Assembly: GCA_040394025.1 (NCBI GenBank)
Contig: JBEBSZ010000004.1
Coordinates: 38,492 to 102,491 of the forward strand
Direction of reading: 5' to 3'
Length of the DNA: 64,000 bases
Source of the DNA: Aeromicrobium sp.
GTDB lineage: Bacteria; Actinomycetota; Actinomycetes; Propionibacteriales; Nocardioidaceae
The translations under genes and the position numbers were made by a program. Positions 1-64,000 of this stretch are shown here, piece after piece; the stretch's first letter is position 1; the number at the start of each line of letters is the position of its first letter. Below the pieces are notes generated by a model. That model saw only the letters and a list, made by a program, of their open reading frames with translations. It made no database searches and was not told where the DNA came from.

Positions 1-545
1 CCAGCCGTATCCACAACCGCGGGTTTGACCGGTTTTGGAGACACCGTATTCGGTGTAGTCGGCCCAACCACCAATCCGTGTCACCGCCACTGATGCTGCC
101 TGAGCCTGCGGGATGATTACCGTGGTTACGTTGTCGCCATGCGGGTTGGCTAATGGCATGTTGACGTTCCCGTCAGCATCAACAATCGCACCCAACCCAT
201 CAAGGCTGGGCGTGAATCGCATGAGATAGCCGTCGTGGTTTGTGGCCCAGGCTGGGTTATCTGAATCATCACCATAGTGACGCAACAAACTACTCGTGCT
301 GGTTCCATCCGTTGTGGTTTGGGTGAGTCGTCTGCCGGCTGGATCTAACTCAAACGTCGTTGTCACACCGTCTTGGGTGATCGAGTGGGCTAGGTCATCA
401 TCAAAATAGGTGACCCCAATATCCCCTAGTGACGCTTCGGGAGCGTCGGTTGCTGGGATCAGGGTTTGGCGACCAAACCCGTCATACACATAATCCGTGC
501 CGTCACCCGCTTTGAGTGGCCTGTCATACCCGTCATAGGTGTAGG
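1..545. repeat. Copy A of the ~0.54 kb rhs core-end repeat (pairs with 1809-2350)
   Basis: Direct alignment by eye shows long identical runs, e.g. acaccgtattcggtgtagtc, gtcgccatgcgggttggctaatggcatgttgacgtt and ggcgtgaatcgcatgagatagccgtc. Similarity is lower (about 84% in the first 120 nt by my count) near position 1 and higher further in. Homology ends near 545. Confidence 0.9.
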
Positions 546-588
546 CAATAGCGCCCTTTGGATCAGTCATCGACACAATCTTCCTCAT
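1..588 (-). CDS. Orphan Rhs/YD-repeat C-terminal cassette (start in window, toxin tip runs off the left edge)
   Basis: The minus frame is open from ATG 588 (second in-frame ATG at 570, GGGGG Shine-Dalgarno-like run just upstream) to position 1. My translation is MRKIVSMTDPKGAIAYTYDGYDRPLKAGDGTDYVYDGFGRQTLIPATDAPEASLGDIGVTYFDDDLAHSITQDGVTTTFELDPAGRRLTQTTTDG...GGWADYTEYGVSKTGQTRGCGYGW. This parallels the last YD repeats and core of the full Rhs at 1809-2350. It is absent from the ORF track because it has no stop in the window. Confidence 0.75.
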   Translation of the reverse strand, partial: MRKIVSMTDPKGAIAYTYDGYDRPLKAGDGTDYVYDGFGRQTLIPATDAPEASLGDIGVTYFDDDLAHSITQDGVTTTFELDPAGRRLTQTTTDGTSTSSLLRHYGDDSDNPAWATNHDGYLMRFTPSLDGLGAIVDADGNVNMPLANPHGDNVTTVIIPQAQAASVAVTRIGGWADYTEYGVSKTGQTRGCGYGW

Positions 589-637
589 AGTGCCCCCATG
601 GCTCTCCCAATTGGAACCCAAACTGTGATGTGACAAG

Positions 638-823
638 TCACTTCGTCTCGCCTAGCGCCTTCTTCTGAAAATAATGACTCCCCGCAAGTACGAAACCACC
701 AGCAAATACAACTGCTAGCCACCAAACCGCATCATGTGGATTGTAAAAATATGCAAGCAAAAAAGCAGTAATATTCGCCGCCAGTATCCACAACCACAAC
801 CAAGAATTAGCCAAAAGTGTCAC
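638..823 (-). CDS. Small 2-TM membrane protein, second candidate immunity/accessory protein
   Basis: The track ORF 638..883 starts at TTG 883 and overlaps the upstream ORF by 64 nt. An in-frame GTG at 823 instead forms a GTGA start/stop overlap with the upstream ORF (stop 822-820). This gives VTLLANSWLWLWILAANITAFLLAYFYNPHDAVWWLAVVFAGGFVLAGSHYFQKKALGETK, with two hydrophobic helices. Confidence 0.5.
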   Translation of the reverse strand: MTLLANSWLWLWILAANITAFLLAYFYNPHDAVWWLAVVFAGGFVLAGSHYFQKKALGETK

Positions 824-1197
824 CAATGCCCACCGATCTCCATGCCCATTGACCAACTTAGAAGCAACGAAATTGTGAACCAAACTACAAGGACGTTAGA
901 AGGCGACTCATTAAGTTCCCCTGCATCTTCATTTTCCCAAGTCCAAAGATAGGTTAAATACAAACCTGGTCGGCCTGCACTGCCTACGAGAACCATGACC
1001 AACACAGTTGACAAATACACGCTCGCGGGTAAACCAAAGCCGCTCGGGTTTGACGACTCAATTACTAGAACTGCGACTGGGAGAGAAAGCCAAATCAAAC
1101 TCACGGAAACCACTGCCTTAGCAGACAAACCTAGCTTGTTCTTTTCACGCCAAGTCAAGATCATCGCACCAAGTGACAGTCCGATCAAGAACGCCAT
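820..1197 (-). CDS. Polytopic (about 4-TM) membrane protein, candidate Rhs immunity protein
   Basis: 125 aa with hydrophobic segments MAFLIGLSLGAMILTW, AVVSVSLIWLSLPVAVLVI, VYLSTVLVMVLVGSA and VLVVWFTISLLLSW. ATG 1197 overlaps the last codons of rhs (stop 1185-1187), the usual position of an rhsI gene. Confidence 0.6.
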   Translation of the reverse strand: MAFLIGLSLGAMILTWREKNKLGLSAKAVVSVSLIWLSLPVAVLVIESSNPSGFGLPASVYLSTVLVMVLVGSAGRPGLYLTYLWTWENEDAGELNESPSNVLVVWFTISLLLSWSMGMEIGGHW

Positions 1198-4100
1198 GAA
1201 ATCCCCTGCTGCAATAAGTAGTAATTCGCAGAAACGCTACGTTGGTATGTACGAGATCGGCCTTGTTTCTTAGCACCTCTAACTACCATGCCGCTAACCC
1301 CGCCGTTTCGGAAGAAACGGACTGTCTTGGCTTTAGCTGCGCGTGCCGTACTCACCTTGACTGCTCCAGATTTTGATCGAGCTAACGGCCGAGTGTACTT
1401 AGCCACTCTTGCGCCTCCTAGCACAACGTTTGCTGCGGTACCCACCATCTGTTTTTTCGCCTTCTTCTTGGAGCCACCGGCCAAATACAATCCGGCAGAA
1501 GCAGCACCTAAAGCCGCCGAGGCAGCCGAACATTGTGGGCAGAACGGGATCAAGCCAATCAGACTACTTCCTTTCGATAACCATTTCGCTGCCCAAAGCG
1601 CGCGCTTTTTCCACTTTTTCTTTTTAGATTTTTGTCCGTCGAGGTCGAATTGGTTGATGGGGTCTTGGGGGTAGGTGTAGGCGGTGGTGTTACCGCCCGG
1701 GACGGGGTCCACGGAAGTGAATGCTCCGCGGACAGGGTTATAGAGCCTAGATCCCATGAGGGTCAGGCCGGCGGTTTCTGGCATTGTGGCGCGTTCGTGA
1801 CTGCCGAGCCAGCCGTATCCCCAACCCCGGGACTGGCCAGTCTTACTCACACCGTATTCGGTGTAGTCGACCCAACCACCAATCCGTGTCACAGGTTCTG
1901 ATGCTGCCTGCGCCTCCGGGATGATCACGGTGGTGACGTTGTCGCCATGCGGGTTGGCTAATGGCATGTTGACGTTACCGTCGGCATCAACAATGGCACC
2001 GAGCCCATCCAAGCTGGGCGTGAATCGCATGAGATAGCCGTCTTGGTTGGTGGCCCAGGCTGGGTTATCGGAATCGTCACCATACTGGCGTAGGAAACTC
2101 GTTGTGGTGGTTCCATCCGTTGTGGTTTGGGTGAGGCGTCTGCCGACTGGATCTAACCCAAAGGTCGTCGTCACACCGTCTTGGGTAATCGAATGAGCCA
2201 GATCGTCATCAAAATAGGTGACCCCAATATCCCCCAGTGATTCTTCGGGAGCGTCCGCGGCGGGGATCAGGGTTTGGCGACCAAACCCGTCATAGAGGTA
2301 ATCCGTGCCGTCACCTGCTTTGAGTGGCCTGTCATATCCGTCATAGTCGTGGGTTGTATCAGTATCGACACCGACCCAGAAACAATCCCCACTCGATGTG
2401 GACGAGGTCTTAAACCTCGTCCGGTTCCCGTTCTTATCAAAGGAATATTCCCGGCGAGTACACGGTGCTTGCGGGTCACCAGACGTGTCATTATCGAGCG
2501 TGATCCCCGTATCGGCGGCCGTGCGATCATCAACACGCGTCAGACGGCCAGCAAAATCATAAATATAACGTTTATCTGCTGCTAATCCCGCGCCTGCTGT
2601 TGGTGCTTCAATATCGGCCGGATCGGTGACTCCCGGAATACCTTCAAACACGGCACCAGCACCATTCCATTCTGCGATCACCCGGCCCGCAATGTCATAC
2701 TTACGTGACCAGGCCATCCACGGTTGATCGGCTAAGGGTTCACCAGGAATCCACGTGGTTTCCCCCGTCTCGGGGTCAATTTCTTCAGTCACGGGCGTGA
2801 TTTGTCCGGTGTAGGTCATCGTGTCGAGTTGGCCAACTTCATCGAATGTTGATTCAACCGCAAGCTTGCCGGGCATCGATTGACGTATCAGGTTCCCATC
2901 CGCGTCATAGGCTGCCTTATAGGTCAGGTTTCCGGCCCCATTGCCGCGTGAGACGACGAGTTTGGTGACCTGGCCGCGACGTTCCAGTTTCCCGTTCGCA
3001 TCTGGACCGTCATAGGTGTAGGTGACGGTGCCCTTCGGGTCAGTCACCTCAGAAATATTTCCTGCCGCATCATAAGCCGTAGTCGTCGTCGCGCCACCAG
3101 AGTTGGTGTAGGAGGTTTCACGCCCCCACCCGTCAAACGTGCGCGTAATCGCCGTACTCGTGCCCACGTTTTGTGTGGCAGTCACCAATCCCGTCGTGTC
3201 GTCATACACGCTCTTGGTGCCCGGGCGAGCTATCGAACCGGGGATGGTGGATGTTTCGGTGACCGTGTCAACGCGGTCTTTCGCGTCATAGGTCGTCGTT
3301 GTCGTACGCGAAACAGATACGCCACCCTTGGTAGCGGTTTCGGTCACGACAGTGGGTTGCCACCATTTGTTGTATTCATAGGTGGTTGCGGGCAAAGAAT
3401 CAGTGCCCCCACTGCCAGCAACTGTGCCGCCAGGACCCGTTTGGCAGACCATGCCTTCCCATTCGGGATGGTTCCCGCAATCGCTGATACTCGGATGCGG
3501 GCCGGTGGTGTAATAGAACGTTTTGGTTGTTCCCGGATCATTACTCGATGTTGCCAACGGTTGGCGCACCTCGATCACCCGGCCACGATCGTCATACCGT
3601 GTACGCGTGACGATATCGTTGGCCGTGTTCGGGAAAAACACTTCACGTTGAGCCACGGTGGTGGCTTGGCCCATATCCCAGCCCGACTTGTCACCGGACT
3701 CGATCGGGGCGTAGCCGGTGATGGTGTCGGTGATCATTCCTACGTCACTGCCACCAGCTTCGCGGCCGAAGAGTTGGGTGCGGGTCACCAAACCATAGGG
3801 TTTTTCGGTCGCGGGGTTCTTATTGCTGTTGGGTGCACCTTGATCATAGGTGTATTTCGTATGGGGGCGTAAACCTTGTAACGACACGAAATTGGCGATT
3901 GCTTCACGCCTGGGTTCGAGCACGCTTCGCACATTCGACTGGTCGTCATAGATTGTTTGGGTACTCCAGGCGTCTGCCTCGCCAGCGGTCATACCCGGAT
4001 TGTCGGTAGCGTGAGTGATGGCACCGGTGTCGAGTTCACGAATGACTCGGCCTTCACTGTCATAGTCTGTGGCATCAATCAGCCACCTGCCGGCACCATA

Positions 4101-7100
4101 GTTCGCGGTATTGACGGTATAGCCGTCATCGGTGGCGTATTGGATGGCCGCATACGTCCAATCATCGGATGTTGGGGCGGGCGTTGGGTTGGTGAGTGTG
4201 CCGTCCCAGGGATAGTCCGAACTCAAGACCGCATATCCGGCTTCCGGTGCACGGCTTTGATGCCAGTTAGCGATGGTCGATGCAGCAAGGTCCGGCATAT
4301 GGTTGCCGTCGCCTGCCGGGTCGATCCCGTAGTGGTACCGGGCTAATGCCACCGATCCCGGAGGTGGTGTGGCCTGATGGCTGGTGTTCCAACTTGAGGC
4401 ACCGACGGGGTCGCGGGTGATCATCGACAGTTTCTGATTGCCTTCTCCGGGTTGGTGCCAGAAACGGAACGGAGCAAGCCCGGCTGGAGTGATGACTGTG
4501 AGTCGACTGGTATCGGTTTGCCACCCATAGGTGGTGGTCAAACCAGAACGAACATCGGTCGCAGTAACCAACCGTTGCAGTGAATCGTAGGTATATGATG
4601 CCATCGATTCGGTCACGAACTTGTTGTCGCCAAGTTTCGCCGGATCCCACACGGTCGCTGACACCTGTTTGACTTGACCAGTCGCATCTCCGCCACTGTT
4701 TGATGTCCCATATTCAATGTCAAGGCTTGAACATCCGCGTGCGGTTGGCAACCACGCGCCGGTTATGGGGCAATCGGCCATGGTTTTACCTACCGGAACC
4801 GACACAATCTTGGTCACACGTTTACTATCGACACCGGTGCCCGGGAAATAGAAGGTGTGAGCCGCGTTCGTTTCAGATGGGTCGATAACGCCATGCGGAC
4901 GCCAGGTGTTGAGGGTGTTGGCATTCAGGGTTGCGGTCGGTGCCCACGTGGTGATCGTGCCATCAAACTCCGTCGCCTCAAACACCACACTGCTGGGTGT
5001 GCCGGTAGCAGTCTTAAGGACGAGCCGAATATCAGAGTCTTCGGTCTCATCAGTCATCGGCACATACACTGCTTGCCCACTGGTGCGGGCATGCGTTTTG
5101 CGAACCCCGCTTGGGTGGGCCCACACCAACACGGTTCCGTCTTCTGGGTCGGTCAGTGACACCGTGCCACTGGTGTGAGTCGCATCATCAAACACCCATT
5201 CGGCCATGCCTGAGAGCGCACCAAATTCAGCCGTCCAACCGGGACCAAAAATGCCGCGCACTTCATCATCGAGGCTGCCGTCACTGCCAAAGGACGAATA
5301 GGAGCGTGCCACACTCATTGTGGCGACATCAACATCGGTCTCATCAGTGACATATTCTCCAGTAAAGAGAGCCACCTGGGCCGCATCGGCAGAACCGTCA
5401 ACAGGGAACCCATCACCAAAAGCGCTCGGCAGACGTACCACCGTCGACGGTGCACTGGTCACGTCACAAATGTTCGAATTGCCAAGAACATGCACACACG
5501 CGCGGACTTCTAAGGTCACCGGCCGTCTGGCCAACGAAGAATCAAGATCGAGTGTAGAAAGGTTAAACGCACCAGAAACCCTCGTGAGCCCGTCGTTGTC
5601 AGCTAGCGTGAGAGTCCCGTGGTCTTGCCATTCAGCATTCTCATCACTTGCTCCGGCCAGACGGTATTGGATCGAGCCATGAAACGCCACAATCGATGTG
5701 GGCAGTAACCCGTTAACCGGAAGTGTTCCGGTTGACGTCACGCCGCTGGCCGGTTTATCAAGCGTGGCCAATCCAAAACCCATTTCGATCTTACGATCAG
5801 CAGACAGCACGCTCGGAGTCAGCGCGCGGGCAATAAACGTATGCGTACCGGCCGTATTAGGAATCGTGAAATTCTTCTTCGTTGTCTCTGGATCAGACGA
5901 CTGGGTGATCGCCCAATCAGCAATCTTTTTCTCACCGGAATACAACTCGATCTTGCTGGGAGCAGAAAAACCAGAACCGGCTGCCGTCACCGTACACGTA
6001 ATCTCATTATCGGGAAGCGGATCTGACCAGAAGCCGTGACCATAGGGGTCCGGGCACGAAATCACGGGCGCAGCAGGAACAGTCGCCGCAACACGCAAGG
6101 TCCGCCAATCTGACCATGAAGCATTCGAAAGTCCACGCTCATCGGTGGCTGCTGCACGCACATACACTTCGGTGTTATCTGTGAGTTCAGTCGTCGGTTG
6201 GCAGCGTCCAGAACTGCCCGAAGCGACCAAACTGCTTGTGCATTCAGCTAGCTTGGTACCGCTCGTGGCCGTTTTTGACGAGTGAATCTCAAATTTCAGT
6301 TTGTATTTACTTTGATCTGGATCCGAGGTAATCGAACGTAAAACAGGTTTAGTATCCGACACATAAATTGCTGTTTCGCCACCCGGTGGGGTGTAGGAAT
6401 AGCCGCCGTCAACCCCCGGCGCATTCGGTTTATTCGGAGGACGATTATAGGTAAACGTGATCATCGGATCATCGCTTGTTTCCGACGACCGGAAACGCTT
6501 CCAGCCAAAGTTATCGGTCTCGCTACTCGCCTTGAGACGAATACCCACCGTTTTCGCAGACTGTCCCGCCCACGTCTTGGCTTGACTCGTGATGTCGGCC
6601 GTCACCCGCCCAGCCTTACACGACGACGAGTAACCCTTCGCGACAGTCACCGTCTTCAACAACGTCGATGCTGAAGGCTGAGCACTCCACTTTGTGCTCG
6701 TTGACGCAGTACCAGCAGCATGAACCTGCATCGGTTTCGCCGTACACGACCACGAATGGTATTCATACACCGACACTTTGGCATTCACAATATCTTTACC
6801 GACCAAAGCATCAGTCTTAAAATTCAAGAAACTACGCAATACATCCGTGCCACCGTTATACGTACCCACCCGCAAATCCGTACTCGTGTGATAGGTCGTG
6901 TTTGGGTTCGCCTTCGACACCTCGGTATCAAAATTGGTAATGATGTTCACTGACGCATATGTCGGATCAACCGTGATTGGAAAGACCCGATCCTTCGCAG
7001 CAAACCAAGCCCGATCAACACTCAACCGCACTCGCGTGTCTTGACCTTCACCCACAAGTGTCATCGCCACATCAATCTCATTGACCCGGTTCAACGATTG

Positions 7101-8180
7101 CGGATCAACCTGACCATCCCAAGCACGAGGCGCTGTTAGTACCGACACCTCATCACCCGATTCGTCAACAAAACTGATACTGCCGTCCTTTAATGGTTGT
7201 GCCGTCAAGCCCGTCGTATCAATTCCGAACTCCCACCAAGGATCACCCGAAGAGTGACTGGTCAGCACCCGATCGCGGGCCGCATCGTTCATGATCTGAA
7301 CATCCCACTGGAAACCAGAACGACGACTCGACACCACCACATCCACACCAGCAGCAACATCCTCATAACGGGCTTGACCGCCCTTAATGACAGGTGCAGG
7401 CAACACCCCCGGCCACACCAAACCCACCGTGCGATCACCGGATTCAGCTACCTGAACCAAACTCGAACCCTTCACAGCACGCTCGCGAGTCTTGCCGAGA
7501 ACATCGTGATCTTCGATCTTCTTAGACTCACCAGACAGACCGGGCGTATCAACTTCGTTCGCCTCGCTGGTGCCATCGGGTCGTGAAAGTGGTTTCTCGA
7601 TCCGCGATGTCTCGTCGGTCGAAACATCTGGAGACTCAGTCACAGATTTCTCAGAATCTGAAACCGAAACCGACGTCACCATCGACACCGAACCTAGCTT
7701 CGAGCCGTCAGCGCCTTGCGACTTTCCTGCAACCTGCACACCCAACGGATGCGCCACAACACCAGCAGTACCACCCGCCCCTGCACGCATCGCTAAATCA
7801 ACATCCCTCCACTCGCCCGTATCCTCATCTCGAAAACGAATCTGTCCCTGATGCGCATCCGTCGTCAAGGTTCCATCGGGATTCACCCACGTCGAAGAAA
7901 ACTCATCACGCAAATCGGCCACCTCCACCGGCTTACCTGAAGCACGCGCCGAGACCTGGGCAGAAACCACGTCAGGAGCAACACCATCAGGCAACTGCTG
8001 TTGCCCAAACAGCAACCCATCTGTCGAGGAATCATCCGGCGTTTCCGAATCCAGATCCCGAGCAGCTATCGCTCCTGGCGACATCGACAGCAACACGGCC
8101 ACCGATACCCCAGTAATCAATAACCGCAGCCAAACAAACCGAGACACAACAAACCGAAACATCGCCGAACTCCCGATCAA
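1185..8180 (-). CDS. Secreted Rhs/YD-repeat polymorphic toxin (WapA-like), 2331 aa
   Basis: Sec-type signal (MFRFVVSRFVWLRLLITGVSVAVLLSMSPGAIA/ARD; ATG 8162 is a likelier start than TTG 8180). Then an acidic S/T-rich linker, a beta-sandwich/CBM-like module (tentatively DNRLRE-type, about aa 400-590) and Ig/FN3-like segments. Many YD repeats follow (YDDRGRVIEV, YDAKDRVDTV, FDGWGRETSY, YDAAGNISEVTDPKG, YDADGNLIRQ, YIYDFAGRLTRV, YSFDKNGNRTRF, YLYDGFGRQT). The Rhs core end reads RLYNPVRGAFTSVDPVPGG..YTYPQDPINQFDLDGQ, followed by a divergent 147-aa tip. Confidence 0.95.
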   Translation of the reverse strand: MIGSSAMFRFVVSRFVWLRLLITGVSVAVLLSMSPGAIAARDLDSETPDDSSTDGLLFGQQQLPDGVAPDVVSAQVSARASGKPVEVADLRDEFSSTWVNPDGTLTTDAHQGQIRFRDEDTGEWRDVDLAMRAGAGGTAGVVAHPLGVQVAGKSQGADGSKLGSVSMVTSVSVSDSEKSVTESPDVSTDETSRIEKPLSRPDGTSEANEVDTPGLSGESKKIEDHDVLGKTRERAVKGSSLVQVAESGDRTVGLVWPGVLPAPVIKGGQARYEDVAAGVDVVVSSRRSGFQWDVQIMNDAARDRVLTSHSSGDPWWEFGIDTTGLTAQPLKDGSISFVDESGDEVSVLTAPRAWDGQVDPQSLNRVNEIDVAMTLVGEGQDTRVRLSVDRAWFAAKDRVFPITVDPTYASVNIITNFDTEVSKANPNTTYHTSTDLRVGTYNGGTDVLRSFLNFKTDALVGKDIVNAKVSVYEYHSWSCTAKPMQVHAAGTASTSTKWSAQPSASTLLKTVTVAKGYSSSCKAGRVTADITSQAKTWAGQSAKTVGIRLKASSETDNFGWKRFRSSETSDDPMITFTYNRPPNKPNAPGVDGGYSYTPPGGETAIYVSDTKPVLRSITSDPDQSKYKLKFEIHSSKTATSGTKLAECTSSLVASGSSGRCQPTTELTDNTEVYVRAAATDERGLSNASWSDWRTLRVAATVPAAPVISCPDPYGHGFWSDPLPDNEITCTVTAAGSGFSAPSKIELYSGEKKIADWAITQSSDPETTKKNFTIPNTAGTHTFIARALTPSVLSADRKIEMGFGLATLDKPASGVTSTGTLPVNGLLPTSIVAFHGSIQYRLAGASDENAEWQDHGTLTLADNDGLTRVSGAFNLSTLDLDSSLARRPVTLEVRACVHVLGNSNICDVTSAPSTVVRLPSAFGDGFPVDGSADAAQVALFTGEYVTDETDVDVATMSVARSYSSFGSDGSLDDEVRGIFGPGWTAEFGALSGMAEWVFDDATHTSGTVSLTDPEDGTVLVWAHPSGVRKTHARTSGQAVYVPMTDETEDSDIRLVLKTATGTPSSVVFEATEFDGTITTWAPTATLNANTLNTWRPHGVIDPSETNAAHTFYFPGTGVDSKRVTKIVSVPVGKTMADCPITGAWLPTARGCSSLDIEYGTSNSGGDATGQVKQVSATVWDPAKLGDNKFVTESMASYTYDSLQRLVTATDVRSGLTTTYGWQTDTSRLTVITPAGLAPFRFWHQPGEGNQKLSMITRDPVGASSWNTSHQATPPPGSVALARYHYGIDPAGDGNHMPDLAASTIANWHQSRAPEAGYAVLSSDYPWDGTLTNPTPAPTSDDWTYAAIQYATDDGYTVNTANYGAGRWLIDATDYDSEGRVIRELDTGAITHATDNPGMTAGEADAWSTQTIYDDQSNVRSVLEPRREAIANFVSLQGLRPHTKYTYDQGAPNSNKNPATEKPYGLVTRTQLFGREAGGSDVGMITDTITGYAPIESGDKSGWDMGQATTVAQREVFFPNTANDIVTRTRYDDRGRVIEVRQPLATSSNDPGTTKTFYYTTGPHPSISDCGNHPEWEGMVCQTGPGGTVAGSGGTDSLPATTYEYNKWWQPTVVTETATKGGVSVSRTTTTTYDAKDRVDTVTETSTIPGSIARPGTKSVYDDTTGLVTATQNVGTSTAITRTFDGWGRETSYTNSGGATTTTAYDAAGNISEVTDPKGTVTYTYDGPDANGKLERRGQVTKLVVSRGNGAGNLTYKAAYDADGNLIRQSMPGKLAVESTFDEVGQLDTMTYTGQITPVTEEIDPETGETTWIPGEPLADQPWMAWSRKYDIAGRVIAEWNGAGAVFEGIPGVTDPADIEAPTAGAGLAADKRYIYDFAGRLTRVDDRTAADTGITLDNDTSGDPQAPCTRREYSFDKNGNRTRFKTSSTSSGDCFWVGVDTDTTHDYDGYDRPLKAGDGTDYLYDGFGRQTLIPAADAPEESLGDIGVTYFDDDLAHSITQDGVTTTFGLDPVGRRLTQTTTDGTTTTSFLRQYGDDSDNPAWATNQDGYLMRFTPSLDGLGAIVDADGNVNMPLANPHGDNVTTVIIPEAQAASEPVTRIGGWVDYTEYGVSKTGQSRGWGYGWLGSHERATMPETAGLTLMGSRLYNPVRGAFTSVDPVPGGNTTAYTYPQDPINQFDLDGQKSKKKKWKKRALWAAKWLSKGSSLIGLIPFCPQCSAASAALGAASAGLYLAGGSKKKAKKQMVGTAANVVLGGARVAKYTRPLARSKSGAVKVSTARAAKAKTVRFFRNGGVSGMVVRGAKKQGRSRTYQRSVSANYYLLQQGISWRS
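1809..2350. repeat. Copy B of the rhs core-end repeat (inside the main rhs gene)
   Basis: Same alignment as for copy A, in the same orientation (direct repeat), about 1.26 kb apart. Confidence 0.9.
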
Positions 8181-8409
8181 AACAGCACCAGAACCACAAG
8201 GAATTCAAGAACAATGACACAAACAACGGGCCAAAAGTGACTCCCGTCACATAAGGTGTAGCAAAATCACCCACCCGAACCACAGACGTAGCACAAAAGA
8301 GCTACGACGCGTTAGTGGATTTCAATACCATCTCGGCGGGGTGAAAACAATGCAGGTTAACCTGACACCCAAATGGAACCACCATGGTCGACCGCTGAAT
8401 GGTGACGTG

Positions 8410-9030
8410 TCATAGCTTCAACTCATAAGTCATCAGTTCATGGCTTAATGCTCCGGGCGCGTATAAGAAAACAATGTCAGTGGAACCGAGCATACGCGAG
8501 GTGACGTTACGGATAGCCTCGACATCGATAGCACCTTCGCCAGCCTCTGTATGGACCGCCACAAGGAGTTCTTCGTAATTTGGTGCTGGACTAATCGACA
8601 CCACATGAGCATCTTCCGGAAAGGCATCGCGGGCCTTCGCGAGATTCTTCGAAAGGTCGCCAAAGCCAAACGGAACAACCTTAGAAACTATTTCTACGTC
8701 TTGGTACTGGGCTCTTAAATCGTCAAGAACTGAATTGGCATACGAGTCCGGATCGCTCTCAAACACCACGACCAACTCATCTTTACGAACGATGTAGGTG
8801 AGATAACCATCGAGTTCCCGGGCATCACGTAACTCCGAGAGGTTATCGGCCACATTCTGAGCTGCTCTTCCATCTTGTTCCGAAGGGAATTGTTCCAACG
8901 TACGAAGGTCATCGATAGTGATAATTCGATAATCATCTCCAGCGTTCTCATCCGAATAGGCCGTTTGGAATGACCCCGCGGACACAAGGCCAAGCGCTAA
9001 AACAAAAACTATGGCCAATGATGCACGCAT
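8410..9030 (-). CDS. Secreted hypothetical protein (signal peptide), no family recognised
   Basis: The N-terminus MRASLAIVFVLALGLVSAGSFQTAYS is signal-peptide-like. The rest is acidic and soluble-looking. It sits directly upstream of rhs on the same strand. Confidence 0.6.
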   Translation of the reverse strand: MRASLAIVFVLALGLVSAGSFQTAYSDENAGDDYRIITIDDLRTLEQFPSEQDGRAAQNVADNLSELRDARELDGYLTYIVRKDELVVVFESDPDSYANSVLDDLRAQYQDVEIVSKVVPFGFGDLSKNLAKARDAFPEDAHVVSISPAPNYEELLVAVHTEAGEGAIDVEAIRNVTSRMLGSTDIVFLYAPGALSHELMTYELKL

Positions 9031-9151
9031 ACGTTCACCTGATCCTCAACGAGAAATTTACTCAGTTTAACACTTTTCAAAGTTGTCAAACCGTCATTCA
9101 GGAAACAGCACCGCAGCCGCCCAGCCCCGGAAAGTCGGCGACCTACAAGCG

Positions 9152-9448
9152 TTACTCGCACCAAAAAGCTTTGGTTATATCCACTCGTCCATGAGCAACG
9201 GGCGTGCCTTCAGCAAGCCAATGCTCCTGCGCATCAATGATGAGGAAGTCCGGCAACGAACCATTCGCTCGAACCACCCGCCACCACGGAACCTCATGCC
9301 CATACGCAGACATCACCTGACCAACATTGCGTGCCGAGCCTCGACCCAACACATCGGCAATCGCACCGTATGTCGTGACGCGCCCAACAGGGATAGTTTC
9401 GGCGTAGGCCAGCACTGCTTCAGCAAAGGCGCTAACCATCGGCCTCAA
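9152..9448 (-). CDS. Alkyltransferase-like (ATL) protein, MGMT DNA-binding domain without the acceptor Cys
   Basis: 98 aa containing VTTYGAIADVLG..ARNVG..VPWWRVV. The canonical PCHRV motif is replaced by PWWRV. Confidence 0.75.
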   Translation of the reverse strand: MRPMVSAFAEAVLAYAETIPVGRVTTYGAIADVLGRGSARNVGQVMSAYGHEVPWWRVVRANGSLPDFLIIDAQEHWLAEGTPVAHGRVDITKAFWCE

Positions 9449-9466
9449 TCCCGTCGAACGGCGAAC

Positions 9467-10639
9467 TCAGTAACTTGGCTGGCTTGGATCAATCTGATTC
9501 ACCCAAGCGACAATTCCGCCGCCAACGTGAACCGCATCAGAATAACCGGCACCCTTCAGCACGGCAAGACACTCAGCAGAACGCGCGCCAGACTTACAAC
9601 TGAGCACAACCTGCGTATCTTGGCTGAGGTTTTCAAAAGCCTTACCTGAGAGCACTTCACCCTTAGGAATCAAAATCGAACCAGGAATCTGATTGATCTC
9701 GTACTCGTTCGGTTCCCGCACGTCAACAAGCACAAAGTCACGTTCGCCTGCGTCACGTTCCTTAAGCCACTGTTCCAAGGTCGAGACCGAAATAGTCGAG
9801 TCAGCGGCAGCTTCGAGAGCTTCCTCACTCACCAAACCGCAGAAAGCGTCATAGTCATCCATGAGCTTCGTTGGAAGTTCACCAGCCGGATCACGACGAA
9901 TATTGAGTGTCGAATAACGCATTTCGAGTGCGTCATAGACCATCAAACGACCAATCAGCGGTTCACCAATACCGGTGAGCAATTTGATCGCTTCGGTCAC
10001 CATGATCGAGCCAATGGACGAGCAGAGAACGCCTAGAACTCCACCCTCAGCACAGGATGGAACCATTCCCGGCGGTGGTGGCTCCGGGTAGAGGTCACGG
10101 TATTGCGGGCCTTCTTGCGCCCAAAACACCGACACTTGACCTTCGAAGCGATAAATCGAACCCCAAACGTACGGCTTACCGAGAATCACGGCAGCATCAT
10201 TTACGAGATAGCGCGTGGCGAAGTTATCGGTGCCATCAAGGATCAGATCGTACTGGCTGAAAATATCGAGAACGTTGTCGTTATCGAGGCGCTCGTTATG
10301 GGTGATGACCTTGACATGCGGGTTAATCTCAGCAACCGAAGCAGCCGCACTCTCCACTTTAGGTACACCAATATCGGATTGTCCGTGGATCACTTGGCGT
10401 TGCAGATTGGATTCATCCACCACATCGTCATCAATAATTCCAAGTGTGCCGACGCCGGCAGCAGCCAAGTACAGCAATGCGGGACTGCCAAGGCCACCCG
10501 CTCCGATAATCAAAACTTTGGCGTTCTTGAGTCGCTTTTGGCCCGTCATCCCAACGTCAGGAATGATGAGGTGTCGGCTATAGCGACGAACCTCGTCTAG
10601 GGTCAGTTCTTCTGCTGGCTCAACGAGTGGTGCAACCAC
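9467..10639 (-). CDS. moeZ: MoeZ/MoeB-type adenylyltransferase-sulfurtransferase with C-terminal rhodanese domain
   Basis: RYSRHLIIPDVGMTGQKRLKNAKVLIIGAGGLGSPALLYLAAAGVGTLGIIDDDVVDESNLQRQVIHG, plus a rhodanese-like end (VLSCKSGARS). GTG 10639 is preceded by GGAG and gives about 390 aa. The track ATG 10762 is probably an over-extension. Confidence 0.9.
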   Translation of the reverse strand: MVAPLVEPAEELTLDEVRRYSRHLIIPDVGMTGQKRLKNAKVLIIGAGGLGSPALLYLAAAGVGTLGIIDDDVVDESNLQRQVIHGQSDIGVPKVESAAASVAEINPHVKVITHNERLDNDNVLDIFSQYDLILDGTDNFATRYLVNDAAVILGKPYVWGSIYRFEGQVSVFWAQEGPQYRDLYPEPPPPGMVPSCAEGGVLGVLCSSIGSIMVTEAIKLLTGIGEPLIGRLMVYDALEMRYSTLNIRRDPAGELPTKLMDDYDAFCGLVSEEALEAAADSTISVSTLEQWLKERDAGERDFVLVDVREPNEYEINQIPGSILIPKGEVLSGKAFENLSQDTQVVLSCKSGARSAECLAVLKGAGYSDAVHVGGGIVAWVNQIDPSQPSY

Positions 10640-10842
10640 GAAAACTCCTCGATCTGGGTTGAAGCATGCAATGCGCTCCTCACTAGAGGCAACGCAGCCA
10701 CGTTCTCTATTGTTCCCCTCACCACAAATCGGTCGAACTTCCGTCCACTCCTTGGACAACAACTTTCGAGGTTGAAGTCGAATTCAGCGTAAATACCCCC
10801 ATCCTCCCCTATTTAGTTGATGCGAGGACTACCCTTTAGTCT

Positions 10843-11472
10843 GTGCCTCCCTCCCGAACTAAAACCGAGCGTCTTCCCCGCTCGCAACGTCGTGCCCAGT
10901 TAGTCGCAATCTCTCGGGATGTATTCGTCGAGCATGGTTATCACGCAGCATCCATGGATGAGATCGCGGAACGTGCTGGCGTGTCCAAGCCGGTTTTGTA
11001 CCAACACTTCCCCAGCAAACTTTCGCTTTATACCGCGCTGGTTGAGGAAGCATGCGATGAGGTCATCACCGCAATTCGTGCGGCCTTGACCTCAACTACC
11101 GACAACCACGCGAGAGTACTCGCCACAATCGGAGTTTGGTACGACTACGTCACCGAGGAAGGCCAAGCTTTCCGGCTTGTCTTTGAATCTGATCTCACCA
11201 ATGATCCAAACATTCGCGAGTTGCTTGATCGGGTGAACAACGAATCCGCGTCCGCAATCGCTGCGGTTATCGCTGAAGACACAAACATTTCAAACGATGC
11301 TGCGCTGTTGCTGGCGGCTAGCCTTGTAGGTGGCGGTCATGTCAGTGCCCGCACTTGGATTTCGAGTGATTCAAGCCTCAGCAAAGACGAGGCTGTTGCG
11401 CTGGCATCGACACTCTTGTGGCGCGGAATTGCCGGGTTCCCCAAATCTGTTCCAGCCGATACAGCAGACTGA
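10843..11472 (+). CDS. TetR/AcrR family transcriptional regulator
   Basis: The N-terminal HTH reads RAQLVAISRDVFVEHGYHAASMDEIAERAGVSKPVLYQHFPSK. Confidence 0.9.
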   Translation: MPPSRTKTERLPRSQRRAQLVAISRDVFVEHGYHAASMDEIAERAGVSKPVLYQHFPSKLSLYTALVEEACDEVITAIRAALTSTTDNHARVLATIGVWYDYVTEEGQAFRLVFESDLTNDPNIRELLDRVNNESASAIAAVIAEDTNISNDAALLLAASLVGGGHVSARTWISSDSSLSKDEAVALASTLLWRGIAGFPKSVPADTAD

Positions 11473-11477
11473 TACCT

Positions 11478-11699
11478 ATGGAAGTAAAGATCGGTATTCA
11501 GAACGTCGTCCGCGAGCTCTCAATTGAAGTTGAGGAATCCCAAGATGACGTTCTGGCTCAGTTCAACAAAGCCGTCGACGACGACAGCGTTTTGACTCTC
11601 AAGGACAGCAAGGGTCAAACTCTCGCAGTTCCGGCCGCCAAGATTGCCTATCTACAGATTGCGGCGGAGTCGGGCCGCAAGGTCGGTTTCGGTCTCTAA
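11478..11699 (+). CDS. DUF3107 family protein (TB9.4-like)
   Basis: MEVKIGIQNVVRELSIEVEES...LTLKDSKGQTLAVPAAKIAYLQI resembles the small actinobacterial protein conserved next to this TetR gene. I chose the internal ATG 11478 over the track start 11418, which overlaps the TetR gene. Confidence 0.75.
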   Translation: MEVKIGIQNVVRELSIEVEESQDDVLAQFNKAVDDDSVLTLKDSKGQTLAVPAAKIAYLQIAAESGRKVGFGL

Positions 11700-11707
11700 A
11701 TAGTGCA

Positions 11708-11740
11708 GCCGACCACATCTTGAGGTCGGCTTCCACTTTT
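11708..11740 (+). terminator. Putative intrinsic terminator after the DUF3107 gene
   Basis: Stem gccgacc (11708-11714) pairs with ggtcggc (11724-11730) across a 9-nt loop, followed by ttccactttt. Confidence 0.5.
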
Positions 11741-11762
11741 AACTTCCACTTATTACGCGTCT

Positions 11763-12470
11763 TTACGCAGCAAGCCCCAATGTAGCCATGCGTGCCGCAT
11801 GCGCTTCTGTGATGCGCGTAAACATCCGTCCAATGGCAGCCAAATCGAGACTGCCTGGATGGTCGACACCACCGACCACGACAGCGACAAGATTGTCACG
11901 TTCGGCGACCACCATCTGTGCTTGACTGAGTGCTTCACCCATGAGACGACGGCTCCACAGTGCTAACCGGCCAGCAACTTTAGGATCTAAGTCAATTGCC
12001 GCGCGCACCTGATCAACCACAAACTGGCTATTGCCCGTTTGGCTCATAGTTTCAAGAACGAGATCACGGGTGCTGGCATCAAGGTAGGCCGCGATCTCAG
12101 CATAGAAGTCCGCAGCGAGGCCGTCGCCAACATACGCCTTGAGGATTCCTTCAAGCCAGTCAGATGGTTCTGTCTTGGTGTGGAAGCGTTCAAAAGTGGA
12201 TTGGAACGGTTCCATAATGGCAAACGGATCTTCGCCCAACTCTTCAATCCGATCACGCAATTGGGTGAAATGGTCCCACTCTGCAGCAGCCATGGCGTAT
12301 AGCTGTGCTTTAGTGCGTAAGTCTGGGGCCAATTTAGCGTCAGCGGTCAAGCGCTCACATGCGCTTATCTCGCCAAAACTCAATAAGCCGAGAAGTTCGA
12401 TTACGCCTGCCCGATATTGAGGATCAGCAAATGCGCCTTCTTGGGCCGCAGAAGAATCGTCAGAGGTCAT
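11763..12470 (-). CDS. Ferritin-like/MiaE-like fold protein (Rv3207c-like)
   Basis: MTSDDSSAAQEGAFADPQYRAGVIELLGLLSFGEISACERL...; helical, ferritin-like. ATG 12470 was chosen because the track start 12692 would run across the divergent helicase 5' end. Confidence 0.7.
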   Translation of the reverse strand: MTSDDSSAAQEGAFADPQYRAGVIELLGLLSFGEISACERLTADAKLAPDLRTKAQLYAMAAAEWDHFTQLRDRIEELGEDPFAIMEPFQSTFERFHTKTEPSDWLEGILKAYVGDGLAADFYAEIAAYLDASTRDLVLETMSQTGNSQFVVDQVRAAIDLDPKVAGRLALWSRRLMGEALSQAQMVVAERDNLVAVVVGGVDHPGSLDLAAIGRMFTRITEAHAARMATLGLAA

Positions 12471-12564
12471 GATGGGAGCGTAGCGCGACGGCGTTATCGA
12501 GGCCACAAGCAACTGGCGATAGACTGCCATTATTACTTTCGTCTCAAGAAATCTGAGCAGTACC

Positions 12565-13998
12565 CTGACTACTTTTACTGAGCTGGGCGTTATCGAGCCC
12601 ATTACCGACGCATTAAGCTCTGTCGGCATCCAAGAAGCTTTCCCAATCCAAGAGATGACCCTCTCGGTTGCCTTGGCTGGCACTGACCTCATCGGTCAGG
12701 CCCGGACGGGCACAGGCAAGACCCTCGCCTTTTCAATTCCTGTCATTCAACGCATTGCGGCAAACCCTGATCTTGAGGTTCGCAAGAACGGCAAACCACA
12801 GGCTCTGATCGTTGCCCCAACTCGCGAACTCGCGATCCAAGTTGCAGGTGATGTGGAGACTGCGGCGAAGAATCTCGATGTCCGATCGCTCACCATTTAT
12901 GGCGGTGTTCCTTATGAACCGCAGCTCGAAGCACTCGAGTCCGGCGTCGACATTGTCATTGGCACACCGGGCCGAGTATTAGATCTGGTGAATCGTGGTG
13001 CGCTGGAATTGACCCACGTCCATGCGCTCGTCCTGGATGAGGCCGACGAAATGCTTGATCTGGGTTTCTTACCTGATGTGGAAGCAATCTTGGCTCGCAC
13101 GCCTGCTTCACGACAGACGATGTTGTTTTCGGCAACAATGCCATCTGCAATCGTGACATTGGCACGTCAGCACATGCATCAGGCAATGAATATTCGTGCC
13201 GAATCAACCGAGTCGAACCAGACTGTCCCAGCCACACAACAGTTTGTCTGGCAAGCACACGAATTGGATAAGCCAGAAATTGTCGCCCGCATTTTGCAGG
13301 CAAATGATGTCGGCCGGGTCGTCGTATTTACCCGCACGAAGCGTGCCGCGCAAAGGGTTGCCGACGATTTATCGGAGCGTGGTTTCAAGTCTTCGCCTTT
13401 GCATGGCGATATGGCTCAAAAGGCTCGCGAGAAAGCGCTCCAAGGTTTCCGTGACGGCAAAGTCAAGATTCTGGTAGCGACCGATGTCGCAGCCCGAGGC
13501 ATCGACGTTGCGGGCATCACGCATGTCATCAACTACACCTGTCCTGAAGACGACAAGACCTACGTTCACCGGATCGGACGCACCGGTCGAGCTGGTGCAA
13601 GCGGCGTAGCGGTCACTTTCGTGGACTGGGCCGATTTGCAGCGGTGGAAACTCATCAACAAGGCGCTCGATTTGCCGTTCGATGAGCCACAAGAAACCTA
13701 TTCAACCTCTGATCACTTGTTTGCTGATTTAGGTATCAGCAAAGACGTGACTGGCCGGATCGTATCGAAGAAGCCACAGGGTTCAGGCGACGGTGGACAA
13801 TCGAAATCCGAACAGAGGTCTGGTTCGCAGCAACGCCAACGGGGGCGGTCAGGCGGTCAGGCGTCAAAACAGAACGCTGGTCAGCAGAATCGTGGAGACA
13901 AGCAACAAAACCCATCTGGTGGTGACCAGCCTCGTCGCCAACGCCAACGTCGTCGTACCCGCAGTGGAAAACCTGTGTCAGCTCCGGAAACCGAGTAA
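12565..13998 (+). CDS. rhlE: DEAD-box ATP-dependent RNA helicase (RhlE-like) with basic RG/Q-rich tail
   Basis: Motifs AQARTGTGKT, PTRELA, VLDEADEMLD, SAT and HRIGRTGRAG are present. The Q motif (TFTELGVIEPITDALSSVGIQEAFPIQE) lies in frame upstream of the track ATG 12655. The 5' end is uncertain because there is no ATG, GTG or TTG between the TAG at 12520 and 12655. CTG 12565 is given as a provisional start. Confidence 0.9.
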   Translation: MTTFTELGVIEPITDALSSVGIQEAFPIQEMTLSVALAGTDLIGQARTGTGKTLAFSIPVIQRIAANPDLEVRKNGKPQALIVAPTRELAIQVAGDVETAAKNLDVRSLTIYGGVPYEPQLEALESGVDIVIGTPGRVLDLVNRGALELTHVHALVLDEADEMLDLGFLPDVEAILARTPASRQTMLFSATMPSAIVTLARQHMHQAMNIRAESTESNQTVPATQQFVWQAHELDKPEIVARILQANDVGRVVVFTRTKRAAQRVADDLSERGFKSSPLHGDMAQKAREKALQGFRDGKVKILVATDVAARGIDVAGITHVINYTCPEDDKTYVHRIGRTGRAGASGVAVTFVDWADLQRWKLINKALDLPFDEPQETYSTSDHLFADLGISKDVTGRIVSKKPQGSGDGGQSKSEQRSGSQQRQRGRSGGQASKQNAGQQNRGDKQQNPSGGDQPRRQRQRRRTRSGKPVSAPETE

Positions 13999-14021
13999 CC
14001 GAAGTCACGTCGGTCAAACGG

Positions 14022-14867
14022 CTATTTTTTGCCGTTTTTCTTCGGTTTTTTCGCTTGCTTGATCAGCGTTTGGGCGATTTCGCGATAGGCATCAGCACCT
14101 TTGTGGGTGCGGGCGGTGGAGAGAATTGTACGGCCGATGGCTGGAGCTTCAGCAAAGCGAATCGTCTTCGGAATTGGTGGATCCAGCACGGGCAATTCGT
14201 AGGTTTCTTCAATGGCAGCAAGCACATTGCGCGCATGAGAGGTGCGACCGTCATACATCGTGGCAAGCACGCCTCGAATTTCAAGATCTGGGTTAATGAA
14301 TTGGCGCACGTCGTGAATGGTGTCGAGAAGTTGACCCACTCCACGATGTGACAGCGTTTCAGCTTGCAGCGGGATGATGACTTCATCAGCGGCTGAAAGT
14401 GCGCCGACGGTCAAAACGCCGAGAGTCGGTGGACAGTCGATGAGGATCCAGTCGTACTCGTCGGCAACCTTGGCAAGCGACACTCGGAGTCGTTGTTCAC
14501 GGCCAGTCATGGAGACGAGTTGTTCTTCGGTGGCAGCAAGATTGATCGCTGCCGGCACAAGATTGAGCCCCTCGTCGGTCACGACAATCGCATCGGTGAC
14601 GGGTGTCTTACCTAGTAACACCTCGGAAATTGACATGTCGACGTCTTCCGGGTCGATGCCCAGTGAAAAGGTGAGGCTCCCCTGCGGATCAAGATCAACA
14701 AGCAAAACCTGTTGCCCGGCTTCAATGAGAGCTGCGCCTACAGAGGCCACACTGGTGGTCTTCGCAACACCACCTTTTTGATTGGCGAAAGCTATTGTGG
14801 TCGACACGGTCAATATTCTGCCAGTAACCGCGTCCCACTCCCCCACCATCCGGGACATAACTGGCAT
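14022..14867 (-). CDS. ParA/Soj-family ATPase (chromosomal orphan ParA-like)
   Basis: Deviant Walker A AFANQKGGVAKTTS, then LLVDLDPQGS. Lys-rich C-terminal tail. The start is uncertain (ATG 14867, 14858 or 14849). Confidence 0.85.
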   Translation of the reverse strand: MPVMSRMVGEWDAVTGRILTVSTTIAFANQKGGVAKTTSVASVGAALIEAGQQVLLVDLDPQGSLTFSLGIDPEDVDMSISEVLLGKTPVTDAIVVTDEGLNLVPAAINLAATEEQLVSMTGREQRLRVSLAKVADEYDWILIDCPPTLGVLTVGALSAADEVIIPLQAETLSHRGVGQLLDTIHDVRQFINPDLEIRGVLATMYDGRTSHARNVLAAIEETYELPVLDPPIPKTIRFAEAPAIGRTILSTARTHKGADAYREIAQTLIKQAKKPKKNGKK

Positions 14868-14876
14868 GATTTGTCC

Positions 14877-15635
14877 ATGACATCCACTGCGCTCGTCACG
14901 GGGCCTACGGCCGGAATTGGAAACTCTTTCGCTCGACACCTCGCCAAACGAGGGTCAAATCTCGTTTTAGTGTCTCGCGATACCGCACGTTTGGAAGCTC
15001 TTGCCTCAGAACTGGAACAGAAATATCGGATCACTGTCGAAGTCATCACAGCAGACTTGACCACAACAGAAGGCATGAATCGTGTTGCCGAACGCTTGAC
15101 GGAAAGTTCATCGCCTGTGGATCTGTTGGTAAACAATGCTGGCGCGTCACTGGCAGGTTGGTTTGGTTCCACGGATATCTCTGACGAAGACCGTCATCTA
15201 GATCTTTTAGTTCGCGCTCCAATGCATCTGATGGACGCAGCGATTAAGGCAATGACGGGCCGTGGCCACGGACAAATTATCAACGTTGCCAGCGTTGCTG
15301 CTTTCACACCACGTGGCACCTATTCGGCGCATAAAGCCTGGCTCGTCAACCTATCGCAATGGGCACATATCCAGTACTCGGATGCGGGCATCACCGTGCA
15401 GGCACTGTGTCCCGGTTTTACTCGCACCGAGTTCCATCAACGCATGCAAGCCGATATTTCCAATATTCCGCGCTGGATGTGGCTCAAATCTGACACTGTT
15501 GTGCGTGGCTCTTTACGCGATTTGAAACGTGGCAAGGCGATTTCGGTGCCATCAGTTCGTTACAAAATTTTGGCGTTCATGTCACGCTATGCACCGTCAC
15601 GTATCGTGGCAAAGGTAGCAAAGAAAGGCCGTTAA
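14877..15635 (+). CDS. Short-chain dehydrogenase/reductase (SDR)
   Basis: MTSTALVTGPTAGIG (TGxxxGIG), NNAG and YSAHK. ATG 14877 was chosen because the track start 14712 lies inside parA on the opposite strand. Confidence 0.9.
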   Translation: MTSTALVTGPTAGIGNSFARHLAKRGSNLVLVSRDTARLEALASELEQKYRITVEVITADLTTTEGMNRVAERLTESSSPVDLLVNNAGASLAGWFGSTDISDEDRHLDLLVRAPMHLMDAAIKAMTGRGHGQIINVASVAAFTPRGTYSAHKAWLVNLSQWAHIQYSDAGITVQALCPGFTRTEFHQRMQADISNIPRWMWLKSDTVVRGSLRDLKRGKAISVPSVRYKILAFMSRYAPSRIVAKVAKKGR

Positions 15636-16474
15636 TGAGCGTCCCTAAATCCCTCGAAATTCCCGAGGGAGTCAGTGTCACGCGTGTCGCCAGCCAGCGA
15701 GCATTGCATGCCGCGCATTTGGCGCGCGCACGTAACCGTCGTGGCTCGGTGTTGTTGATCCCAGGCTGGACGGGCAGCAAAGAAGACTTCACACCGCTGT
15801 TGCCATTGCTAGCTGCCGAGGGTTTTGACGTGTTGGCGTTCGACCAGCGCGGTCAGTTTGAGTCACCGGGTCACGCCGATGACGACTACAGCTTGGCTGG
15901 TTTCGCGGACGATGCACTGGCCGTCGCGAAAGCAGCTTTCCGTAGTGGACCGCTACACGTTCTTGGTCACTCTTTTGGTGGCTTGGTTGCGCAAGAAATG
16001 GCCGTACGGAATCCGAGCGAGTTTACGACTTTGTCGCTTCTGTGTACGGGACCGGGCGCGCTTGGTGACACCACGACTCGCCCTTTACAACGCATCGCGA
16101 ATGCGCTTGGCAGTTTGCCGCTGTCGAACATCCATGAGATGAGAGAAAGCGGCGTCACTCGGCCAACACAAATCGCAAGTTTCTTAGCGCATCGTTTTAC
16201 GTCAAACTCGGTGGATTCGCTCAAAGCAATGACCCAACATTTGCTTGATGCGCCAGACATTATTGATGATGTGGTGGCATCGCATCTGCCAGTGTGGGTG
16301 GGGCGCGGCGCAACCGATGATGCTTGGCCACATAACTCACAAGAAGACATGGCATCCCGGTTAGGGACTGCGGTTGTGGTGCTGCCATCAGCCGCGCATT
16401 CACCAGCAGTGGAAGCTCCCGAGGAACTCATTGAAGCGTGGTTGCCGTTCCTCGACAAACACACTGTCTTGTGA
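15635..16474 (+). CDS. Alpha/beta hydrolase
   Basis: Nucleophile elbow GHSFGG. TAATG overlap with the SDR stop. Confidence 0.85.
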   Translation: MSVPKSLEIPEGVSVTRVASQRALHAAHLARARNRRGSVLLIPGWTGSKEDFTPLLPLLAAEGFDVLAFDQRGQFESPGHADDDYSLAGFADDALAVAKAAFRSGPLHVLGHSFGGLVAQEMAVRNPSEFTTLSLLCTGPGALGDTTTRPLQRIANALGSLPLSNIHEMRESGVTRPTQIASFLAHRFTSNSVDSLKAMTQHLLDAPDIIDDVVASHLPVWVGRGATDDAWPHNSQEDMASRLGTAVVVLPSAAHSPAVEAPEELIEAWLPFLDKHTVL

Positions 16475-16499
16475 TGGTCGCGCTTGTAACGTTCAAGGG

Positions 16500-16796
16500 C
16501 TAATCCCCCACAATGTCGCGTAACGCTTGTACGTGACTGCGGTAGGCTTTGCGCCCATTGGACGTGAAACTAGCGCGTGCTCGCACCCGACTCTCGCGAG
16601 TGGTCTTAGTGACGCCGACATAACCCGCGTCTTCCAGAACTTTGATGTGCTTGCTCAACACGGATTCGCTGACATTGAGCCTTTCGCGCAAGATCGCGAA
16701 CTCCACTTCGTCAACGGTGTCGAGGACCGCACATATCTGGAGTCTTAGCGGGGCGTGAATGAGCGGGTCGAAAGCTGCCGTTTGAGCGCTTTTCAT
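16500..16796 (-). CDS. Winged-helix (MarR/HTH_34-like) transcriptional regulator
   Basis: DPLIHAPLRLQICAVL..VEFAILRERLNVSESVLSKHIKVLEDAGYV. ATG 16796 forms an ATGA overlap with the upstream membrane-protein stop. Confidence 0.8.
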   Translation of the reverse strand: MKSAQTAAFDPLIHAPLRLQICAVLDTVDEVEFAILRERLNVSESVLSKHIKVLEDAGYVGVTKTTRESRVRARASFTSNGRKAYRSHVQALRDIVGD

Positions 16797-17287
16797 CGCT
16801 GAACCTCTTGTCGACTGACCCACGTGCGGTCAAAGGCCGGACCAACGAGCGTCCATACCAAAGCAGTGACAGCACCGCCAATAGTCGCCCAGGGCTGACC
16901 GAGTTCCACCGCCACAAGCAACGCAACAATCGCGACTATCACCATGATCCACGCTCGCCAGGCCCATGGCTCCCATATCTTCGCCCAGCTGACTGTTCCG
17001 GTCACTTTTGAATACCACATCATTCCGCCAAAAATGATCGCCAAACCGATGAGGAAAACAAGGTACCTGATCGAGTGCTCCGATCCGACGGCTGCGACGA
17101 GCAGACCTTCACCAACTCCAACAACGGAGTAAAAGCCCTTCGGACTAGCGGCCGATCTCGCGGTTTCTTTACGTATTTCTGCGATAGATTCGAGCGCCGC
17201 GCGAGCTTCATCCACACTGGGCTGTGATTCAGGGGTTTCGTGACTTTCCATGTTGGCAAGTCTACGTTTCACTTTCCACTTTGGCAA
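16793..17287 (-). CDS. Small membrane protein co-transcribed with the wHTH regulator
   Basis: 3-4 hydrophobic helices (LLVAAVGSEHSIRYLVFLIGLAIIFGGMMW, AWIMVIVAIVALLVAV, ATIGGAVTALVWTLVG). The start may be ATG 17251. Confidence 0.6.
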   Translation of the reverse strand: MPKWKVKRRLANMESHETPESQPSVDEARAALESIAEIRKETARSAASPKGFYSVVGVGEGLLVAAVGSEHSIRYLVFLIGLAIIFGGMMWYSKVTGTVSWAKIWEPWAWRAWIMVIVAIVALLVAVELGQPWATIGGAVTALVWTLVGPAFDRTWVSRQEVQR

Positions 17288-17317
17288 GCCATAGCGGCAA
17301 GCCAGTCTGGAAAGTGA

Positions 17318-18142
17318 CTAGCCGAGAAGTTTCTCGAACTCTTCTGGGTCCGTCATATTCGCACCTAAAGCAAATGATGGACCCTTACCTGTGCCGTGAT
17401 AATCACTCGAACCGGTTTGCACGAAACCAAATCGTTCAGCAACAACACGAAGTTGAGCACGTTCGAGTGAGCCATGATCAAGGTGATCCACTTCGATTCC
17501 CACGAGACCTGCATCAGCCAGATGCGTGAAGAGTTCATCAGTAGCGAACTCAGCGCTCTCTCGGGCAAGGGAGTGAGCCAATACGGGTTTACCGCCTGCA
17601 TCCAACACCAATTGGATGGCGTGCACCAAATCGATCGAGTATTTCTCAACGTATCCGGGCCGACCCTGAGCTAACCACATAGCAAAAGCTTCATCGCGAT
17701 CACGGGCTTGACCGGTAGCCACCATAGCGTCGGCAATATGCGGCCGTCCCAGAGAAGCAGCCGACGTTGATTGAGCTCGAACATGTTCAACCGTGAGCTC
17801 AATCCCCTGCGCAGCTAGGCGAGCCAAGGTCTCAGGGATGCGGCCCTCACGAGCAGTAAGAACGCGGTCGAGTTCGTCAAGCAACGGCAGGTATTCGGGA
17901 TCTGGCTCATAGCCTAAAAGGTGGAAACTCCGGCCTTCAATCTCGGTCGAGATCTCGATACCGCGCACGAGTTGAATCCCGTGCTCGTCAGCAGCAACTT
18001 GAGCTTCCTCCCAACCGACCATGACATCGTGATCGGTCAGCGCAACGACATCTAAACCGGCTTCGGCAGCATGTCGAATCAAATCGCTCGGACTGTCAGT
18101 GCCGTCCGAGCGATTTGAGTGGGTGTGTAGGTCGATGCGCAT
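17318..18142 (-). CDS. PHP-domain metal-dependent phosphoesterase (TrpH/YciV-like)
   Basis: MRIDLHTHSNRSDGTDSP...VVALTDHD. Confidence 0.9.
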   Translation of the reverse strand: MRIDLHTHSNRSDGTDSPSDLIRHAAEAGLDVVALTDHDVMVGWEEAQVAADEHGIQLVRGIEISTEIEGRSFHLLGYEPDPEYLPLLDELDRVLTAREGRIPETLARLAAQGIELTVEHVRAQSTSAASLGRPHIADAMVATGQARDRDEAFAMWLAQGRPGYVEKYSIDLVHAIQLVLDAGGKPVLAHSLARESAEFATDELFTHLADAGLVGIEVDHLDHGSLERAQLRVVAERFGFVQTGSSDYHGTGKGPSFALGANMTDPEEFEKLLG

Positions 18143-18188
18143 GGGAGCATTTTACCAAGCAGTAACGTCCACCCGTCTCCGAAAAGCA

Positions 18189-18222
18189 TTGCGCCGCAAC
18201 TGAAATCTCAGCTGCGGCGCAA
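18189..18222 (-). terminator. Putative intrinsic terminator downstream of the acyl-CoA dehydrogenase gene
   Basis: ttgcgccgca (18189-18198) pairs with tgcggcgcaa (18213-18222). On the minus strand it is followed by tgcttttc. Confidence 0.55.
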
Positions 18223-18245
18223 TAGCAAAAATTAGTCGACCAAAA

Positions 18246-19439
18246 TCAAGACTTGTATTCCTTCAAAAGACTGCGACCGATAATCATCTTCTGGATGTCG
18301 CTCGTGCCCTCACCGATCAACATAAACGCGGCTTCGCGGTAGAGACGCTCGATCTCATACTCCTTCGAGTAGCCGTAGCCGCCGTGAATACGGAATGACG
18401 CTTCCACGACCTCGCTGCAGTATTCGCTGGCGAGCATCTTGGCCATGCCCGCCTCGACGTCCATACGCGCACCAGAATCCTTCAAACGCGCAGCCCGCAC
18501 GACCATCGTGTGTGCAGCCTCAACCTTGGTAGCCATTTCAGCAATACGGAACAAGATCGCTTGATGCTGTGCAATTGGCTTGCCGAAAGTCTCACGCTGT
18601 TGTGCATAGGCAACACCCAACTCAAAAGCACGGTTAGCAATACCGACAGCACGAGCACCCACATTGACGCGACCAACCTCAACGCCATCCATCATCTGAT
18701 AGAAGCCCTTGCCAGACTCGCCACCGAGGATTTGGTCAGCACTGATCTTGTGCTTCTCGAGGATCATCTCAGTGGTCTCGACACCCTTGTAACCCATCTT
18801 GTCGATCTTGCCGGGAATGGTGACGCCCTGAGCGGTTTCACCGAAACCAGGCTCCTTCTCGACAAGGAAGGTGGTCATGTTCTTGTAAACCGAATCGGCA
18901 CCTTCGTCGGTCTTAGTGAGAACAGCAACGAGAGTTGACGTGCCACCATTGGTGAGCCACATCTTCTGACCCGTGATTTCGTAACTGCCATCGTCAAGCT
19001 TGGTGGCTTTCGTGGACACTGCCGAAACGTCAGAGCCAAGACCCGGCTCACTCATCGAGAAAGCGCCACGCACCTCGCCCGTCGCCATCCGTGGCAAGTA
19101 CTTTTGCTTCTGCTCATCGGTGCCGTGTTGAATCAGCATGTACGCGACAATGAAGTGAGTGTTGATAACGCCCGAAACGCTCATCCAGCCGCGCGCAATT
19201 TCTTCAACAACAAGAGCATAGGTGAGCAACGATTCGCCGAGCCCGCCGTATTCCTCAGGAATCATCAGACCAAAAATACCGAGTTCCTTAAGGCCCTCGA
19301 CAATGTCTGTGGGGTATTCGTCGGCATGTTCGAGGTCGTTAGCGACCGGAATGATTTCCTTCTCGACGAACTGACGAACGACCTTCAGAATCTCCTGCTG
19401 TTCTTCAGTCAGACCATCAGTATTAACAAGTCGGCCCAT
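18246..19439 (-). CDS. Acyl-CoA dehydrogenase
   Basis: ACAD-like throughout (GAFSMSEPGLGSD, QMWLTNG, IHGGYGYSKEYEIERLYREA). ATG 19439 has a GAGGAG 7 nt upstream and is preferred over TTG 19457. Confidence 0.9.
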   Translation of the reverse strand: MGRLVNTDGLTEEQQEILKVVRQFVEKEIIPVANDLEHADEYPTDIVEGLKELGIFGLMIPEEYGGLGESLLTYALVVEEIARGWMSVSGVINTHFIVAYMLIQHGTDEQKQKYLPRMATGEVRGAFSMSEPGLGSDVSAVSTKATKLDDGSYEITGQKMWLTNGGTSTLVAVLTKTDEGADSVYKNMTTFLVEKEPGFGETAQGVTIPGKIDKMGYKGVETTEMILEKHKISADQILGGESGKGFYQMMDGVEVGRVNVGARAVGIANRAFELGVAYAQQRETFGKPIAQHQAILFRIAEMATKVEAAHTMVVRAARLKDSGARMDVEAGMAKMLASEYCSEVVEASFRIHGGYGYSKEYEIERLYREAAFMLIGEGTSDIQKMIIGRSLLKEYKS

Positions 19440-19793
19440 GGCGGTGCTCCTCGACAAAGTAAATGTGGGGTTTCGACCCGAACTTTACCGCTGAAACTGC
19501 TCTCTCGAATCAGCAGCCCTTGAATTAGATGACTTCAACGCTAGCCCGCAGCTACAAGCCAATCACCAAGTTCAGATCGTCTGGCCAATGTCGGCAGTCG
19601 TCCTAGACTGGACAGTGGTTGCTTCGTCGATGGTTCGCGTCGAACTCGAACTCGTCACAGCCGAGCAACCGTAAGGCCGAACCGGTCCCCATCGTGCCTC
19701 TCGCGCGGCACGGTCACAAAGTGCGAATACGTTCCACTCCAACATTCGAGTATTTAGATCGCACGCAGTCCCTTGAAAATCAAGGAGAAATCA

Positions 19794-20963
19794 ATGAACG
19801 ATGTCATCATTGTTGGCGGCGGAATTACTGCAGCCCATGCCGCTTCTGAACTCCGCGACCAAGGCCATTCAGGTCCGATCACGTTGATTTCGGCGGAAAC
19901 ACACCTCCCTTACAACCGTCCTCCCCTCTCGAAAGGGCTCCTGCTAAACACCGAAGACGTCGACAGCATCTATGTTCATGATCGAGCCTGGTACGCAGAC
20001 CACGAGATCACTCTGCGCCTCGGCACTGAGGCCACCGCACTAGATACGAAAAACAAGACAGTAGTTGCGGGCCAAGACACGATCACTTACGACAACCTCT
20101 TGCTCGCCACCGGCAGCAGCCCGCGCCGGCTCGACATATTCGAGGAAAGCGAGCTCAATGTGGCATATCTGCGCACGCTAGAAAATAGCCTCAACATTAA
20201 AGCAAAATTGAAAGGCAAGATCCTCATCATCGGCGCTGGCTGGATCGGACTTGAGATCGCTTCAGCTGCCAGACAGGCTGGCGCTTCAGTCACAGTTGTT
20301 GAAACCGCCGAGTTGCCACTATTAGGTGTGCTTGGCGATGAACTAGCCAACGTTTTTGCCGAACTACACCGCGAACACGGTGTCGATTTGCGTCTCGCCA
20401 CCTCAATTGACTCTGTCGACGGCAAAAAAGTGACTCTCTCTGACTGCCATCAGTTGACGCCAGATCTCGTCATCGTAGGAATTGGTGCTAACCCGAATGT
20501 TGCACTCGCTCGAGGAGCCGGACTAGACACCGATAACGGAGTGCTCGTCGATGCGCAGCTCACCACCAGCTCCCCCAATATTTTCGCAGCGGGAGATATC
20601 GCGAACCACGATCATCCAACGCTCGGAAGAATTCGCGTCGAACACTGGGATAACGCAATCGAACAAGGTAAACATGCAGCTCGAGCGATCCTCGGCAGCA
20701 CCGAGCCCTACACCCGATTGCCGTATTTCTTTACCGACCAATACGACGTCGGGATGGAATATGTTGGCCACCCGGGTACCCAAGGTTTCGACGAGGTCAT
20801 CGTTACCGGCGACAAAGCACAACGAGCCCTTACCGCGTACTGGCTCAAGGGCGACGAAGTCGTCGCGGGCATGCACCTCAATACGTGGGATGCGATCGAT
20901 AAGATCCGCAAGGTTGTCCGCACCGGACCAGTCGACCGAGCCGAGCTCACCTCATTGCCTTAG
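19794..20963 (+). CDS. FAD-dependent pyridine nucleotide-disulfide oxidoreductase (ferredoxin/rubredoxin reductase-like)
   Basis: MNDVIIVGGGITAAHAA, a second Rossmann fold ILIIGAGWIGLEIA, and AAGDIA. AAGGAG precedes ATG 19794. Confidence 0.9.
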   Translation: MNDVIIVGGGITAAHAASELRDQGHSGPITLISAETHLPYNRPPLSKGLLLNTEDVDSIYVHDRAWYADHEITLRLGTEATALDTKNKTVVAGQDTITYDNLLLATGSSPRRLDIFEESELNVAYLRTLENSLNIKAKLKGKILIIGAGWIGLEIASAARQAGASVTVVETAELPLLGVLGDELANVFAELHREHGVDLRLATSIDSVDGKKVTLSDCHQLTPDLVIVGIGANPNVALARGAGLDTDNGVLVDAQLTTSSPNIFAAGDIANHDHPTLGRIRVEHWDNAIEQGKHAARAILGSTEPYTRLPYFFTDQYDVGMEYVGHPGTQGFDEVIVTGDKAQRALTAYWLKGDEVVAGMHLNTWDAIDKIRKVVRTGPVDRAELTSLP

Positions 20964-21067
20964 CACTGGGGTAAGTGCCCCACCATGATGAGAATCGCCC
21001 GAGCACGACACATCCGCAAGCTGACAATGTGTGACGGCTGCTGGCATTTGCCCGATACCCTTAGCAG

Positions 21068-22300
21068 GTGAGCACCACCCCCAGTCGCATCTTTTTGTCC
21101 CGAATCGTCGGGCAGAGTGTTTACGACCCTGTCGGTGACAAAGTAGGCAAGTTGCGTGACGTGGTGTTGGCAGCTCGTGCCACAAGCCAAGGTCCACGCG
21201 TCTTGGGCCTAGTGGTCGAAGTGTTGGGTCGCCGCCGCGTGTTCGTGCCGATCACGCGCGTCACCTCCATTAGTTCAGGCAGCATCATCATTACGGGTGT
21301 GCTGAACTTGCGTCGTTTCCAGAAACGCCGTAGCGAAATTTTGGTCATTCACGAGCTACTAGACCGGGAAGTAGTGCTTGAAGAAGGCGTCAAAGCAACG
21401 GTTTATGACGCCGCGATCGAACAACATGCTCGCCGTGACTGGTTCATGTCCACAATCGCTGTGGCTGAAATCAGCACCCGTTTTGGGCGCCGCGGCGCCA
21501 GCCATATTCTCGACTGGGCTGACGTTCCAGGACTCCTCACCGAACAAGCCAGCCAAGGTGCCACTCATTTGCTTGCAACTCTGGACGAAATGCGTCCAAC
21601 CGATGTGGCAAACGCACTACGCGATATGACGGCAAAACGCAGGATGGAGATCGCGCTCGAACTCGGCGACGAACGTCTCGCCTCGGTGCTTGAAGAGTTG
21701 CCCGAACGAATCCAAGTCGAGATTTTAGGTGTGCTCGACGTTAAGCGTGGCGCTGATGTGCTTGAACAGATGAACCCCGACGATGCAGCCGACCTCATCA
21801 GCGAACTTCCCGCACAAACTGCCGAAAAACTCCTCGACACGATGGAGCCCGGTGAGGCCGAAGACGTACGCCGACTCTTGACTTACGAAGAGCGCACGGC
21901 GGGCGGGATGATGACCACAGAGCCAGTGATCCTGCCTCCTGACGCCACCATCGCTGACGCTTTAGCACTCGTACGTGAACCCGAACTCATTCCGGCGCTT
22001 GCGACCATGGTTTATGTTTGTCGGCCCCCGATCGAAACTCCGACGGGACGGTTCTTAGGTGTTGCCCATTTACAGGCATTGCTGCGCGAACCACCATCCA
22101 CGTTGATCAGTGCCATCGTCGACAACGACATCGTATGGCCTAGACCCGAAGCCACCTTGGCGGATGTCGCCAGCTTGTTAGCCGCCTACAATCTGGTGGC
22201 ATTACCTGTCGTCGACGAAAACAACCGACTCTTAGGTGCCGTCACGATCGACGACGTACTCGACCACCTCTTGCCAGAAGGGTGGCGTGATCGTGGCTGA
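21068..22300 (+). CDS. MgtE-N plus CBS-pair domain protein (no membrane domain), PRC-barrel-like N-terminus
   Basis: Segments resembling the cytosolic half of MgtE (DEMRPTDVANALRDM..., ELPAQTAEKLLDTMEPGEAEDVRRLL, CBS-like VALPVVDENNRLLGAVTIDDVLD). No TM region. Confidence 0.75.
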   Translation: MSTTPSRIFLSRIVGQSVYDPVGDKVGKLRDVVLAARATSQGPRVLGLVVEVLGRRRVFVPITRVTSISSGSIIITGVLNLRRFQKRRSEILVIHELLDREVVLEEGVKATVYDAAIEQHARRDWFMSTIAVAEISTRFGRRGASHILDWADVPGLLTEQASQGATHLLATLDEMRPTDVANALRDMTAKRRMEIALELGDERLASVLEELPERIQVEILGVLDVKRGADVLEQMNPDDAADLISELPAQTAEKLLDTMEPGEAEDVRRLLTYEERTAGGMMTTEPVILPPDATIADALALVREPELIPALATMVYVCRPPIETPTGRFLGVAHLQALLREPPSTLISAIVDNDIVWPRPEATLADVASLLAAYNLVALPVVDENNRLLGAVTIDDVLDHLLPEGWRDRG

Positions 22301-22847
22301 CGATTCGAAGCTTGACCAACCACGCAACCTGAGCCGCCGCGCAAACTGGCGATTCTCAATTGACCCCGAGTTTTTCGGAAAGTTCGCCGAGGGCGCGGCC
22401 CGTTTCCTTGGGACCGCACGCTTTATCGTCTGGATGACGATCTTCATCGTCGTGTGGTTGTTATGGAATGCTCCGTGGGGTCCTGAGCGCCCTCCGTTCT
22501 TAAACCCGTTTGATCCATATCCGTTTATTTTCTTGACGCTCATGTTGTCTCTGCAGGCTTCCTATGCCGCCCCGCTCATTTTGCTGGCGCAAAACAGGCA
22601 AGAAGCACGCGACCGGGTGGCGTCAGAACACGATCGCGAGAGCGCCGCCCGCTCTCAGGCCGATATGGAGTTTTTGGCTCGTGAAGTCGCCAGTTTGCGG
22701 CTCGCGATCGGTGACGTTGCTACTCGCGATTTTTTGCGTTCCGAGCTGCGCAATCTCTTGGTCGAACTCGAGAAGGAAACTGAACCAGTTGACGGGCAGA
22801 GCGATTCGACCACGGAGCAGAGTGAAGATTCTGGCACCGAACCGTAA
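22287..22847 (+). CDS. DUF1003 family membrane protein
   Basis: FGKFAEGAARFLGTARFIVWMTIFIVVWLLWN...FDPYPFIFLTLMLSLQASYAAPLILLAQNRQ. GTG 22287 overlaps the preceding stop. Confidence 0.8.
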   Translation: MIVADDSKLDQPRNLSRRANWRFSIDPEFFGKFAEGAARFLGTARFIVWMTIFIVVWLLWNAPWGPERPPFLNPFDPYPFIFLTLMLSLQASYAAPLILLAQNRQEARDRVASEHDRESAARSQADMEFLAREVASLRLAIGDVATRDFLRSELRNLLVELEKETEPVDGQSDSTTEQSEDSGTEP

Positions 22848-22935
22848 AGATTAGGCCTAATTTTCACGGTTTACACCGAAGTAATGAGCCTAACCTCACT
22901 TCGCTGCCCTTTATTGACAACGTAGGATTGACCAC

Positions 22936-24102
22936 ATGGCTGATGTCACCAAAGACCAGATTATGACCGCACTCGCTGAGGTCATGGACCCAGAAATTCG
23001 TCGCCCCATCACCGATCTCGGAATGGTCGACGGCATCACAATCGATGACACCACAGTCACCGTCAACCTCTTGCTCACCGTCGCTGGCTGCCCACTTAAA
23101 GACACGCTCAATCGCGACATCACTGCAGCCGTCAAGACTGTCACCGAAACCCATCAGGTCGTCGTCGAGATGGGCGTCATGACAGACGAACAACGCAAAG
23201 CCATGCGCGAATACCTCCAAGGCAACCGTGCAGAAGCCGAAATCCCGTTCACTAAGCCAGGCTCGCTGACTCGCGTCTACGCGATCGCTTCAGGCAAAGG
23301 TGGAGTCGGCAAGTCCTCTTTGACCGTAAACCTCGCTGCCGCTATGGCACTTCGTGGACTCAAAGTAGGTGTTATCGACGCTGACATTTACGGTCACTCC
23401 ATTCCCGATATGCTCGGCGTCGGAGACCAACGTCCCACCCAAGTCGACGACATGATCATGCCGGTACCGGCTGCCGTTTCTGACGATTCAAAAGCCACCC
23501 CCGACATCAAGGTGATGAGCATGGGCATGCTCAAGCCCCGCCGCGAGCAAGTTATCGCTTGGCGTGGCCCTATGCTTGATCGCGCACTCGTCCAGATGCT
23601 GTCAGACGTTTACTGGGGAGATCTTGACGCGCTCTTCCTCGATTTGCCTCCCGGAACAGGCGATATGGCCATCAGTCTCGGCCAACACTTGCCAAACGCC
23701 GAGTTCATCGTCGTCACCACACCACAACAAGCAGCAGCACAGGTGGCAGAACGTTCCGGCACGATGGCGTCGATGATGCACCAGCGTGTGGTGGGCGTTA
23801 TCGAAAACATGTCCCACCTTGTACTGCCAGACGGCACCACAATGGAAATCTTCGGTTCTGGCGGCGGTGAAACAGTCGCATCCGGTCTGTCGCAGCGGCT
23901 CGGATACGACGTCAAACTGCTTGCCCAAATTCCGCTCTTGGAACGCATGCGCGAATCCGGCGACTCGGGTGTGCCGATCGTTGTTTCGGACCCAGAAGCT
24001 CCAGCAGCAAAAGCAATCCAAGATGTCGCCGATTCGCTCAGCGGACGCTCGCGTGGTTTGGCTGGAATGCAACTGGGCTTGGCACCCGTCGGTCGCCTCT
24101 AG
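22936..24102 (+). CDS. mrp: Mrp/ApbC/NBP35 Fe-S cluster carrier ATPase
   Basis: N-terminal DUF59-like region (VMDPEIRRPITDLGMV), Walker A ASGKGGVGKSS, and DLPPGTGD. Confidence 0.95.
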   Translation: MADVTKDQIMTALAEVMDPEIRRPITDLGMVDGITIDDTTVTVNLLLTVAGCPLKDTLNRDITAAVKTVTETHQVVVEMGVMTDEQRKAMREYLQGNRAEAEIPFTKPGSLTRVYAIASGKGGVGKSSLTVNLAAAMALRGLKVGVIDADIYGHSIPDMLGVGDQRPTQVDDMIMPVPAAVSDDSKATPDIKVMSMGMLKPRREQVIAWRGPMLDRALVQMLSDVYWGDLDALFLDLPPGTGDMAISLGQHLPNAEFIVVTTPQQAAAQVAERSGTMASMMHQRVVGVIENMSHLVLPDGTTMEIFGSGGGETVASGLSQRLGYDVKLLAQIPLLERMRESGDSGVPIVVSDPEAPAAKAIQDVADSLSGRSRGLAGMQLGLAPVGRL

Positions 24103-24111
24103 ACTGCTCCT

Positions 24112-24459
24112 ATGTTTGGTTTGGGGTTTTGGGAGATCGCGGCGATCGTGGTCGTCGCGATCATCGTTTTCGGCCCAGACCGGCTGCCTGATCTAGCTCG
24201 CCAAGCGGCTGGTTTTGTGAAGACCGTCCGTCGAATGGCCGAGAACGCCAAAACCGAGCTAACGAACGAATTGGGCGATGACCTAAAAGACCTCGGTCTC
24301 GACGACATCACAAATCTCGACCCACGCAAGGTCGTACGCGAAACGCTTTTGGGTGGCGAGACACCCGCGAAAGTTGAAACTTCTGCTTCCAGCCAGCCTG
24401 CGCCCAATAGTTACCTGCCAGAAGGCGTTAAGGCTCCGTTTGATGAGGAAGCAACCTAA
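24112..24459 (+). CDS. tatB: Twin-arginine translocase subunit TatB (TatA/B family)
   Basis: MFGLGFWEIAAIVVVAIIVFGPDRLPDLAR, followed by an amphipathic helix. Confidence 0.85.
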   Translation: MFGLGFWEIAAIVVVAIIVFGPDRLPDLARQAAGFVKTVRRMAENAKTELTNELGDDLKDLGLDDITNLDPRKVVRETLLGGETPAKVETSASSQPAPNSYLPEGVKAPFDEEAT

Positions 24460-24487
24460 TCAGCAGTCAGGGCTAGGCCGACCGTTT

Positions 24488-25048
24488 TCAGATGGCGAGC
24501 GGCCCACCAATTCGGCGCCGGTTTTCTGTGGGCGCTCGGTGAGCAAGATGTTTACGCAATTGGACACGAGCACGATGTAAACGAGTACGGACAGTAGCGA
24601 CCTTAATTCCCAGTACGAGTGAGATTTCCTCCGCACTCAACTGCTCAACATCGCTCAACACCACCACCACACGCATCTGATCAGGCAACTGTTCAAGCGC
24701 CCATTCAATATCAGGATCAAAAGCGGCATCGTGAACAAACGACTCGGGCATTGGCTCCTGACACACGAGGAAATCGTGGTGCTCGCCCAAGAGAGCTTCC
24801 GGTCGACGCTTCTTGCGTCGCACGTTGTCAAGAAAGACATTGGTGGTGACGCGGTGGATCCAGCCACCAATAGATCCCGAAAGATCTGCTGGCTGGCTAC
24901 TAAGGAGTTTTAGGAAGGCTTCCTGGGCTAGATCCTCCGCGTCAGCCCGATTCGTTGTCAGTCTCAGCGCAAGACGGAAAACCTGAGGAAAATACTGTTC
25001 GTACAGTTCCTCAGGACTTGGCCACTGCTTGACAACGGACTCGGTCAT
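24488..25048 (-). CDS. sigE: ECF (group IV) RNA polymerase sigma factor, SigE-like
   Basis: Region 2 (ADAEDLAQEAFLKLL..IGGWIHRVTTNVFLDNVRR) and region 4 (LSAEEISLVLGIKVATVRTRLHRAR). ATG 25048 (MTESVVKQW) was chosen. The 188-aa track extension upstream is low-complexity and non-sigma-like. Confidence 0.9.
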   Translation of the reverse strand: MTESVVKQWPSPEELYEQYFPQVFRLALRLTTNRADAEDLAQEAFLKLLSSQPADLSGSIGGWIHRVTTNVFLDNVRRKKRRPEALLGEHHDFLVCQEPMPESFVHDAAFDPDIEWALEQLPDQMRVVVVLSDVEQLSAEEISLVLGIKVATVRTRLHRARVQLRKHLAHRAPTENRRRIGGPLAI

Positions 25049-25293
25049 ATTCTGAGTCTTTCGTTCATTCCTGAGAATCTGCCTAGAAGAGCCTAACTTT
25101 GCGCCGTGATAATCGGGCCAGAATCTAGGGTCACCCACTTTTTTGGGTTCACGCGTACCTAATAGCTGTTCTTGACTCACACTTTCGACGGTCTCGTGGG
25201 AATTGAGGGGCGAATCGGTGTGCCTCACATACCCGAACCTCGTGCCGTTTGCCGATAGGCTAGGTCCGGTAACACCCGTATTTCCCGCGAAGG

Positions 25294-25929
25294 ATGACGA
25301 TGACAAATCTTGAAAGCTTGGCTTACTCCGAGAACTATTCGTCTGAAGACGAGCATCTCGAAACCGCTCGTCGTCATGCTGAGACCGTCGGCGTTGTGCC
25401 GATATTGCCCGGTGGACGCACCGCTCTTCAATTCCTTGCCTCCGCAATCGATGCCAAAGCAATTGCTGAAATCGGCACCGGGACAGGTGTTTCAGGTTTA
25501 GCTTTCCTGCGCGGCATGGGTTCGGACGGCATCTTGACCTCAGTCGATTATGAAGCCGAGAATCAGCGACTGGCTCGCGAGGTGTTCCAGGCTGCAGGTG
25601 TCCCAGCCACACGGTTCCGTCTCATCACGGGCTCAGCACTCGACGTACTCCCCAGATTGATTGATAGTGGATACGATCTGGTATTCATCGACGGCGATAA
25701 AACCGAGTACGGCGAGTACTTTAGTGAAGCACTGCGTTTAACTCGTCCGGGTGGACTCATCGTGATCGACAACGCGCTCTGGCATGACCGAGTCGCTGAC
25801 CTTTCCCAACGCGACCCCGACACCATGGCAGTTCGTGAATTGGTCGAACGCATTGCAGCCGACGAAACTCTCACAAGCGTTCTACTGCCTGTGGGCGACG
25901 GTCTTTTGGCTGTGCGTACGGCTAACTAA
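25294..25929 (+). CDS. Class I SAM-dependent O-methyltransferase (caffeoyl-CoA OMT-like)
   Basis: AIAEIGTGTGVSGLAFL, VFIDGDKTEY, IVIDNALWHDRV. Divergent from sigE, as in mycobacteria. Confidence 0.9.
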   Translation: MTMTNLESLAYSENYSSEDEHLETARRHAETVGVVPILPGGRTALQFLASAIDAKAIAEIGTGTGVSGLAFLRGMGSDGILTSVDYEAENQRLAREVFQAAGVPATRFRLITGSALDVLPRLIDSGYDLVFIDGDKTEYGEYFSEALRLTRPGGLIVIDNALWHDRVADLSQRDPDTMAVRELVERIAADETLTSVLLPVGDGLLAVRTAN

Positions 25930-25935
25930 GGCCGA

Positions 25936-26280
25936 TCAGGATTCGAAGCGAGGAGCAGCCAAAAATTCGGCCGGTCCTTCAACAAGCGCCAATATCTCGA
26001 ACGGTTCAATCGCGATCGCGGACGAGCCTACGATTGTCGAGACTTTGCTGTCAGCAACTCGAGGCGTGAAATCTGTTTGGAAGGCTTGACGCGCCTCGGT
26101 ACTGGAGAAAACGTAGATCCCTTCAAAGAATTCACCACTGCGCATCCGCCACGTCTTCTGGTGCAGATTCGGCAGGTCAGCAAACCGCGCATAAGACTCC
26201 TCCGCGACATAATCGCGGAGGTTCTGTTCAGTATGAGGTGTTGCGTCAGCCAGAGACCAGCGAACAGCAAGGCCGAACAT
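25936..26280 (-). CDS. Hypothetical protein (possibly YdhR/ABM-like small alpha+beta fold)
   Basis: 114-aa ORF. Its ATG overlaps the stop of the DUF3117 micro-ORF (TGATG). No confident family. Confidence 0.5.
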   Translation of the reverse strand: MFGLAVRWSLADATPHTEQNLRDYVAEESYARFADLPNLHQKTWRMRSGEFFEGIYVFSSTEARQAFQTDFTPRVADSKVSTIVGSSAIAIEPFEILALVEGPAEFLAAPRFES

Positions 26281-26441
26281 CAGACTGCTTTAAGCAGATC
26301 ACCGAGTTCTGCTGCTTCAGCAGCGTTCATTTCGATGACGAGACGACCGCCGCCTTCAAGTGGCACGCGCATCACAATGCTGCGTCCCTCTTTGGTGACT
26401 TCCATTGGTCCGTCTCCACCACGAGGCTTCTGAGCCGCCAT
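26280..26441 (-). CDS. DUF3117 small protein (53 aa), not in the ORF track
   Basis: My translation is MAAQKPRGGDGPMEVTKEGRSIVMRVPLEGGGRLVIEMNAAEAAELGDLLKAV. GGAGAGGG lies upstream of ATG 26441. It matches the highly conserved actinobacterial DUF3117 pattern (GDGP..TKEGR.IVMRVPLEGGGRLV). Confidence 0.8.
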   Translation of the reverse strand: MAAQKPRGGDGPMEVTKEGRSIVMRVPLEGGGRLVIEMNAAEAAELGDLLKAV

Positions 26442-26531
26442 CGTTAATCCCTCTCCTCAAGCAAACCGATTGGGTAATCGGGCACATCCCATTATCCCTC
26501 ACGCGGGAGAAGCAAAAAGGAGTGGGTCGAA

Positions 26532-27032
26532 TCAGGCGCTGCGAAGATGCTCGATTACTTCAGCATCAACGTGAACTGACGGTGAAACGATCTCTGGATC
26601 AATCTCGGGACGCAAACCAAAGAGCGCGGTAAGTTCCTGCTCGGTAGCCAAGCGTTCTTCGAGTTCGTCGATCTGAGCGCTTCCGGCTTCAAGATCTTCA
26701 CGAAGTCGCTCAATCTCTGCCTGATTCGCGCGCAAACGCTGGCCAACCGCGTTGCGGAAACTCTCTTCAGACTGACGAAGTTCTTGTTCACGTTCGGCAT
26801 TCTTTCGAGCATCCAGAACTCGGTCGTGCGCCCAACGGCGACGCAAGTCTCGAATTTCTTCAGACATGAGTGTCATGATCGCGAACGAGGACAACAAAGA
26901 AACGATTGCGCCGGCAATAAGTGCCAAGGCAGAACCGATTCCGATGGCAACGACCACAGAGGCTGTAGCTACAGCAAGCACGATAGCTGCGGTGGTCACA
27001 CGCAGTGATCGGGGAAGTGTGCGGCTCGACAT
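26532..27032 (-). CDS. Membrane-anchored coiled-coil protein, hypothetical
   Basis: Two N-terminal TM helices, then a heptad-like charged region (ERLREDLEAGSAQIDELEERLATEQEL). Confidence 0.6.
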   Translation of the reverse strand: MSSRTLPRSLRVTTAAIVLAVATASVVVAIGIGSALALIAGAIVSLLSSFAIMTLMSEEIRDLRRRWAHDRVLDARKNAEREQELRQSEESFRNAVGQRLRANQAEIERLREDLEAGSAQIDELEERLATEQELTALFGLRPEIDPEIVSPSVHVDAEVIEHLRSA

Positions 27033-27091
27033 GCGGTTAGAATATTGAGATTTCGGGGCTTAAGGTGCGAGACACGCCGAAACTATCAGGT

Positions 27092-27862
27092 TCAACTTGA
27101 AACTTTGCCGTTTTCTTGACGGGCCCGCTCCACAAAAATATTGACCGCCTCATCAATATCGTCAGTAATAATCATCAGATCCAGATCCCCTGGCGAAATC
27201 ATGGCCGAAAACTGTACTGAATTCTTCAACCATTCCACCAAGGGAGTCCAATACTCGACACCGAACAACACAAGCGGGAAGCTCTTGATTTTTGAAGTTT
27301 GAATAAGTGTGAGCGCTTCAAATAGTTCATCGAAGGTGCCAAAACCACCGGGATAAAATACGTAACCCTGCGAGTATTTGATGAACATCGTCTTGCGGAC
27401 GAAAAAATACCGAAAATTGATACCAAGATCGACCCAATCGTTGAGTCCCTGTTCCATCGGCAGTTCGATTCCCAAACCAATGGAAACGCCCCCACACTCG
27501 CTCGCACCACGGTTTGCGGCTTCCATAATGCCCGGTCCGCCGCCAGTGATCACGCCAAAACCAGCCGCACAAAACTTGGCCGCCAGTCGACGAGCCGAGT
27601 CATACATCGGATCGTCAGGTTTCGTCCGTGCCGAACCAAACACTGAAATACTCGGGCCTAAGGTCGCCAAGCCGCCAAACCCTTCAACAAACTCCGACTG
27701 AATCCGCATGATTCGCCAAGGGTCGCTATGCAACCACCCTGGATCCTCCCTGGAATCAAAAAGCTGTTCATCGAAGGTCTTTACTGCAGCTTGTTCACGT
27801 TGCAGTCTCATGGCTCCGCGGTGACGCTTGCGGATGGGCTTGTCGTTCACGAAGTCAACCAC
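27092..27862 (-). CDS. LOG family protein (TIGR00730; cytokinin riboside 5'-monophosphate phosphoribohydrolase-like)
   Basis: GGGPGIMEAANRGA and PGGFGTFDELFEALTLIQT. Confidence 0.9.
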   Translation of the reverse strand: MVDFVNDKPIRKRHRGAMRLQREQAAVKTFDEQLFDSREDPGWLHSDPWRIMRIQSEFVEGFGGLATLGPSISVFGSARTKPDDPMYDSARRLAAKFCAAGFGVITGGGPGIMEAANRGASECGGVSIGLGIELPMEQGLNDWVDLGINFRYFFVRKTMFIKYSQGYVFYPGGFGTFDELFEALTLIQTSKIKSFPLVLFGVEYWTPLVEWLKNSVQFSAMISPGDLDLMIITDDIDEAVNIFVERARQENGKVSS

Positions 27863-28908
27863 CGTTCTAATGCTGTATGTACGTGAGTCAAATGTTCAAT
27901 GGGAACGTGTTCATCTGCTTTGTGGGCGTAAGCCGGATCTCCGGGGCCGAAATTCACGGCCGGAATACCGAGCATCGTGAACTTGGCAACATCCGTCCAG
28001 CCAAATTTCGGTGAAACATTGCCGACAGTTTCGGCGACGAACGCAGCTACAGCAGGGCGTTCCAAGCCGGGCAGCGCTCCTGGCACCGAATCGGTGACGG
28101 TGAGGTCGTAGTCAGCGAAAACATCGCGAAGGTGAGCTAGCGCCTCAGCTTCGCTTTTGGACGGCGCGAAACGGTAGTTGACAGTCACGACACCCTCGTC
28201 GGGAATCACATTGCCAGCCACACCGCCGGAAATGCCGACAGCATTAAGACCTTCACGATACGTCAAACCACTGATCTCAACCTCTGCAGGCTCGTAGTGT
28301 GCGAGCGTCGTCAGCAGTGGTGCAAGGTCGTGAATTGCGTTGTGCCCCATCCAGGCCCGGGCCGAATGCGCTTGTTCGCCAGTAGTGCGAATCTCCACCC
28401 GTAATGATCCTTGGCAACCGGCTTCAACCTGTGCGTTCGACGGCTCCATCAAGATGGCAAAGTCTGCGTGAAGGAGCTCTGGACGTGTACGTGCCACGCG
28501 CCCTAAACCATTAAACTCCGAAGCAATTTCTTCCGCTTCATAGAAAACCCAGGTGACATCGCGGCTCGGCTGGTCCAAGGCCACGGCAAGAGCGAGAGCA
28601 ATTGCAACGCCACCCTTCATATCGCAGGTGCCGAGGCCATACAACATCTCGCCGTCGATACGTGACGGCAAATTGTTGTTTACCGGAACAGTGTCTATGT
28701 GCCCGGCGATGACGACTCGGTCGGCGCGCTCAAGGTTGGTCGACGCGATGATCGTATGTCCATCACGCACAATCGACAGATGTGAACAACGCTGCAAAAC
28801 GTTCTCAATTTCATCAGCGATCGTTGCCTCACTCAGGCTTACCGATTCGATATCGACCAAAGCACGCGTGAGATCGACAATGCTGGCATTTAGGTCAAGC
28901 AGGCTCAC
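27847..28908 (-). CDS. dapE: Succinyl-diaminopimelate desuccinylase
   Basis: M20 peptidase motifs (IAGHIDTVP, GTCDMKGG, MEPS). Context next to LOG as in other actinobacteria. Confidence 0.85.
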   Translation of the reverse strand: MSLLDLNASIVDLTRALVDIESVSLSEATIADEIENVLQRCSHLSIVRDGHTIIASTNLERADRVVIAGHIDTVPVNNNLPSRIDGEMLYGLGTCDMKGGVAIALALAVALDQPSRDVTWVFYEAEEIASEFNGLGRVARTRPELLHADFAILMEPSNAQVEAGCQGSLRVEIRTTGEQAHSARAWMGHNAIHDLAPLLTTLAHYEPAEVEISGLTYREGLNAVGISGGVAGNVIPDEGVVTVNYRFAPSKSEAEALAHLRDVFADYDLTVTDSVPGALPGLERPAVAAFVAETVGNVSPKFGWTDVAKFTMLGIPAVNFGPGDPAYAHKADEHVPIEHLTHVHTALERWLTS

Positions 28909-28947
28909 GCGTTGATCCTAATGCCCAGATCTCTGCCATGGCCGAAT

Positions 28948-29565
28948 TCAGCGCGTCCCCAGGACATCTGCGACTTTTGGCGCGATTGCGCGTAAGGCGC
29001 GCCCGCGATGGCTAATCTCGTCTTTATCGCTCGGCGTCAGCTCAGCAGCCGACAGATCTCGACCGTCTGGCTTAAAGAGCGGGTCGTAGCCAAATCCACC
29101 ATCGCCATATTCGCGATCCAGGATCACGCCAGGCATGGTGCCGACTTCGACACGTTCCTGCCCATCTGGCGTGACAAAGGCCATCGCGCACTCGAATCGA
29201 GCACCCCGACGTTCGACAGGGGTATCCGATAGTTGCGCGAGTAAGAGCCGGTTGTTGGCGGCATCCGCACCGTCGGCTTTGCTCACCCCAGCCCACCGGG
29301 CAGAAAGCACACCCGGCATGCCATTGAGCTCGTCAACACAGAGCCCCGAATCATCGGCCAAACTCGGTAGGCCAGTCGCAGAAACGCATGCCCGTGCTTT
29401 CAGCAGTGCATTACCTTCGAACGTGTTCTCGGTTTCCGCTGGCTCGGGATACTCAGCCACATCAGCCAAACCGAGCACCTCAATGCCAGGCATCAAGGGC
29501 GCTAAGATTCTGCGCAATTCAGCCAGCTTTTTGGCGTTATTGGATGCTAGAACGACCTTCGTCAT
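28948..29565 (-). CDS. rdgB: Non-canonical purine NTP pyrophosphatase RdgB/HAM1
   Basis: [18 protein letters not shown]..., [15 protein letters not shown]. Confidence 0.95.
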
Positions 29566-30281
29566 CGCCCAAGTGCTTCGTTCTGCAGACGGGTGAGATC
29601 GCCACAGCCCTTAGCAGCAAGCTCAAGCAAAACATCAAGTTCGGCCTTGTTAAAAGGGTGTCCTTCGGCTGTGCCTTGTACTTCAACAAACTCGCCCGCA
29701 CCAGTCATCACAACGTTCATATCAGTGTCGGCATTGACATCCTCTTCGTAAGGAAGATCAAGTAGCGGACTGCCATTGACGATCCCCACGCTGACTGCAG
29801 CTACCGAACCAGTCAACGGTTCACCTCGCAGTGCGCCAGCTTCACGCAGGTACATGATCGCATCTGCCAACGCAACGTATGCGCCGGTAATGGCTGCGGT
29901 TCGGGTACCACCGTCTGCCTGCAATACATCGCAATCGATGGCGATGGTGTTTTCACCTAGCGCAGAGTAATCAATCACGGCACGCAAGGAACGGCCCACC
30001 AGTCGACTAATTTCGTGTGTGCGGCCACCGATCTTGCCCTTGACCGATTCACGCGAATTACGTTCGTGCGTCGCTTGCGGGAGCATGGCGTACTCGGCAG
30101 TGACCCAACCAAGACCCGACCCCTTACGCCAACGCGGTACACCTTCGGTGGCACTTGCCGCGCACAAAACTTTGGTTCGACCGAACTCGATCAAGCAAGA
30201 ACCCTGTGCGTGGTCAAGCCAGTTTCTGGTGATGGTGATGGGGCGAAGTTGATCGGGTGTACGTCCGTCAGCACGAGTCAT
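29562..30281 (-). CDS. rph: Ribonuclease PH
   Basis: [17 protein letters not shown]..., [11 protein letters not shown] and [14 protein letters not shown]. 4-nt overlap with rdgB. Confidence 0.95.
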
Positions 30282-30327
30282 AGCCTTAACGCTATCGACC
30301 CGCTAGCTGACTGAGCGCGGGAGGTAA

Positions 30328-31089
30328 TCAGATGTCGTATGTTTCGTCTGCGCACACGAGCCGGTATTCGCCTGAATATGTGGTGAGCACATCGTTTTCA
30401 ACATCTTGGCGCTGAGTCCAACTCGGAATATGCGTTACCAGCAGCAACGGCACCTCGGACTCACGCGCAATGTCGCCAGCTTCAGCGCCAGTGAGATGAA
30501 GTTTGGGTGGGTTCTCGCAAGATTCCAAGAAAGATGCCTCGCACAAAAAGACATCCGATCCGCGAACAAAGTCTGCAAGCGAATCCATCGGGCCCGTATC
30601 GCCTGAATAGACAAGAGACGAATCACCCGCTGTCACCTTCACGGCAAAGGCAGGAACCGGATGCTCAACCAACATTGAGGTGATCTCGAAAGGCCCGACG
30701 CTAATCGTGTGCCCATCGACATGTTCAAGAAAGGTAAATGGCAATGTCATCCCATTGGGCTGCGTTGTGCCGTAAGCGTTCGACAGGTGCCAGTCAGCGC
30801 CTTGAGGAGCTAACACGGGGATCTTGGGCAGAAGCCCACTCGGATGATACTTGCGGTAGACGTACAGGCCGCTCATGTCGAAGCAGTGATCCGGATGCAG
30901 GTGAGAAATGCTGATTGCGTCGATGTCCGCCGGATCTAGATGTCGCTGTAAAGCACCGAACGATCCGCTGCCGATATCTAGAAGCAACCGGAAAGTTGAG
31001 CCCTCATATGGTGCCTCGACCAAATAACAGCTGGCCGCAGATTCGGGACCGGGAAAGGAGCCAGCGCAACCAATGATGGTTAATTTCAT
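30328..31089 (-). CDS. MBL-fold metallo-hydrolase
   Basis: HLHPDHCFD motif, 253 aa. Confidence 0.85.
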   Translation of the reverse strand: MKLTIIGCAGSFPGPESAASCYLVEAPYEGSTFRLLLDIGSGSFGALQRHLDPADIDAISISHLHPDHCFDMSGLYVYRKYHPSGLLPKIPVLAPQGADWHLSNAYGTTQPNGMTLPFTFLEHVDGHTISVGPFEITSMLVEHPVPAFAVKVTAGDSSLVYSGDTGPMDSLADFVRGSDVFLCEASFLESCENPPKLHLTGAEAGDIARESEVPLLLVTHIPSWTQRQDVENDVLTTYSGEYRLVCADETYDI

Positions 31090-31244
31090 TTCGCTCCCCT
31101 TTCGTTTAAGTCCGTGGTTTATCCACCTGAGCCTAATGATTCTGGCTTACAAACGCTCGCCCAGATCATGTGATTCTCGTCGCCGTGGCGACCAAATGCC
31201 AAGAAACGAGACAGAGATCACACGCGTTAAGGCATGATGTCAAC

Positions 31245-32591
31245 ATGACGTTACGCGATCAAATTTCAGAGTTGGCTGGACAGTTCGGACCCGATTTCAT
31301 CTGGGGAGTTTCAACCGCTTCCTACCAAATCGAAGGAGCAATCCACCAAGACGGTCGCGGCACCTCAATCTGGGACACTTTCACCGCCCGCGAAGGCACA
31401 ATTCTCAACGGAGATACGGGTGACATTGCTTGTGATCACTACAACCGTTTTGTCGACGATGTGAACTTAATGAGTGAACTAGGCATCGATTCCTACCGCT
31501 TTTCAATCGCCTGGCCACGCATTCAGCCCGACGGAGTCACGGTCGAACCACGCGGACTGGATTTCTATGATCGCCTTGTCGACGCATTGCTCAACAAAGG
31601 GATCCAGCCGAGTCCCACCTTGTTTCACTGGGACTCCCCTGAAGCCCTCGAAGCCACAGGTGGCTGGCAAAACCGCACCATTACTGACCGTTTCGCCGAA
31701 TACGCGCATGTCGTGTCTGAGCGCCTAGGCGATCGGGTCACGCGTTGGATGACTCTCAACGAGACGGTGGTTTTCACGCTTCTCGGCCACGGAATTGGTG
31801 TGCACGCCCCCGGCAAAGCACTCGGTTTCGGTGCCTTAGAAGTGGCCTGGAATCAGTTGCTCGCTCATGGTAAAGCCGTGCAAGCCTTACGAGCCAATGG
31901 AATGCAAAACATCGGCATCGCGAATAATCATGCGCCGATTTGGCCGGTCGGTGGTCGACCAGAAGATGCTGAGGCGGCGAGCCTATTCGACATCATTTAC
32001 AACAAAGTTTTCCTCGACCCAATTCTTTTGGGGACCTGGCCACTCGAAGGATTAATCGAACCTGAAGTCGCTGAACCGGGCGATCTTGACATCATTTCGC
32101 AACCTATTGATTTCCTCGGAGTGAATCATTACAACCCGCAAGGAATTAGCGCGGCCGCCGAGGGTGCCGAGTTACCTTTCGACATTGTCGATGTTCCGGC
32201 TGAGAAACACAACGATTTCGGTTGGCCCATCGTGCCTGAAGGTTTCACTGAGCTGCTCGTTGGGCTCAAAGAGAAGTACGGAGACCGTCTCCCGCCGATC
32301 TACATCACCGAGAACGGTGGCGCATTCAATGACACGCCAGGTGAGGACGGTCGTATCCGTGACGCCCGCCGGATCGACTACACACACGACCACCTGCTCG
32401 CGATCAAAGCTGCTATGAATCAAGGCGTAGACGTCCGCGGCTACTTCCATTGGTCACTCATGGACAACTTCGAATGGGCTGAGGGCTATTCGCAACGGTT
32501 TGGTCTCGTGTTCACCGACTATGAAACACAGAAGCGTATTCCAAAAGACTCCTTCCACTGGTACAGCCAGGTGATCGGTAGCCAGCAGTGA
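31245..32591 (+). CDS. GH1 beta-glucosidase
   Basis: FIWGVSTASYQIEGA, TLNE (acid/base) and YITENG (nucleophile). ATG 31245 was chosen. Confidence 0.95.
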   Translation: MTLRDQISELAGQFGPDFIWGVSTASYQIEGAIHQDGRGTSIWDTFTAREGTILNGDTGDIACDHYNRFVDDVNLMSELGIDSYRFSIAWPRIQPDGVTVEPRGLDFYDRLVDALLNKGIQPSPTLFHWDSPEALEATGGWQNRTITDRFAEYAHVVSERLGDRVTRWMTLNETVVFTLLGHGIGVHAPGKALGFGALEVAWNQLLAHGKAVQALRANGMQNIGIANNHAPIWPVGGRPEDAEAASLFDIIYNKVFLDPILLGTWPLEGLIEPEVAEPGDLDIISQPIDFLGVNHYNPQGISAAAEGAELPFDIVDVPAEKHNDFGWPIVPEGFTELLVGLKEKYGDRLPPIYITENGGAFNDTPGEDGRIRDARRIDYTHDHLLAIKAAMNQGVDVRGYFHWSLMDNFEWAEGYSQRFGLVFTDYETQKRIPKDSFHWYSQVIGSQQ

Positions 32592-33805
32592 GCGTCGTTC
32601 CTGACCTCTCGCGGGTGCGCTTTGGTTGGGTGCTGCTGATCACCTTGGTCAATTTGGGCACCTATGTGGCCTTTTTCGGCCCGATAGCAGTTTTGTTGCC
32701 CATTCACGCTGAAGTGTTGGAGCCAAGTCGCAAAGAATGGGCTCTAGCGCTCGTGACAGGCATCGGCGCTGCTGTCTCGATGTTTGCTAATCCGCTCTTC
32801 GGTGCACTCTCTGACCGCACGCGAATGAGGTATGGGCGACGCAAACCGTGGATCACGGGCGGCTCGCTCGTTGGTGCGTTTGGTTTGACCTTGTTGGCCT
32901 CCGCTCAAACACTTCCGGCGATGATCATCGGCTGGTGCATGGTCCAACTAGCGGTTAATGCATCACTGGCAGCCATTACCGCGACCTTGCCTGACCGCGT
33001 TCCCGTCGAACAACGGGCTTGGGCTGGCGGTTGGATCAGTTTGGGCCAAACCTTGGGCGTGCTCGTGGGTGCAGGGCTAGCAATCGCATTAGGCGGATAC
33101 CAAGCGGGATACATCGCGTGCGCCGTATTTTTACTCATCAGTGCTGTGCCTTATTTACTGGGCAGCAAGGACGATCCCATTAACGAAGCTCCGCCTTGGG
33201 ATTTGCGGACATTCCTCAAGGACTTTTGGGTCTCACCCAAAGCCCATCCCGATTTCGCTTGGGCGTGGGTTGTTCGTTTTCTCGTCAACCTAGGCAACGC
33301 CATCGCAACGCTATACTTGCTGTATTTCTTGAAAGACGTTGTCGGCTTACCTGACCCGGATACCGGCTTATTCATCGTCATCAGCATCTACAGTGTTGCG
33401 GTGTCGGTTGCAGCGGTCATATTCGGCATGCAATCAGACCGACGTGAGCAACGCAAGTTCTTCGTGGCGATGTCGGGAGTTGTGATTCTGGTGGCAAGTT
33501 TGTCGCTCGCGTTCTGGCAGACCTGGCCAGGTGTGATTATCGCGGGAATCATCCTCGGTGTTGGTTTCGGCGCGTTCCTTGCCGTCGACTTGGCGATCAT
33601 TTCACAAGTGCTGCCGAATCAGACGGGCTATGCAAAAGACATGGGCGTCATCAATATCGCTAATGCCAGCCCACAAGTATTGGCTCCTGTTATCGCAGCA
33701 CCCATTGTGGTGAGCGCAGGCGGATACACAATGCTCTACGTCTTGAGTGGGATCATCTCGGTCGTCGGTGCGATCATGGTCTTCAAGATCAAGTCCGTCC
33801 GATAG
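32588..33805 (+). CDS. MFS/GPH-type transporter (probable glycoside transporter)
   Basis: About 12 hydrophobic helices, GALSDRTRMRYGRRKPW loop motif, GTG overlapping the bgl stop. Confidence 0.85.
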   Translation: MSVVPDLSRVRFGWVLLITLVNLGTYVAFFGPIAVLLPIHAEVLEPSRKEWALALVTGIGAAVSMFANPLFGALSDRTRMRYGRRKPWITGGSLVGAFGLTLLASAQTLPAMIIGWCMVQLAVNASLAAITATLPDRVPVEQRAWAGGWISLGQTLGVLVGAGLAIALGGYQAGYIACAVFLLISAVPYLLGSKDDPINEAPPWDLRTFLKDFWVSPKAHPDFAWAWVVRFLVNLGNAIATLYLLYFLKDVVGLPDPDTGLFIVISIYSVAVSVAAVIFGMQSDRREQRKFFVAMSGVVILVASLSLAFWQTWPGVIIAGIILGVGFGAFLAVDLAIISQVLPNQTGYAKDMGVINIANASPQVLAPVIAAPIVVSAGGYTMLYVLSGIISVVGAIMVFKIKSVR

Positions 33806-33812
33806 CGGCTAG

Positions 33813-33894
33813 CCCCTCCAACTTTTGGTGGGTTTAAGCCGTATTTTCGCGGAAAACAGGGGCTAAACCCACCAAAAGTTGGGCGTTAGAGGGG
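33813..33894. repeat. Long imperfect palindrome between the convergent MFS and prs-like genes (bidirectional terminator candidate)
   Basis: ccaacttttggtgggttta (33818-33836) is the exact reverse complement of taaacccaccaaaagttgg (33865-33883). Outer cccctc/gagggg extends it. The right arm overlaps the prs-like stop. Confidence 0.8.
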
Positions 33895-34863
33895 AAGTTT
33901 GGGCTGGGGCGGTGCGAAGCCAGGGTCCACACCGTCAAACAAACTCGAGACCGACTCGCCCGCGTGAATGCGAGCTATAGCTTCAGCAAAGAGTGGCGCG
34001 ATAGACCGCACCTGCAATTCCGGCCAATCTTCGGGGGCTGGCACCGTATTCGTCGTAACCACCTCGGTAATCATCGGATGATTGCGTAAACGCTCCACTG
34101 CTTTACCCGAAAACAATCCATGTGTACATGCCACAGACGCTTCGGTCACGCCTTCTAAAGCGAGCCGATCCATCAGCTCAATAATCGAGCCACCGGTCGC
34201 GATCTCATCGTCGAGCACGATCGCACGTTTGCCTGCCACATCACCGACGATCGCATCAATGACGACCTTGTCGTCAGCTTTTCGCTGCTTACTGCCAGCA
34301 GCCACCGGCAGACCTAAAAGCCGAGCAAACTGCGAAGCCGTCTTCGCATTGCCGAGGTCTGGCGACACCACGACAGCGTCAGTCAAATCTTGAGCCCGGT
34401 AATGTTCAGCAATTTCACCAATCGCCGTGAGGTGATCGACTGGCACCGAAAAGAACCCATGAACTTGCGGCGCATGAAGAGTCATCGTGACCACTCGGCT
34501 AACCCCCGCCGTAGCCAACATGTCGGCCACGAGTTTGCCCCCAATAGAAATACGCGAGGAGTCTTTCTTGTCTGACCGCGCATAGGCGTAGTGCGGAATG
34601 ACGGCAGTGATCGATGCAGCCGAAGCACCGCGTGCAGCATCCACCATCAACAGGAGTTCCATCAAGTGGTCTTGGGTCGGTTTCACCAAAGGCTGCACGA
34701 TATAGACGTCTCGTTTGCGGCAGTTGTCGAGCAACTGGATCTGCAAACAGTCATTACTAAATCGCACAGAATCCGAAGGAGAAACCGAGATTCCGAGGTT
34801 ATTACAAATCTCGTCAGTTAGCTGCTGGTGGGCGCTTCCGGAGAAAACGACAATGTCACTCAC
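33886..34863 (-). CDS. Ribose-phosphate pyrophosphokinase family protein (Prs paralog-like)
   Basis: RDVYIVQ, IPHYAYARSDKKD and the PRPP loop VLDDEIATGGS. The flexible-loop region (SSRISIGGKLVADML) diverges from canonical Prs. Confidence 0.8.
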   Translation of the reverse strand: MSDIVVFSGSAHQQLTDEICNNLGISVSPSDSVRFSNDCLQIQLLDNCRKRDVYIVQPLVKPTQDHLMELLLMVDAARGASAASITAVIPHYAYARSDKKDSSRISIGGKLVADMLATAGVSRVVTMTLHAPQVHGFFSVPVDHLTAIGEIAEHYRAQDLTDAVVVSPDLGNAKTASQFARLLGLPVAAGSKQRKADDKVVIDAIVGDVAGKRAIVLDDEIATGGSIIELMDRLALEGVTEASVACTHGLFSGKAVERLRNHPMITEVVTTNTVPAPEDWPELQVRSIAPLFAEAIARIHAGESVSSLFDGVDPGFAPPQPKLPL

Positions 34864-34891
34864 GATTTGAAGGCTAACTGATCACAGTGGT

Positions 34892-36123
<1,232 letters not shown>

Positions 36124-36155
36124 AGATGTCAGCTTTCACATTCGTTTGGTGGGTG

Positions 36156-36587
36156 TCATTGGTTATAACGTTCGACAACGCGAACTTCTTCCTCAGTAAC
36201 GACGCTATCGATTATCCGATACGAACGAAACTCAACCTCGCCGGCCTCATGAGCACCGTCACGGGTCGACACAAGCACATAGTGTGCACCTGGTTCAGAA
36301 GCGAGATTTATATCGGTGCGCGATGGATACGCTTCGGTGGCGGTATGCGAGTGGTAGATGACGATAGGGTCTTCGTCGTTGTCATCCATTTCACGGTAGA
36401 GCCGCAAAAGATCGCCCGAATCGAATTCGTAAAACGTGGGCGACATAGCAGCGTTCAGCATCGGGATGAACCGCTCGGGCCGATCTGATCCGATCGGGCC
36501 CGCGATAACTCCGCAAGCTTCGTCTGGGTGATCGCGGCGAGCATGCGCAATGATCTCGTCGACCAATGCGCGGGAGATGGTTAACAC
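36156..36587 (-). CDS. mec: JAMM/MPN+ metalloprotease Mec
   Basis: EACGVIAG and the JAMM motif HSHTATEAYPSRTD. Confidence 0.9.
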   Translation of the reverse strand: MLTISRALVDEIIAHARRDHPDEACGVIAGPIGSDRPERFIPMLNAAMSPTFYEFDSGDLLRLYREMDDNDEDPIVIYHSHTATEAYPSRTDINLASEPGAHYVLVSTRDGAHEAGEVEFRSYRIIDSVVTEEEVRVVERYNQ

Positions 36588-36647
36588 AGTAATGGAGTCT
36601 AGTCACCACAAAGCAAAGCTCCAGCGACCGTCCACGAGCCGAAACTC

Positions 36648-37226
36648 TTAGCGACTCATGGCGAGCACGAGCGTTTCCTGCACAAAACCAAGCCACTCGT
36701 AGATATCGAGCGTCCGCTGTTGATACTCATCAGCTTCAACTTCAAGCCGCAGTACATCGTCTTCGGTCTCGATACCGAGTCGAACACCCAAGGCCAGCCG
36801 GATATCGGTCAGTGCCTTCAGCCAAGCAATCGCAGATTCAGGATTCAGTTCGATTTCAATGCGTTTAGGTGAATCGTCCTCGTCACTCAAACCACCCTCA
36901 ATCAGGGCATCCATGATCGCTTGGGCATTGGCAACTTTGTGGCTCGTCACCGTTTGTTCGGTATAACGGCGGAACTCAGCCGAGGATTCAGGATCTTCGG
37001 CATAAGCATCAGGAAGAAGCCGCTGGAGTACCGGATCCTCAGGTGGTGCCACCGGACCGGTCATTCCCACGAACTGGGCCAAAGGATCAGCCGATGACTC
37101 CTCCGCACCATTTCGGTCCCGCAATAGCTCGATCATTTGTGCTGCCATATTTGCCAGCAGCAGACCCTCGACGCGCTCAAACTCGGCTGCCAATCCCCCG
37201 CGTCTGCGCCGCTTAAACGGCTTCAC
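36648..37226 (-). CDS. DUF2017 domain protein
   Basis: Acidic helical protein downstream of clpS, as conserved in actinobacteria. Sequence pattern recalled from memory only. Confidence 0.65.
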   Translation of the reverse strand: MKPFKRRRRGGLAAEFERVEGLLLANMAAQMIELLRDRNGAEESSADPLAQFVGMTGPVAPPEDPVLQRLLPDAYAEDPESSAEFRRYTEQTVTSHKVANAQAIMDALIEGGLSDEDDSPKRIEIELNPESAIAWLKALTDIRLALGVRLGIETEDDVLRLEVEADEYQQRTLDIYEWLGFVQETLVLAMSR

Positions 37227-37519
37227 ACTTCACTCCGTTCGAGGGTCGCCCACAGCCCATATTCGTGCATAGCCTGAACGTGACGTTCTTGTTCTTCACG
37301 TCGTCCAGAGGAAACGTTCGCCCGTCCTTCGTTATGAACTGTCATCATCAGTTGGTCGGCTTTTTCTTCTGTATAACCAAAGTAGGTACGGAACACGAAC
37401 GCCACATAGGACATCAGATTGACTGGATCATTCCACACCACGGTGACCCAAGGGTCTTCCACCTCGACAATGAAATCAGTGTCGGGCTGGTCGAGTTCCA
37501 CCGGCGCAGGTACAGTCAC
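37223..37519 (-). CDS. clpS: ATP-dependent Clp protease adaptor ClpS
   Basis: PWVTVVWNDPVNLMSYVAFVFRTYFGYTEEKADQLMMTVHNEGRA. GTG 37519 gives about 98 aa. The track ATG 37648 would abut pncB. Confidence 0.85.
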   Translation of the reverse strand: MTVPAPVELDQPDTDFIVEVEDPWVTVVWNDPVNLMSYVAFVFRTYFGYTEEKADQLMMTVHNEGRANVSSGRREEQERHVQAMHEYGLWATLERSEV

Positions 37520-37646
37520 TCTTCCATTGTGGCCCACCCACAAACTCACGTCACGAAGCACGCCAAAACCCGAAGAGAATGACGCGCATTTTGGGGTGGG
37601 AAAAACGTGCTGTATGCCGCATAGCCTTGCAACGTAGGCTTGCCTC

Positions 37647-38942
37647 ATGACGTCAAGCGCATTCCTGACTGATCAATACGAACTGACGATGGTACAAGCG
37701 TCCCTGCAAGACGGCACCGCACACCGCAAGTCAGTTTTCGAGGTCTTTAGCCGCCGACTTTCAGGTCGTCGTCGTTACGGAGTTGTCGCAGGGACCGGCC
37801 GTTTTCTTGATGAGTTGGCCAACTTTCGCTTCGGCGACGAAGAAATCTCCTACCTGTCTGGAAACAATATCCTCACGGATGACACCTGTGAGTGGTTAGC
37901 CAACTACCGATTCACTGGTTCGATTTCGGGGTATGCAGAGGGGGAAGTGTATTTTCCTGGCTCCCCGATTTTGCAGGTCGAAAGCACGTTCGCTGAGGGC
38001 GTCGTGTTGGAAACGCTAGCGTTGTCGATCTTGAACCACGATTCGGCAATCGCCTCGGCGGCTTCACGCATGGTGACGGCGGCTCGAGGGCGATCCTGCG
38101 TCGAGATGGGGGCTCGCCGCACACACGAGCAGGCAGGCGTAGCCGCAGCCCGCGCCGCGTACATTGCGGGTTTCGAATCGACGAGCGTACTTGAGGCCGG
38201 ACGTCGCTACGGCATTCCCACAGTCGGCACTGCAGCTCACTCATTCACACTTCTGCACGACAGCGAACGTGAGGCTTTTGCGGCACAGGTTGCAGCGCTG
38301 GGCACCAACACAACCATGCTGGTCGACACCTATGACACGCGCGAAGGCGTCAAAATGGCTGTCGAGGTTGCTGGCCCCACTTTGGGTGCAATCCGCTTAG
38401 ACTCAGGTGATTTAGCCGACGAAGCACGCGAAGCTCGCGCTCTGCTCGATAGTTTGGGTGCCACTGAAACGAGGATCATCGTCACAAGCGACTTAGACGA
38501 GTACGCGATCGCTGGTCTGGCCGCATCACCGGTCGATGGCTACGGTGTGGGCACGTCACTCGTCACCGGTTCAGGCGTGCCGACAAGCAGTTTTGTTTAC
38601 AAGCTTGTTTCCCGTCAGGGTGACGATGGCGAATGGGTTCCAGTAGCGAAACGCAGCAGTGGAAAAATGTCGATAGGCGGACGCAAATACGCGATACGGC
38701 GGCTCAACAAAAACGGGGTGGCAACGGCTGAAGTAATCGGAATCGATCGCGAAGCAAGCAAGGACAACAATGATCGGCCACTCATGGTTGATCTTGTGCG
38801 CAGCGGCGAACGCGTCGATCACAGCACGGTTGCTGACGCTCGCCAACGTCTCGAACTATCACGCGCTGAGTTACCGAAATCAGCGCTCAGACTTTCCACA
38901 GGAGATCCAGCAATTCCAACCGTCTTTGAGGAGGACTCATGA
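37647..38942 (+). CDS. pncB: Nicotinate phosphoribosyltransferase
   Basis: LTDQYELTMVQASL, GTAAHSF, LVDTYDT and RLDSGDL. Confidence 0.95.
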   Translation: MTSSAFLTDQYELTMVQASLQDGTAHRKSVFEVFSRRLSGRRRYGVVAGTGRFLDELANFRFGDEEISYLSGNNILTDDTCEWLANYRFTGSISGYAEGEVYFPGSPILQVESTFAEGVVLETLALSILNHDSAIASAASRMVTAARGRSCVEMGARRTHEQAGVAAARAAYIAGFESTSVLEAGRRYGIPTVGTAAHSFTLLHDSEREAFAAQVAALGTNTTMLVDTYDTREGVKMAVEVAGPTLGAIRLDSGDLADEAREARALLDSLGATETRIIVTSDLDEYAIAGLAASPVDGYGVGTSLVTGSGVPTSSFVYKLVSRQGDDGEWVPVAKRSSGKMSIGGRKYAIRRLNKNGVATAEVIGIDREASKDNNDRPLMVDLVRSGERVDHSTVADARQRLELSRAELPKSALRLSTGDPAIPTVFEEDS

Positions 38943-39493
38943 CTACTGCACTCGTCGTTGTTGATGTACAAAACGATTTTTGTGAAGGTGGTTCGCTCGC
39001 CGTCAACGGAGGCGCTGCCGTCGCCGAGCACATTGCCGAGCTGATTGCTAGCGGTCGATATGAGACGGTCGTGGCTACTCGCGATCACCACATCGATCCG
39101 GGCTCTCATTTCTCCGACAATCCTGATTACGTCGATTCTTGGCCGCGGCACTGTGTTGCAGGGACGCCCGGTGCTGAACTACACGAACCTCTGGAGAACA
39201 CAATGTTTGCCGCGATCTTCGACAAGGGCGAGTACGAGGCCGCTTACTCAGGCTTTGAGGGCAGAAGCAGTGAAGGCGTACCCATGGCGGACTGGCTCAA
39301 AGAACTCGGAATCAAACAGATCGACGTCTGCGGTATCGCGACGGACCACTGTGTGCGCGCCACTGCGCTCGATGGGGCACGCGAAGGTCTCAAAGTTCGG
39401 GTATTGAGCAATCTGGTCGCCGCAGTCACGCCAAGCAATGTGCCAACAGTCGTAAGTGAACTCGAGGCGGCTGGCATTGAGGTGTCACTCTAA
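38939..39493 (+). CDS. pncA: Nicotinamidase/pyrazinamidase (isochorismatase family)
   Basis: ALVVVDVQNDFCEGGSLAV, and DVCGIATDHCV (catalytic Cys). 4-nt overlap with pncB. Confidence 0.9.
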   Translation: MTTALVVVDVQNDFCEGGSLAVNGGAAVAEHIAELIASGRYETVVATRDHHIDPGSHFSDNPDYVDSWPRHCVAGTPGAELHEPLENTMFAAIFDKGEYEAAYSGFEGRSSEGVPMADWLKELGIKQIDVCGIATDHCVRATALDGAREGLKVRVLSNLVAAVTPSNVPTVVSELEAAGIEVSL

Positions 39494-39516
39494 ACACCCC
39501 ATGCGCAGCAAACCCA

Positions 39517-40554
39517 CTAGGCGAAAGCTTCAGCGACAAGTTCGAGCGTGCGGATTCGCCCGGGGTTAGTCGCCGGATCGTCTGCACGTCTGGCTGAAGC
39601 GACAGGATGCAACATGATCTCGTCCACACCGAATTCATCTGCGAGCATCTGGAGACGCTCGCGCGCTTGTTCACCGGTACCGACGACAGCGCGTCTGAGT
39701 CCCTTGTCGACAACGCCCTCAAGCCCTAGGCCGAGATCGAGTGCGAGTGCGTCTTCCACCAGATCTACAGGTCCCATCGGCATACCTGTCACGAGCCGTG
39801 CCATGTTTTGTGCATTTGGAGTAGCCAGTTCGAATGCTTCATCTTCCGTGTCGGCAACGACAATGTTCACGGTCAAGAACGTCGTTGGCTCAGCACACCA
39901 TTGGCTGGGTCGGAACTCGTTTCGATACGTTTCAAGTGCCGCAGCGGTACCTTCGCCAGAGAAATGGTGTGCGAAGACATATGGTAGGCCCTTATCGGCC
40001 GCCAGATGTGAGGAGTAGGCCGACGAGCCGAGCAGCCACAGTTGTGGGAGGCTCTGAGCTGCAGGCGTGGCTTTGATTGTGTAATTCTGGCCGGATATCG
40101 GGACGGTGAAACCCCGCTCTCCCATCATCGACATGAGGTCGTCCAGATATTGCGGGAACTTGAGGATGTCTTCTTGTCCTCGGCCCGCGCCGCTACGCAA
40201 TGCCCACGCGGTTACTGGATCGCTGCCTGGTGCACGGCCGATCCCCAGATCGATCCGACCAGGATGTGCTGCTTCCAACATGGCGAACTGTTCAGCAACA
40301 GCCAAGGGCGCATGGTTCGGCAGCATGACACCGCCTGAACCGAGGCGAATACGCTCCGTGTACGCAGCCAAGTGTGCGATAAGTACGGGTGGTGTGGTGG
40401 CTGCCACCGCTGGCATGTTGTGATGCTCGGCTACCCAATAGCGTTCAAAACCCAAACGATCAGCGGCTTGAGCCAAGCTCACGCTTGCGGCAAGGGCATC
40501 AGCCGTGTTTTGGTTGCTACGGACAGGGACGAGATCAAGAACCGAAAACTTCAC
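39517..40554 (-). CDS. LLM-class (luciferase-like) flavin-dependent oxidoreductase
   Basis: MKFSVLDLVP...GFERYWVAEHHNMP..LGSGGVMLPNHAPL. Confidence 0.9.
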   Translation of the reverse strand: MKFSVLDLVPVRSNQNTADALAASVSLAQAADRLGFERYWVAEHHNMPAVAATTPPVLIAHLAAYTERIRLGSGGVMLPNHAPLAVAEQFAMLEAAHPGRIDLGIGRAPGSDPVTAWALRSGAGRGQEDILKFPQYLDDLMSMMGERGFTVPISGQNYTIKATPAAQSLPQLWLLGSSAYSSHLAADKGLPYVFAHHFSGEGTAAALETYRNEFRPSQWCAEPTTFLTVNIVVADTEDEAFELATPNAQNMARLVTGMPMGPVDLVEDALALDLGLGLEGVVDKGLRRAVVGTGEQARERLQMLADEFGVDEIMLHPVASARRADDPATNPGRIRTLELVAEAFA

Positions 40555-40703
40555 ATCCCCGTCAACGCTCGGGCCCCGAACTTTGTTCCACCTCTTCCGA
40601 TCTCACCAGCTTCGCACCACCACGGCAATTTTGATTAATGAGTCGACCGAAACAGCTTGTGGAGAACCTGTTCGCACTAGATATCTCAACCTATACTCAA
40701 GGT

Positions 40704-40958
40704 ATGACGATGGACTCTGCAGAAATCGAAGAAGCGTTACTCGCCCTAGACACTCGCCAGCGTGCTGCAGTTATCCGTCACGCCTTACAAACCCTAGACC
40801 CTAAAGACACCAGTTCTTCTCAAGCCGAAATCGATACCGCTTGGCGTGAGGAGTTCGTTCGAAGACTCGGTGCATTGAATACCGGCCAAGTCACACCGAT
40901 TCCACTAGATGAAGGATTTGCCCAAGCTCGCGCCGCGATCGCCGCAATTCACACGTGA
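40704..40958 (+). CDS. Addiction-module antitoxin component (TIGR02574-like)
   Basis: MTMDSAEIEEALLALDTRQRAAVIRHALQTLD...EIDTAWREEFVRRL. Its stop forms a GTGA overlap with the toxin start. Confidence 0.7.
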   Translation: MTMDSAEIEEALLALDTRQRAAVIRHALQTLDPKDTSSSQAEIDTAWREEFVRRLGALNTGQVTPIPLDEGFAQARAAIAAIHT

Positions 40959-41265
40959 CACTCTCATATGTCAATCTTCCGGAAGCACAAGCAGAATTAA
41001 TCGAAGCTGCTGTCTGGTATGAAAGCCAGCAGATGGGTTTGGGTTCCGATTTCCTTGCGGCAGCTGAATCTGCACTAGCGAGAATAATGGTTCGGCCGTA
41101 CCTTTCGCCGCTCGTACCTGATTGGAATCAAGAACCAGAACTTCGCTCGCAGAGTTTTGAAGTTTTCCCCTATCGGTCATCTTTAGCATGTCTGATAATC
41201 GGATTGCAGTCGTTGCGTACATGCATAGTCGCCGCCTGCCCGGGTACTGGAAAAGCCGACTGTGA
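40955..41265 (+). pseudogene. ParE/RelE-family toxin interrupted by a 1-nt frameshift near 41174-41176
   Basis: Frame 1 gives a ParE-like N-terminal part up to ...LRSQSFEVFPYR, then non-homologous sequence to 41326. Shifting one base at about 41176 gives VIFSMSDNRIAVVAYMHSRRLPGYWKSRL* (stop 41263-41265), a typical RelE/ParE C-terminus. Confidence 0.7.
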
Positions 41266-41332
41266 AGACAAGACACTTACGCCCCTGAAGGGCCCGAGAC
41301 AGGCTATGGGAATCATGCAACGTTAAGAGGGG

Positions 41333-42319
41333 TTAACGCGGGATGACGATGTGGTTGGCGATCACTTCAGCGATGTCGGTCGAGGCTTGCTTCGCGGCAG
41401 GAACAACGCCCGGCAAACTCAAGAACCCGTGCACGGCCTTCGAGTACTCACGATATTCGACCTTTACTCCTGCTTTGCGCAACGTTTCTCGGTAAATAAT
41501 TCCGTTATCGAGCAACGGGTCACGATCTGCGGTAACGATCAGAGCAGGCGGTAGATCCGCGTGTGACTCTGCCCGCAGCGGCGAGGCCATCCAACTGGAA
41601 TCACCATAGGCATCACCCATATAGAGCCGGGCGAAAGTGTCCATAGATTCCGACGTCAATACGGGCTCGTTCGGCATCCGCAGTTCAGAACTGAACTTTT
41701 GGTACATATCGACTGAGGGATACAGAAGCACCTGCAAACGGATATGAGGGACGTTTCGGGCACGAGAACCTGCCGCCAGCGCATCGCGCGCACGAAGAGC
41801 CGCAATCGCAGCAAGATTGCCCCCTGCACTGTCGCCCATGACCGCGAGTCGATTGGGATCAATATTGAACCGTTCCGCGTTCTCGACCAGCCACACCAGC
41901 GTGTCCCAACTGTCTTCAACAGCTGCCGGCCACGGGTGTTCAGGTGCGAGACGATAACTGGGTGCGATCACCACAGCACCGGTGAGCGCCGCAACTTGGC
42001 CGCTGATCCAGCGTGATTGTTCGGGGCTACCCTGCACCCAGCCGCCACCGTGAAAGTTCACGACAACAGGCCGCACGCCGCCTACACCCGTTGGTCGAAA
42101 TACCAGCGCCCGCAATGCTCGACCCGCAAGCGGGATATCAACCATTTCAACCGACACCCGGCGATCAACATCGCCAAAAAGATATTTACCCGCGCGACTC
42201 TCAATAAGTTCTTGACGTTCTCGCCGATGGCTGAGGAAGTCGGTGATCTCCGAGATCGGTGCAGACAAACGCGCTTGCACGGAAGCAACCGCTCGCGTCT
42301 TCAGAGTGAGCCCGCTCAT
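41333..42319 (-). CDS. Alpha/beta hydrolase, hormone-sensitive-lipase-type esterase
   Basis: Oxyanion HGGGW and nucleophile GDSAGG. Confidence 0.9.
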   Translation of the reverse strand: MSGLTLKTRAVASVQARLSAPISEITDFLSHRRERQELIESRAGKYLFGDVDRRVSVEMVDIPLAGRALRALVFRPTGVGGVRPVVVNFHGGGWVQGSPEQSRWISGQVAALTGAVVIAPSYRLAPEHPWPAAVEDSWDTLVWLVENAERFNIDPNRLAVMGDSAGGNLAAIAALRARDALAAGSRARNVPHIRLQVLLYPSVDMYQKFSSELRMPNEPVLTSESMDTFARLYMGDAYGDSSWMASPLRAESHADLPPALIVTADRDPLLDNGIIYRETLRKAGVKVEYREYSKAVHGFLSLPGVVPAAKQASTDIAEVIANHIVIPR

Positions 42320-42377
42320 GTTGTCTGCCTTTCTGGAACTGTTCGGTGTATCTCACTTGGGGTGTAGTTAACCGTCG

Positions 42378-44063
42378 TCACCCGGACGCCTTGAGCGCCC
42401 ATTCTCGGATCGTAGCAATGCGGTACGAGAGTTGCTCGGTTGTTGCTTGGGCTGCTGGGGGGCCACCACATGATGAGCGGAGCCGTGCATGCGTGACACC
42501 GTGTGGAGCGCCGGTGCGGTGATGCCATGCAGCGACGAGCGCATTGAGTTCTCGGCGTAACTCCGAGCGGCGCGCGTGCAGCACATCTGCTTCGGCTTCA
42601 CGAGTGGCTGTGGCAGTCTTCTTTTTCTTGCCTCGTGCTGCCCGCAACAATTCGGCCACTTGGTCAGGTTCCAATAGACCTGGAATCCCGAGAAAGTCGA
42701 GTTCTTCGGCATCGTCGCTGATGTGATCGTATCCGAATTCACCGCCGTCGTAGACCACACGGTCAAAGGACGCTTCACTTCCTAGAGCAGCGAAATCGCC
42801 GTCACCGTCTGGCACATCGCGTTCGGCGTTTGCGCGCGCCAAAAGTTCGGCTTCAGCGGCGAAGAGATTGTCCGCGTCTTTGATGGGTCGACCGATGACA
42901 TGATCTCGTTCGGCCTCAAGTTCAGCAGCGTGTTTTAAAAGCACGGGAACACTCGGCAGGAAAATCGACGCGGTTTCACCCTTACGTCGAGCCCGCACAA
43001 ACCGCCCCACCGCTTGGGCAAAGAACAGGGGTGTGGTGGTGGTTGTGGCGTAGACACCCACAGCCAATCGCGGCACATCGACGCCTTCAGATACCATGCG
43101 CACGGCGACCATCCAAGGAGATGAGCCCTCGCTGAATTCGGTAATTTTCTTGCTTGATCCAGCTTCATCAGACAGCACCAAGGTCGGTTCTGCACCGGTC
43201 AAAGCACGGAGCATCGCAGCGTAAGCTCGTGCTTGAGTCTGGTCACTAGCGATGACCAGTCCCCCAGCATCGTTGATGTCGCGGCGAACTTCCAATAGTC
43301 GAGTGTGCGCAGCTTCCAATACAGCCGGCATCCATGAGCCCTTGGGGTCGAGTGCGGTACGCAGCGCTTGGGCGGCTAAATCTCTGGTGAGTGGCTCGCC
43401 AAGCCTTGCGGCGATTTCGTCGCCAGCACGGGTCCGCCACTGCATTTCGCCCGAGTAAGCCATGAACAGCACTGGTCGAACTACGCCGTCACGCAGCGCG
43501 TCACCGTAGCCGTAAGAGTGATCGCTCAAACTCATCACAGTTCCGTCACCTTGAGGCGCATACGTGACGAACGGGATGGGGTTGTCATCCGACCGAAACG
43601 GCGTGCCGGTGAGAGCGAGTCGTCGGCGTGCCGGTTCGCATGCTTCCTGCACTGCGTCCCCCCAACTCAGCGCATCGGCAGCATGGTGGATTTCATCCAG
43701 CACCACGAGCGTGCGGTTGCGTTCGATCCGCACACGATGTCCGGTGGGGTTCGCTGCCAAGCCTGCATAGGTCACGGCATAACCATCGAATCCTTGCGGC
43801 AAAGCACCGGTGAGTTCAGGAACGATGGAAATACCCATCGCAGCCGCCGATTCGGCCCACTGAACTTTAAGATGTTCGGTCGGCGCAACGATGACAACTC
43901 GATCGATAATCCGACGATGAAAAAGGTCGGCTGCGATCGTCAATGCGAAGGTAGTTTTACCTGCGCCAGGCGTGGCAACAGCGAGAAAATCACGCGGCTG
44001 GGCGGCCGTGTACTTCTCGAATGCTGCGCGCTGCCAGGCTCTAAGGGACTGGCTGCGGCTCAC
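42378..44063 (-). CDS. DEAD/DEAH-box (SF2, ERCC3/Ssl2-like) helicase
   Basis: Walker A ATPGAGKTTFA, DExH VLDEIHHA and motif VI-like QAVGRFVRA. 4-nt overlap with the upstream DUF3039 gene. Confidence 0.85.
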   Translation of the reverse strand: MSRSQSLRAWQRAAFEKYTAAQPRDFLAVATPGAGKTTFALTIAADLFHRRIIDRVVIVAPTEHLKVQWAESAAAMGISIVPELTGALPQGFDGYAVTYAGLAANPTGHRVRIERNRTLVVLDEIHHAADALSWGDAVQEACEPARRRLALTGTPFRSDDNPIPFVTYAPQGDGTVMSLSDHSYGYGDALRDGVVRPVLFMAYSGEMQWRTRAGDEIAARLGEPLTRDLAAQALRTALDPKGSWMPAVLEAAHTRLLEVRRDINDAGGLVIASDQTQARAYAAMLRALTGAEPTLVLSDEAGSSKKITEFSEGSSPWMVAVRMVSEGVDVPRLAVGVYATTTTTPLFFAQAVGRFVRARRKGETASIFLPSVPVLLKHAAELEAERDHVIGRPIKDADNLFAAEAELLARANAERDVPDGDGDFAALGSEASFDRVVYDGGEFGYDHISDDAEELDFLGIPGLLEPDQVAELLRAARGKKKKTATATREAEADVLHARRSELRRELNALVAAWHHRTGAPHGVTHARLRSSCGGPPAAQATTEQLSYRIATIREWALKASG

Positions 44064-44326
44064 GAGTCTGGATCGTCTCCCTCGTCGCCCGGCTCAAAAT
44101 TTTCCCAAATATCTTTGCATTCAGGGCAGACGGGGAACCGCTGCGGATCTCGACTGGGAACCCACACTTTTCCGCACAATGCAATGACGGGCGTGCCCAT
44201 CACCATGGCCTCGGTGAGCTTTTCTTTCGGCACATAATGGCTAAATCGTTCGTGGTCGCCGTGGTCTAAGCGCTCGTCAGTGCGCTCGTCATGAACTGTT
44301 TGAGTACCGCGTCCAAAGAATCCCAC
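44060..44326 (-). CDS. DUF3039 zinc-ribbon-like protein
   Basis: FSHYVPKEKLTEAMVMGTPVIALCGKVWVPSRDPQRFPVCPECKDIW. Confidence 0.8.
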   Translation of the reverse strand: MGFFGRGTQTVHDERTDERLDHGDHERFSHYVPKEKLTEAMVMGTPVIALCGKVWVPSRDPQRFPVCPECKDIWENFEPGDEGDDPDS

Positions 44327-44343
44327 AGCGCCATCCTAAGCCG

Positions 44344-44892
44344 TCAGTTGTCACTAATCACTTCAGGCAAGGTAGCCCAGAAGCGCGTGTCACCAGGTTG
44401 ACGGCGTAGCACCTCTCGCCACAGCGTTTCTGGCCTCTGATGCATGAGATCTGATTCCAATGCAGGCAGTACAAACCAGGCACCTTCGGTAATTTCGGCT
44501 TCGAGTTGTCCAGGCGACCAACCTGCATATCCGGCGTAGAGGCGCAGTCCGTCAAAATCTCCAGAAGCAGGAATCGGCCCATCGAGGTCGACGATTCCGA
44601 TACGTCCGTTAGCTGGCTGCCAGCCAGTAGGTGCGGTTCCGACATGCGCGATGCCTACGGCGATAGCCGAGTTGGAATCCACAGGCCCTCCTAGGAAAAG
44701 GTGGCCCGGTGCATCAACTGAATCGCTCCATTCGGGGAACACAGAGTCGAGGTCGGATTCGAGCGGACAATTCAGGATGATGCCGAGCGCCCCTTGTTCG
44801 TCCGCGTCCAGAAGATAAATGACGCTACGGAAGAAGGGTGGTTCTTCGATGCTCGAGGATGCCACGAGCAGTTGGCCCCGCAAGTTGCTCAT
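44344..44892 (-). CDS. YqgE/AlgH family (UPF0301) protein
   Basis: LRGQLLVASSSIEEPPFFRSVIYLLDADEQGALGIILN, YAGYAGWSPGQLEAE. ATG 44892 was chosen. Confidence 0.85.
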   Translation of the reverse strand: MSNLRGQLLVASSSIEEPPFFRSVIYLLDADEQGALGIILNCPLESDLDSVFPEWSDSVDAPGHLFLGGPVDSNSAIAVGIAHVGTAPTGWQPANGRIGIVDLDGPIPASGDFDGLRLYAGYAGWSPGQLEAEITEGAWFVLPALESDLMHQRPETLWREVLRRQPGDTRFWATLPEVISDN

Positions 44893-44941
44893 ACACCTAT
44901 CATGCACCGGATGGGCTAGCGAGTCATTTAGACTGCGGATC

Positions 44942-45682
44942 ATGCGCACGGTTCAGGAAGAAGAGTTCACCGTTGACGAATTGGCTGCCAAAGCCAATAT
45001 GACCGTTCGCAATGTGCGTGCGTACACGACTAGAGGATTGATTGACCCACCCCGACTTGCCGGCCGGACGGGCTATTATTCCGAATCGCATCTCAAACGT
45101 CTCCTCTTGATTCGTTCTTTACTTGATCGTGGTTTCACGCTGGCTGCAGTTGAGAATGCGCTCACGGGAACGCCTGTTGGTGTCCCCGATCTCGCTTTGG
45201 ATCTCATTAGTCTTTTTGAGGTTTCCGATCTCGAACCGGAACCACAAAAGTTGTCGCGTGCCGAATTCGACGAGATGACTGGCGAGCAAGTAAGTGATCG
45301 GGATCTGGAACGCTTATCGGATTTGGAATTGATCCGGGTCGAGGATAACTCCATTCTGATTCTGGTGCCCGAGGTGGTGCGGCCAGGCATTTCCGCACTC
45401 GCGTTGGGGCTCTCGCCCGATACGGTTATTTCGATTGCGTACGTGCAGCGTCAACATCTTCGTAATATTGCTGCCGATACAGTCCGTCGGGTTTCCGAGG
45501 AACTAGTTCAGCCTCTATTGGATTCAGGGCTACCTGAATCCGAGACCATGGAGGTATTACAAAAGGTCGAGGCAATGATTCCGATTTCGAGTCAATCAGT
45601 TTTGGGCCAGTTCAAATCAGAGTTGCGTAAAGCTATCGAGACTGAAATCGTCGACAAGCTTCAGGATCTCAACCAGTCCTAA
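44942..45682 (+). CDS. MerR-family transcriptional regulator
   Basis: FTVDELAAKANMTVRNVRAYTTRGLIDPP..GYYSESHLKRLLLIRSL. ATG 44942 was chosen. Confidence 0.85.
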   Translation: MRTVQEEEFTVDELAAKANMTVRNVRAYTTRGLIDPPRLAGRTGYYSESHLKRLLLIRSLLDRGFTLAAVENALTGTPVGVPDLALDLISLFEVSDLEPEPQKLSRAEFDEMTGEQVSDRDLERLSDLELIRVEDNSILILVPEVVRPGISALALGLSPDTVISIAYVQRQHLRNIAADTVRRVSEELVQPLLDSGLPESETMEVLQKVEAMIPISSQSVLGQFKSELRKAIETEIVDKLQDLNQS

Positions 45683-45694
45683 ATCGCGAAGGTG

Positions 45695-46720
45695 TCAATT
45701 GAATGACACCGAGGCAATGCCGTCGTTGACTAACTCAATCCATGTCTTCCCGACGGGCATCCTCACGTCCTGTCCGTTCTCATCTTTCAACACGATGGTG
45801 GACGAGGTATCGGTTTTCGACCACGTTCCGGTGGAGTAGACCTCGCCATCGAAGAGTTCGTATTTGCCTTCGCCTGCGAAATAGGTTTCAGGTACCGGCG
45901 AACCGGCAGGATCGCGATAGCCCGCGTCGCGTTGGGGCGCATACATCACGATGAGGTTTTCAGCCCCAAACTCTGGCTGACTGGTGCCGTTTGTGCGCTT
46001 CCACAGGCCGTCAGTGAGCTCCCAGCGAGTTGTGTGTGAGCGCGAGAACTGCACGGCGACTTCTTTCGCGGTCTTCGTTTCGACCGGGGCAGTTGGTTCG
46101 GTACCATCCGAACCGTCAGGGCTAAGGTTTGAGTCGATTTCACCCTCGTTATCCCACTGAAAATACGGCTTGCTTGGTCCTGATCCTTGAGCACTGCTGG
46201 CAAGCGCCTTCACATCAAGCAGGACGTTGTAAGGTGCATAGCCGGGACCGCGCCGGAACCCCGTCGAGCCCGCGTCATGACTGTGAATCTTGATTCCGGC
46301 CTTGCCAATGCGTTTGATGGTGACCCCAGCACCTCCGGAAGCCGCAAGTTGCCCATTGGTCGGCTTCACAATGCCGATGTCGGTGGCACGCATAGAGCGC
46401 ACGTGGCCGACTTCGGTGGGGAGGTTGGTCCAATACATGACCGCGAGTCGCGTGACGCCACCCTCTACCGTTTGTTCCACCACGAGGTCGGCTTTGTCGA
46501 TTCCGGTTTGTGGCGCTGAAGGTCGGGTGTTGTCAATTTTAACGACGAAAACAGGGTTTTCTGGCTCACCGGCATTAAGAACCGTGCCCGTCAGCGGATT
46601 GACCTGCGTGATCGTGGTTTCGTCGCCGATATTTGCTGGATCTTGATCTTCTGTTTTGCTCCCACAGGCGCTAAGGGCAAGCGTCAACACAGCGATAAGC
46701 GCGACAACACGAATCTTCAT
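45695..46720 (-). CDS. DUF3048-family lipoprotein
   Basis: Lipobox LALSAC/GS, and VVKIDNTRPSAPQTGIDKADLVVEQTVEGGVTRL. Confidence 0.75.
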   Translation of the reverse strand: MKIRVVALIAVLTLALSACGSKTEDQDPANIGDETTITQVNPLTGTVLNAGEPENPVFVVKIDNTRPSAPQTGIDKADLVVEQTVEGGVTRLAVMYWTNLPTEVGHVRSMRATDIGIVKPTNGQLAASGGAGVTIKRIGKAGIKIHSHDAGSTGFRRGPGYAPYNVLLDVKALASSAQGSGPSKPYFQWDNEGEIDSNLSPDGSDGTEPTAPVETKTAKEVAVQFSRSHTTRWELTDGLWKRTNGTSQPEFGAENLIVMYAPQRDAGYRDPAGSPVPETYFAGEGKYELFDGEVYSTGTWSKTDTSSTIVLKDENGQDVRMPVGKTWIELVNDGIASVSFN

Positions 46721-46770
46721 TCCTCAAGCATGCACAGTTGAGGTTCAGGTTCGTCGTACCGATGGGGGTG

Positions 46771-47805
46771 TCAGCCACTTTCTCTTGCTCGAAGTTGTTC
46801 TGCTGCCCGACTGGCATGGGCTGGTGCGATTTGAATACCCCAACCGCCTTGGCCCACAAACCAGAAAAAGCCTTCGTGTTCGGCATCAAATGTCGCAATC
46901 GGATCACCGCTGGGCGTAAACGTGCGCTGGCCTGCCCAAGAGGTTCGCACGCTCCTAATTCCCAGAACCGTAGTCTCGTTGATCGCATCGATGGCTCGGG
47001 CGATCTCAAGTTCATCGGGTTTTGGGTCGCCCGGTTCTTGCAAGTCGGCGTCAACCGGCGAACACAGCACACCGTCGCCCTCCGGTTTAACGTAGAACGC
47101 CTCATCAATTGTGATGGTGAACGGGAACTTTCCCACCGGTTCGCGCGGAGTCGATTGGAAAATACTGCGTCGGCGCGGCTGAAGTCCGACTGATTTCACA
47201 CCGGAAGCGTTCGCTACCTGATCGCCCCACGCTCCGGCGGCATTCACGAGCAGAGGCGCTTCATACTGACCATCCGGGGCTTGCACACGCCAAATTCCTT
47301 TGTGCCGTTTCGCGCTTATTAGTGGGGCTCTGGTTTGGACGAGCCCGCCGCGGGCCTTGTACGCCCGCATATAGGCGTGGTGTAGTCCTGCAACGTCGAG
47401 ATCAAGTGCGCGCGCATCGTAAACCGCTGCTGACACAAGACCAGGGCGAAGTACGGGACATAGCTCTTCGGCTTGGGTCCCGTCGATGAGTTCGACTTTA
47501 GGTGTGCGCGCAAGCCGTTCGAGTTCCGCTTCTGAACCCGGAACACCAAGCCACAAACAACCCATAGCTTGCGTTAGCGGGCCGTCCGTATCAATCGGTG
47601 GACTAAGGAACCATTCAAGGCTCGCTTCCGTCAGTTCACGGACCACGGGCGGCCCATATGAATCGATCCACGTCGCCGCAGATCGTCCTGTGGTTTGGCT
47701 AGCAACGCTGTTTTGCGCCTCTAAAAGAATGACGTTTCTGTCGGCTGCAAGTTCATAGGCAATCGAGGCGCCGGCAATGCCGCCGCCAATCACGATGGCG
47801 TCCAT
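46771..47805 (-). CDS. FAD-dependent oxidoreductase (DAO/glycine oxidase-like)
   Basis: MDAIVIGGGIAGASIAYELA. Confidence 0.85.
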   Translation of the reverse strand: MDAIVIGGGIAGASIAYELAADRNVILLEAQNSVASQTTGRSAATWIDSYGPPVVRELTEASLEWFLSPPIDTDGPLTQAMGCLWLGVPGSEAELERLARTPKVELIDGTQAEELCPVLRPGLVSAAVYDARALDLDVAGLHHAYMRAYKARGGLVQTRAPLISAKRHKGIWRVQAPDGQYEAPLLVNAAGAWGDQVANASGVKSVGLQPRRRSIFQSTPREPVGKFPFTITIDEAFYVKPEGDGVLCSPVDADLQEPGDPKPDELEIARAIDAINETTVLGIRSVRTSWAGQRTFTPSGDPIATFDAEHEGFFWFVGQGGWGIQIAPAHASRAAEQLRARESG

Positions 47806-47899
47806 GCTCCATCATGACTCGAACTTGCCGGTATCGCTTGGTAATCGAGGATGTTGTCGACGAGTGATTATTTCCGCCCCGAGCTAGGCTGCGCTCGGT

Positions 47900-49411
47900 T
47901 TAGACGACGCTTTCTTCGTGACTTACTGAAACTTCACCATCTGCAGAGGTCGTTGGCGGCAGATCACTACGCCGTACCCAGCGCATGTCAGCGTCGACAT
48001 CGTGTGTTTTGGCGTCCCATGTGTCAAGGAACCAGTTTTGTCGCACTGTCCAAGGCCGCTTCTTCCCCGCTTTCGGTAGGACCTCGGCCGCGCGTTGGAT
48101 GTAGCCAGATTCCAAGTCGAACGATGGCGCGGTGTCCATCGCGGAGGCAGGCAAGGTGGGCACACCATAGGCGTAACCACGCTGGTCGAGCGTGTTGAGG
48201 AAGCCTGTGACGTAACTCCAAGTGAGGTTCGCTCGTAACGTCCAAGAAGCGTTCGTGTAGCCAATGCACCACGCCAAATTGGGTAGGCCACTAAACATTG
48301 TGCCTTTGTAGGCGAGCACTTCACTCGTGTTGACTTTCTCACCGTCAACGCTCAGATTGATTTCTCCGAACGCAACGAGTTTGAGCCCGGTGGCGGTCAC
48401 GATGACATCGGCATCGAGGTGTTCGCCTGAGGCGGTCTGAATCCCTGTCGGGGTGAACCGGTCGATCGAGTCGGTCACGATCGTTGCTTTACCGGTCTTG
48501 AGCACATCGAATAGATCACGCTTGGGTACGACACACAAGCGTTGATCCCACGGCATGTACGGCGGAGTGAGGTGTTTCGGATCGAGGCCTTCTGGACTTG
48601 CTTTCCGGGCTAGATCCAAGAGAATTTTGCGTGAGGCTTTCGGAAACGCTCGGCAAAGCATGTAAAAACTGACGGTCATGATTGCGTATCGCAGTCGCGA
48701 AATGTTGTGCACAAACTGTTTCGGTAAGAATTTCCCACCGATTCTGGCTATCGGGTCGAAGTCCGGTTGGCTCAGCATGTAGGTGGGCGTGCGTTGCAGC
48801 ATCGTGACGTGCTTCGCTGTCTTGGCCATGGCGGGCAGCAACGTGACTGCTGTTGCTCCCGACCCAATAATGACGACGTTTTTGTTTGCATAGTTCGCGT
48901 TTTCAGGCCAGAACTGCGGATGGATGACTTCGCCTTGAAAATCGTTAAAGCCGTCAAAGTCGGGTAGATAGCCTTCGTCGTAACTGTAGTAGCCACTGCA
49001 CAGGTAAAGGAAGTTTGTTCGAATCGTCTCGATTGTGCCGTCGTCGACCGTGACCGTGACAGTCCACGTAGCATCATCGCTGTTCCATGAGGCGTCGGTG
49101 ACGTGGCGACCGTACTGAATCTTGTTTGCAACACCGAACTCGTGGCTCGCCTCTTCTAGATAGTCGCGTATGTCCGCGCCATCGGCAATGGCCTTCTTAT
49201 TGGTCCACGGTTTAAACGGATAGCTGAGCGTGTACATATCAGAGTCGGATCGGACGCCAGGGTATCGGAACAGGTCCCAGGTTCCGCCCACAGCTTGGCG
49301 TCGTTCAACTATCGTGAAGGTGCGTTGCGGACTTTCAGTCTGTAGCCGGTAGGCGGCACCAATACCTGAAAGACCAGCGCCCACGATCAGGACGTCCACA
49401 TCAACGCTCAT
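47900..49411 (-). CDS. Flavin-containing / Baeyer-Villiger-type monooxygenase
   Basis: VLIVGAGLSGIGAAYRL, BVMO fingerprint FQGEVIHPQFWP, and the second GxGxxG VVIIGSGATA. Confidence 0.9.
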   Translation of the reverse strand: MSVDVDVLIVGAGLSGIGAAYRLQTESPQRTFTIVERRQAVGGTWDLFRYPGVRSDSDMYTLSYPFKPWTNKKAIADGADIRDYLEEASHEFGVANKIQYGRHVTDASWNSDDATWTVTVTVDDGTIETIRTNFLYLCSGYYSYDEGYLPDFDGFNDFQGEVIHPQFWPENANYANKNVVIIGSGATAVTLLPAMAKTAKHVTMLQRTPTYMLSQPDFDPIARIGGKFLPKQFVHNISRLRYAIMTVSFYMLCRAFPKASRKILLDLARKASPEGLDPKHLTPPYMPWDQRLCVVPKRDLFDVLKTGKATIVTDSIDRFTPTGIQTASGEHLDADVIVTATGLKLVAFGEINLSVDGEKVNTSEVLAYKGTMFSGLPNLAWCIGYTNASWTLRANLTWSYVTGFLNTLDQRGYAYGVPTLPASAMDTAPSFDLESGYIQRAAEVLPKAGKKRPWTVRQNWFLDTWDAKTHDVDADMRWVRRSDLPPTTSADGEVSVSHEESVV

Positions 49412-49421
49412 TTTGCCTCCT

Positions 49422-49444
49422 ATGTGACATTACTGATGTCACAT
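49422..49444. promoter_or_regulatory. Perfect 9-5-9 palindromic operator candidate in the BVMO/VKOR divergent region
   Basis: atgtgacat (49422-49430), tactg, atgtcacat (49436-49444). A third half-site atgtgac lies at 49454-49460. The palindrome starts 11 nt upstream of the BVMO start codon. Confidence 0.65.
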
Positions 49445-49482
49445 TAGCAGGAGATGTGACGTAAGAGACACGGTTTGACCAG

Positions 49483-50100
49483 GTGGCCGCTAATCTAAGG
49501 CACATGACTGTGAATAGCGATGCTATCGGTGACGAGATGCCCACTGCAGATCGAGGAATCGGTATTTTCCTTGGCATTGCTGGCGCAATCGGCACTTGGG
49601 CCTCGTCACTGCTTACCCTCGACAACATCGCACTCCTTGAAGCACAAGCCGCAGACAAAAATCTCGAATTGGCCTGTGATATCAGCGCTTTCGTCAGTTG
49701 TTCAAATGTCATCCAGTCTGCCCAAGGGCAAGCATTTGGCTTCCCTAATCCTTTCATCGGGATCATCGCTTTCTCTGTGTTGATGACAATCGGAGTCGTG
49801 TTGGCAACCGGAGCCAGACTCCCCCGCTGGATGTGGGGCGGCATCCAACTCGGTGCCATTTTCGGCGCAGTTTTCATTTCATGGCTGCAGTATGAGTCGA
49901 TTTACCAGATCGGAAAACTGTGCCCCTGGTGCATGGTCGTTTGGATCGTGACAATCCCATCCGTCGTGCTGATTACTCGCAGATTCACCGGTTGGCGATT
50001 CTTATCCAACTGGACCGGCCTCATCATCGCACTGTGGTACGTCACGATCGCAGCGTTAATTTGGTTCCAGTTTGGATCTTCGTTGTGGGCTGGAGCGTAG
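49483..50100 (+). CDS. Vitamin K epoxide reductase (VKOR) family membrane protein
   Basis: Cys pairs CDISAFVSC and CPWC, 4-5 TM helices. The start may be ATG 49504. Confidence 0.85.
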   Translation: MAANLRHMTVNSDAIGDEMPTADRGIGIFLGIAGAIGTWASSLLTLDNIALLEAQAADKNLELACDISAFVSCSNVIQSAQGQAFGFPNPFIGIIAFSVLMTIGVVLATGARLPRWMWGGIQLGAIFGAVFISWLQYESIYQIGKLCPWCMVVWIVTIPSVVLITRRFTGWRFLSNWTGLIIALWYVTIAALIWFQFGSSLWAGA

Positions 50101-50107
50101 CTTTAAT

Positions 50108-51982
50108 TCAGGAAGCGGGCGCCATTGGTTGCCATTTGTACCAGAGTTCGTCCAGGGCAAATCGTTGTCCAAGCGAAAAATCATACTGGATCAACTGATA
50201 GTCATTAAGCAACTTTTGTTGTGCTGAGTTCAAGTCCTCGAAACGCAGCAATTCACCACGGTTCGTATAAACGCCTTCCCTCAATACTGTGCCAACTTCA
50301 CGCTCAATTCGTAACAGAAACTCGTAATAAGGGGGGAGCTCAAGTCCGAGCATTTGATAGAGATGAGGCACTAATGTCGAAGCACTTATACGAGAAAAGA
50401 CCTGCGGCTCTGAATCGTTCTCACGATTCGACCACAATAATACTGGCGTTGTACGAAAGGTTAATGGATCGTGTTTATTCAGGAATTCTTTGCTCATGAT
50501 TCCAGGAAAATGATCACCGTAATAGATTACAGCTGTCGGTTCATTTAACGTTTCCAATTCGTCCAAAAACTCTTTCAAGGCTTGGTCGGAATATTCAAGT
50601 CCACGACTCCACATCCCGATTCGCTTACCGGTCAACTCATCAACTTCGCCAGATACCTTGATAGGTTCCTGATACCAATCGTTGATCGGCACATGATTCT
50701 GCATAGTTAGGACATTGGCAAGAAGCGGTCCCGATGTACTCTCAATAGATTCGAGGACACCGGCGAAGACCTCGCTATCCGCGACGAAGGTATTTCTCTC
50801 AATTTTCTTGTCGTAACGAAAGCGATCGAGCGATTCGAACTCATCAAATCCCATCGCTTCGTACACCATAGGGCGTTTGTATCGCCCTCTTTCGTCGGGC
50901 AACATCCCAATGACCCGATAGTCAATTGTCTTCAACCATCCGCTCAGCGACGGAGCCTCAGTAAGGTCCGCAAGGTACGATTGATAGGCAGAGGAAACAC
51001 CGGGAGCAAAAAAACCAGTACTACCGCCAGTAAGAACTTGAAACTCCATATTCGAGGTACCTGAGCCATACTGATCTGCCAACAGAGTTCCACCCCAATT
51101 TTCTTCAGTCAGCTGATCCAAATTGGGAAACGGATTTGAGCTCAATGAAATATTTGGCACGTGGCGAATCTCACCAACTGATTCACTCAAGATTAGGACG
51201 ATGTTCCATTCTTCATTGGATTTGTCTGCAGCAGACAGCATTGCGTCCTTGCCATACTCATCAACCAGTTCACGCATGCGCTTTTCGCTGTAGCCTTCGG
51301 GTATACGCATTCCGGTTGTCGGCATGTTGTAGAGCGTTGCCGCGATGAAGCCGTTAATTCCCGCGTTATCAATCTGCGACCACGCTGCCCAGCCTTTTCC
51401 CGTGCTTTCCACCGCATATCTGAGCGGGTTGTTTACCGAATGAAATTTGAGCGAAGCAAGGCCAATAGAGACAAGACATATTGTCGCCAATATTCGTATT
51501 GCAGTCGTTTTCTTAACTTCTCTACCATCCGGTTTCGCAGTTTTGAACAAGCGCAGATCCGCTAGAAATCCTGCGCTCACAGCGCTAACCAAAGCCGCCA
51601 CAGCGAAGACCAGCAACCAAGGATTAACCAATTGGACAAACAAGTCCATCTCGCCCAAAAACTCAATATCTGATGGCAACAAAGGAATTTGCAGATACGA
51701 AATTTTGATATAATTAGTAGCTGATATAAGCATCGATAGAGAAATGAAAAGCATCCGACTCGCGACATGCAAACTTGTTGCAAGCCGGAAAAGCATCAAC
51801 AGTAGCCACAAGAAAATAATCCCGCGAAAATCAATCGCCCCGAGCATCCATAACATTCCAGTTGACACCGTCCCAATGCCAACTGGAATGTTGAGAATCA
51901 CATTGCACAAGACCGCAACTAAAAGGCTACCGAATAGGAGGTCTATGGACGTCGGCCGTCTTTTCAGTCTGTCTGCCTTCAT
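50108..51982 (-). CDS. LTA synthase/sulfatase-family membrane protein (LtaS-like phosphoglycerol transferase family)
   Basis: 5-6 N-terminal TM helices plus an extracytoplasmic domain with ILSESVGE and GSGTSNMEFQVLTG (Thr nucleophile context). Confidence 0.8.
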   Translation of the reverse strand: MKADRLKRRPTSIDLLFGSLLVAVLCNVILNIPVGIGTVSTGMLWMLGAIDFRGIIFLWLLLMLFRLATSLHVASRMLFISLSMLISATNYIKISYLQIPLLPSDIEFLGEMDLFVQLVNPWLLVFAVAALVSAVSAGFLADLRLFKTAKPDGREVKKTTAIRILATICLVSIGLASLKFHSVNNPLRYAVESTGKGWAAWSQIDNAGINGFIAATLYNMPTTGMRIPEGYSEKRMRELVDEYGKDAMLSAADKSNEEWNIVLILSESVGEIRHVPNISLSSNPFPNLDQLTEENWGGTLLADQYGSGTSNMEFQVLTGGSTGFFAPGVSSAYQSYLADLTEAPSLSGWLKTIDYRVIGMLPDERGRYKRPMVYEAMGFDEFESLDRFRYDKKIERNTFVADSEVFAGVLESIESTSGPLLANVLTMQNHVPINDWYQEPIKVSGEVDELTGKRIGMWSRGLEYSDQALKEFLDELETLNEPTAVIYYGDHFPGIMSKEFLNKHDPLTFRTTPVLLWSNRENDSEPQVFSRISASTLVPHLYQMLGLELPPYYEFLLRIEREVGTVLREGVYTNRGELLRFEDLNSAQQKLLNDYQLIQYDFSLGQRFALDELWYKWQPMAPAS

Positions 51983-52042
51983 AAGGAAATCTCAATGCAC
52001 CGGTGATCGCAGAAAAAATCGTATTGTGCGTTCAGATCCCAA

Positions 52043-52924
52043 TTATCTACCTGAAAACGCTGCAATTGCACCAATGACTGCTGGCCCGAGTACCACCATG
52101 AACAATACGGGAAGAATCGTGCTCATCAAGGGTAACAGCATCTTGACGGGAATCTGATTCGCTTTTGCTTCAGCACGCAACCGGCGACTAACTCGCATCT
52201 CTTTGGCTTGCTCACGCACGATTTCTGAAACCGGTACACCAAATTCTTCGCCTTGAATAATCGCGCGCACAAACTTCTTCAATTCGGCGACATCTGTCCG
52301 TTTAGTCAGAGCCTCATAGGCATCACGCCTAGGCAATCCCAAACTAATGTCTTGTACCGTACGCACGATCTCGTCAGCCAGTGGACCTTCACCCGTTTGT
52401 CCAGAACGACTTAACGCATTCTCAAAACTCGTTCCGGATTCAATTGAAATCGTGATCTGGTCCAGCATATCTGGCAAGGCATACTGAATATCTTCCTGAC
52501 GACGCTTCGCTCGACCATCAATCATGATATCCGGGCCAAAGTAACCAGCAAGCGGAGCCAGAAAAAGCAAGATAGTACCGAATGCGCCTCCCTTTGAAGT
52601 AAACATCATTATGCCTATGACGAGACCCATCGCACCAAAAAGAACCTTTGCTGAGAGGATCTTTGAAACACTCCATCCTTCAGGACGGCCCGCAAGCATG
52701 TAGTTGCGTTCTGCTTTCTCTACCATCCCAAGGGGCGTAAACCGGCGAGCAAAGGATTCCTTTGTTTCTTCCTTTAATTTGGCAGAACCACCAATGACGA
52801 TGTCACCGCCAGTAGCTTCGCGCAAACGCGCTGCTGCTGCCGATTCCTTCTCGCCAAAGACTCCTAAAGCGAGATAGAGAAACACCAACGAAGCAACAAC
52901 AAAAATAACACCCGTAATAAGCAT
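52043..52924 (-). CDS. tadC: Tad pilus platform protein TadC (T2SS F family)
   Basis: T2SSF-like (YALPDMLDQITISIESGTSFENAL). ATG 52924 forms a TGATG overlap with the tadB stop (track start 52957). Confidence 0.85.
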   Translation of the reverse strand: MLITGVIFVVASLVFLYLALGVFGEKESAAAARLREATGGDIVIGGSAKLKEETKESFARRFTPLGMVEKAERNYMLAGRPEGWSVSKILSAKVLFGAMGLVIGIMMFTSKGGAFGTILLFLAPLAGYFGPDIMIDGRAKRRQEDIQYALPDMLDQITISIESGTSFENALSRSGQTGEGPLADEIVRTVQDISLGLPRRDAYEALTKRTDVAELKKFVRAIIQGEEFGVPVSEIVREQAKEMRVSRRLRAEAKANQIPVKMLLPLMSTILPVLFMVVLGPAVIGAIAAFSGR

Positions 52925-53862
52925 CAGAGTTTCACCTTCGTAATTCGGCTGAGCCAAAATCCGCCAAGCGCATAAAATACGGCAGCTACACCCAACAAGA
53001 CATAACCTGCAAAGGTCGTGAAGAGAGGAGCCATAAAGTCAGAGTTAATGACACCAAACAGTACGCCGACGCCAATTGGTAACGCCATCAAAATGATTGC
53101 AGAAGCTTTTCCTTCCGCAGCTAGTGATTGAATCTTCAGGCGTAATTCGTTTCTTTCGGCAATCGTCTCAGTGACGCGATCAAGAATTTCACTCAACCGG
53201 CCGCCAGATTCACGTTGTATAGCAACTGCATCAGTGACCCACTTAAAGTCGTCACTTTCCATGCGTTCCGCAGTTTCATGCATAGCATTTACCATGTCGC
53301 GCCCTAGCCGCGCTTCGTTCACAATTCGCGCTAACTCGTCACCCATCGGTGGTTCCATTTCCGTGGCCACGTTCGCCATAGCTGTCGGAACGTTCATGCC
53401 GGATTTTAGAGCAGAGCTCAGAAGAGTCATCGCATCGCCCATTTGCTCGCTGAATTTCTCTTTTCGCTTGGTTGTGCGCCACGAGACAAAGAAACGAACA
53501 AGAAATGGAGACCCAATTGCGGCAAGCAGCGACAGAAAAAGGCTACGGGTCACTACTTGAGTAATCATGAATGCGCTCATCGCAACAAGCAAAGTGATGG
53601 CAACCATTGAAGTTCCACCAATTTTGATCCCTGCTTGCGCAAGATCGTTTTCTGAGTAGCCCTTGAGACCGAAACGATCCATTACCCGATCGATCAGATC
53701 AAATACCGGGGTGCTGGACTTTCCTGAAGCGCTCTCGTTCAATTCCTCAGTCCGCATTTGCTCGGATCTAAGGTTAACTAAATACGGTTGAAACAGGACA
53801 AAAACAAACAGGACGAGTGCAGCAACAATCGCAATAATGCCGATACCCAAGGGGGATGTCAT
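52924..53862 (-). CDS. tadB: Tad pilus platform protein TadB (T2SS F family)
   Basis: T2SSF-like (FSEQMGDAMTLLSSALKSGMNVPTAM). Confidence 0.85.
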   Translation of the reverse strand: MTSPLGIGIIAIVAALVLFVFVLFQPYLVNLRSEQMRTEELNESASGKSSTPVFDLIDRVMDRFGLKGYSENDLAQAGIKIGGTSMVAITLLVAMSAFMITQVVTRSLFLSLLAAIGSPFLVRFFVSWRTTKRKEKFSEQMGDAMTLLSSALKSGMNVPTAMANVATEMEPPMGDELARIVNEARLGRDMVNAMHETAERMESDDFKWVTDAVAIQRESGGRLSEILDRVTETIAERNELRLKIQSLAAEGKASAIILMALPIGVGVLFGVINSDFMAPLFTTFAGYVLLGVAAVFYALGGFWLSRITKVKL

Positions 53863-55226
53863 ACAGGCTCCTCTGTTCTATTGGCTAGCAGATGAGGCGG
53901 AACTTTGACTCCACGTTCTTCGAGGACTGCGACCAAATGCTCGCCACTTCCCACAGCTTCAACTTTTCCGAGCGGCGTGCCATCAACGTCGTAGCCAGCA
54001 CCGAAGTCGAAGCGGTATAGATCGTGCAAAACTGGCTCGTCATTCTTAATACCGGTAAGTTCAGTGACGTGAGTGATTCGGCGAGAGCCATCGCGCAAGC
54101 GCGTGATCTGGACGATCATGTCGACTGCCGAACCAATCTGTTCACGAATAGCACGCAGCGGCAGATCCATGCCAGCCATCAGCACGAGTGTTTCCAAACG
54201 CGCAACACAATCTCGAGGTGAGTTAGCGTGTAAGGTGGAAATTGACCCATCGTGGCCCGTGTTCATTGCTTGAAGCATGTCGAGCGCTTCGCCCGAACGA
54301 CATTCGCCGATGACCACACGGTCCGGGCGCATACGCAAAGAGTTCTTCACGAGGTCACGAATAGTGACCTCACCACGACCTTCAATATTGGCCGGACGAC
54401 TTTCCAACTGAACCACGTGTTCCTGCTGAAGCTTTAGTTCGATCGCATCCTCGATAGTGACAATGCGCTCGTCTTCAGGGATGAAGGAACTCAACACGTT
54501 CAAAAGCGTTGTCTTACCGGTACCAGTACCACCTGAAACCAAAATATTGAGTTGGCCTTCGACACAAAGTTTTAAGAGCTCAGCGAGATCAGGAGTCAAA
54601 GAACCAAAGCGAATCAAGTCATCAACGCCCCAGGGCGTTTGGGAAAACTTACGGATGGTGAGTGACGACCCTCGCACTGCTAGCGGCGGAATGATGGCAT
54701 TAACACGAGAACCGTCTTCGAGACGCGCGTCAACCAGTGGCGATGACTCATCAATGCGCCGACCAACCTTGCCAACGATACGTTCAATGACTCGACGTAA
54801 CTGCTCTTCCGAGGTGAAAGCCACCGGAGCTAACTGAAGCTTTCCAGCTTTCTCAATGAAAATCTGTTTGGGATGATTTACCATAATTTCGGTAACATCT
54901 GGATCGTCCAAAAGCCGTTGAATAGGACCCAAGCCCAGTGCATCGTCTTCAATCTCACGAATCAGCGCAGCGCGTTCACGCGCACCTAATTGCACATGTT
55001 CTTCTTGCAGAACTTGTTCGAGCTCAGAACGCACGAACTCACGTAATTGTGAATCGTTGATCGAAGAATCATTGATTCGCGCTCCGATACGTCGGAATAA
55101 AGCAACAACAGCACGTTCTTTGAGATCGTCAAGTACCTTGGAACGCTCTAAGACGACTGCTGGCGCCGAAGTCTTTCCTTCAGCACCAGCCTTTTCTATC
55201 GCCGCAAGACGATCCGAAATACTCAT
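53859..55226 (-). CDS. tadA: CpaF/TadA secretion ATPase
   Basis: Walker A SGGTGTGKTTLLN, IVTIEDAIEL, GHDGSISTLHANS. Confidence 0.95.
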   Translation of the reverse strand: MSISDRLAAIEKAGAEGKTSAPAVVLERSKVLDDLKERAVVALFRRIGARINDSSINDSQLREFVRSELEQVLQEEHVQLGARERAALIREIEDDALGLGPIQRLLDDPDVTEIMVNHPKQIFIEKAGKLQLAPVAFTSEEQLRRVIERIVGKVGRRIDESSPLVDARLEDGSRVNAIIPPLAVRGSSLTIRKFSQTPWGVDDLIRFGSLTPDLAELLKLCVEGQLNILVSGGTGTGKTTLLNVLSSFIPEDERIVTIEDAIELKLQQEHVVQLESRPANIEGRGEVTIRDLVKNSLRMRPDRVVIGECRSGEALDMLQAMNTGHDGSISTLHANSPRDCVARLETLVLMAGMDLPLRAIREQIGSAVDMIVQITRLRDGSRRITHVTELTGIKNDEPVLHDLYRFDFGAGYDVDGTPLGKVEAVGSGEHLVAVLEERGVKVPPHLLANRTEEPV

Positions 55227-56503
55227 CGCTCTCTCCGCAACAAGCCACCCTTACGAATCGGAACCGCGGACGATCCGGCGTCTCCACCGAGTTTTGCCAC
55301 GAGACTACGAACAGCATTACCCAATTCGCCTTTTTGTTTCGAATCAGCCACAGGCTTACCAAGGTTGATTGACAGTGCAATCTCTACAGAACGTGGAACC
55401 GAAGCATCTACTGGCATGCGCATGGCGCGAGCAATGTCTTCGACTTCAAGGCCAGTACCTGGTTCAGCCATGTTGACGACCAGATGACGATTGCGCGGCA
55501 AGAGGTCAATCCGATCCAGTAAATCGATAGCTCGACGAAGTGCCTTGACAGCGGAAATATCCATCGTCGTCACAAACATGACGTCTGTCGCCACTTCGAG
55601 TGCTGCCAAGGTTTCGTCGGTAAGGCCCGAACCCGTGTCCACCACAACGTAGGTGTATTCATCGGAAAGCTGCTTGAGCAACTGGCTCTCTTGCGAACTG
55701 GTGATTTTCTCCAAAGCTGCGGGAGAATCAGAGCCAGCCAAGACCAAGAGATTGTCTTGGAAACTATTCAAGAGGCCTTTAACAATCAGACTCGACTGCA
55801 CACCACCTTCGGTAAATGCATCTTCAAGAGTGTGCTGGGCATTGATATTCAGAACACTAGCCACATCGCCAAACTGTGAGTCAAAATCGACGATGATGGT
55901 ATCAAGCGGAGCCTTCTGGGCCAGTGCCACAGCGAGGTTCGTACTGATTGTCGTTTTACCGACGCCACCCTTTGGACACATCACGACGATGACTCGGGGT
56001 TCTTTGATAGCACGAACGGGTTCGTCTTCGTCTGTCATGCCAGTGATTTTGGCTAAGCGATCAGCCGCACTAACATTCTCTGATATTGGCTGAGTTCGCT
56101 GCGCTTCACGAATTCCGGCCGACCGGCGAGCAGGCTCTGGAGCATCGTCCACACCAAGATGGCGGTTCACCATCTTCATGAGTTCAACGTCGGCGCTAGC
56201 GGAATCGAATGCTTCAACATAACCTGCACGACGTAGATCATCGCTCAAAGGCTCATATCCGTCACGGCACAACACGACAGGCACATCGAAATAATCCATG
56301 ACGATATAGCCGAGTTCTTCGAGATGGTCTTCCTCGATATCTTCCGCGACCAGAGCCAAGGTGATGTTTCGATCTGTAGCCAACATCGACTTGAGGACAT
56401 TGTCGGCCAAACCAGGTTTGACCGCCACGACCTCTACATCGGTGGCCGCCCGCAGACGTGCTGTCAGCGGACTGTTATTTGCTACGACAACAATGATGCT
56501 CAT
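55223..56503 (-). CDS. tadZ: CpaE/TadZ-like ParA/MinD-family ATPase with N-terminal pseudo-receiver domain
   Basis: VMCPKGGVGKTTISTNLA, VDFDSQFGDV. Confidence 0.85.
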   Translation of the reverse strand: MSIIVVVANNSPLTARLRAATDVEVVAVKPGLADNVLKSMLATDRNITLALVAEDIEEDHLEELGYIVMDYFDVPVVLCRDGYEPLSDDLRRAGYVEAFDSASADVELMKMVNRHLGVDDAPEPARRSAGIREAQRTQPISENVSAADRLAKITGMTDEDEPVRAIKEPRVIVVMCPKGGVGKTTISTNLAVALAQKAPLDTIIVDFDSQFGDVASVLNINAQHTLEDAFTEGGVQSSLIVKGLLNSFQDNLLVLAGSDSPAALEKITSSQESQLLKQLSDEYTYVVVDTGSGLTDETLAALEVATDVMFVTTMDISAVKALRRAIDLLDRIDLLPRNRHLVVNMAEPGTGLEVEDIARAMRMPVDASVPRSVEIALSINLGKPVADSKQKGELGNAVRSLVAKLGGDAGSSAVPIRKGGLLRRER

Positions 56504-57168
56504 TTGACTAAGTTTCTAGCGTCGAAGGACTTTCCGCCATCTTTAGTTGTGTCATCATTCTGGATGGTCAATCGGATTTGACCAAATCGGGCTGCTGCCG
56601 CAATCTGAGTAGCGAGCGTTCCATTTGTGGCAAAAGACACGAGTTTACCGTCGCCACCTTCAGAAATAGCCGAAACTAAGACTTCCTGAGCAATCATGCG
56701 TGCTGCTTGACCGCCATCGGTAGTTTCTGCCGTCACGAGGATGCCAACTTTTTGTCCGGCCGAGATATTTCCAGCTGTATCCGGGCCAAGCGCAATCGTA
56801 ATTTCCTGAAGCCCCTTAGGCACGGTCGATCCCGAGGCGGCCGCTGAGCCGCCGGCATCGAAACGACCTGACACGAGGATTTCTCCAGCAATCAATGGAA
56901 CCGTCGTCTTTAGACCCTCGATATCGGCAAGCTCGCGAATGGCGCCCTTAGGGACAGCCGCGTTGGGGATCCGAACTTCTTCGATGCTGTTCTTTACGTC
57001 AGCGGCAGAAGCATTTGCATTGATGTCTGCAGTCGTGCGGTAAACGCTCACCAAAGTCGCTCCCCCATATGCCCGATTCTGGGCACCGGCGGCATACACA
57101 ACCACTGCACCGATACCGACGAGGGCAAGAACAGCAGCGGCAATTGCAGCGATCACTCGACTATTCAT
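56500..57168 (-). CDS. cpaB: CpaB/RcpC Flp pilus assembly protein (SAF domain)
   Basis: N-terminal TM anchor, SAF-like region and operon position. Confidence 0.75.
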   Translation of the reverse strand: MNSRVIAAIAAAVLALVGIGAVVVYAAGAQNRAYGGATLVSVYRTTADINANASAADVKNSIEEVRIPNAAVPKGAIRELADIEGLKTTVPLIAGEILVSGRFDAGGSAAASGSTVPKGLQEITIALGPDTAGNISAGQKVGILVTAETTDGGQAARMIAQEVLVSAISEGGDGKLVSFATNGTLATQIAAAARFGQIRLTIQNDDTTKDGGKSFDARNLVK

Positions 57169-57229
57169 GGGGTTTCTACCTATCTCTAAGAATTGATGAC
57201 GTCATTTGTTGTGCTTCAAAACCGCGGAA

Positions 57230-58375
57230 CTAATTCGTGAGTTGAACTTTCACAGCACCTAAGTCAGGCGCAATCGATCCTCCATAGTGAGTGCCATATT
57301 CCCAACCTTCAATTGGGCGAGAAGTGCGAATAAACTGACCGCGGATACCCTCGCATGTCCAATCGAGAACGCCGGTTGCGGACCACATTCGACAATTTGA
57401 ACGATTGTAGTCTGTAATAAGCCCGAAGAGTCGCGTGTTCCTGAAGGAATCAATCTGGAACGGCGCAAAACCAAGCGTTACCAATCGATTCGGGAGTGTC
57501 ACGGTGGTCCCAATGAACGGAATACGAATGGTGACGGTACCAATACCATAAATCGGAATCATGATTACTTGGTCACGCTCCAGCAGCCTAGATTTCGAGT
57601 CGCAAGCAACTTTCCAATCAAATGCAGTAAGGAAGTTTTCATACAATTTGAGGAAACTTGGATTGGTAAGCTCACAATTCCCGAAGAGATTGATACCTAG
57701 CACGTCATCGGTCATCCACGCCATCGTGTCGCGGTTGTTGCGCAAAGTTTGAGGTCCAATTCCTGGATCTGGTGAATTGTACGTGCAACTACGATCAGTG
57801 CCGCCCGGGTTTATAAGGTTGCCGCTCGTTAACTTCCCAAAGTCAAACAGGCGAATATTGTTGGGTTCTCCGACTCCACGCTTGTATAAAAGCCAGTCGC
57901 AATAGCCAATAGCTACAGGAAACGCCACTGGACCAGCGACCGGGAAATGGTCCCAAGATGCCGTAGCCTTTGCACCAACGTTCAAGTCTGGATCGCCAAA
58001 AATTTGCGCGAACATCGATGATCGAGCGCCTTCGACGGTGACGGTGATTTCACGGTTGTGAAAGGACGGTGCAGGCGCAGCTGAACCAGTCTTTCCTGGT
58101 GAATTTTGGCTAATTGCCCAGTTCACTTCGGTTTGGGCAGCGCCTGAACTACAGTTTGTACTTTGGACAGCACATTCACGAGCAATAGCTAGAGCTGCGG
58201 CATCGGCAGCATTCTGCGCCTCCGATTTGTCGCTTGAAGCTACTGCGAAGTCAATGGAGATTGCCGCCATCCCTAGCAGAGCTACCATCAGGAGCGACAC
58301 CAAGACAAGAGTTGCTCCTCTTTCGTTTTTCTTTCGCAGCGAAATACGCTGACAAACCTTCTCAATCACATGCAT
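57230..58375 (-). CDS. TadG-like minor pilin/pilus assembly protein (TadE/G-like N-terminus)
   Basis: ERGATLVLVSLLMVALLGMAAISIDFAV, followed by a Cys-containing extracellular domain. Confidence 0.75.
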   Translation of the reverse strand: MHVIEKVCQRISLRKKNERGATLVLVSLLMVALLGMAAISIDFAVASSDKSEAQNAADAAALAIARECAVQSTNCSSGAAQTEVNWAISQNSPGKTGSAAPAPSFHNREITVTVEGARSSMFAQIFGDPDLNVGAKATASWDHFPVAGPVAFPVAIGYCDWLLYKRGVGEPNNIRLFDFGKLTSGNLINPGGTDRSCTYNSPDPGIGPQTLRNNRDTMAWMTDDVLGINLFGNCELTNPSFLKLYENFLTAFDWKVACDSKSRLLERDQVIMIPIYGIGTVTIRIPFIGTTVTLPNRLVTLGFAPFQIDSFRNTRLFGLITDYNRSNCRMWSATGVLDWTCEGIRGQFIRTSRPIEGWEYGTHYGGSIAPDLGAVKVQLTN

Positions 58376-58782
58376 ACGGCAGTCGCTTTCGCTTGAATCG
58401 TGAAGGAATTACCAAACATTCTCGTCAGGCTTGGTTTATTTGCGACGATTGTTACCGTAACGGTGTTCTTTGCCCTAGATTCAACTGCCGGACAAGAACT
58501 TTGCACTGCTCCGGCAGAATTTCGAACCACAATGTTTCCGGTTCCAAATGCTGGTGTGGCCGGTAAGTCCACCGCTGATCTAACCGTGTTAACTGCTTGG
58601 GCTTTGTCATGATGTAGCGCGTAGTGCCGAGCACCTGCCATCGCAGCGTTGTTAAGTTGAGTGCGGTAGTTATAGGCCATACTAAACTCGACGATTCCGA
58701 ACACCAACCCCAAAAGAATGGGAACTACCAAAGCGAATTCGACCGCAGCAGCACCACGCTCGTCATCCTTTTTCAAGAACAT
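58366..58782 (-). CDS. tadE: TadE-like pseudopilin
   Basis: ERGAAAVEFALVVPILLGLVFGIVEF. Confidence 0.85.
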   Translation of the reverse strand: MFLKKDDERGAAAVEFALVVPILLGLVFGIVEFSMAYNYRTQLNNAAMAGARHYALHHDKAQAVNTVRSAVDLPATPAFGTGNIVVRNSAGAVQSSCPAVESRAKNTVTVTIVANKPSLTRMFGNSFTIQAKATAVCM

Positions 58783-58849
58783 CGCTTAGCCCCCTCAATC
58801 CTCTTCAGTTTATTAGGAATCAATTGTCTCTCAAACCAGATAAACAATT

Positions 58850-58901
58850 CGGAGTTGCGTATCGCTGGCTTTCTTTTCTGAAAGTGCGATACGCAACTCC
58901 G
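58850..58901 (-). terminator. Strong hairpin (16-bp perfect stem) immediately after flp-1: terminator/attenuator candidate
   Basis: cggagttgcgtatcgc (58850-58865) is the exact reverse complement of gcgatacgcaactccg (58886-58901). The 20-nt loop has internal ctttc/gaaag pairing. The hairpin starts 7 nt after the flp-1 stop. Confidence 0.75.
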
Positions 58902-58907
58902 AGGTCA

Positions 58908-59096
58908 TTAGCTGAGCTTAAGCGATCCCGAGATGCGCGACCAGAAGCCATCAAGCTGGCTACCAAAGATGGTCAAGCCACCGATGATCACAAGAGCAAT
59001 GAAGGCAATGATCAGCGCATACTCAGTGGCAGTTGCACCCTTTTCTTCGCGAGGCGCGTTGAAGAAGGATGAAAGCGTGACGTAAAGATGCAACAT
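58908..59096 (-). CDS. flp: Flp-family type IVb pilin (flp-1)
   Basis: MLHLYVTLSSFFNAPREEKG/ATATEYALIIAFIALVIIG. Flp motif with the G/A processing site and EY. Confidence 0.9.
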   Translation of the reverse strand: MLHLYVTLSSFFNAPREEKGATATEYALIIAFIALVIIGGLTIFGSQLDGFWSRISGSLKLS

Positions 59097-59408
59097 ATTG
59101 GAACTCCTTGAATTTAATCTTTCATTTTTCCGGCCTCAAAGAGACCCTTTGCATGTCCAGACTCTAAACCCGGAAGTCTCAAACTTGCTATCCTTTTTGG
59201 TGAAAATAGTCGGAAATGACTCATTCGGGCTACCTTCTAAAACCCCACAGAATCACGCACTTTTCGTGAACGTCAATGACAGGACTTAGATCCCTCTCTA
59301 GAAGCTATTTATGTGTTTACCCGCGGCTGCCTTAGTAGCACAAATGATAAGTTTTTCGGCGACCTAGAAGCACGACAATACACAGGCGTTGTTCTTAAAA
59401 CCGAGGCG

Positions 59409-59591
59409 CTAAATCGATTGAATTGAGTCAGCAAGATCGACCAGTGCATCCCTGAGCCATTCACCAAAGATCGTCAAGGATCCCAAAAGCGCCAACGCGA
59501 TCAACGCTATGATCATCGCGTACTCCACAGCAGTAGCGCCACGCTCCTGAGTCTCAACAAAACCTCTCAACACATTCATAAAATGAAACAT
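59409..59591 (-). CDS. flp: Flp-family type IVb pilin (flp-2)
   Basis: MFHFMNVLRGFVETQERG/ATAVEYAMIIALIALALLG. Confidence 0.9.
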   Translation of the reverse strand: MFHFMNVLRGFVETQERGATAVEYAMIIALIALALLGSLTIFGEWLRDALVDLADSIQSI

Positions 59592-59758
59592 GGTCGCACC
59601 TTCGATCCTTGCCTTCCGAGATATTCGGATAAGAGTAACTCAAACTTGTAGGGTGAAAGGCAATCCTTTGAGCAAAATAGAAGCACAGCTTATCCAGAAC
59701 TAGGATCGTAGTGTGCCGCTCATTGACACGTAATTACTACAAATCAGGAAGTTTCGGC

Positions 59759-60835
59759 ATGACTCGAACACTGCGACCTATGGCTGCCAGTTTCACCATT
59801 TTCATAATTGCGTTCTCGATAATTTGGGCAGTGGCAGCGGGTCAGTCCGTACGTGTAACACCTGCCGAAGTAAACCCTGAAGAATCTGATTTCTATTTGT
59901 ATGTGGCAATTGCAGAACGAATGGAACTTGGAGAATCCTATTATGAAGCAGCCATTAAGGAGCAAACTGAACGTGGCTATCCGGTAGCGCCTGCGACAAC
60001 TGTTCGCACTCCAATCACCAGTTGGTTAGTGACATTGCTAGGCCCGCAGCTCGCATACGGGCTAATGCTCATTCTCATGGCTTTGGTCGTAGTCTCCGCG
60101 GTCGTTGTGTTCGAAAGGATCGCATCGAGTCGCTTCCAATGGTGGGGCTCGCTCACTTTCTTGACAACTGGCCTTGCGCTTTTCGGGAGCAGTGCGATCT
60201 ATTTCCAAGAAACCTGGGCCGTGTTGTTCATGTTTCTCAGCATTTGCATCCGTAACAAAAACTTGACTATAGCAATCGTTTTCGGCCTCATAGCCTGTGC
60301 TTTTAGAGAACTCGCGCTACCGTTTGTTTTCGCGATGAGCGCATACGAGTTTGTCTCCAAACACAAGAAAGCTGGCCTTGCATGGGCAAGTGCGGGCCTG
60401 GGATACGTAGCAATGTATATGTTTCACGTCCACGCCGTATCTGAAGCGATTGAACGCTTTGGAGACGGGAAAGTTGTCGAATCTTCCGGATGGCTAGCGC
60501 TTGGTGGCTGGCCTTTCATTATTGGGAGTGTTCGAAGTGTGAGTGTATTGTCCGCGCTCCCGCTTCTAGTTACCGCAATTTTCGTGCCGCTTGCGCTCGT
60601 CGGTTGGTTAATGGTTAAACAAGACATCGCGGTGCGGTTTTCATACGCGATCCTTGGATTTGTTGTGCCGTTCTTAGTGATCGGACGGCCAAACAACAAC
60701 TATTGGGCACTGTTATACGCACTCCTCTTGATCCCAGGACTTGCTTTTAGTCACCAAGCATTGAAATCCCTCATTAAGTCAGCCTTGAATCTCAATCAAA
60801 CCGAATCTTCCGTCGAGTCCCATGAAACTCCATAA
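59759..60835 (+). CDS. Polytopic membrane protein, GT-C-fold glycosyltransferase-like
   Basis: About 9-10 TM helices. The first extracytoplasmic loop has an Asp-containing motif (EESDFYLYVAIAERMELGESYY), as in GT-C/PimE-type enzymes. AGGAAG precedes ATG 59759. Family assignment is tentative. Confidence 0.55.
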   Translation: MTRTLRPMAASFTIFIIAFSIIWAVAAGQSVRVTPAEVNPEESDFYLYVAIAERMELGESYYEAAIKEQTERGYPVAPATTVRTPITSWLVTLLGPQLAYGLMLILMALVVVSAVVVFERIASSRFQWWGSLTFLTTGLALFGSSAIYFQETWAVLFMFLSICIRNKNLTIAIVFGLIACAFRELALPFVFAMSAYEFVSKHKKAGLAWASAGLGYVAMYMFHVHAVSEAIERFGDGKVVESSGWLALGGWPFIIGSVRSVSVLSALPLLVTAIFVPLALVGWLMVKQDIAVRFSYAILGFVVPFLVIGRPNNNYWALLYALLLIPGLAFSHQALKSLIKSALNLNQTESSVESHETP

Positions 60836-61746
60836 AGCGGTCGATTCTTGACTTGTTGGAAAATTCTCCCAACATAACTGCCGACCACGCTGAGCATGAC
60901 AATTTGAACGCCACCGACAAAAAGTATCGAAATCACGGTGAATGTCCAGCCTGGAACCGTAGACGCCGGATCAATGAGTCGGCCAGCAAAGACGTAAAGC
61001 GATCCGAAAAATGCCAGCAAAGCTATCAGTAAACCTACATTTCTGACAAACCTCAAGGGCACCGACGAAAAACCTATAACTCCACCGGCCGCGAGCGACA
61101 TCATGTCATTCCAAGAATAGCCAGACCTTCCAGTGCCTCGAGCTCGTCGGTGGAAGTCGACGAAAGTCGGGTGACAGGACAAGTATGCGAAAAGTCCACG
61201 TAGGTACCGATCTGATTCCCGATATTTCCGAATTTCGAGCACGAGCGCACGATCAATAAGCTTGAAGTCTCCAACATCGCGCGGGATCTCGACATCAGAA
61301 ATGCGGGCAAGAAACCAGTAATATGCTTTCGCAGTCAGACGCTTCAAAAGCGGATCATCGCGGCTAATTCGTCTCGCGTGTACGCAATCGAAGCCTTGCT
61401 CCCATTCATGGACTAATTCGGGAATCAGGCTAGCGGGATCTTGCAGATCGGTGTCCATAATGACCACGGCATCTCCATTAGCAATATCAAGACCAGCCGT
61501 CAGCGCCATTTGGTGTCCGTAATTTCGTAAGAGCGAAATGATTCTGACACGTGCATCTTGGTTAGCTAACTCCTTCAATATTTCCAAGGAATCGTCTTCA
61601 CTCCCGTCATCAATAAACAGGAATCCCAACGAATAATTGCCTAACCTGTTAGCGACCTCAATCAATTCTCGATAAAGCTCGCGGAGGTTTCCCGCTTCAT
61701 TGTGCACAGGGAGTAATACGTCAATCCTTGTCATTTGAATCCTCAA
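60796..61746 (-). CDS. GT2 polyprenyl-phosphate glycosyltransferase (GtrB/Ppm1/DPM1-like) with two C-terminal TM helices
   Basis: VLLPVHNEAGNL, FIDDGSEDDS, IMDTDLQDP. The C-terminus has two hydrophobic helices. Confidence 0.85.
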   Translation of the reverse strand: MRIQMTRIDVLLPVHNEAGNLRELYRELIEVANRLGNYSLGFLFIDDGSEDDSLEILKELANQDARVRIISLLRNYGHQMALTAGLDIANGDAVVIMDTDLQDPASLIPELVHEWEQGFDCVHARRISRDDPLLKRLTAKAYYWFLARISDVEIPRDVGDFKLIDRALVLEIRKYRESDRYLRGLFAYLSCHPTFVDFHRRARGTGRSGYSWNDMMSLAAGGVIGFSSVPLRFVRNVGLLIALLAFFGSLYVFAGRLIDPASTVPGWTFTVISILFVGGVQIVMLSVVGSYVGRIFQQVKNRPLYGVSWDSTEDSV

Positions 61747-63018
61747 TCACGGTGTAACTTTCAAGTAGCCCCAGCCCGCAAATACGAGCAACGCTTGACT
61801 AATCACCAGCGCAAAGATAACCACAACTTTAGAAGGAGCATCTCGCGCCCCATAAACCAATGTGATCGGCAACAAGATACTCAGTGCCAGGTACCGCGGC
61901 AACGAAGTACTAGGACCCATCAGCATTAAAAGATACGCCATATACGCCCCACCCCATGCTTGAATCTCCGGACCCAGAGAGCGGCTCCGTGCAGAAAAAA
62001 CCCAAATGGCAATCAGGATGCTGGAAAGGAACAAAAATATTGAGACGGCAAGTTTATTTTCGAATGATGTGTACCACCACGTGAATGGAACCGCGGACAT
62101 TTCAGACCCTCGCCATGCTGCTTGTGTCTGCACGTACGCATTGGGAACGCCGGTAACAGTTCCTGCAATGAGGGGCCAGACAAACGAGAGTGAAGTCCCT
62201 GCAATAAGCAGGAGACTGGTCGCTATCCAATCGCCGAGAGCCATCGACCGAAAATTACGTCCAGAAACATTCGATTGAACGGCTCTGTGGCCGACATGCC
62301 AAATCAATGCACAAACGAGCGGCAACGCGATCCCACGAGTAAATCCGGCCACTATCAAAGGCAGCAAAGCCCATACGTACTGTTGCCGAACTAAACATAA
62401 AAGGAATCCTGAGATTGCCAGTAGTGTCATAGTCTCGGGATAGGCTGCCCCAAATACCCCTGCGCCTGGAAAAGCTGCGACGCCTAGTACCGCCAAGAAT
62501 GGCAAGTCTTTTCGTTGTTCCACGAGTTTCGGCGCGGCCTCTCGCACGAGCAAATAGACAACGCAAAGAGCAAAATATCCAGCCATAAAAGACACCAATG
62601 GAGCGAGCACGTCCCAAGACAAACCGGTAAGTTGTCCCAAACTTCCGACAATTTTGGGATAGGCCGGAAAAAATGCCCAAGTGTTTTCAACCACTTCTCC
62701 AGAAACACTGTCGTGTGGCAACGTTCGTGGATAGCCTTCCCTAGCGATCTTCTCGTACCACATCCCGTCCCACCCGCGAGAAACCAACGACCACCACGTT
62801 GGGTATTCTCCCAAGTAGCCTTCAGGCCACGCGAACGGTTTTCGCCAAGCCAACCAGAAGGCTGGAAGAATCATCAAGCGAATCAGGGCGTGTGCGAAGA
62901 AAACTCCAAGCCACCAGAGACGTCCTTGAGTGAAGACTTCAATCGATTTGGCGCCTAAGCCTAAAGAAAGAACTCTTTTACGCCCTGAAACTCTCTGAAC
63001 GGAAGTCACGTCACTCAT
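61747..63018 (-). CDS. GT-C-fold membrane mannosyltransferase-like protein (PIG-V/DUF2029-like)
   Basis: WDGMWYEKIAREGYP motif after TM1, then about 10 further TM helices. It abuts the gtrB-like start with 0-nt spacing. Confidence 0.65.
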   Translation of the reverse strand: MSDVTSVQRVSGRKRVLSLGLGAKSIEVFTQGRLWWLGVFFAHALIRLMILPAFWLAWRKPFAWPEGYLGEYPTWWSLVSRGWDGMWYEKIAREGYPRTLPHDSVSGEVVENTWAFFPAYPKIVGSLGQLTGLSWDVLAPLVSFMAGYFALCVVYLLVREAAPKLVEQRKDLPFLAVLGVAAFPGAGVFGAAYPETMTLLAISGFLLCLVRQQYVWALLPLIVAGFTRGIALPLVCALIWHVGHRAVQSNVSGRNFRSMALGDWIATSLLLIAGTSLSFVWPLIAGTVTGVPNAYVQTQAAWRGSEMSAVPFTWWYTSFENKLAVSIFLFLSSILIAIWVFSARSRSLGPEIQAWGGAYMAYLLMLMGPSTSLPRYLALSILLPITLVYGARDAPSKVVVIFALVISQALLVFAGWGYLKVTP

Positions 63019-63856
63019 GGCGTCTTCCTAAGTGTTCAAGAGCCGGTAGAGCCAAATAAACCAAACGACGCAAGACTGCAGTTCGATACGCATGGAACTT
63101 GCCAAGAACAACGTCAAATCTCGAAAGCCCTAGTTTTTCTCGCGCAAATTCAATCTCGACAAATTCGCTGAACTCATTCGCCTGTCGCTTCCGTAAGCGC
63201 AGACTCCATTGAGTCCGTAGCACCCGAAATTGGGCCCCCACTGCTAGATCAGGAACAAATTCGCCAAGCTCCAGCACACGCGCATAGGTTGCGAGATCGA
63301 TAAGGAAAGACCAGCGATCGTCCCAACCTCCTGCCCGCCGAAAGGCTTCAGTTCTCATCAAGACACACGCGGGTTCGCCAAAAAGATTCGTGCCGCTCCG
63401 CAAACTAACTCTCACGGCCTCGCGACCCGCCGAGGGTTCACTTAAACCTTTTAAACCACGAGCTTTAAAGAGACTCACTCCGCGATGCGAGACCACATCG
63501 CGGCGACACGCAGTGAGCACGACTTGAGGAGCGTCTTGAAGAATTTCCACTTGTCGGGCCAACATGCCAGGAAGCAAAGTGTCGTCTTGGCAAACTAACT
63601 TAATAAATTCCCCCGACGCACTTTCACTAACGTGATTCCAGTTTGCTGCCGCACCCAGTCGCTTGGGGCCATTCAAGATCACAGTTCTCGGATCGTTCCG
63701 GAATTCGTTCACGATCTCGAGGGTGGAATCACTCGAGTTTTGATCGGAGATGATCACTTCAAAGTCAATCTCGTCTTGACCAAGAACGCTTTCGAGTGTG
63801 GCCCGAATAGTACTCGCACCATTGAAAGTCGGAATAACGATTGAGACCAGCGGCAT
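63011..63856 (-). CDS. GT2-family glycosyltransferase
   Basis: VSIVIPTFNGASTIRATLESVLGQ, ISDQNSSDST, CQDDTL (DxD-like). Confidence 0.85.
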   Translation of the reverse strand: MPLVSIVIPTFNGASTIRATLESVLGQDEIDFEVIISDQNSSDSTLEIVNEFRNDPRTVILNGPKRLGAAANWNHVSESASGEFIKLVCQDDTLLPGMLARQVEILQDAPQVVLTACRRDVVSHRGVSLFKARGLKGLSEPSAGREAVRVSLRSGTNLFGEPACVLMRTEAFRRAGGWDDRWSFLIDLATYARVLELGEFVPDLAVGAQFRVLRTQWSLRLRKRQANEFSEFVEIEFAREKLGLSRFDVVLGKFHAYRTAVLRRLVYLALPALEHLGRRHE

Positions 63857-64000
63857 TTCTTAAGCCACACCTTTCTCAATAAGACTTTTCTTTTGCGTGC
63901 GGTTCCGGCCGACCCTGCCATTGTGCCTCATAAAGACGACCCAGTGCCCCGAATGTTTGATACCGAAGTTCACGCCCTACCGATACGAGGAAACTCTAAA

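Follow-up and report, generated by a model that had tools for sequence, protein, structure and literature searches.

A polycationic Rhs tip from Aeromicrobium represents an unnamed toxin-domain family with a likely membrane target

Gram-positive Rhs/YD toxins of the WapA type combine a signal peptide, a YD/Rhs shell and a polymorphic tip with an immunity gene downstream, and the WapA tips characterized so far are tRNases with soluble immunity proteins. To our knowledge, the Rhs toxins of Actinomycetota are almost unstudied, and the non-enzymatic polymorphic toxins that target membranes amount to a handful of families (Tse5, Tse4, Ssp4/6, TspA, EsxX, TelE and the CDI ionophores).

In P. aeruginosa, the 149-aa Rhs tip Tse5-CT, for which no enzyme activity is predicted, makes ion-selective pores, and the 2-TM protein Tsi5 neutralizes it (PMC9637101, PMC10684867). 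The LXG toxins EsxX, TelE and TspA of the T7SSb are non-enzymatic, depolarize membranes in Gram-positive bacteria and are neutralized from outside by polytopic membrane proteins, with EsxX further requiring a soluble ExiAB pair against its cytoplasmic toxicity (PMC12744356). The polymorphic C-terminal ionophore toxins of CDI systems (CdiA-CT groups 1-6) collapse the membrane potential, depend on membrane-protein receptors (AcrB, SecY, YciB, PuuP or DtpA) and are countered by polymorphic integral-membrane immunity proteins with ~30% identity within a group (PMC11630599). Translocation of the Agrobacterium DNase Tde1, in turn, requires a glycine-zipper segment (PMC10240207). Here, we analyze a 64,000-nucleotide stretch of Aeromicrobium DNA (the window), in which an Rhs gene shares the layout of WapA, whereas its tip is devoid of an enzymatic signature and its candidate immunity proteins are membrane-bound.

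The Rhs gene and its polycationic tip

The features of the gene are as follows.

1185..8180, minus strand: Rhs/YD-repeat polymorphic toxin gene, 2331 aa from TTG 8180 (ORF list and domain matches)
8064..8162, minus strand: predicted Sec signal peptide (MFRFVVSRFVWLRLLITGVSVAVLLSMSPGAIA/AR; translation read by eye)
6450..6929, minus strand: DNRLRE (CBM96-type) domain, residues 418-577 (NF033679, 7.2e-22, 78 bits, cut-off 34)
1632..1787, minus strand: Rhs-associated core end with two Asp motifs (SVDPVPGG ... DPINQFDLDGQ; TIGR03696, residues 2132-2183)
1188..1631, minus strand: 148-aa C-terminal tip (21 Lys, 12 Arg, Asp/Glu/His absent; net charge +33)

Translation likelier begins at ATG 8162 (MFRFVV...) than at TTG 8180, which places the predicted Sec signal peptide at the N-terminus of the protein. 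The repeats are recognized by PF05593 RHS_repeat (25.3 bits against a cut-off of 22; Pfam) and TIGR01643 YD_repeat_2x (29.3 bits against 15.8; NCBIfam), DUF6531 was matched as well by the Pfam/NCBIfam profiles, and neither an LXG nor a WXG domain was matched by Pfam or NCBIfam. The combination of a CBM96 domain with an Rhs shell recurs in one relative (P0012), and a phmmer search with the last 1004 aa gave no match to the shell among PDB sequences. At the core end, the TIGR03696 match (E 2e-07, 31.4 bits) lies marginally under the 32.5-bit cut-off, and the paired motifs SVDPVPGG and DPINQFDLDG are legible directly and common to the relatives. By analogy with Tse5, whose autoproteolysis residues are D1141 and D1164 (PMC10684867), this core end is presumed to be an autoproteolytic release site directly before K1 of the tip, with the cut predicted between Q2183 and K2184. 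GC content is 56% in the core, lower in the tip (51%) and lower still downstream (47%), and beyond the downstream genes lies an orphan Rhs fragment:

1..588, minus strand: orphan Rhs C-terminal fragment that starts MRKIVSM and runs past the window edge, its own tip lying outside

The fragment is 90% identical in amino acids and 88% in nucleotides to Rhs residues 1944-2124 (window 2353-1809). The locus thus contains the elements of an Rhs/YD polymorphic toxin, namely repeats, a core with Asp motifs, a variable tip with a downstream gene, and an orphan fragment. A second tip on the homologous contig L013 corresponds to that of the orphan; it is also polycationic and Gly/Ala-rich, and a comparison with the window tip by hhalign gave a probability of 1.6%, with only the KKWxKR start in common.

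The tip is preceded by ...YTYPQDPINQFDLDGQ, opens with KSKKKKWKKR and ends at the stop codon 1185-1187. A preliminary description, made from the DNA alone, had placed it at 1185-1628 with ~147 aa; its extent is essentially as given there, except that the upper bound was one codon short. A direct count bears out the composition that it reported, including the CPQC motif with the only two cysteines of the tip, C31 and C34. Given that Asp, Glu and His make up 13.9% of the rest of the protein, the probability of finding none of them in 148 residues is 2.4e-10. Their complete absence is particular to the window tip and its closest homologue, as distant family members contain up to 16 His and a few acidic residues.

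So unusual a composition raises the question of a frameshift or sequencing artefact, which can be excluded: the frame is sound because independent assemblies agree and because a close homologue has kept the frame. Two Logan contigs are 100% identical to the window over the part that they cover, which extends through both downstream membrane ORFs into the beginning of the orphan; one of them spans the whole tip and the other begins inside it at C34. The tip on L013 is 74% identical to that of the window and of the same length, with no indel and a dN/dS of 0.20 at a dS of ~1. The whole length of the tip is under purifying selection.

A family of tips and its cognate membrane proteins

Among 1.8 billion proteins scanned exhaustively with HMMER, 15 proved to be relatives of the tip, and the family comprises at least 20 sequences in all. 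The count of 15 is a lower bound with a bias toward fragments, since the scanned library had been clustered at 50% identity, which groups long Rhs proteins according to their shell. Word-indexed protein searches were nearly blind to the family (0 matches with the tip alone, 1 with the 16-tip profile), because low-complexity words saturate their candidate list; scans of metagenome contigs for the family and a tblastn search of plasmids with the tip gave no match. All 12 relatives with a named organism come from Actinomycetota, to which marker genes such as MoeZ and a TadA-type ATPase likewise point. Nearly all members sit behind an Rhs core-end motif, and the tips are a real family that recurs on Rhs scaffolds. 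One related copy, L010, is frameshifted, with intact versions of the same tip in L016 and L018.

The part common to the family is a module of ~75 aa, made of a Trp/Lys amphipathic helix, a Cys pair and two small-residue helices, which is followed by a variable half.

1557..1631, minus strand: tip residues 1-25, cationic amphipathic helix 1 (AF2 H2-25, pLDDT ~72)
1530..1547, minus strand: tip residues 29-34, P-F-C-P-Q-C loop (family alignments)
1473..1532, minus strand: tip residues 34-53, uncharged small-residue helix 2 (AF2 H32-51, pLDDT 71-81)
1413..1460, minus strand: tip residues 58-73, helix 3 (AF2 H55-84)
1188..1406, minus strand: tip residues 76-148, polycationic C-terminal half, +17 (AF2 pLDDT <50)

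Helix 1 contains the conserved W7-K-K, A15, L18, S19 and S22. In the loop that follows, P29 is present in 19 of 20 members and C34 in all 20, with a partner Cys 3 or 5 residues upstream in every case. A conserved stripe, C34-S38-G42-A46, runs along helix 2, together with Y49 and G53, and helix 3 carries the conserved face A58, Q61-L62, T65 (20/20), A66 and G72-G73. The C-terminal half has the motifs G111-x2-G114 and G124-R125 in common with sub-groups I and II and is swapped or missing in other members. The positions conserved at 85% or more (W7, S22, P29, C34, S38, G42, A46, Y49, G53, A58, T65, G72, G73 and G111) include no acidic, basic or His residue and, as judged from the alignment, are non-catalytic. 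An uncharged stretch of 32 residues (22-53) lies between flanks of +10 and +5, and the Kyte-Doolittle hydropathy of the candidate membrane helices does not exceed 1.3 over 18 residues, i.e., they are moderately hydrophobic. With the alignment as input, AF2 modeled residues 1-84 as three helices (pLDDT about 60-80), in a model of low confidence overall (pLDDT 60, pTM 0.35; 49 for the single-sequence model).

Small residues at every fourth position had previously been taken for a glycine-zipper-like register. This register does not count as evidence, because the Ala/Gly/Ser-rich composition alone yields it: the tip has 4 such stripes, against 3.2 +/- 2.0 in shuffled sequences (P = 0.40). By regex, using a published motif definition (PMC12744356), no strict glycine zipper of the form (G/A/S)xxxGxxxG or GxxxGxxx(G/S/T) was present in the window tip, where S38-G42-A46 is small-xxx-small only, and in the relatives such motifs are sporadic and at non-homologous positions. 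What counts is the family-wide conservation of C34-S38-G42-A46 rather than the zipper register.

Searches for a known domain or fold were empty. The tip matched nothing in Pfam, NCBIfam or the PDB sequences, and a Foldseek search of its model against the PDB returned chance helical matches only (E >= 2.8) and no bundle, in keeping with the earlier view that the tip is no named toxin domain. Neither a profile match nor a conserved catalytic constellation of a nuclease, deaminase, ART or peptidase was found in it, and its conserved columns (W, S, P, C, G, A, Y and T) likewise uphold the absence of an enzymatic active site. Two candidate kinships were rejected. A sub-threshold match of one family member to Phage_holin_3_6 (E 0.025) was treated as noise, and a thioredoxin-like redox enzyme, suggested by a CxxC at a helix N-terminus and by CGPC in P0004, was discarded because no thioredoxin-fold match was obtained and many members have C-x4-C. 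The Cys pair may still serve as a metal site or form a disulfide.

Directly downstream of the tip lie two overlapping genes, both of which encode membrane proteins, as had been proposed; their hydropathy predicts 4 and 2 TM segments, and both were called as genes on independent contigs.

820..1197, minus strand: 125-aa 4-TM protein, candidate cognate immunity (ORF list, hydropathy, homologues after related tips)
638..823, minus strand: 61-aa 2-TM protein (gene call on L001/L002; hydropathy)

The ATG of the first overlaps the Rhs stop codon, and the GTG of the second overlaps the TGA of the first. In the 125-aa protein, TM3 leads into a G-R-P-G motif and then an acidic loop (net -4); the protein is 46% identical to P0040 (dN/dS 0.45), so that toxin and immunity candidate diverge together (74% versus 46% identity). 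In L013-L015 the 61-aa ORF is 70% identical, of equal length and with the same overlap; its product is possibly a second immunity protein, or else a membrane protein with an accessory role. Of 15 distinct genomic contexts across the family, 12 have a membrane-protein gene immediately after the tip. Nine of these 12 (the window, L013, L016/18, L003, L005, L006, L020, L022 and, with 2 TM segments, L008) share a single recurring family, unnamed and marked by a G-R-P motif and, in most cases, an acidic loop, in the layout TM, basic loop, TM, TM, G-R-P, acidic stretch, TM. The exceptions are L007 and L009, where the next ORF is non-membrane with a signal-peptide-like N-terminus, and L023, where no convincing same-strand ORF was found directly downstream of the tip. 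Behind the truncated tip of L011/L012 lies a soluble acidic protein.

Mode of action and competing readings

Because the tip has no enzyme-like features and small membrane "antidote" proteins follow it in most contexts, disruption of the membranes of rivals is its most likely role. On balance, we favor the reading that it serves as toxin module in an actinobacterial Rhs protein exported by Sec and acts non-catalytically on the cytoplasmic membrane of neighboring cells. A membrane target, as first suggested for this tip, thus stands as the best reading, with non-catalytic conserved residues and membrane-integral cognate proteins in its support.

Formation of a pore, with depolarization, would proceed as follows. 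The tip would lie enclosed in the Rhs shell and be cut free directly before K1 by the aspartyl-protease core end (SVDP...DLDGQ), as the motif and the Tse5 precedent suggest. The freed 16-kDa peptide (+33) could then bind anionic lipids of the envelope or membrane through the Trp/Lys amphipathic helix 1, while the uncharged helix 2, capped by the Cys pair, and helix 3 may pack as a small-residue hairpin through their conserved faces (C34-S38-G42-A46 and A58-L62-T65-A66-G72-G73). Insertion of the hairpin would probably be aided by the inside-negative potential pulling on its cationic flanks, and self-association of inserted hairpins would build a structure that conducts ions and so collapses the membrane potential. 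The producer would be guarded by the translationally coupled 125-aa protein, and probably also by the 61-aa protein, the pairing itself being shown by conserved synteny; through its G-R-P motif and acidic loop, the immunity protein would capture or obstruct the cationic toxin in or at the membrane.

The likeness to Tse5-CT is close in organization. Both are Rhs C-terminal fragments of nearly equal length that an aspartyl-protease core end frees or, for the window tip, would free, both have no predicted enzymatic domain and have amphipathic and transmembrane-type helices, and both are followed immediately by a gene for a small integral membrane protein. However, the Tse5 scaffold is T6SS/PAAR-dependent and Gram-negative, whereas that of the window is actinobacterial, with a Sec signal and DNRLRE/CBM96; the window tip is far more cationic and has a conserved Cys pair, and it is followed by two membrane ORFs (4 and 2 TM) instead of a single 2-TM protein. 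The family profile detected no sequence relationship to Tse5-CT (Tse5 residues 1169-1317) among PDB sequences, a set that may lack Tse5-CT. EsxX, TelE and TspA resemble the proposed role of the tip in depolarizing Gram-positive membranes, and share with it a small-residue helix, polytopic membrane immunity and a toxin part without a Pfam domain; they differ in their LXG/T7SS scaffold and in a strict (G/A/S)xxxGxxxG motif (PMC12744356). Unlike for EsxX, no ExiAB-like soluble pair was seen at the window locus, in agreement with export by Sec within an Rhs shell. The CDI ionophores are likewise modular, with a variable and a conserved helical part and with membrane immunity, but they are proteobacterial, with a predicted five-helix bundle and a separate N-terminal entry domain. 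Such a bundle was not found in the window tip by AF2, which modeled three helices at moderate confidence and the rest below a pLDDT of 50, or by Foldseek, and the conserved module of the tip is N-terminal. The best reading is that the tip is a non-enzymatic, depolarizing toxin that inserts into membranes, analogous to Tse5-CT, EsxX and TelE, no homology having been detected.

Several observations weigh against the favored reading. The candidate membrane helices, rich in Ala, Gly and Ser, have only moderate hydrophobicity, and the helix 2-helix 3 loop bears a charge of +3 to +5 that is costly to move across a bilayer. The strict glycine zipper is absent, the AF2 model has low overall confidence, the three contexts L007, L009 and L023 have no membrane protein immediately downstream, and L011/L012 has a soluble one. 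Furthermore, residues 76-148 vary within the family and resemble a binder of nucleic acids or ribosomes more than they do a membrane domain.

Class II bacteriocins exploit Man-PTS, UppP or RseP as targets. A receptor-dependent membrane toxin, in which the helical module docks on a membrane protein or a lipid-linked precursor of the target and jams or opens it, is the strongest of the competing explanations, if an unlikely one. It would accommodate helices whose hydrophobicity is too low for them to insert readily on their own, the strongly conserved helix faces could form a protein-protein interface, and the CDI ionophores provide the precedent of membrane-protein receptors (PMC11630599). Membrane immunity proteins suit a receptor and a pore equally. 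Yet the tip has no recognizable receptor-binding domain, small-residue faces are typical of helix-helix packing rather than partner-specific, and the extreme positive charge suggests a general affinity for lipids or the envelope.

The polycationic half may instead bind nucleic acids or ribosomes non-catalytically in the cytoplasm, with the three-helix N-terminal ~75 aa serving as an entry device, a division of labor that we regard as improbable. It would explain why the N-terminal module alone is common to all members while their C-terminal halves are unrelated or missing, a layout that recalls the modular CdiA-CT entry domains (PMC11630599), and the Tde1 zipper is a precedent for aided translocation (PMC10240207). 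In Tde1, as proposed here, a small-residue helix meets the target membrane, but there it aids the translocation of a DNase domain, whereas the window tip has no enzymatic cargo. The Lys/Arg/Ala/Ser-rich composition of the C-terminal half would suit such a binder, and the only match of the 16-tip profile to PDB chain sequences at E <= 10 was to the ribosomal protein uS17 (E 0.14); this match is non-significant and at chance level, however, and the half matches no nucleic-acid-binding family. Moreover, the tip is paired with small polytopic membrane proteins encoded downstream rather than with soluble cytoplasmic binders, and P0016 stops shortly after helix 3, i.e., has the N-terminal module only, yet still follows an Rhs core end.

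A related and decidedly improbable variant would have the toxin translocate itself: a three-helix module gated by the Cys pair would thread the polycationic tail through the membrane, driven by the membrane potential, the tail would poison ribosomes or nucleic acids, and the membrane proteins would block threading. The Cys pair would then possibly be disulfide-locked outside the cell and reduced upon entry.

That the tip is non-functional, as a frameshifted or decaying tail or low-complexity junk, fits its Lys/Ala/Ser/Gly-rich composition, the empty word-indexed search and the frameshift in L010, but is extremely improbable and already effectively refuted by the identical assemblies, the indel-free and selectively constrained 148-aa homologue, 15 significant relatives with a shared motif set, two conserved coupled downstream genes and the intact counterparts of the L010 tip.

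Implications for actinobacterial Rhs toxins

The tip represents an unnamed toxin-domain family of an already known type of system, with a likely mode of action that has precedents, and for these two reasons no concept is overturned. What is newly defined is a toxin-domain family with a clear motif signature, together with an unnamed cognate family of candidate membrane immunity proteins (G-R-P, in most cases with an acidic loop behind it) and a 61-aa membrane protein that is conserved and co-encoded. The toxin, immunity and 61-aa families are all annotated as 'hypothetical' and have no Pfam model, and the toxin and immunity families can be used for the annotation of actinobacterial genomes. 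The finding also bears on how a Sec-exported Rhs shell passes a very cationic peptide to a Gram-positive membrane. If true, potential-driven threading of the polycationic tail would be a new entry-and-kill mechanism for contact-dependent or secreted toxins of Gram-positive bacteria, beyond another pore former.

The Rhs gene and the frame of its tip

The polycationic tip lies at the 3' end of a long minus-strand gene and belongs fully to the Rhs polymorphic-toxin type of system.

Features of the window (nucleotide positions)
1-588, minus strand: orphan Rhs C-terminal fragment, starting MRKIVSM and extending off the window edge before reaching a tip or immunity gene of its own
638-823, minus strand: 61-aa ORF, its GTG overlapping the TGA of the 125-aa ORF; two transmembrane (TM) helices predicted
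820-1197: 125-aa ORF, its ATG overlapping the Rhs stop codon; four TM helices predicted
1185..8180, minus strand: Rhs ORF of 2331 aa, with the tip at its 3' end
8410-9030, minus strand: acidic 206-aa protein directly upstream of the Rhs gene, with a signal-peptide-like N-terminus
9467-10762, minus strand: MoeZ
12655-13998, plus strand: DEAD-box helicase
42378-44063, minus strand: protein with a partial Dnd-restriction-like N-terminus
53859-55226, minus strand: TadA-type 'helicase/secretion neighbourhood' ATPase

The N-terminus of the Rhs protein, read off the translation, is signal-peptide-like, and profile matches were obtained to a DNRLRE domain (E 7e-22), to Rhs/YD repeats, to the Rhs-associated core end (E 2e-07; 31.4 bits against a cut-off of 32.5) and, sub-threshold, to DUF6531 (21.7 bits against a cut-off of 24.1). 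The 206-aa protein, a possible accessory to the Rhs protein, matches no family in NCBIfam and reaches only a sub-threshold score with GGDEF_2 in Pfam. Long plus-strand ORFs antisense to the tip and shell (e.g., 1288-1674) were rejected as genes, being mechanical by-products of composition. MoeZ, the DEAD-box helicase, the TadA-type ATPase and the Dnd-restriction-like protein are markers compatible with a chromosome of Actinomycetota. Protein clusters holding window proteins contain one to three members only, and the source organism is therefore rarely sampled.

The tip begins after ...YTYPQDPINQFDLDGQ and comprises 148 residues (coding span 1188..1631). As the preliminary description had stated, it is rich in Lys (21) and Arg (12) and devoid of Asp, Glu and His, with both of its Cys residues in a CPQC motif; given the composition of the remaining Rhs protein, the probability of finding none of these three residues in 148 is 2.4e-10. 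The GC content is 56% in the shell, 51% in the tip and 47% in the DNA beyond it, a drop that usually marks an exchangeable cassette of Rhs tip and immunity gene.

Net charge along the tip (residues counted from K1)
1-21: +10
22-53: 0
54-62: +5
63-75: +1
76-148: +17

We could essentially exclude that the tip is a pseudogene or, as had been raised earlier, a frameshift artefact, because two short Logan contigs, each derived from a different sequencing run, are identical to the window at each aligned base (L001 extends from the core end through the entire tip and the two ORFs behind it into the next Rhs fragment; L002 starts within the tip at C34) and because the tip on an Actinomycetales MAG contig (L013; GCA_012513165.1) is likewise exactly 148 aa long, with 74% identity and no indel. 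The frame is under selection, with a dN/dS of 0.20 at a dS of ~1.0 between these two tips (Nei-Gojobori), and the L013 tip likewise contains no Asp, Glu or His.

The orphan fragment matches residues 1944-2124 (window 2353-1809) of the main gene at 90% amino-acid and 88% nucleotide identity. L013, a contig syntenic with the window, repeats this arrangement, with an orphan Rhs fragment past the cassette (L013 1172-2817). The tip of the L013 orphan is a different one, again polycationic, with a Gly/Ala helix rich in Cys (YLAVGVCAATAGAGCAAATAIAIGVSA); it is followed by a soluble 174-aa ORF and then by an IS transposase. Comparison of this orphan tip with the tip family by hhalign gave a probability of 1.6%, and the two have in common only a KKWxKR stretch directly past the predicted cleavage site, a feature perhaps linked to the shell or to release.

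A family of basic tips in Actinomycetota

Searches with the tip returned no matches in Pfam, NCBIfam or PDB sequences, and none in a word-indexed protein search, because low-complexity words defeat the index. When phmmer was instead run exhaustively over 1.84 billion cluster representatives, it recovered 15 proteins at E <= 1e-3 (top match 9.5e-26). The tip thus recurs, and in 13 of the 15 proteins the tip-like region directly follows an Rhs core-end motif (DP[IV]Nx2-3DL[DN]G or DPxGL), the other two being a frameshifted copy and a stand-alone tip. Scanning the species genomes of GTDB with a sequence pattern yielded further loci in Actinomadura, Spirillospora (two), Saccharothrix (two), Blastococcus and an Actinomycetota MAG, and a look-up of immunity homologues added L013 and intact copies of the closest library match; all relatives with a named source organism are Actinomycetota. 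A profile of 16 tips matched no Pfam family and, among PDB sequences, only uS17 at chance level (E 0.14), in keeping with the earlier view that the tip is no named toxin domain. The best library match, P0001 (L010 167-1234), is a gene call that runs through a frameshift located in the tip's helix 1; contigs L016 and L018 carry intact in-frame versions, each with a gene for a 134-aa, four-TM immunity protein. In the 353-aa library protein P0015, sequence resembling the N-terminal portion of a ThiF/E1-like protein (GLGGTGS) leads into a short Rhs core-end motif and a family tip, a fusion that points to recombination of an orphan tip into an unrelated gene.

In an alignment of 20 tips, C34, G42 and T65 are invariant, and W7, S22, P29, S38, A46, Y49, G53, A58, G72, G73 and G111 are likewise conserved at >=85%. 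Every member has a second Cys three (PFCxxC) or five (CPLxQC) residues ahead of C34. The conserved positions are arranged as i/i+3-4 faces: W7, [A/F/L]11, A15, L18 and S22 in helix 1, opposite a Lys/Arg face; C34-S38-G42-A46, then Y49 and G53, in helix 2; and A58, Q61-L62, T65-A66 and G72-G73 in helix 3. With this alignment, AF2 predicted helices at residues 2-25, 32-51 and 55-84 (block-mean pLDDT about 60-80) and gave no confidence past residue 85 (overall pLDDT 60, pTM 0.35); Foldseek of the model against the PDB yielded chance matches only. The C-terminal half (GGxxG ... GRGR/GRSR ... aromatic) is common to the window's sub-group and an Actinomadura-type sub-group, and is elsewhere replaced by unrelated basic tails, by an acidic helical tail in one member, or lost (relative P0016).

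No conserved residue belongs to a catalytic type, and neither carboxylate nor imidazole occurs in the two most similar tips. The absence of Asp, Glu and His holds for the window tip and its closest homologue but not for the family: it is local to the window's lineage, because His is abundant in some other members (e.g., 16 in the relative P0004). The family-wide trait is to be very basic with very few acidic residues, with a net charge of +12 to +33 in 18 of 20 members. The glycine-zipper-like register proposed earlier proved uninformative by itself, as small-xxx-small stripes occur at the frequency predicted from composition (P = 0.40), and the window tip lacks the strict motif (as quoted in PMC12744356), which is not conserved in position among relatives.

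Membrane proteins encoded next to the tips

The two ORFs downstream of the tip, described earlier as encoding membrane proteins, are predicted by hydropathy to do so. Small membrane homologues with an unchanged layout lie directly 3' of related tips on L013, L016/L018, L003, L005, L006, L020 and L022. This G-R-P family is organized as TM1, a basic loop (LTxR[D/E]), TM2, TM3, the G-R-P motif, an acidic stretch (5-7 Asp/Glu in five of six four-TM homologues examined) and TM4; L008 has a two-TM version with ARPG. Across 15 distinct contexts, the next gene encodes a membrane protein in 12, nine of them G-R-P family members. On L004 and L021 the next protein has two TM helices and a soluble C-terminal domain, on L007 and L009 the next ORF is non-membrane and its N-terminus resembles a signal peptide, and on L023 no ORF 3' of the tip is convincing; behind the truncated P0016 tip lies a gene for a soluble acidic protein.

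The 125-aa protein, the candidate cognate immunity protein, is 28% identical to an Actinomadura homologue over 76 residues (pairwise E 0.001). A six-sequence immunity profile retrieved 16 proteins, all 'hypothetical' and none with a Pfam domain, those with a named organism coming from Actinomadura, Blastococcus or Actinomycetales. P0040 shares 46% identity with the 125-aa protein of the window (dN/dS 0.45), against 74% for the adjoining tips; an immunity partner that diverges faster is the usual pattern of cognate pairs. The 61-aa ORF has a homologue of equal length on L013-L015, with the GTGA overlap kept and no gene call there. At 70% identity (window 638-823 versus L013 918-1100), this two-TM ORF is better conserved than the four-TM candidate.

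A putative membrane-acting toxin

Together, these features point to a non-enzymatic toxin acting in or on the cytoplasmic membrane, because the tip combines a cationic, Trp-bearing interfacial helix and strongly basic flanks with an uncharged small-residue helix, capped by a Cys pair, that packs on a second small-residue helix, because it has no catalytic residues or enzymatic fold, and because the putative cognate immunity proteins are polytopic and sit in the membrane, an acidic loop being present in most of them. Published toxins provide a precedent that is close in outline. Tse5-CT inserts spontaneously into lipid layers, where it forms ion-selective pores, and it depolarises cells; it requires Asp-dependent C-terminal cleavage and is neutralised by the two-TM protein Tsi5 (PMC9637101, PMC10684867). 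Among toxins of Gram-positive bacteria, EsxX, TelE and TspA have small-residue helices and depolarise membranes (PMC12744356). The tip may resemble Tse5-CT, EsxX and TelE in mode of action. Our searches of Pfam, NCBIfam and the PDB showed no sequence or fold relationship, Tse5-CT being compared through its published features, and the tip differs from the glycine-zipper toxins EsxX and TelE in having neither a strict glycine zipper nor an LXG domain.

We infer a model in which Sec would export the Rhs protein, autoproteolysis past Q2183 would free the tip, and the target envelope would capture it electrostatically, whereupon a hairpin of helices 2 and 3 would insert and oligomerise and the proton-motive force would collapse; in the producer, the 125-aa protein, probably together with the 61-aa one, would block insertion or assembly. 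Taken as a whole, we consider this sequence of events somewhat probable. Two alternatives stay alive, because the helices are only moderately hydrophobic (Kyte-Doolittle at most 1.3), the loop between helices 2 and 3 is positively charged, and a variable polycationic tail makes up half of the tip. The tip could instead be a membrane toxin that depends on a receptor, like the CDI ionophores (PMC11630599), which we regard as unlikely, or a two-module toxin whose conserved N-terminal module serves as the entry device, comparable to the Tde1 zipper (PMC10240207), for a non-enzymatic intracellular binder; the latter is at odds with immunity proteins that reside in the membrane, and we give it little credence.

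Pfam and NCBIfam hold no name, and we found no published description, for the toxin domain, the G-R-P membrane-immunity family or the 61-aa partner. We regard the tip as a new domain family within a known kind of system.
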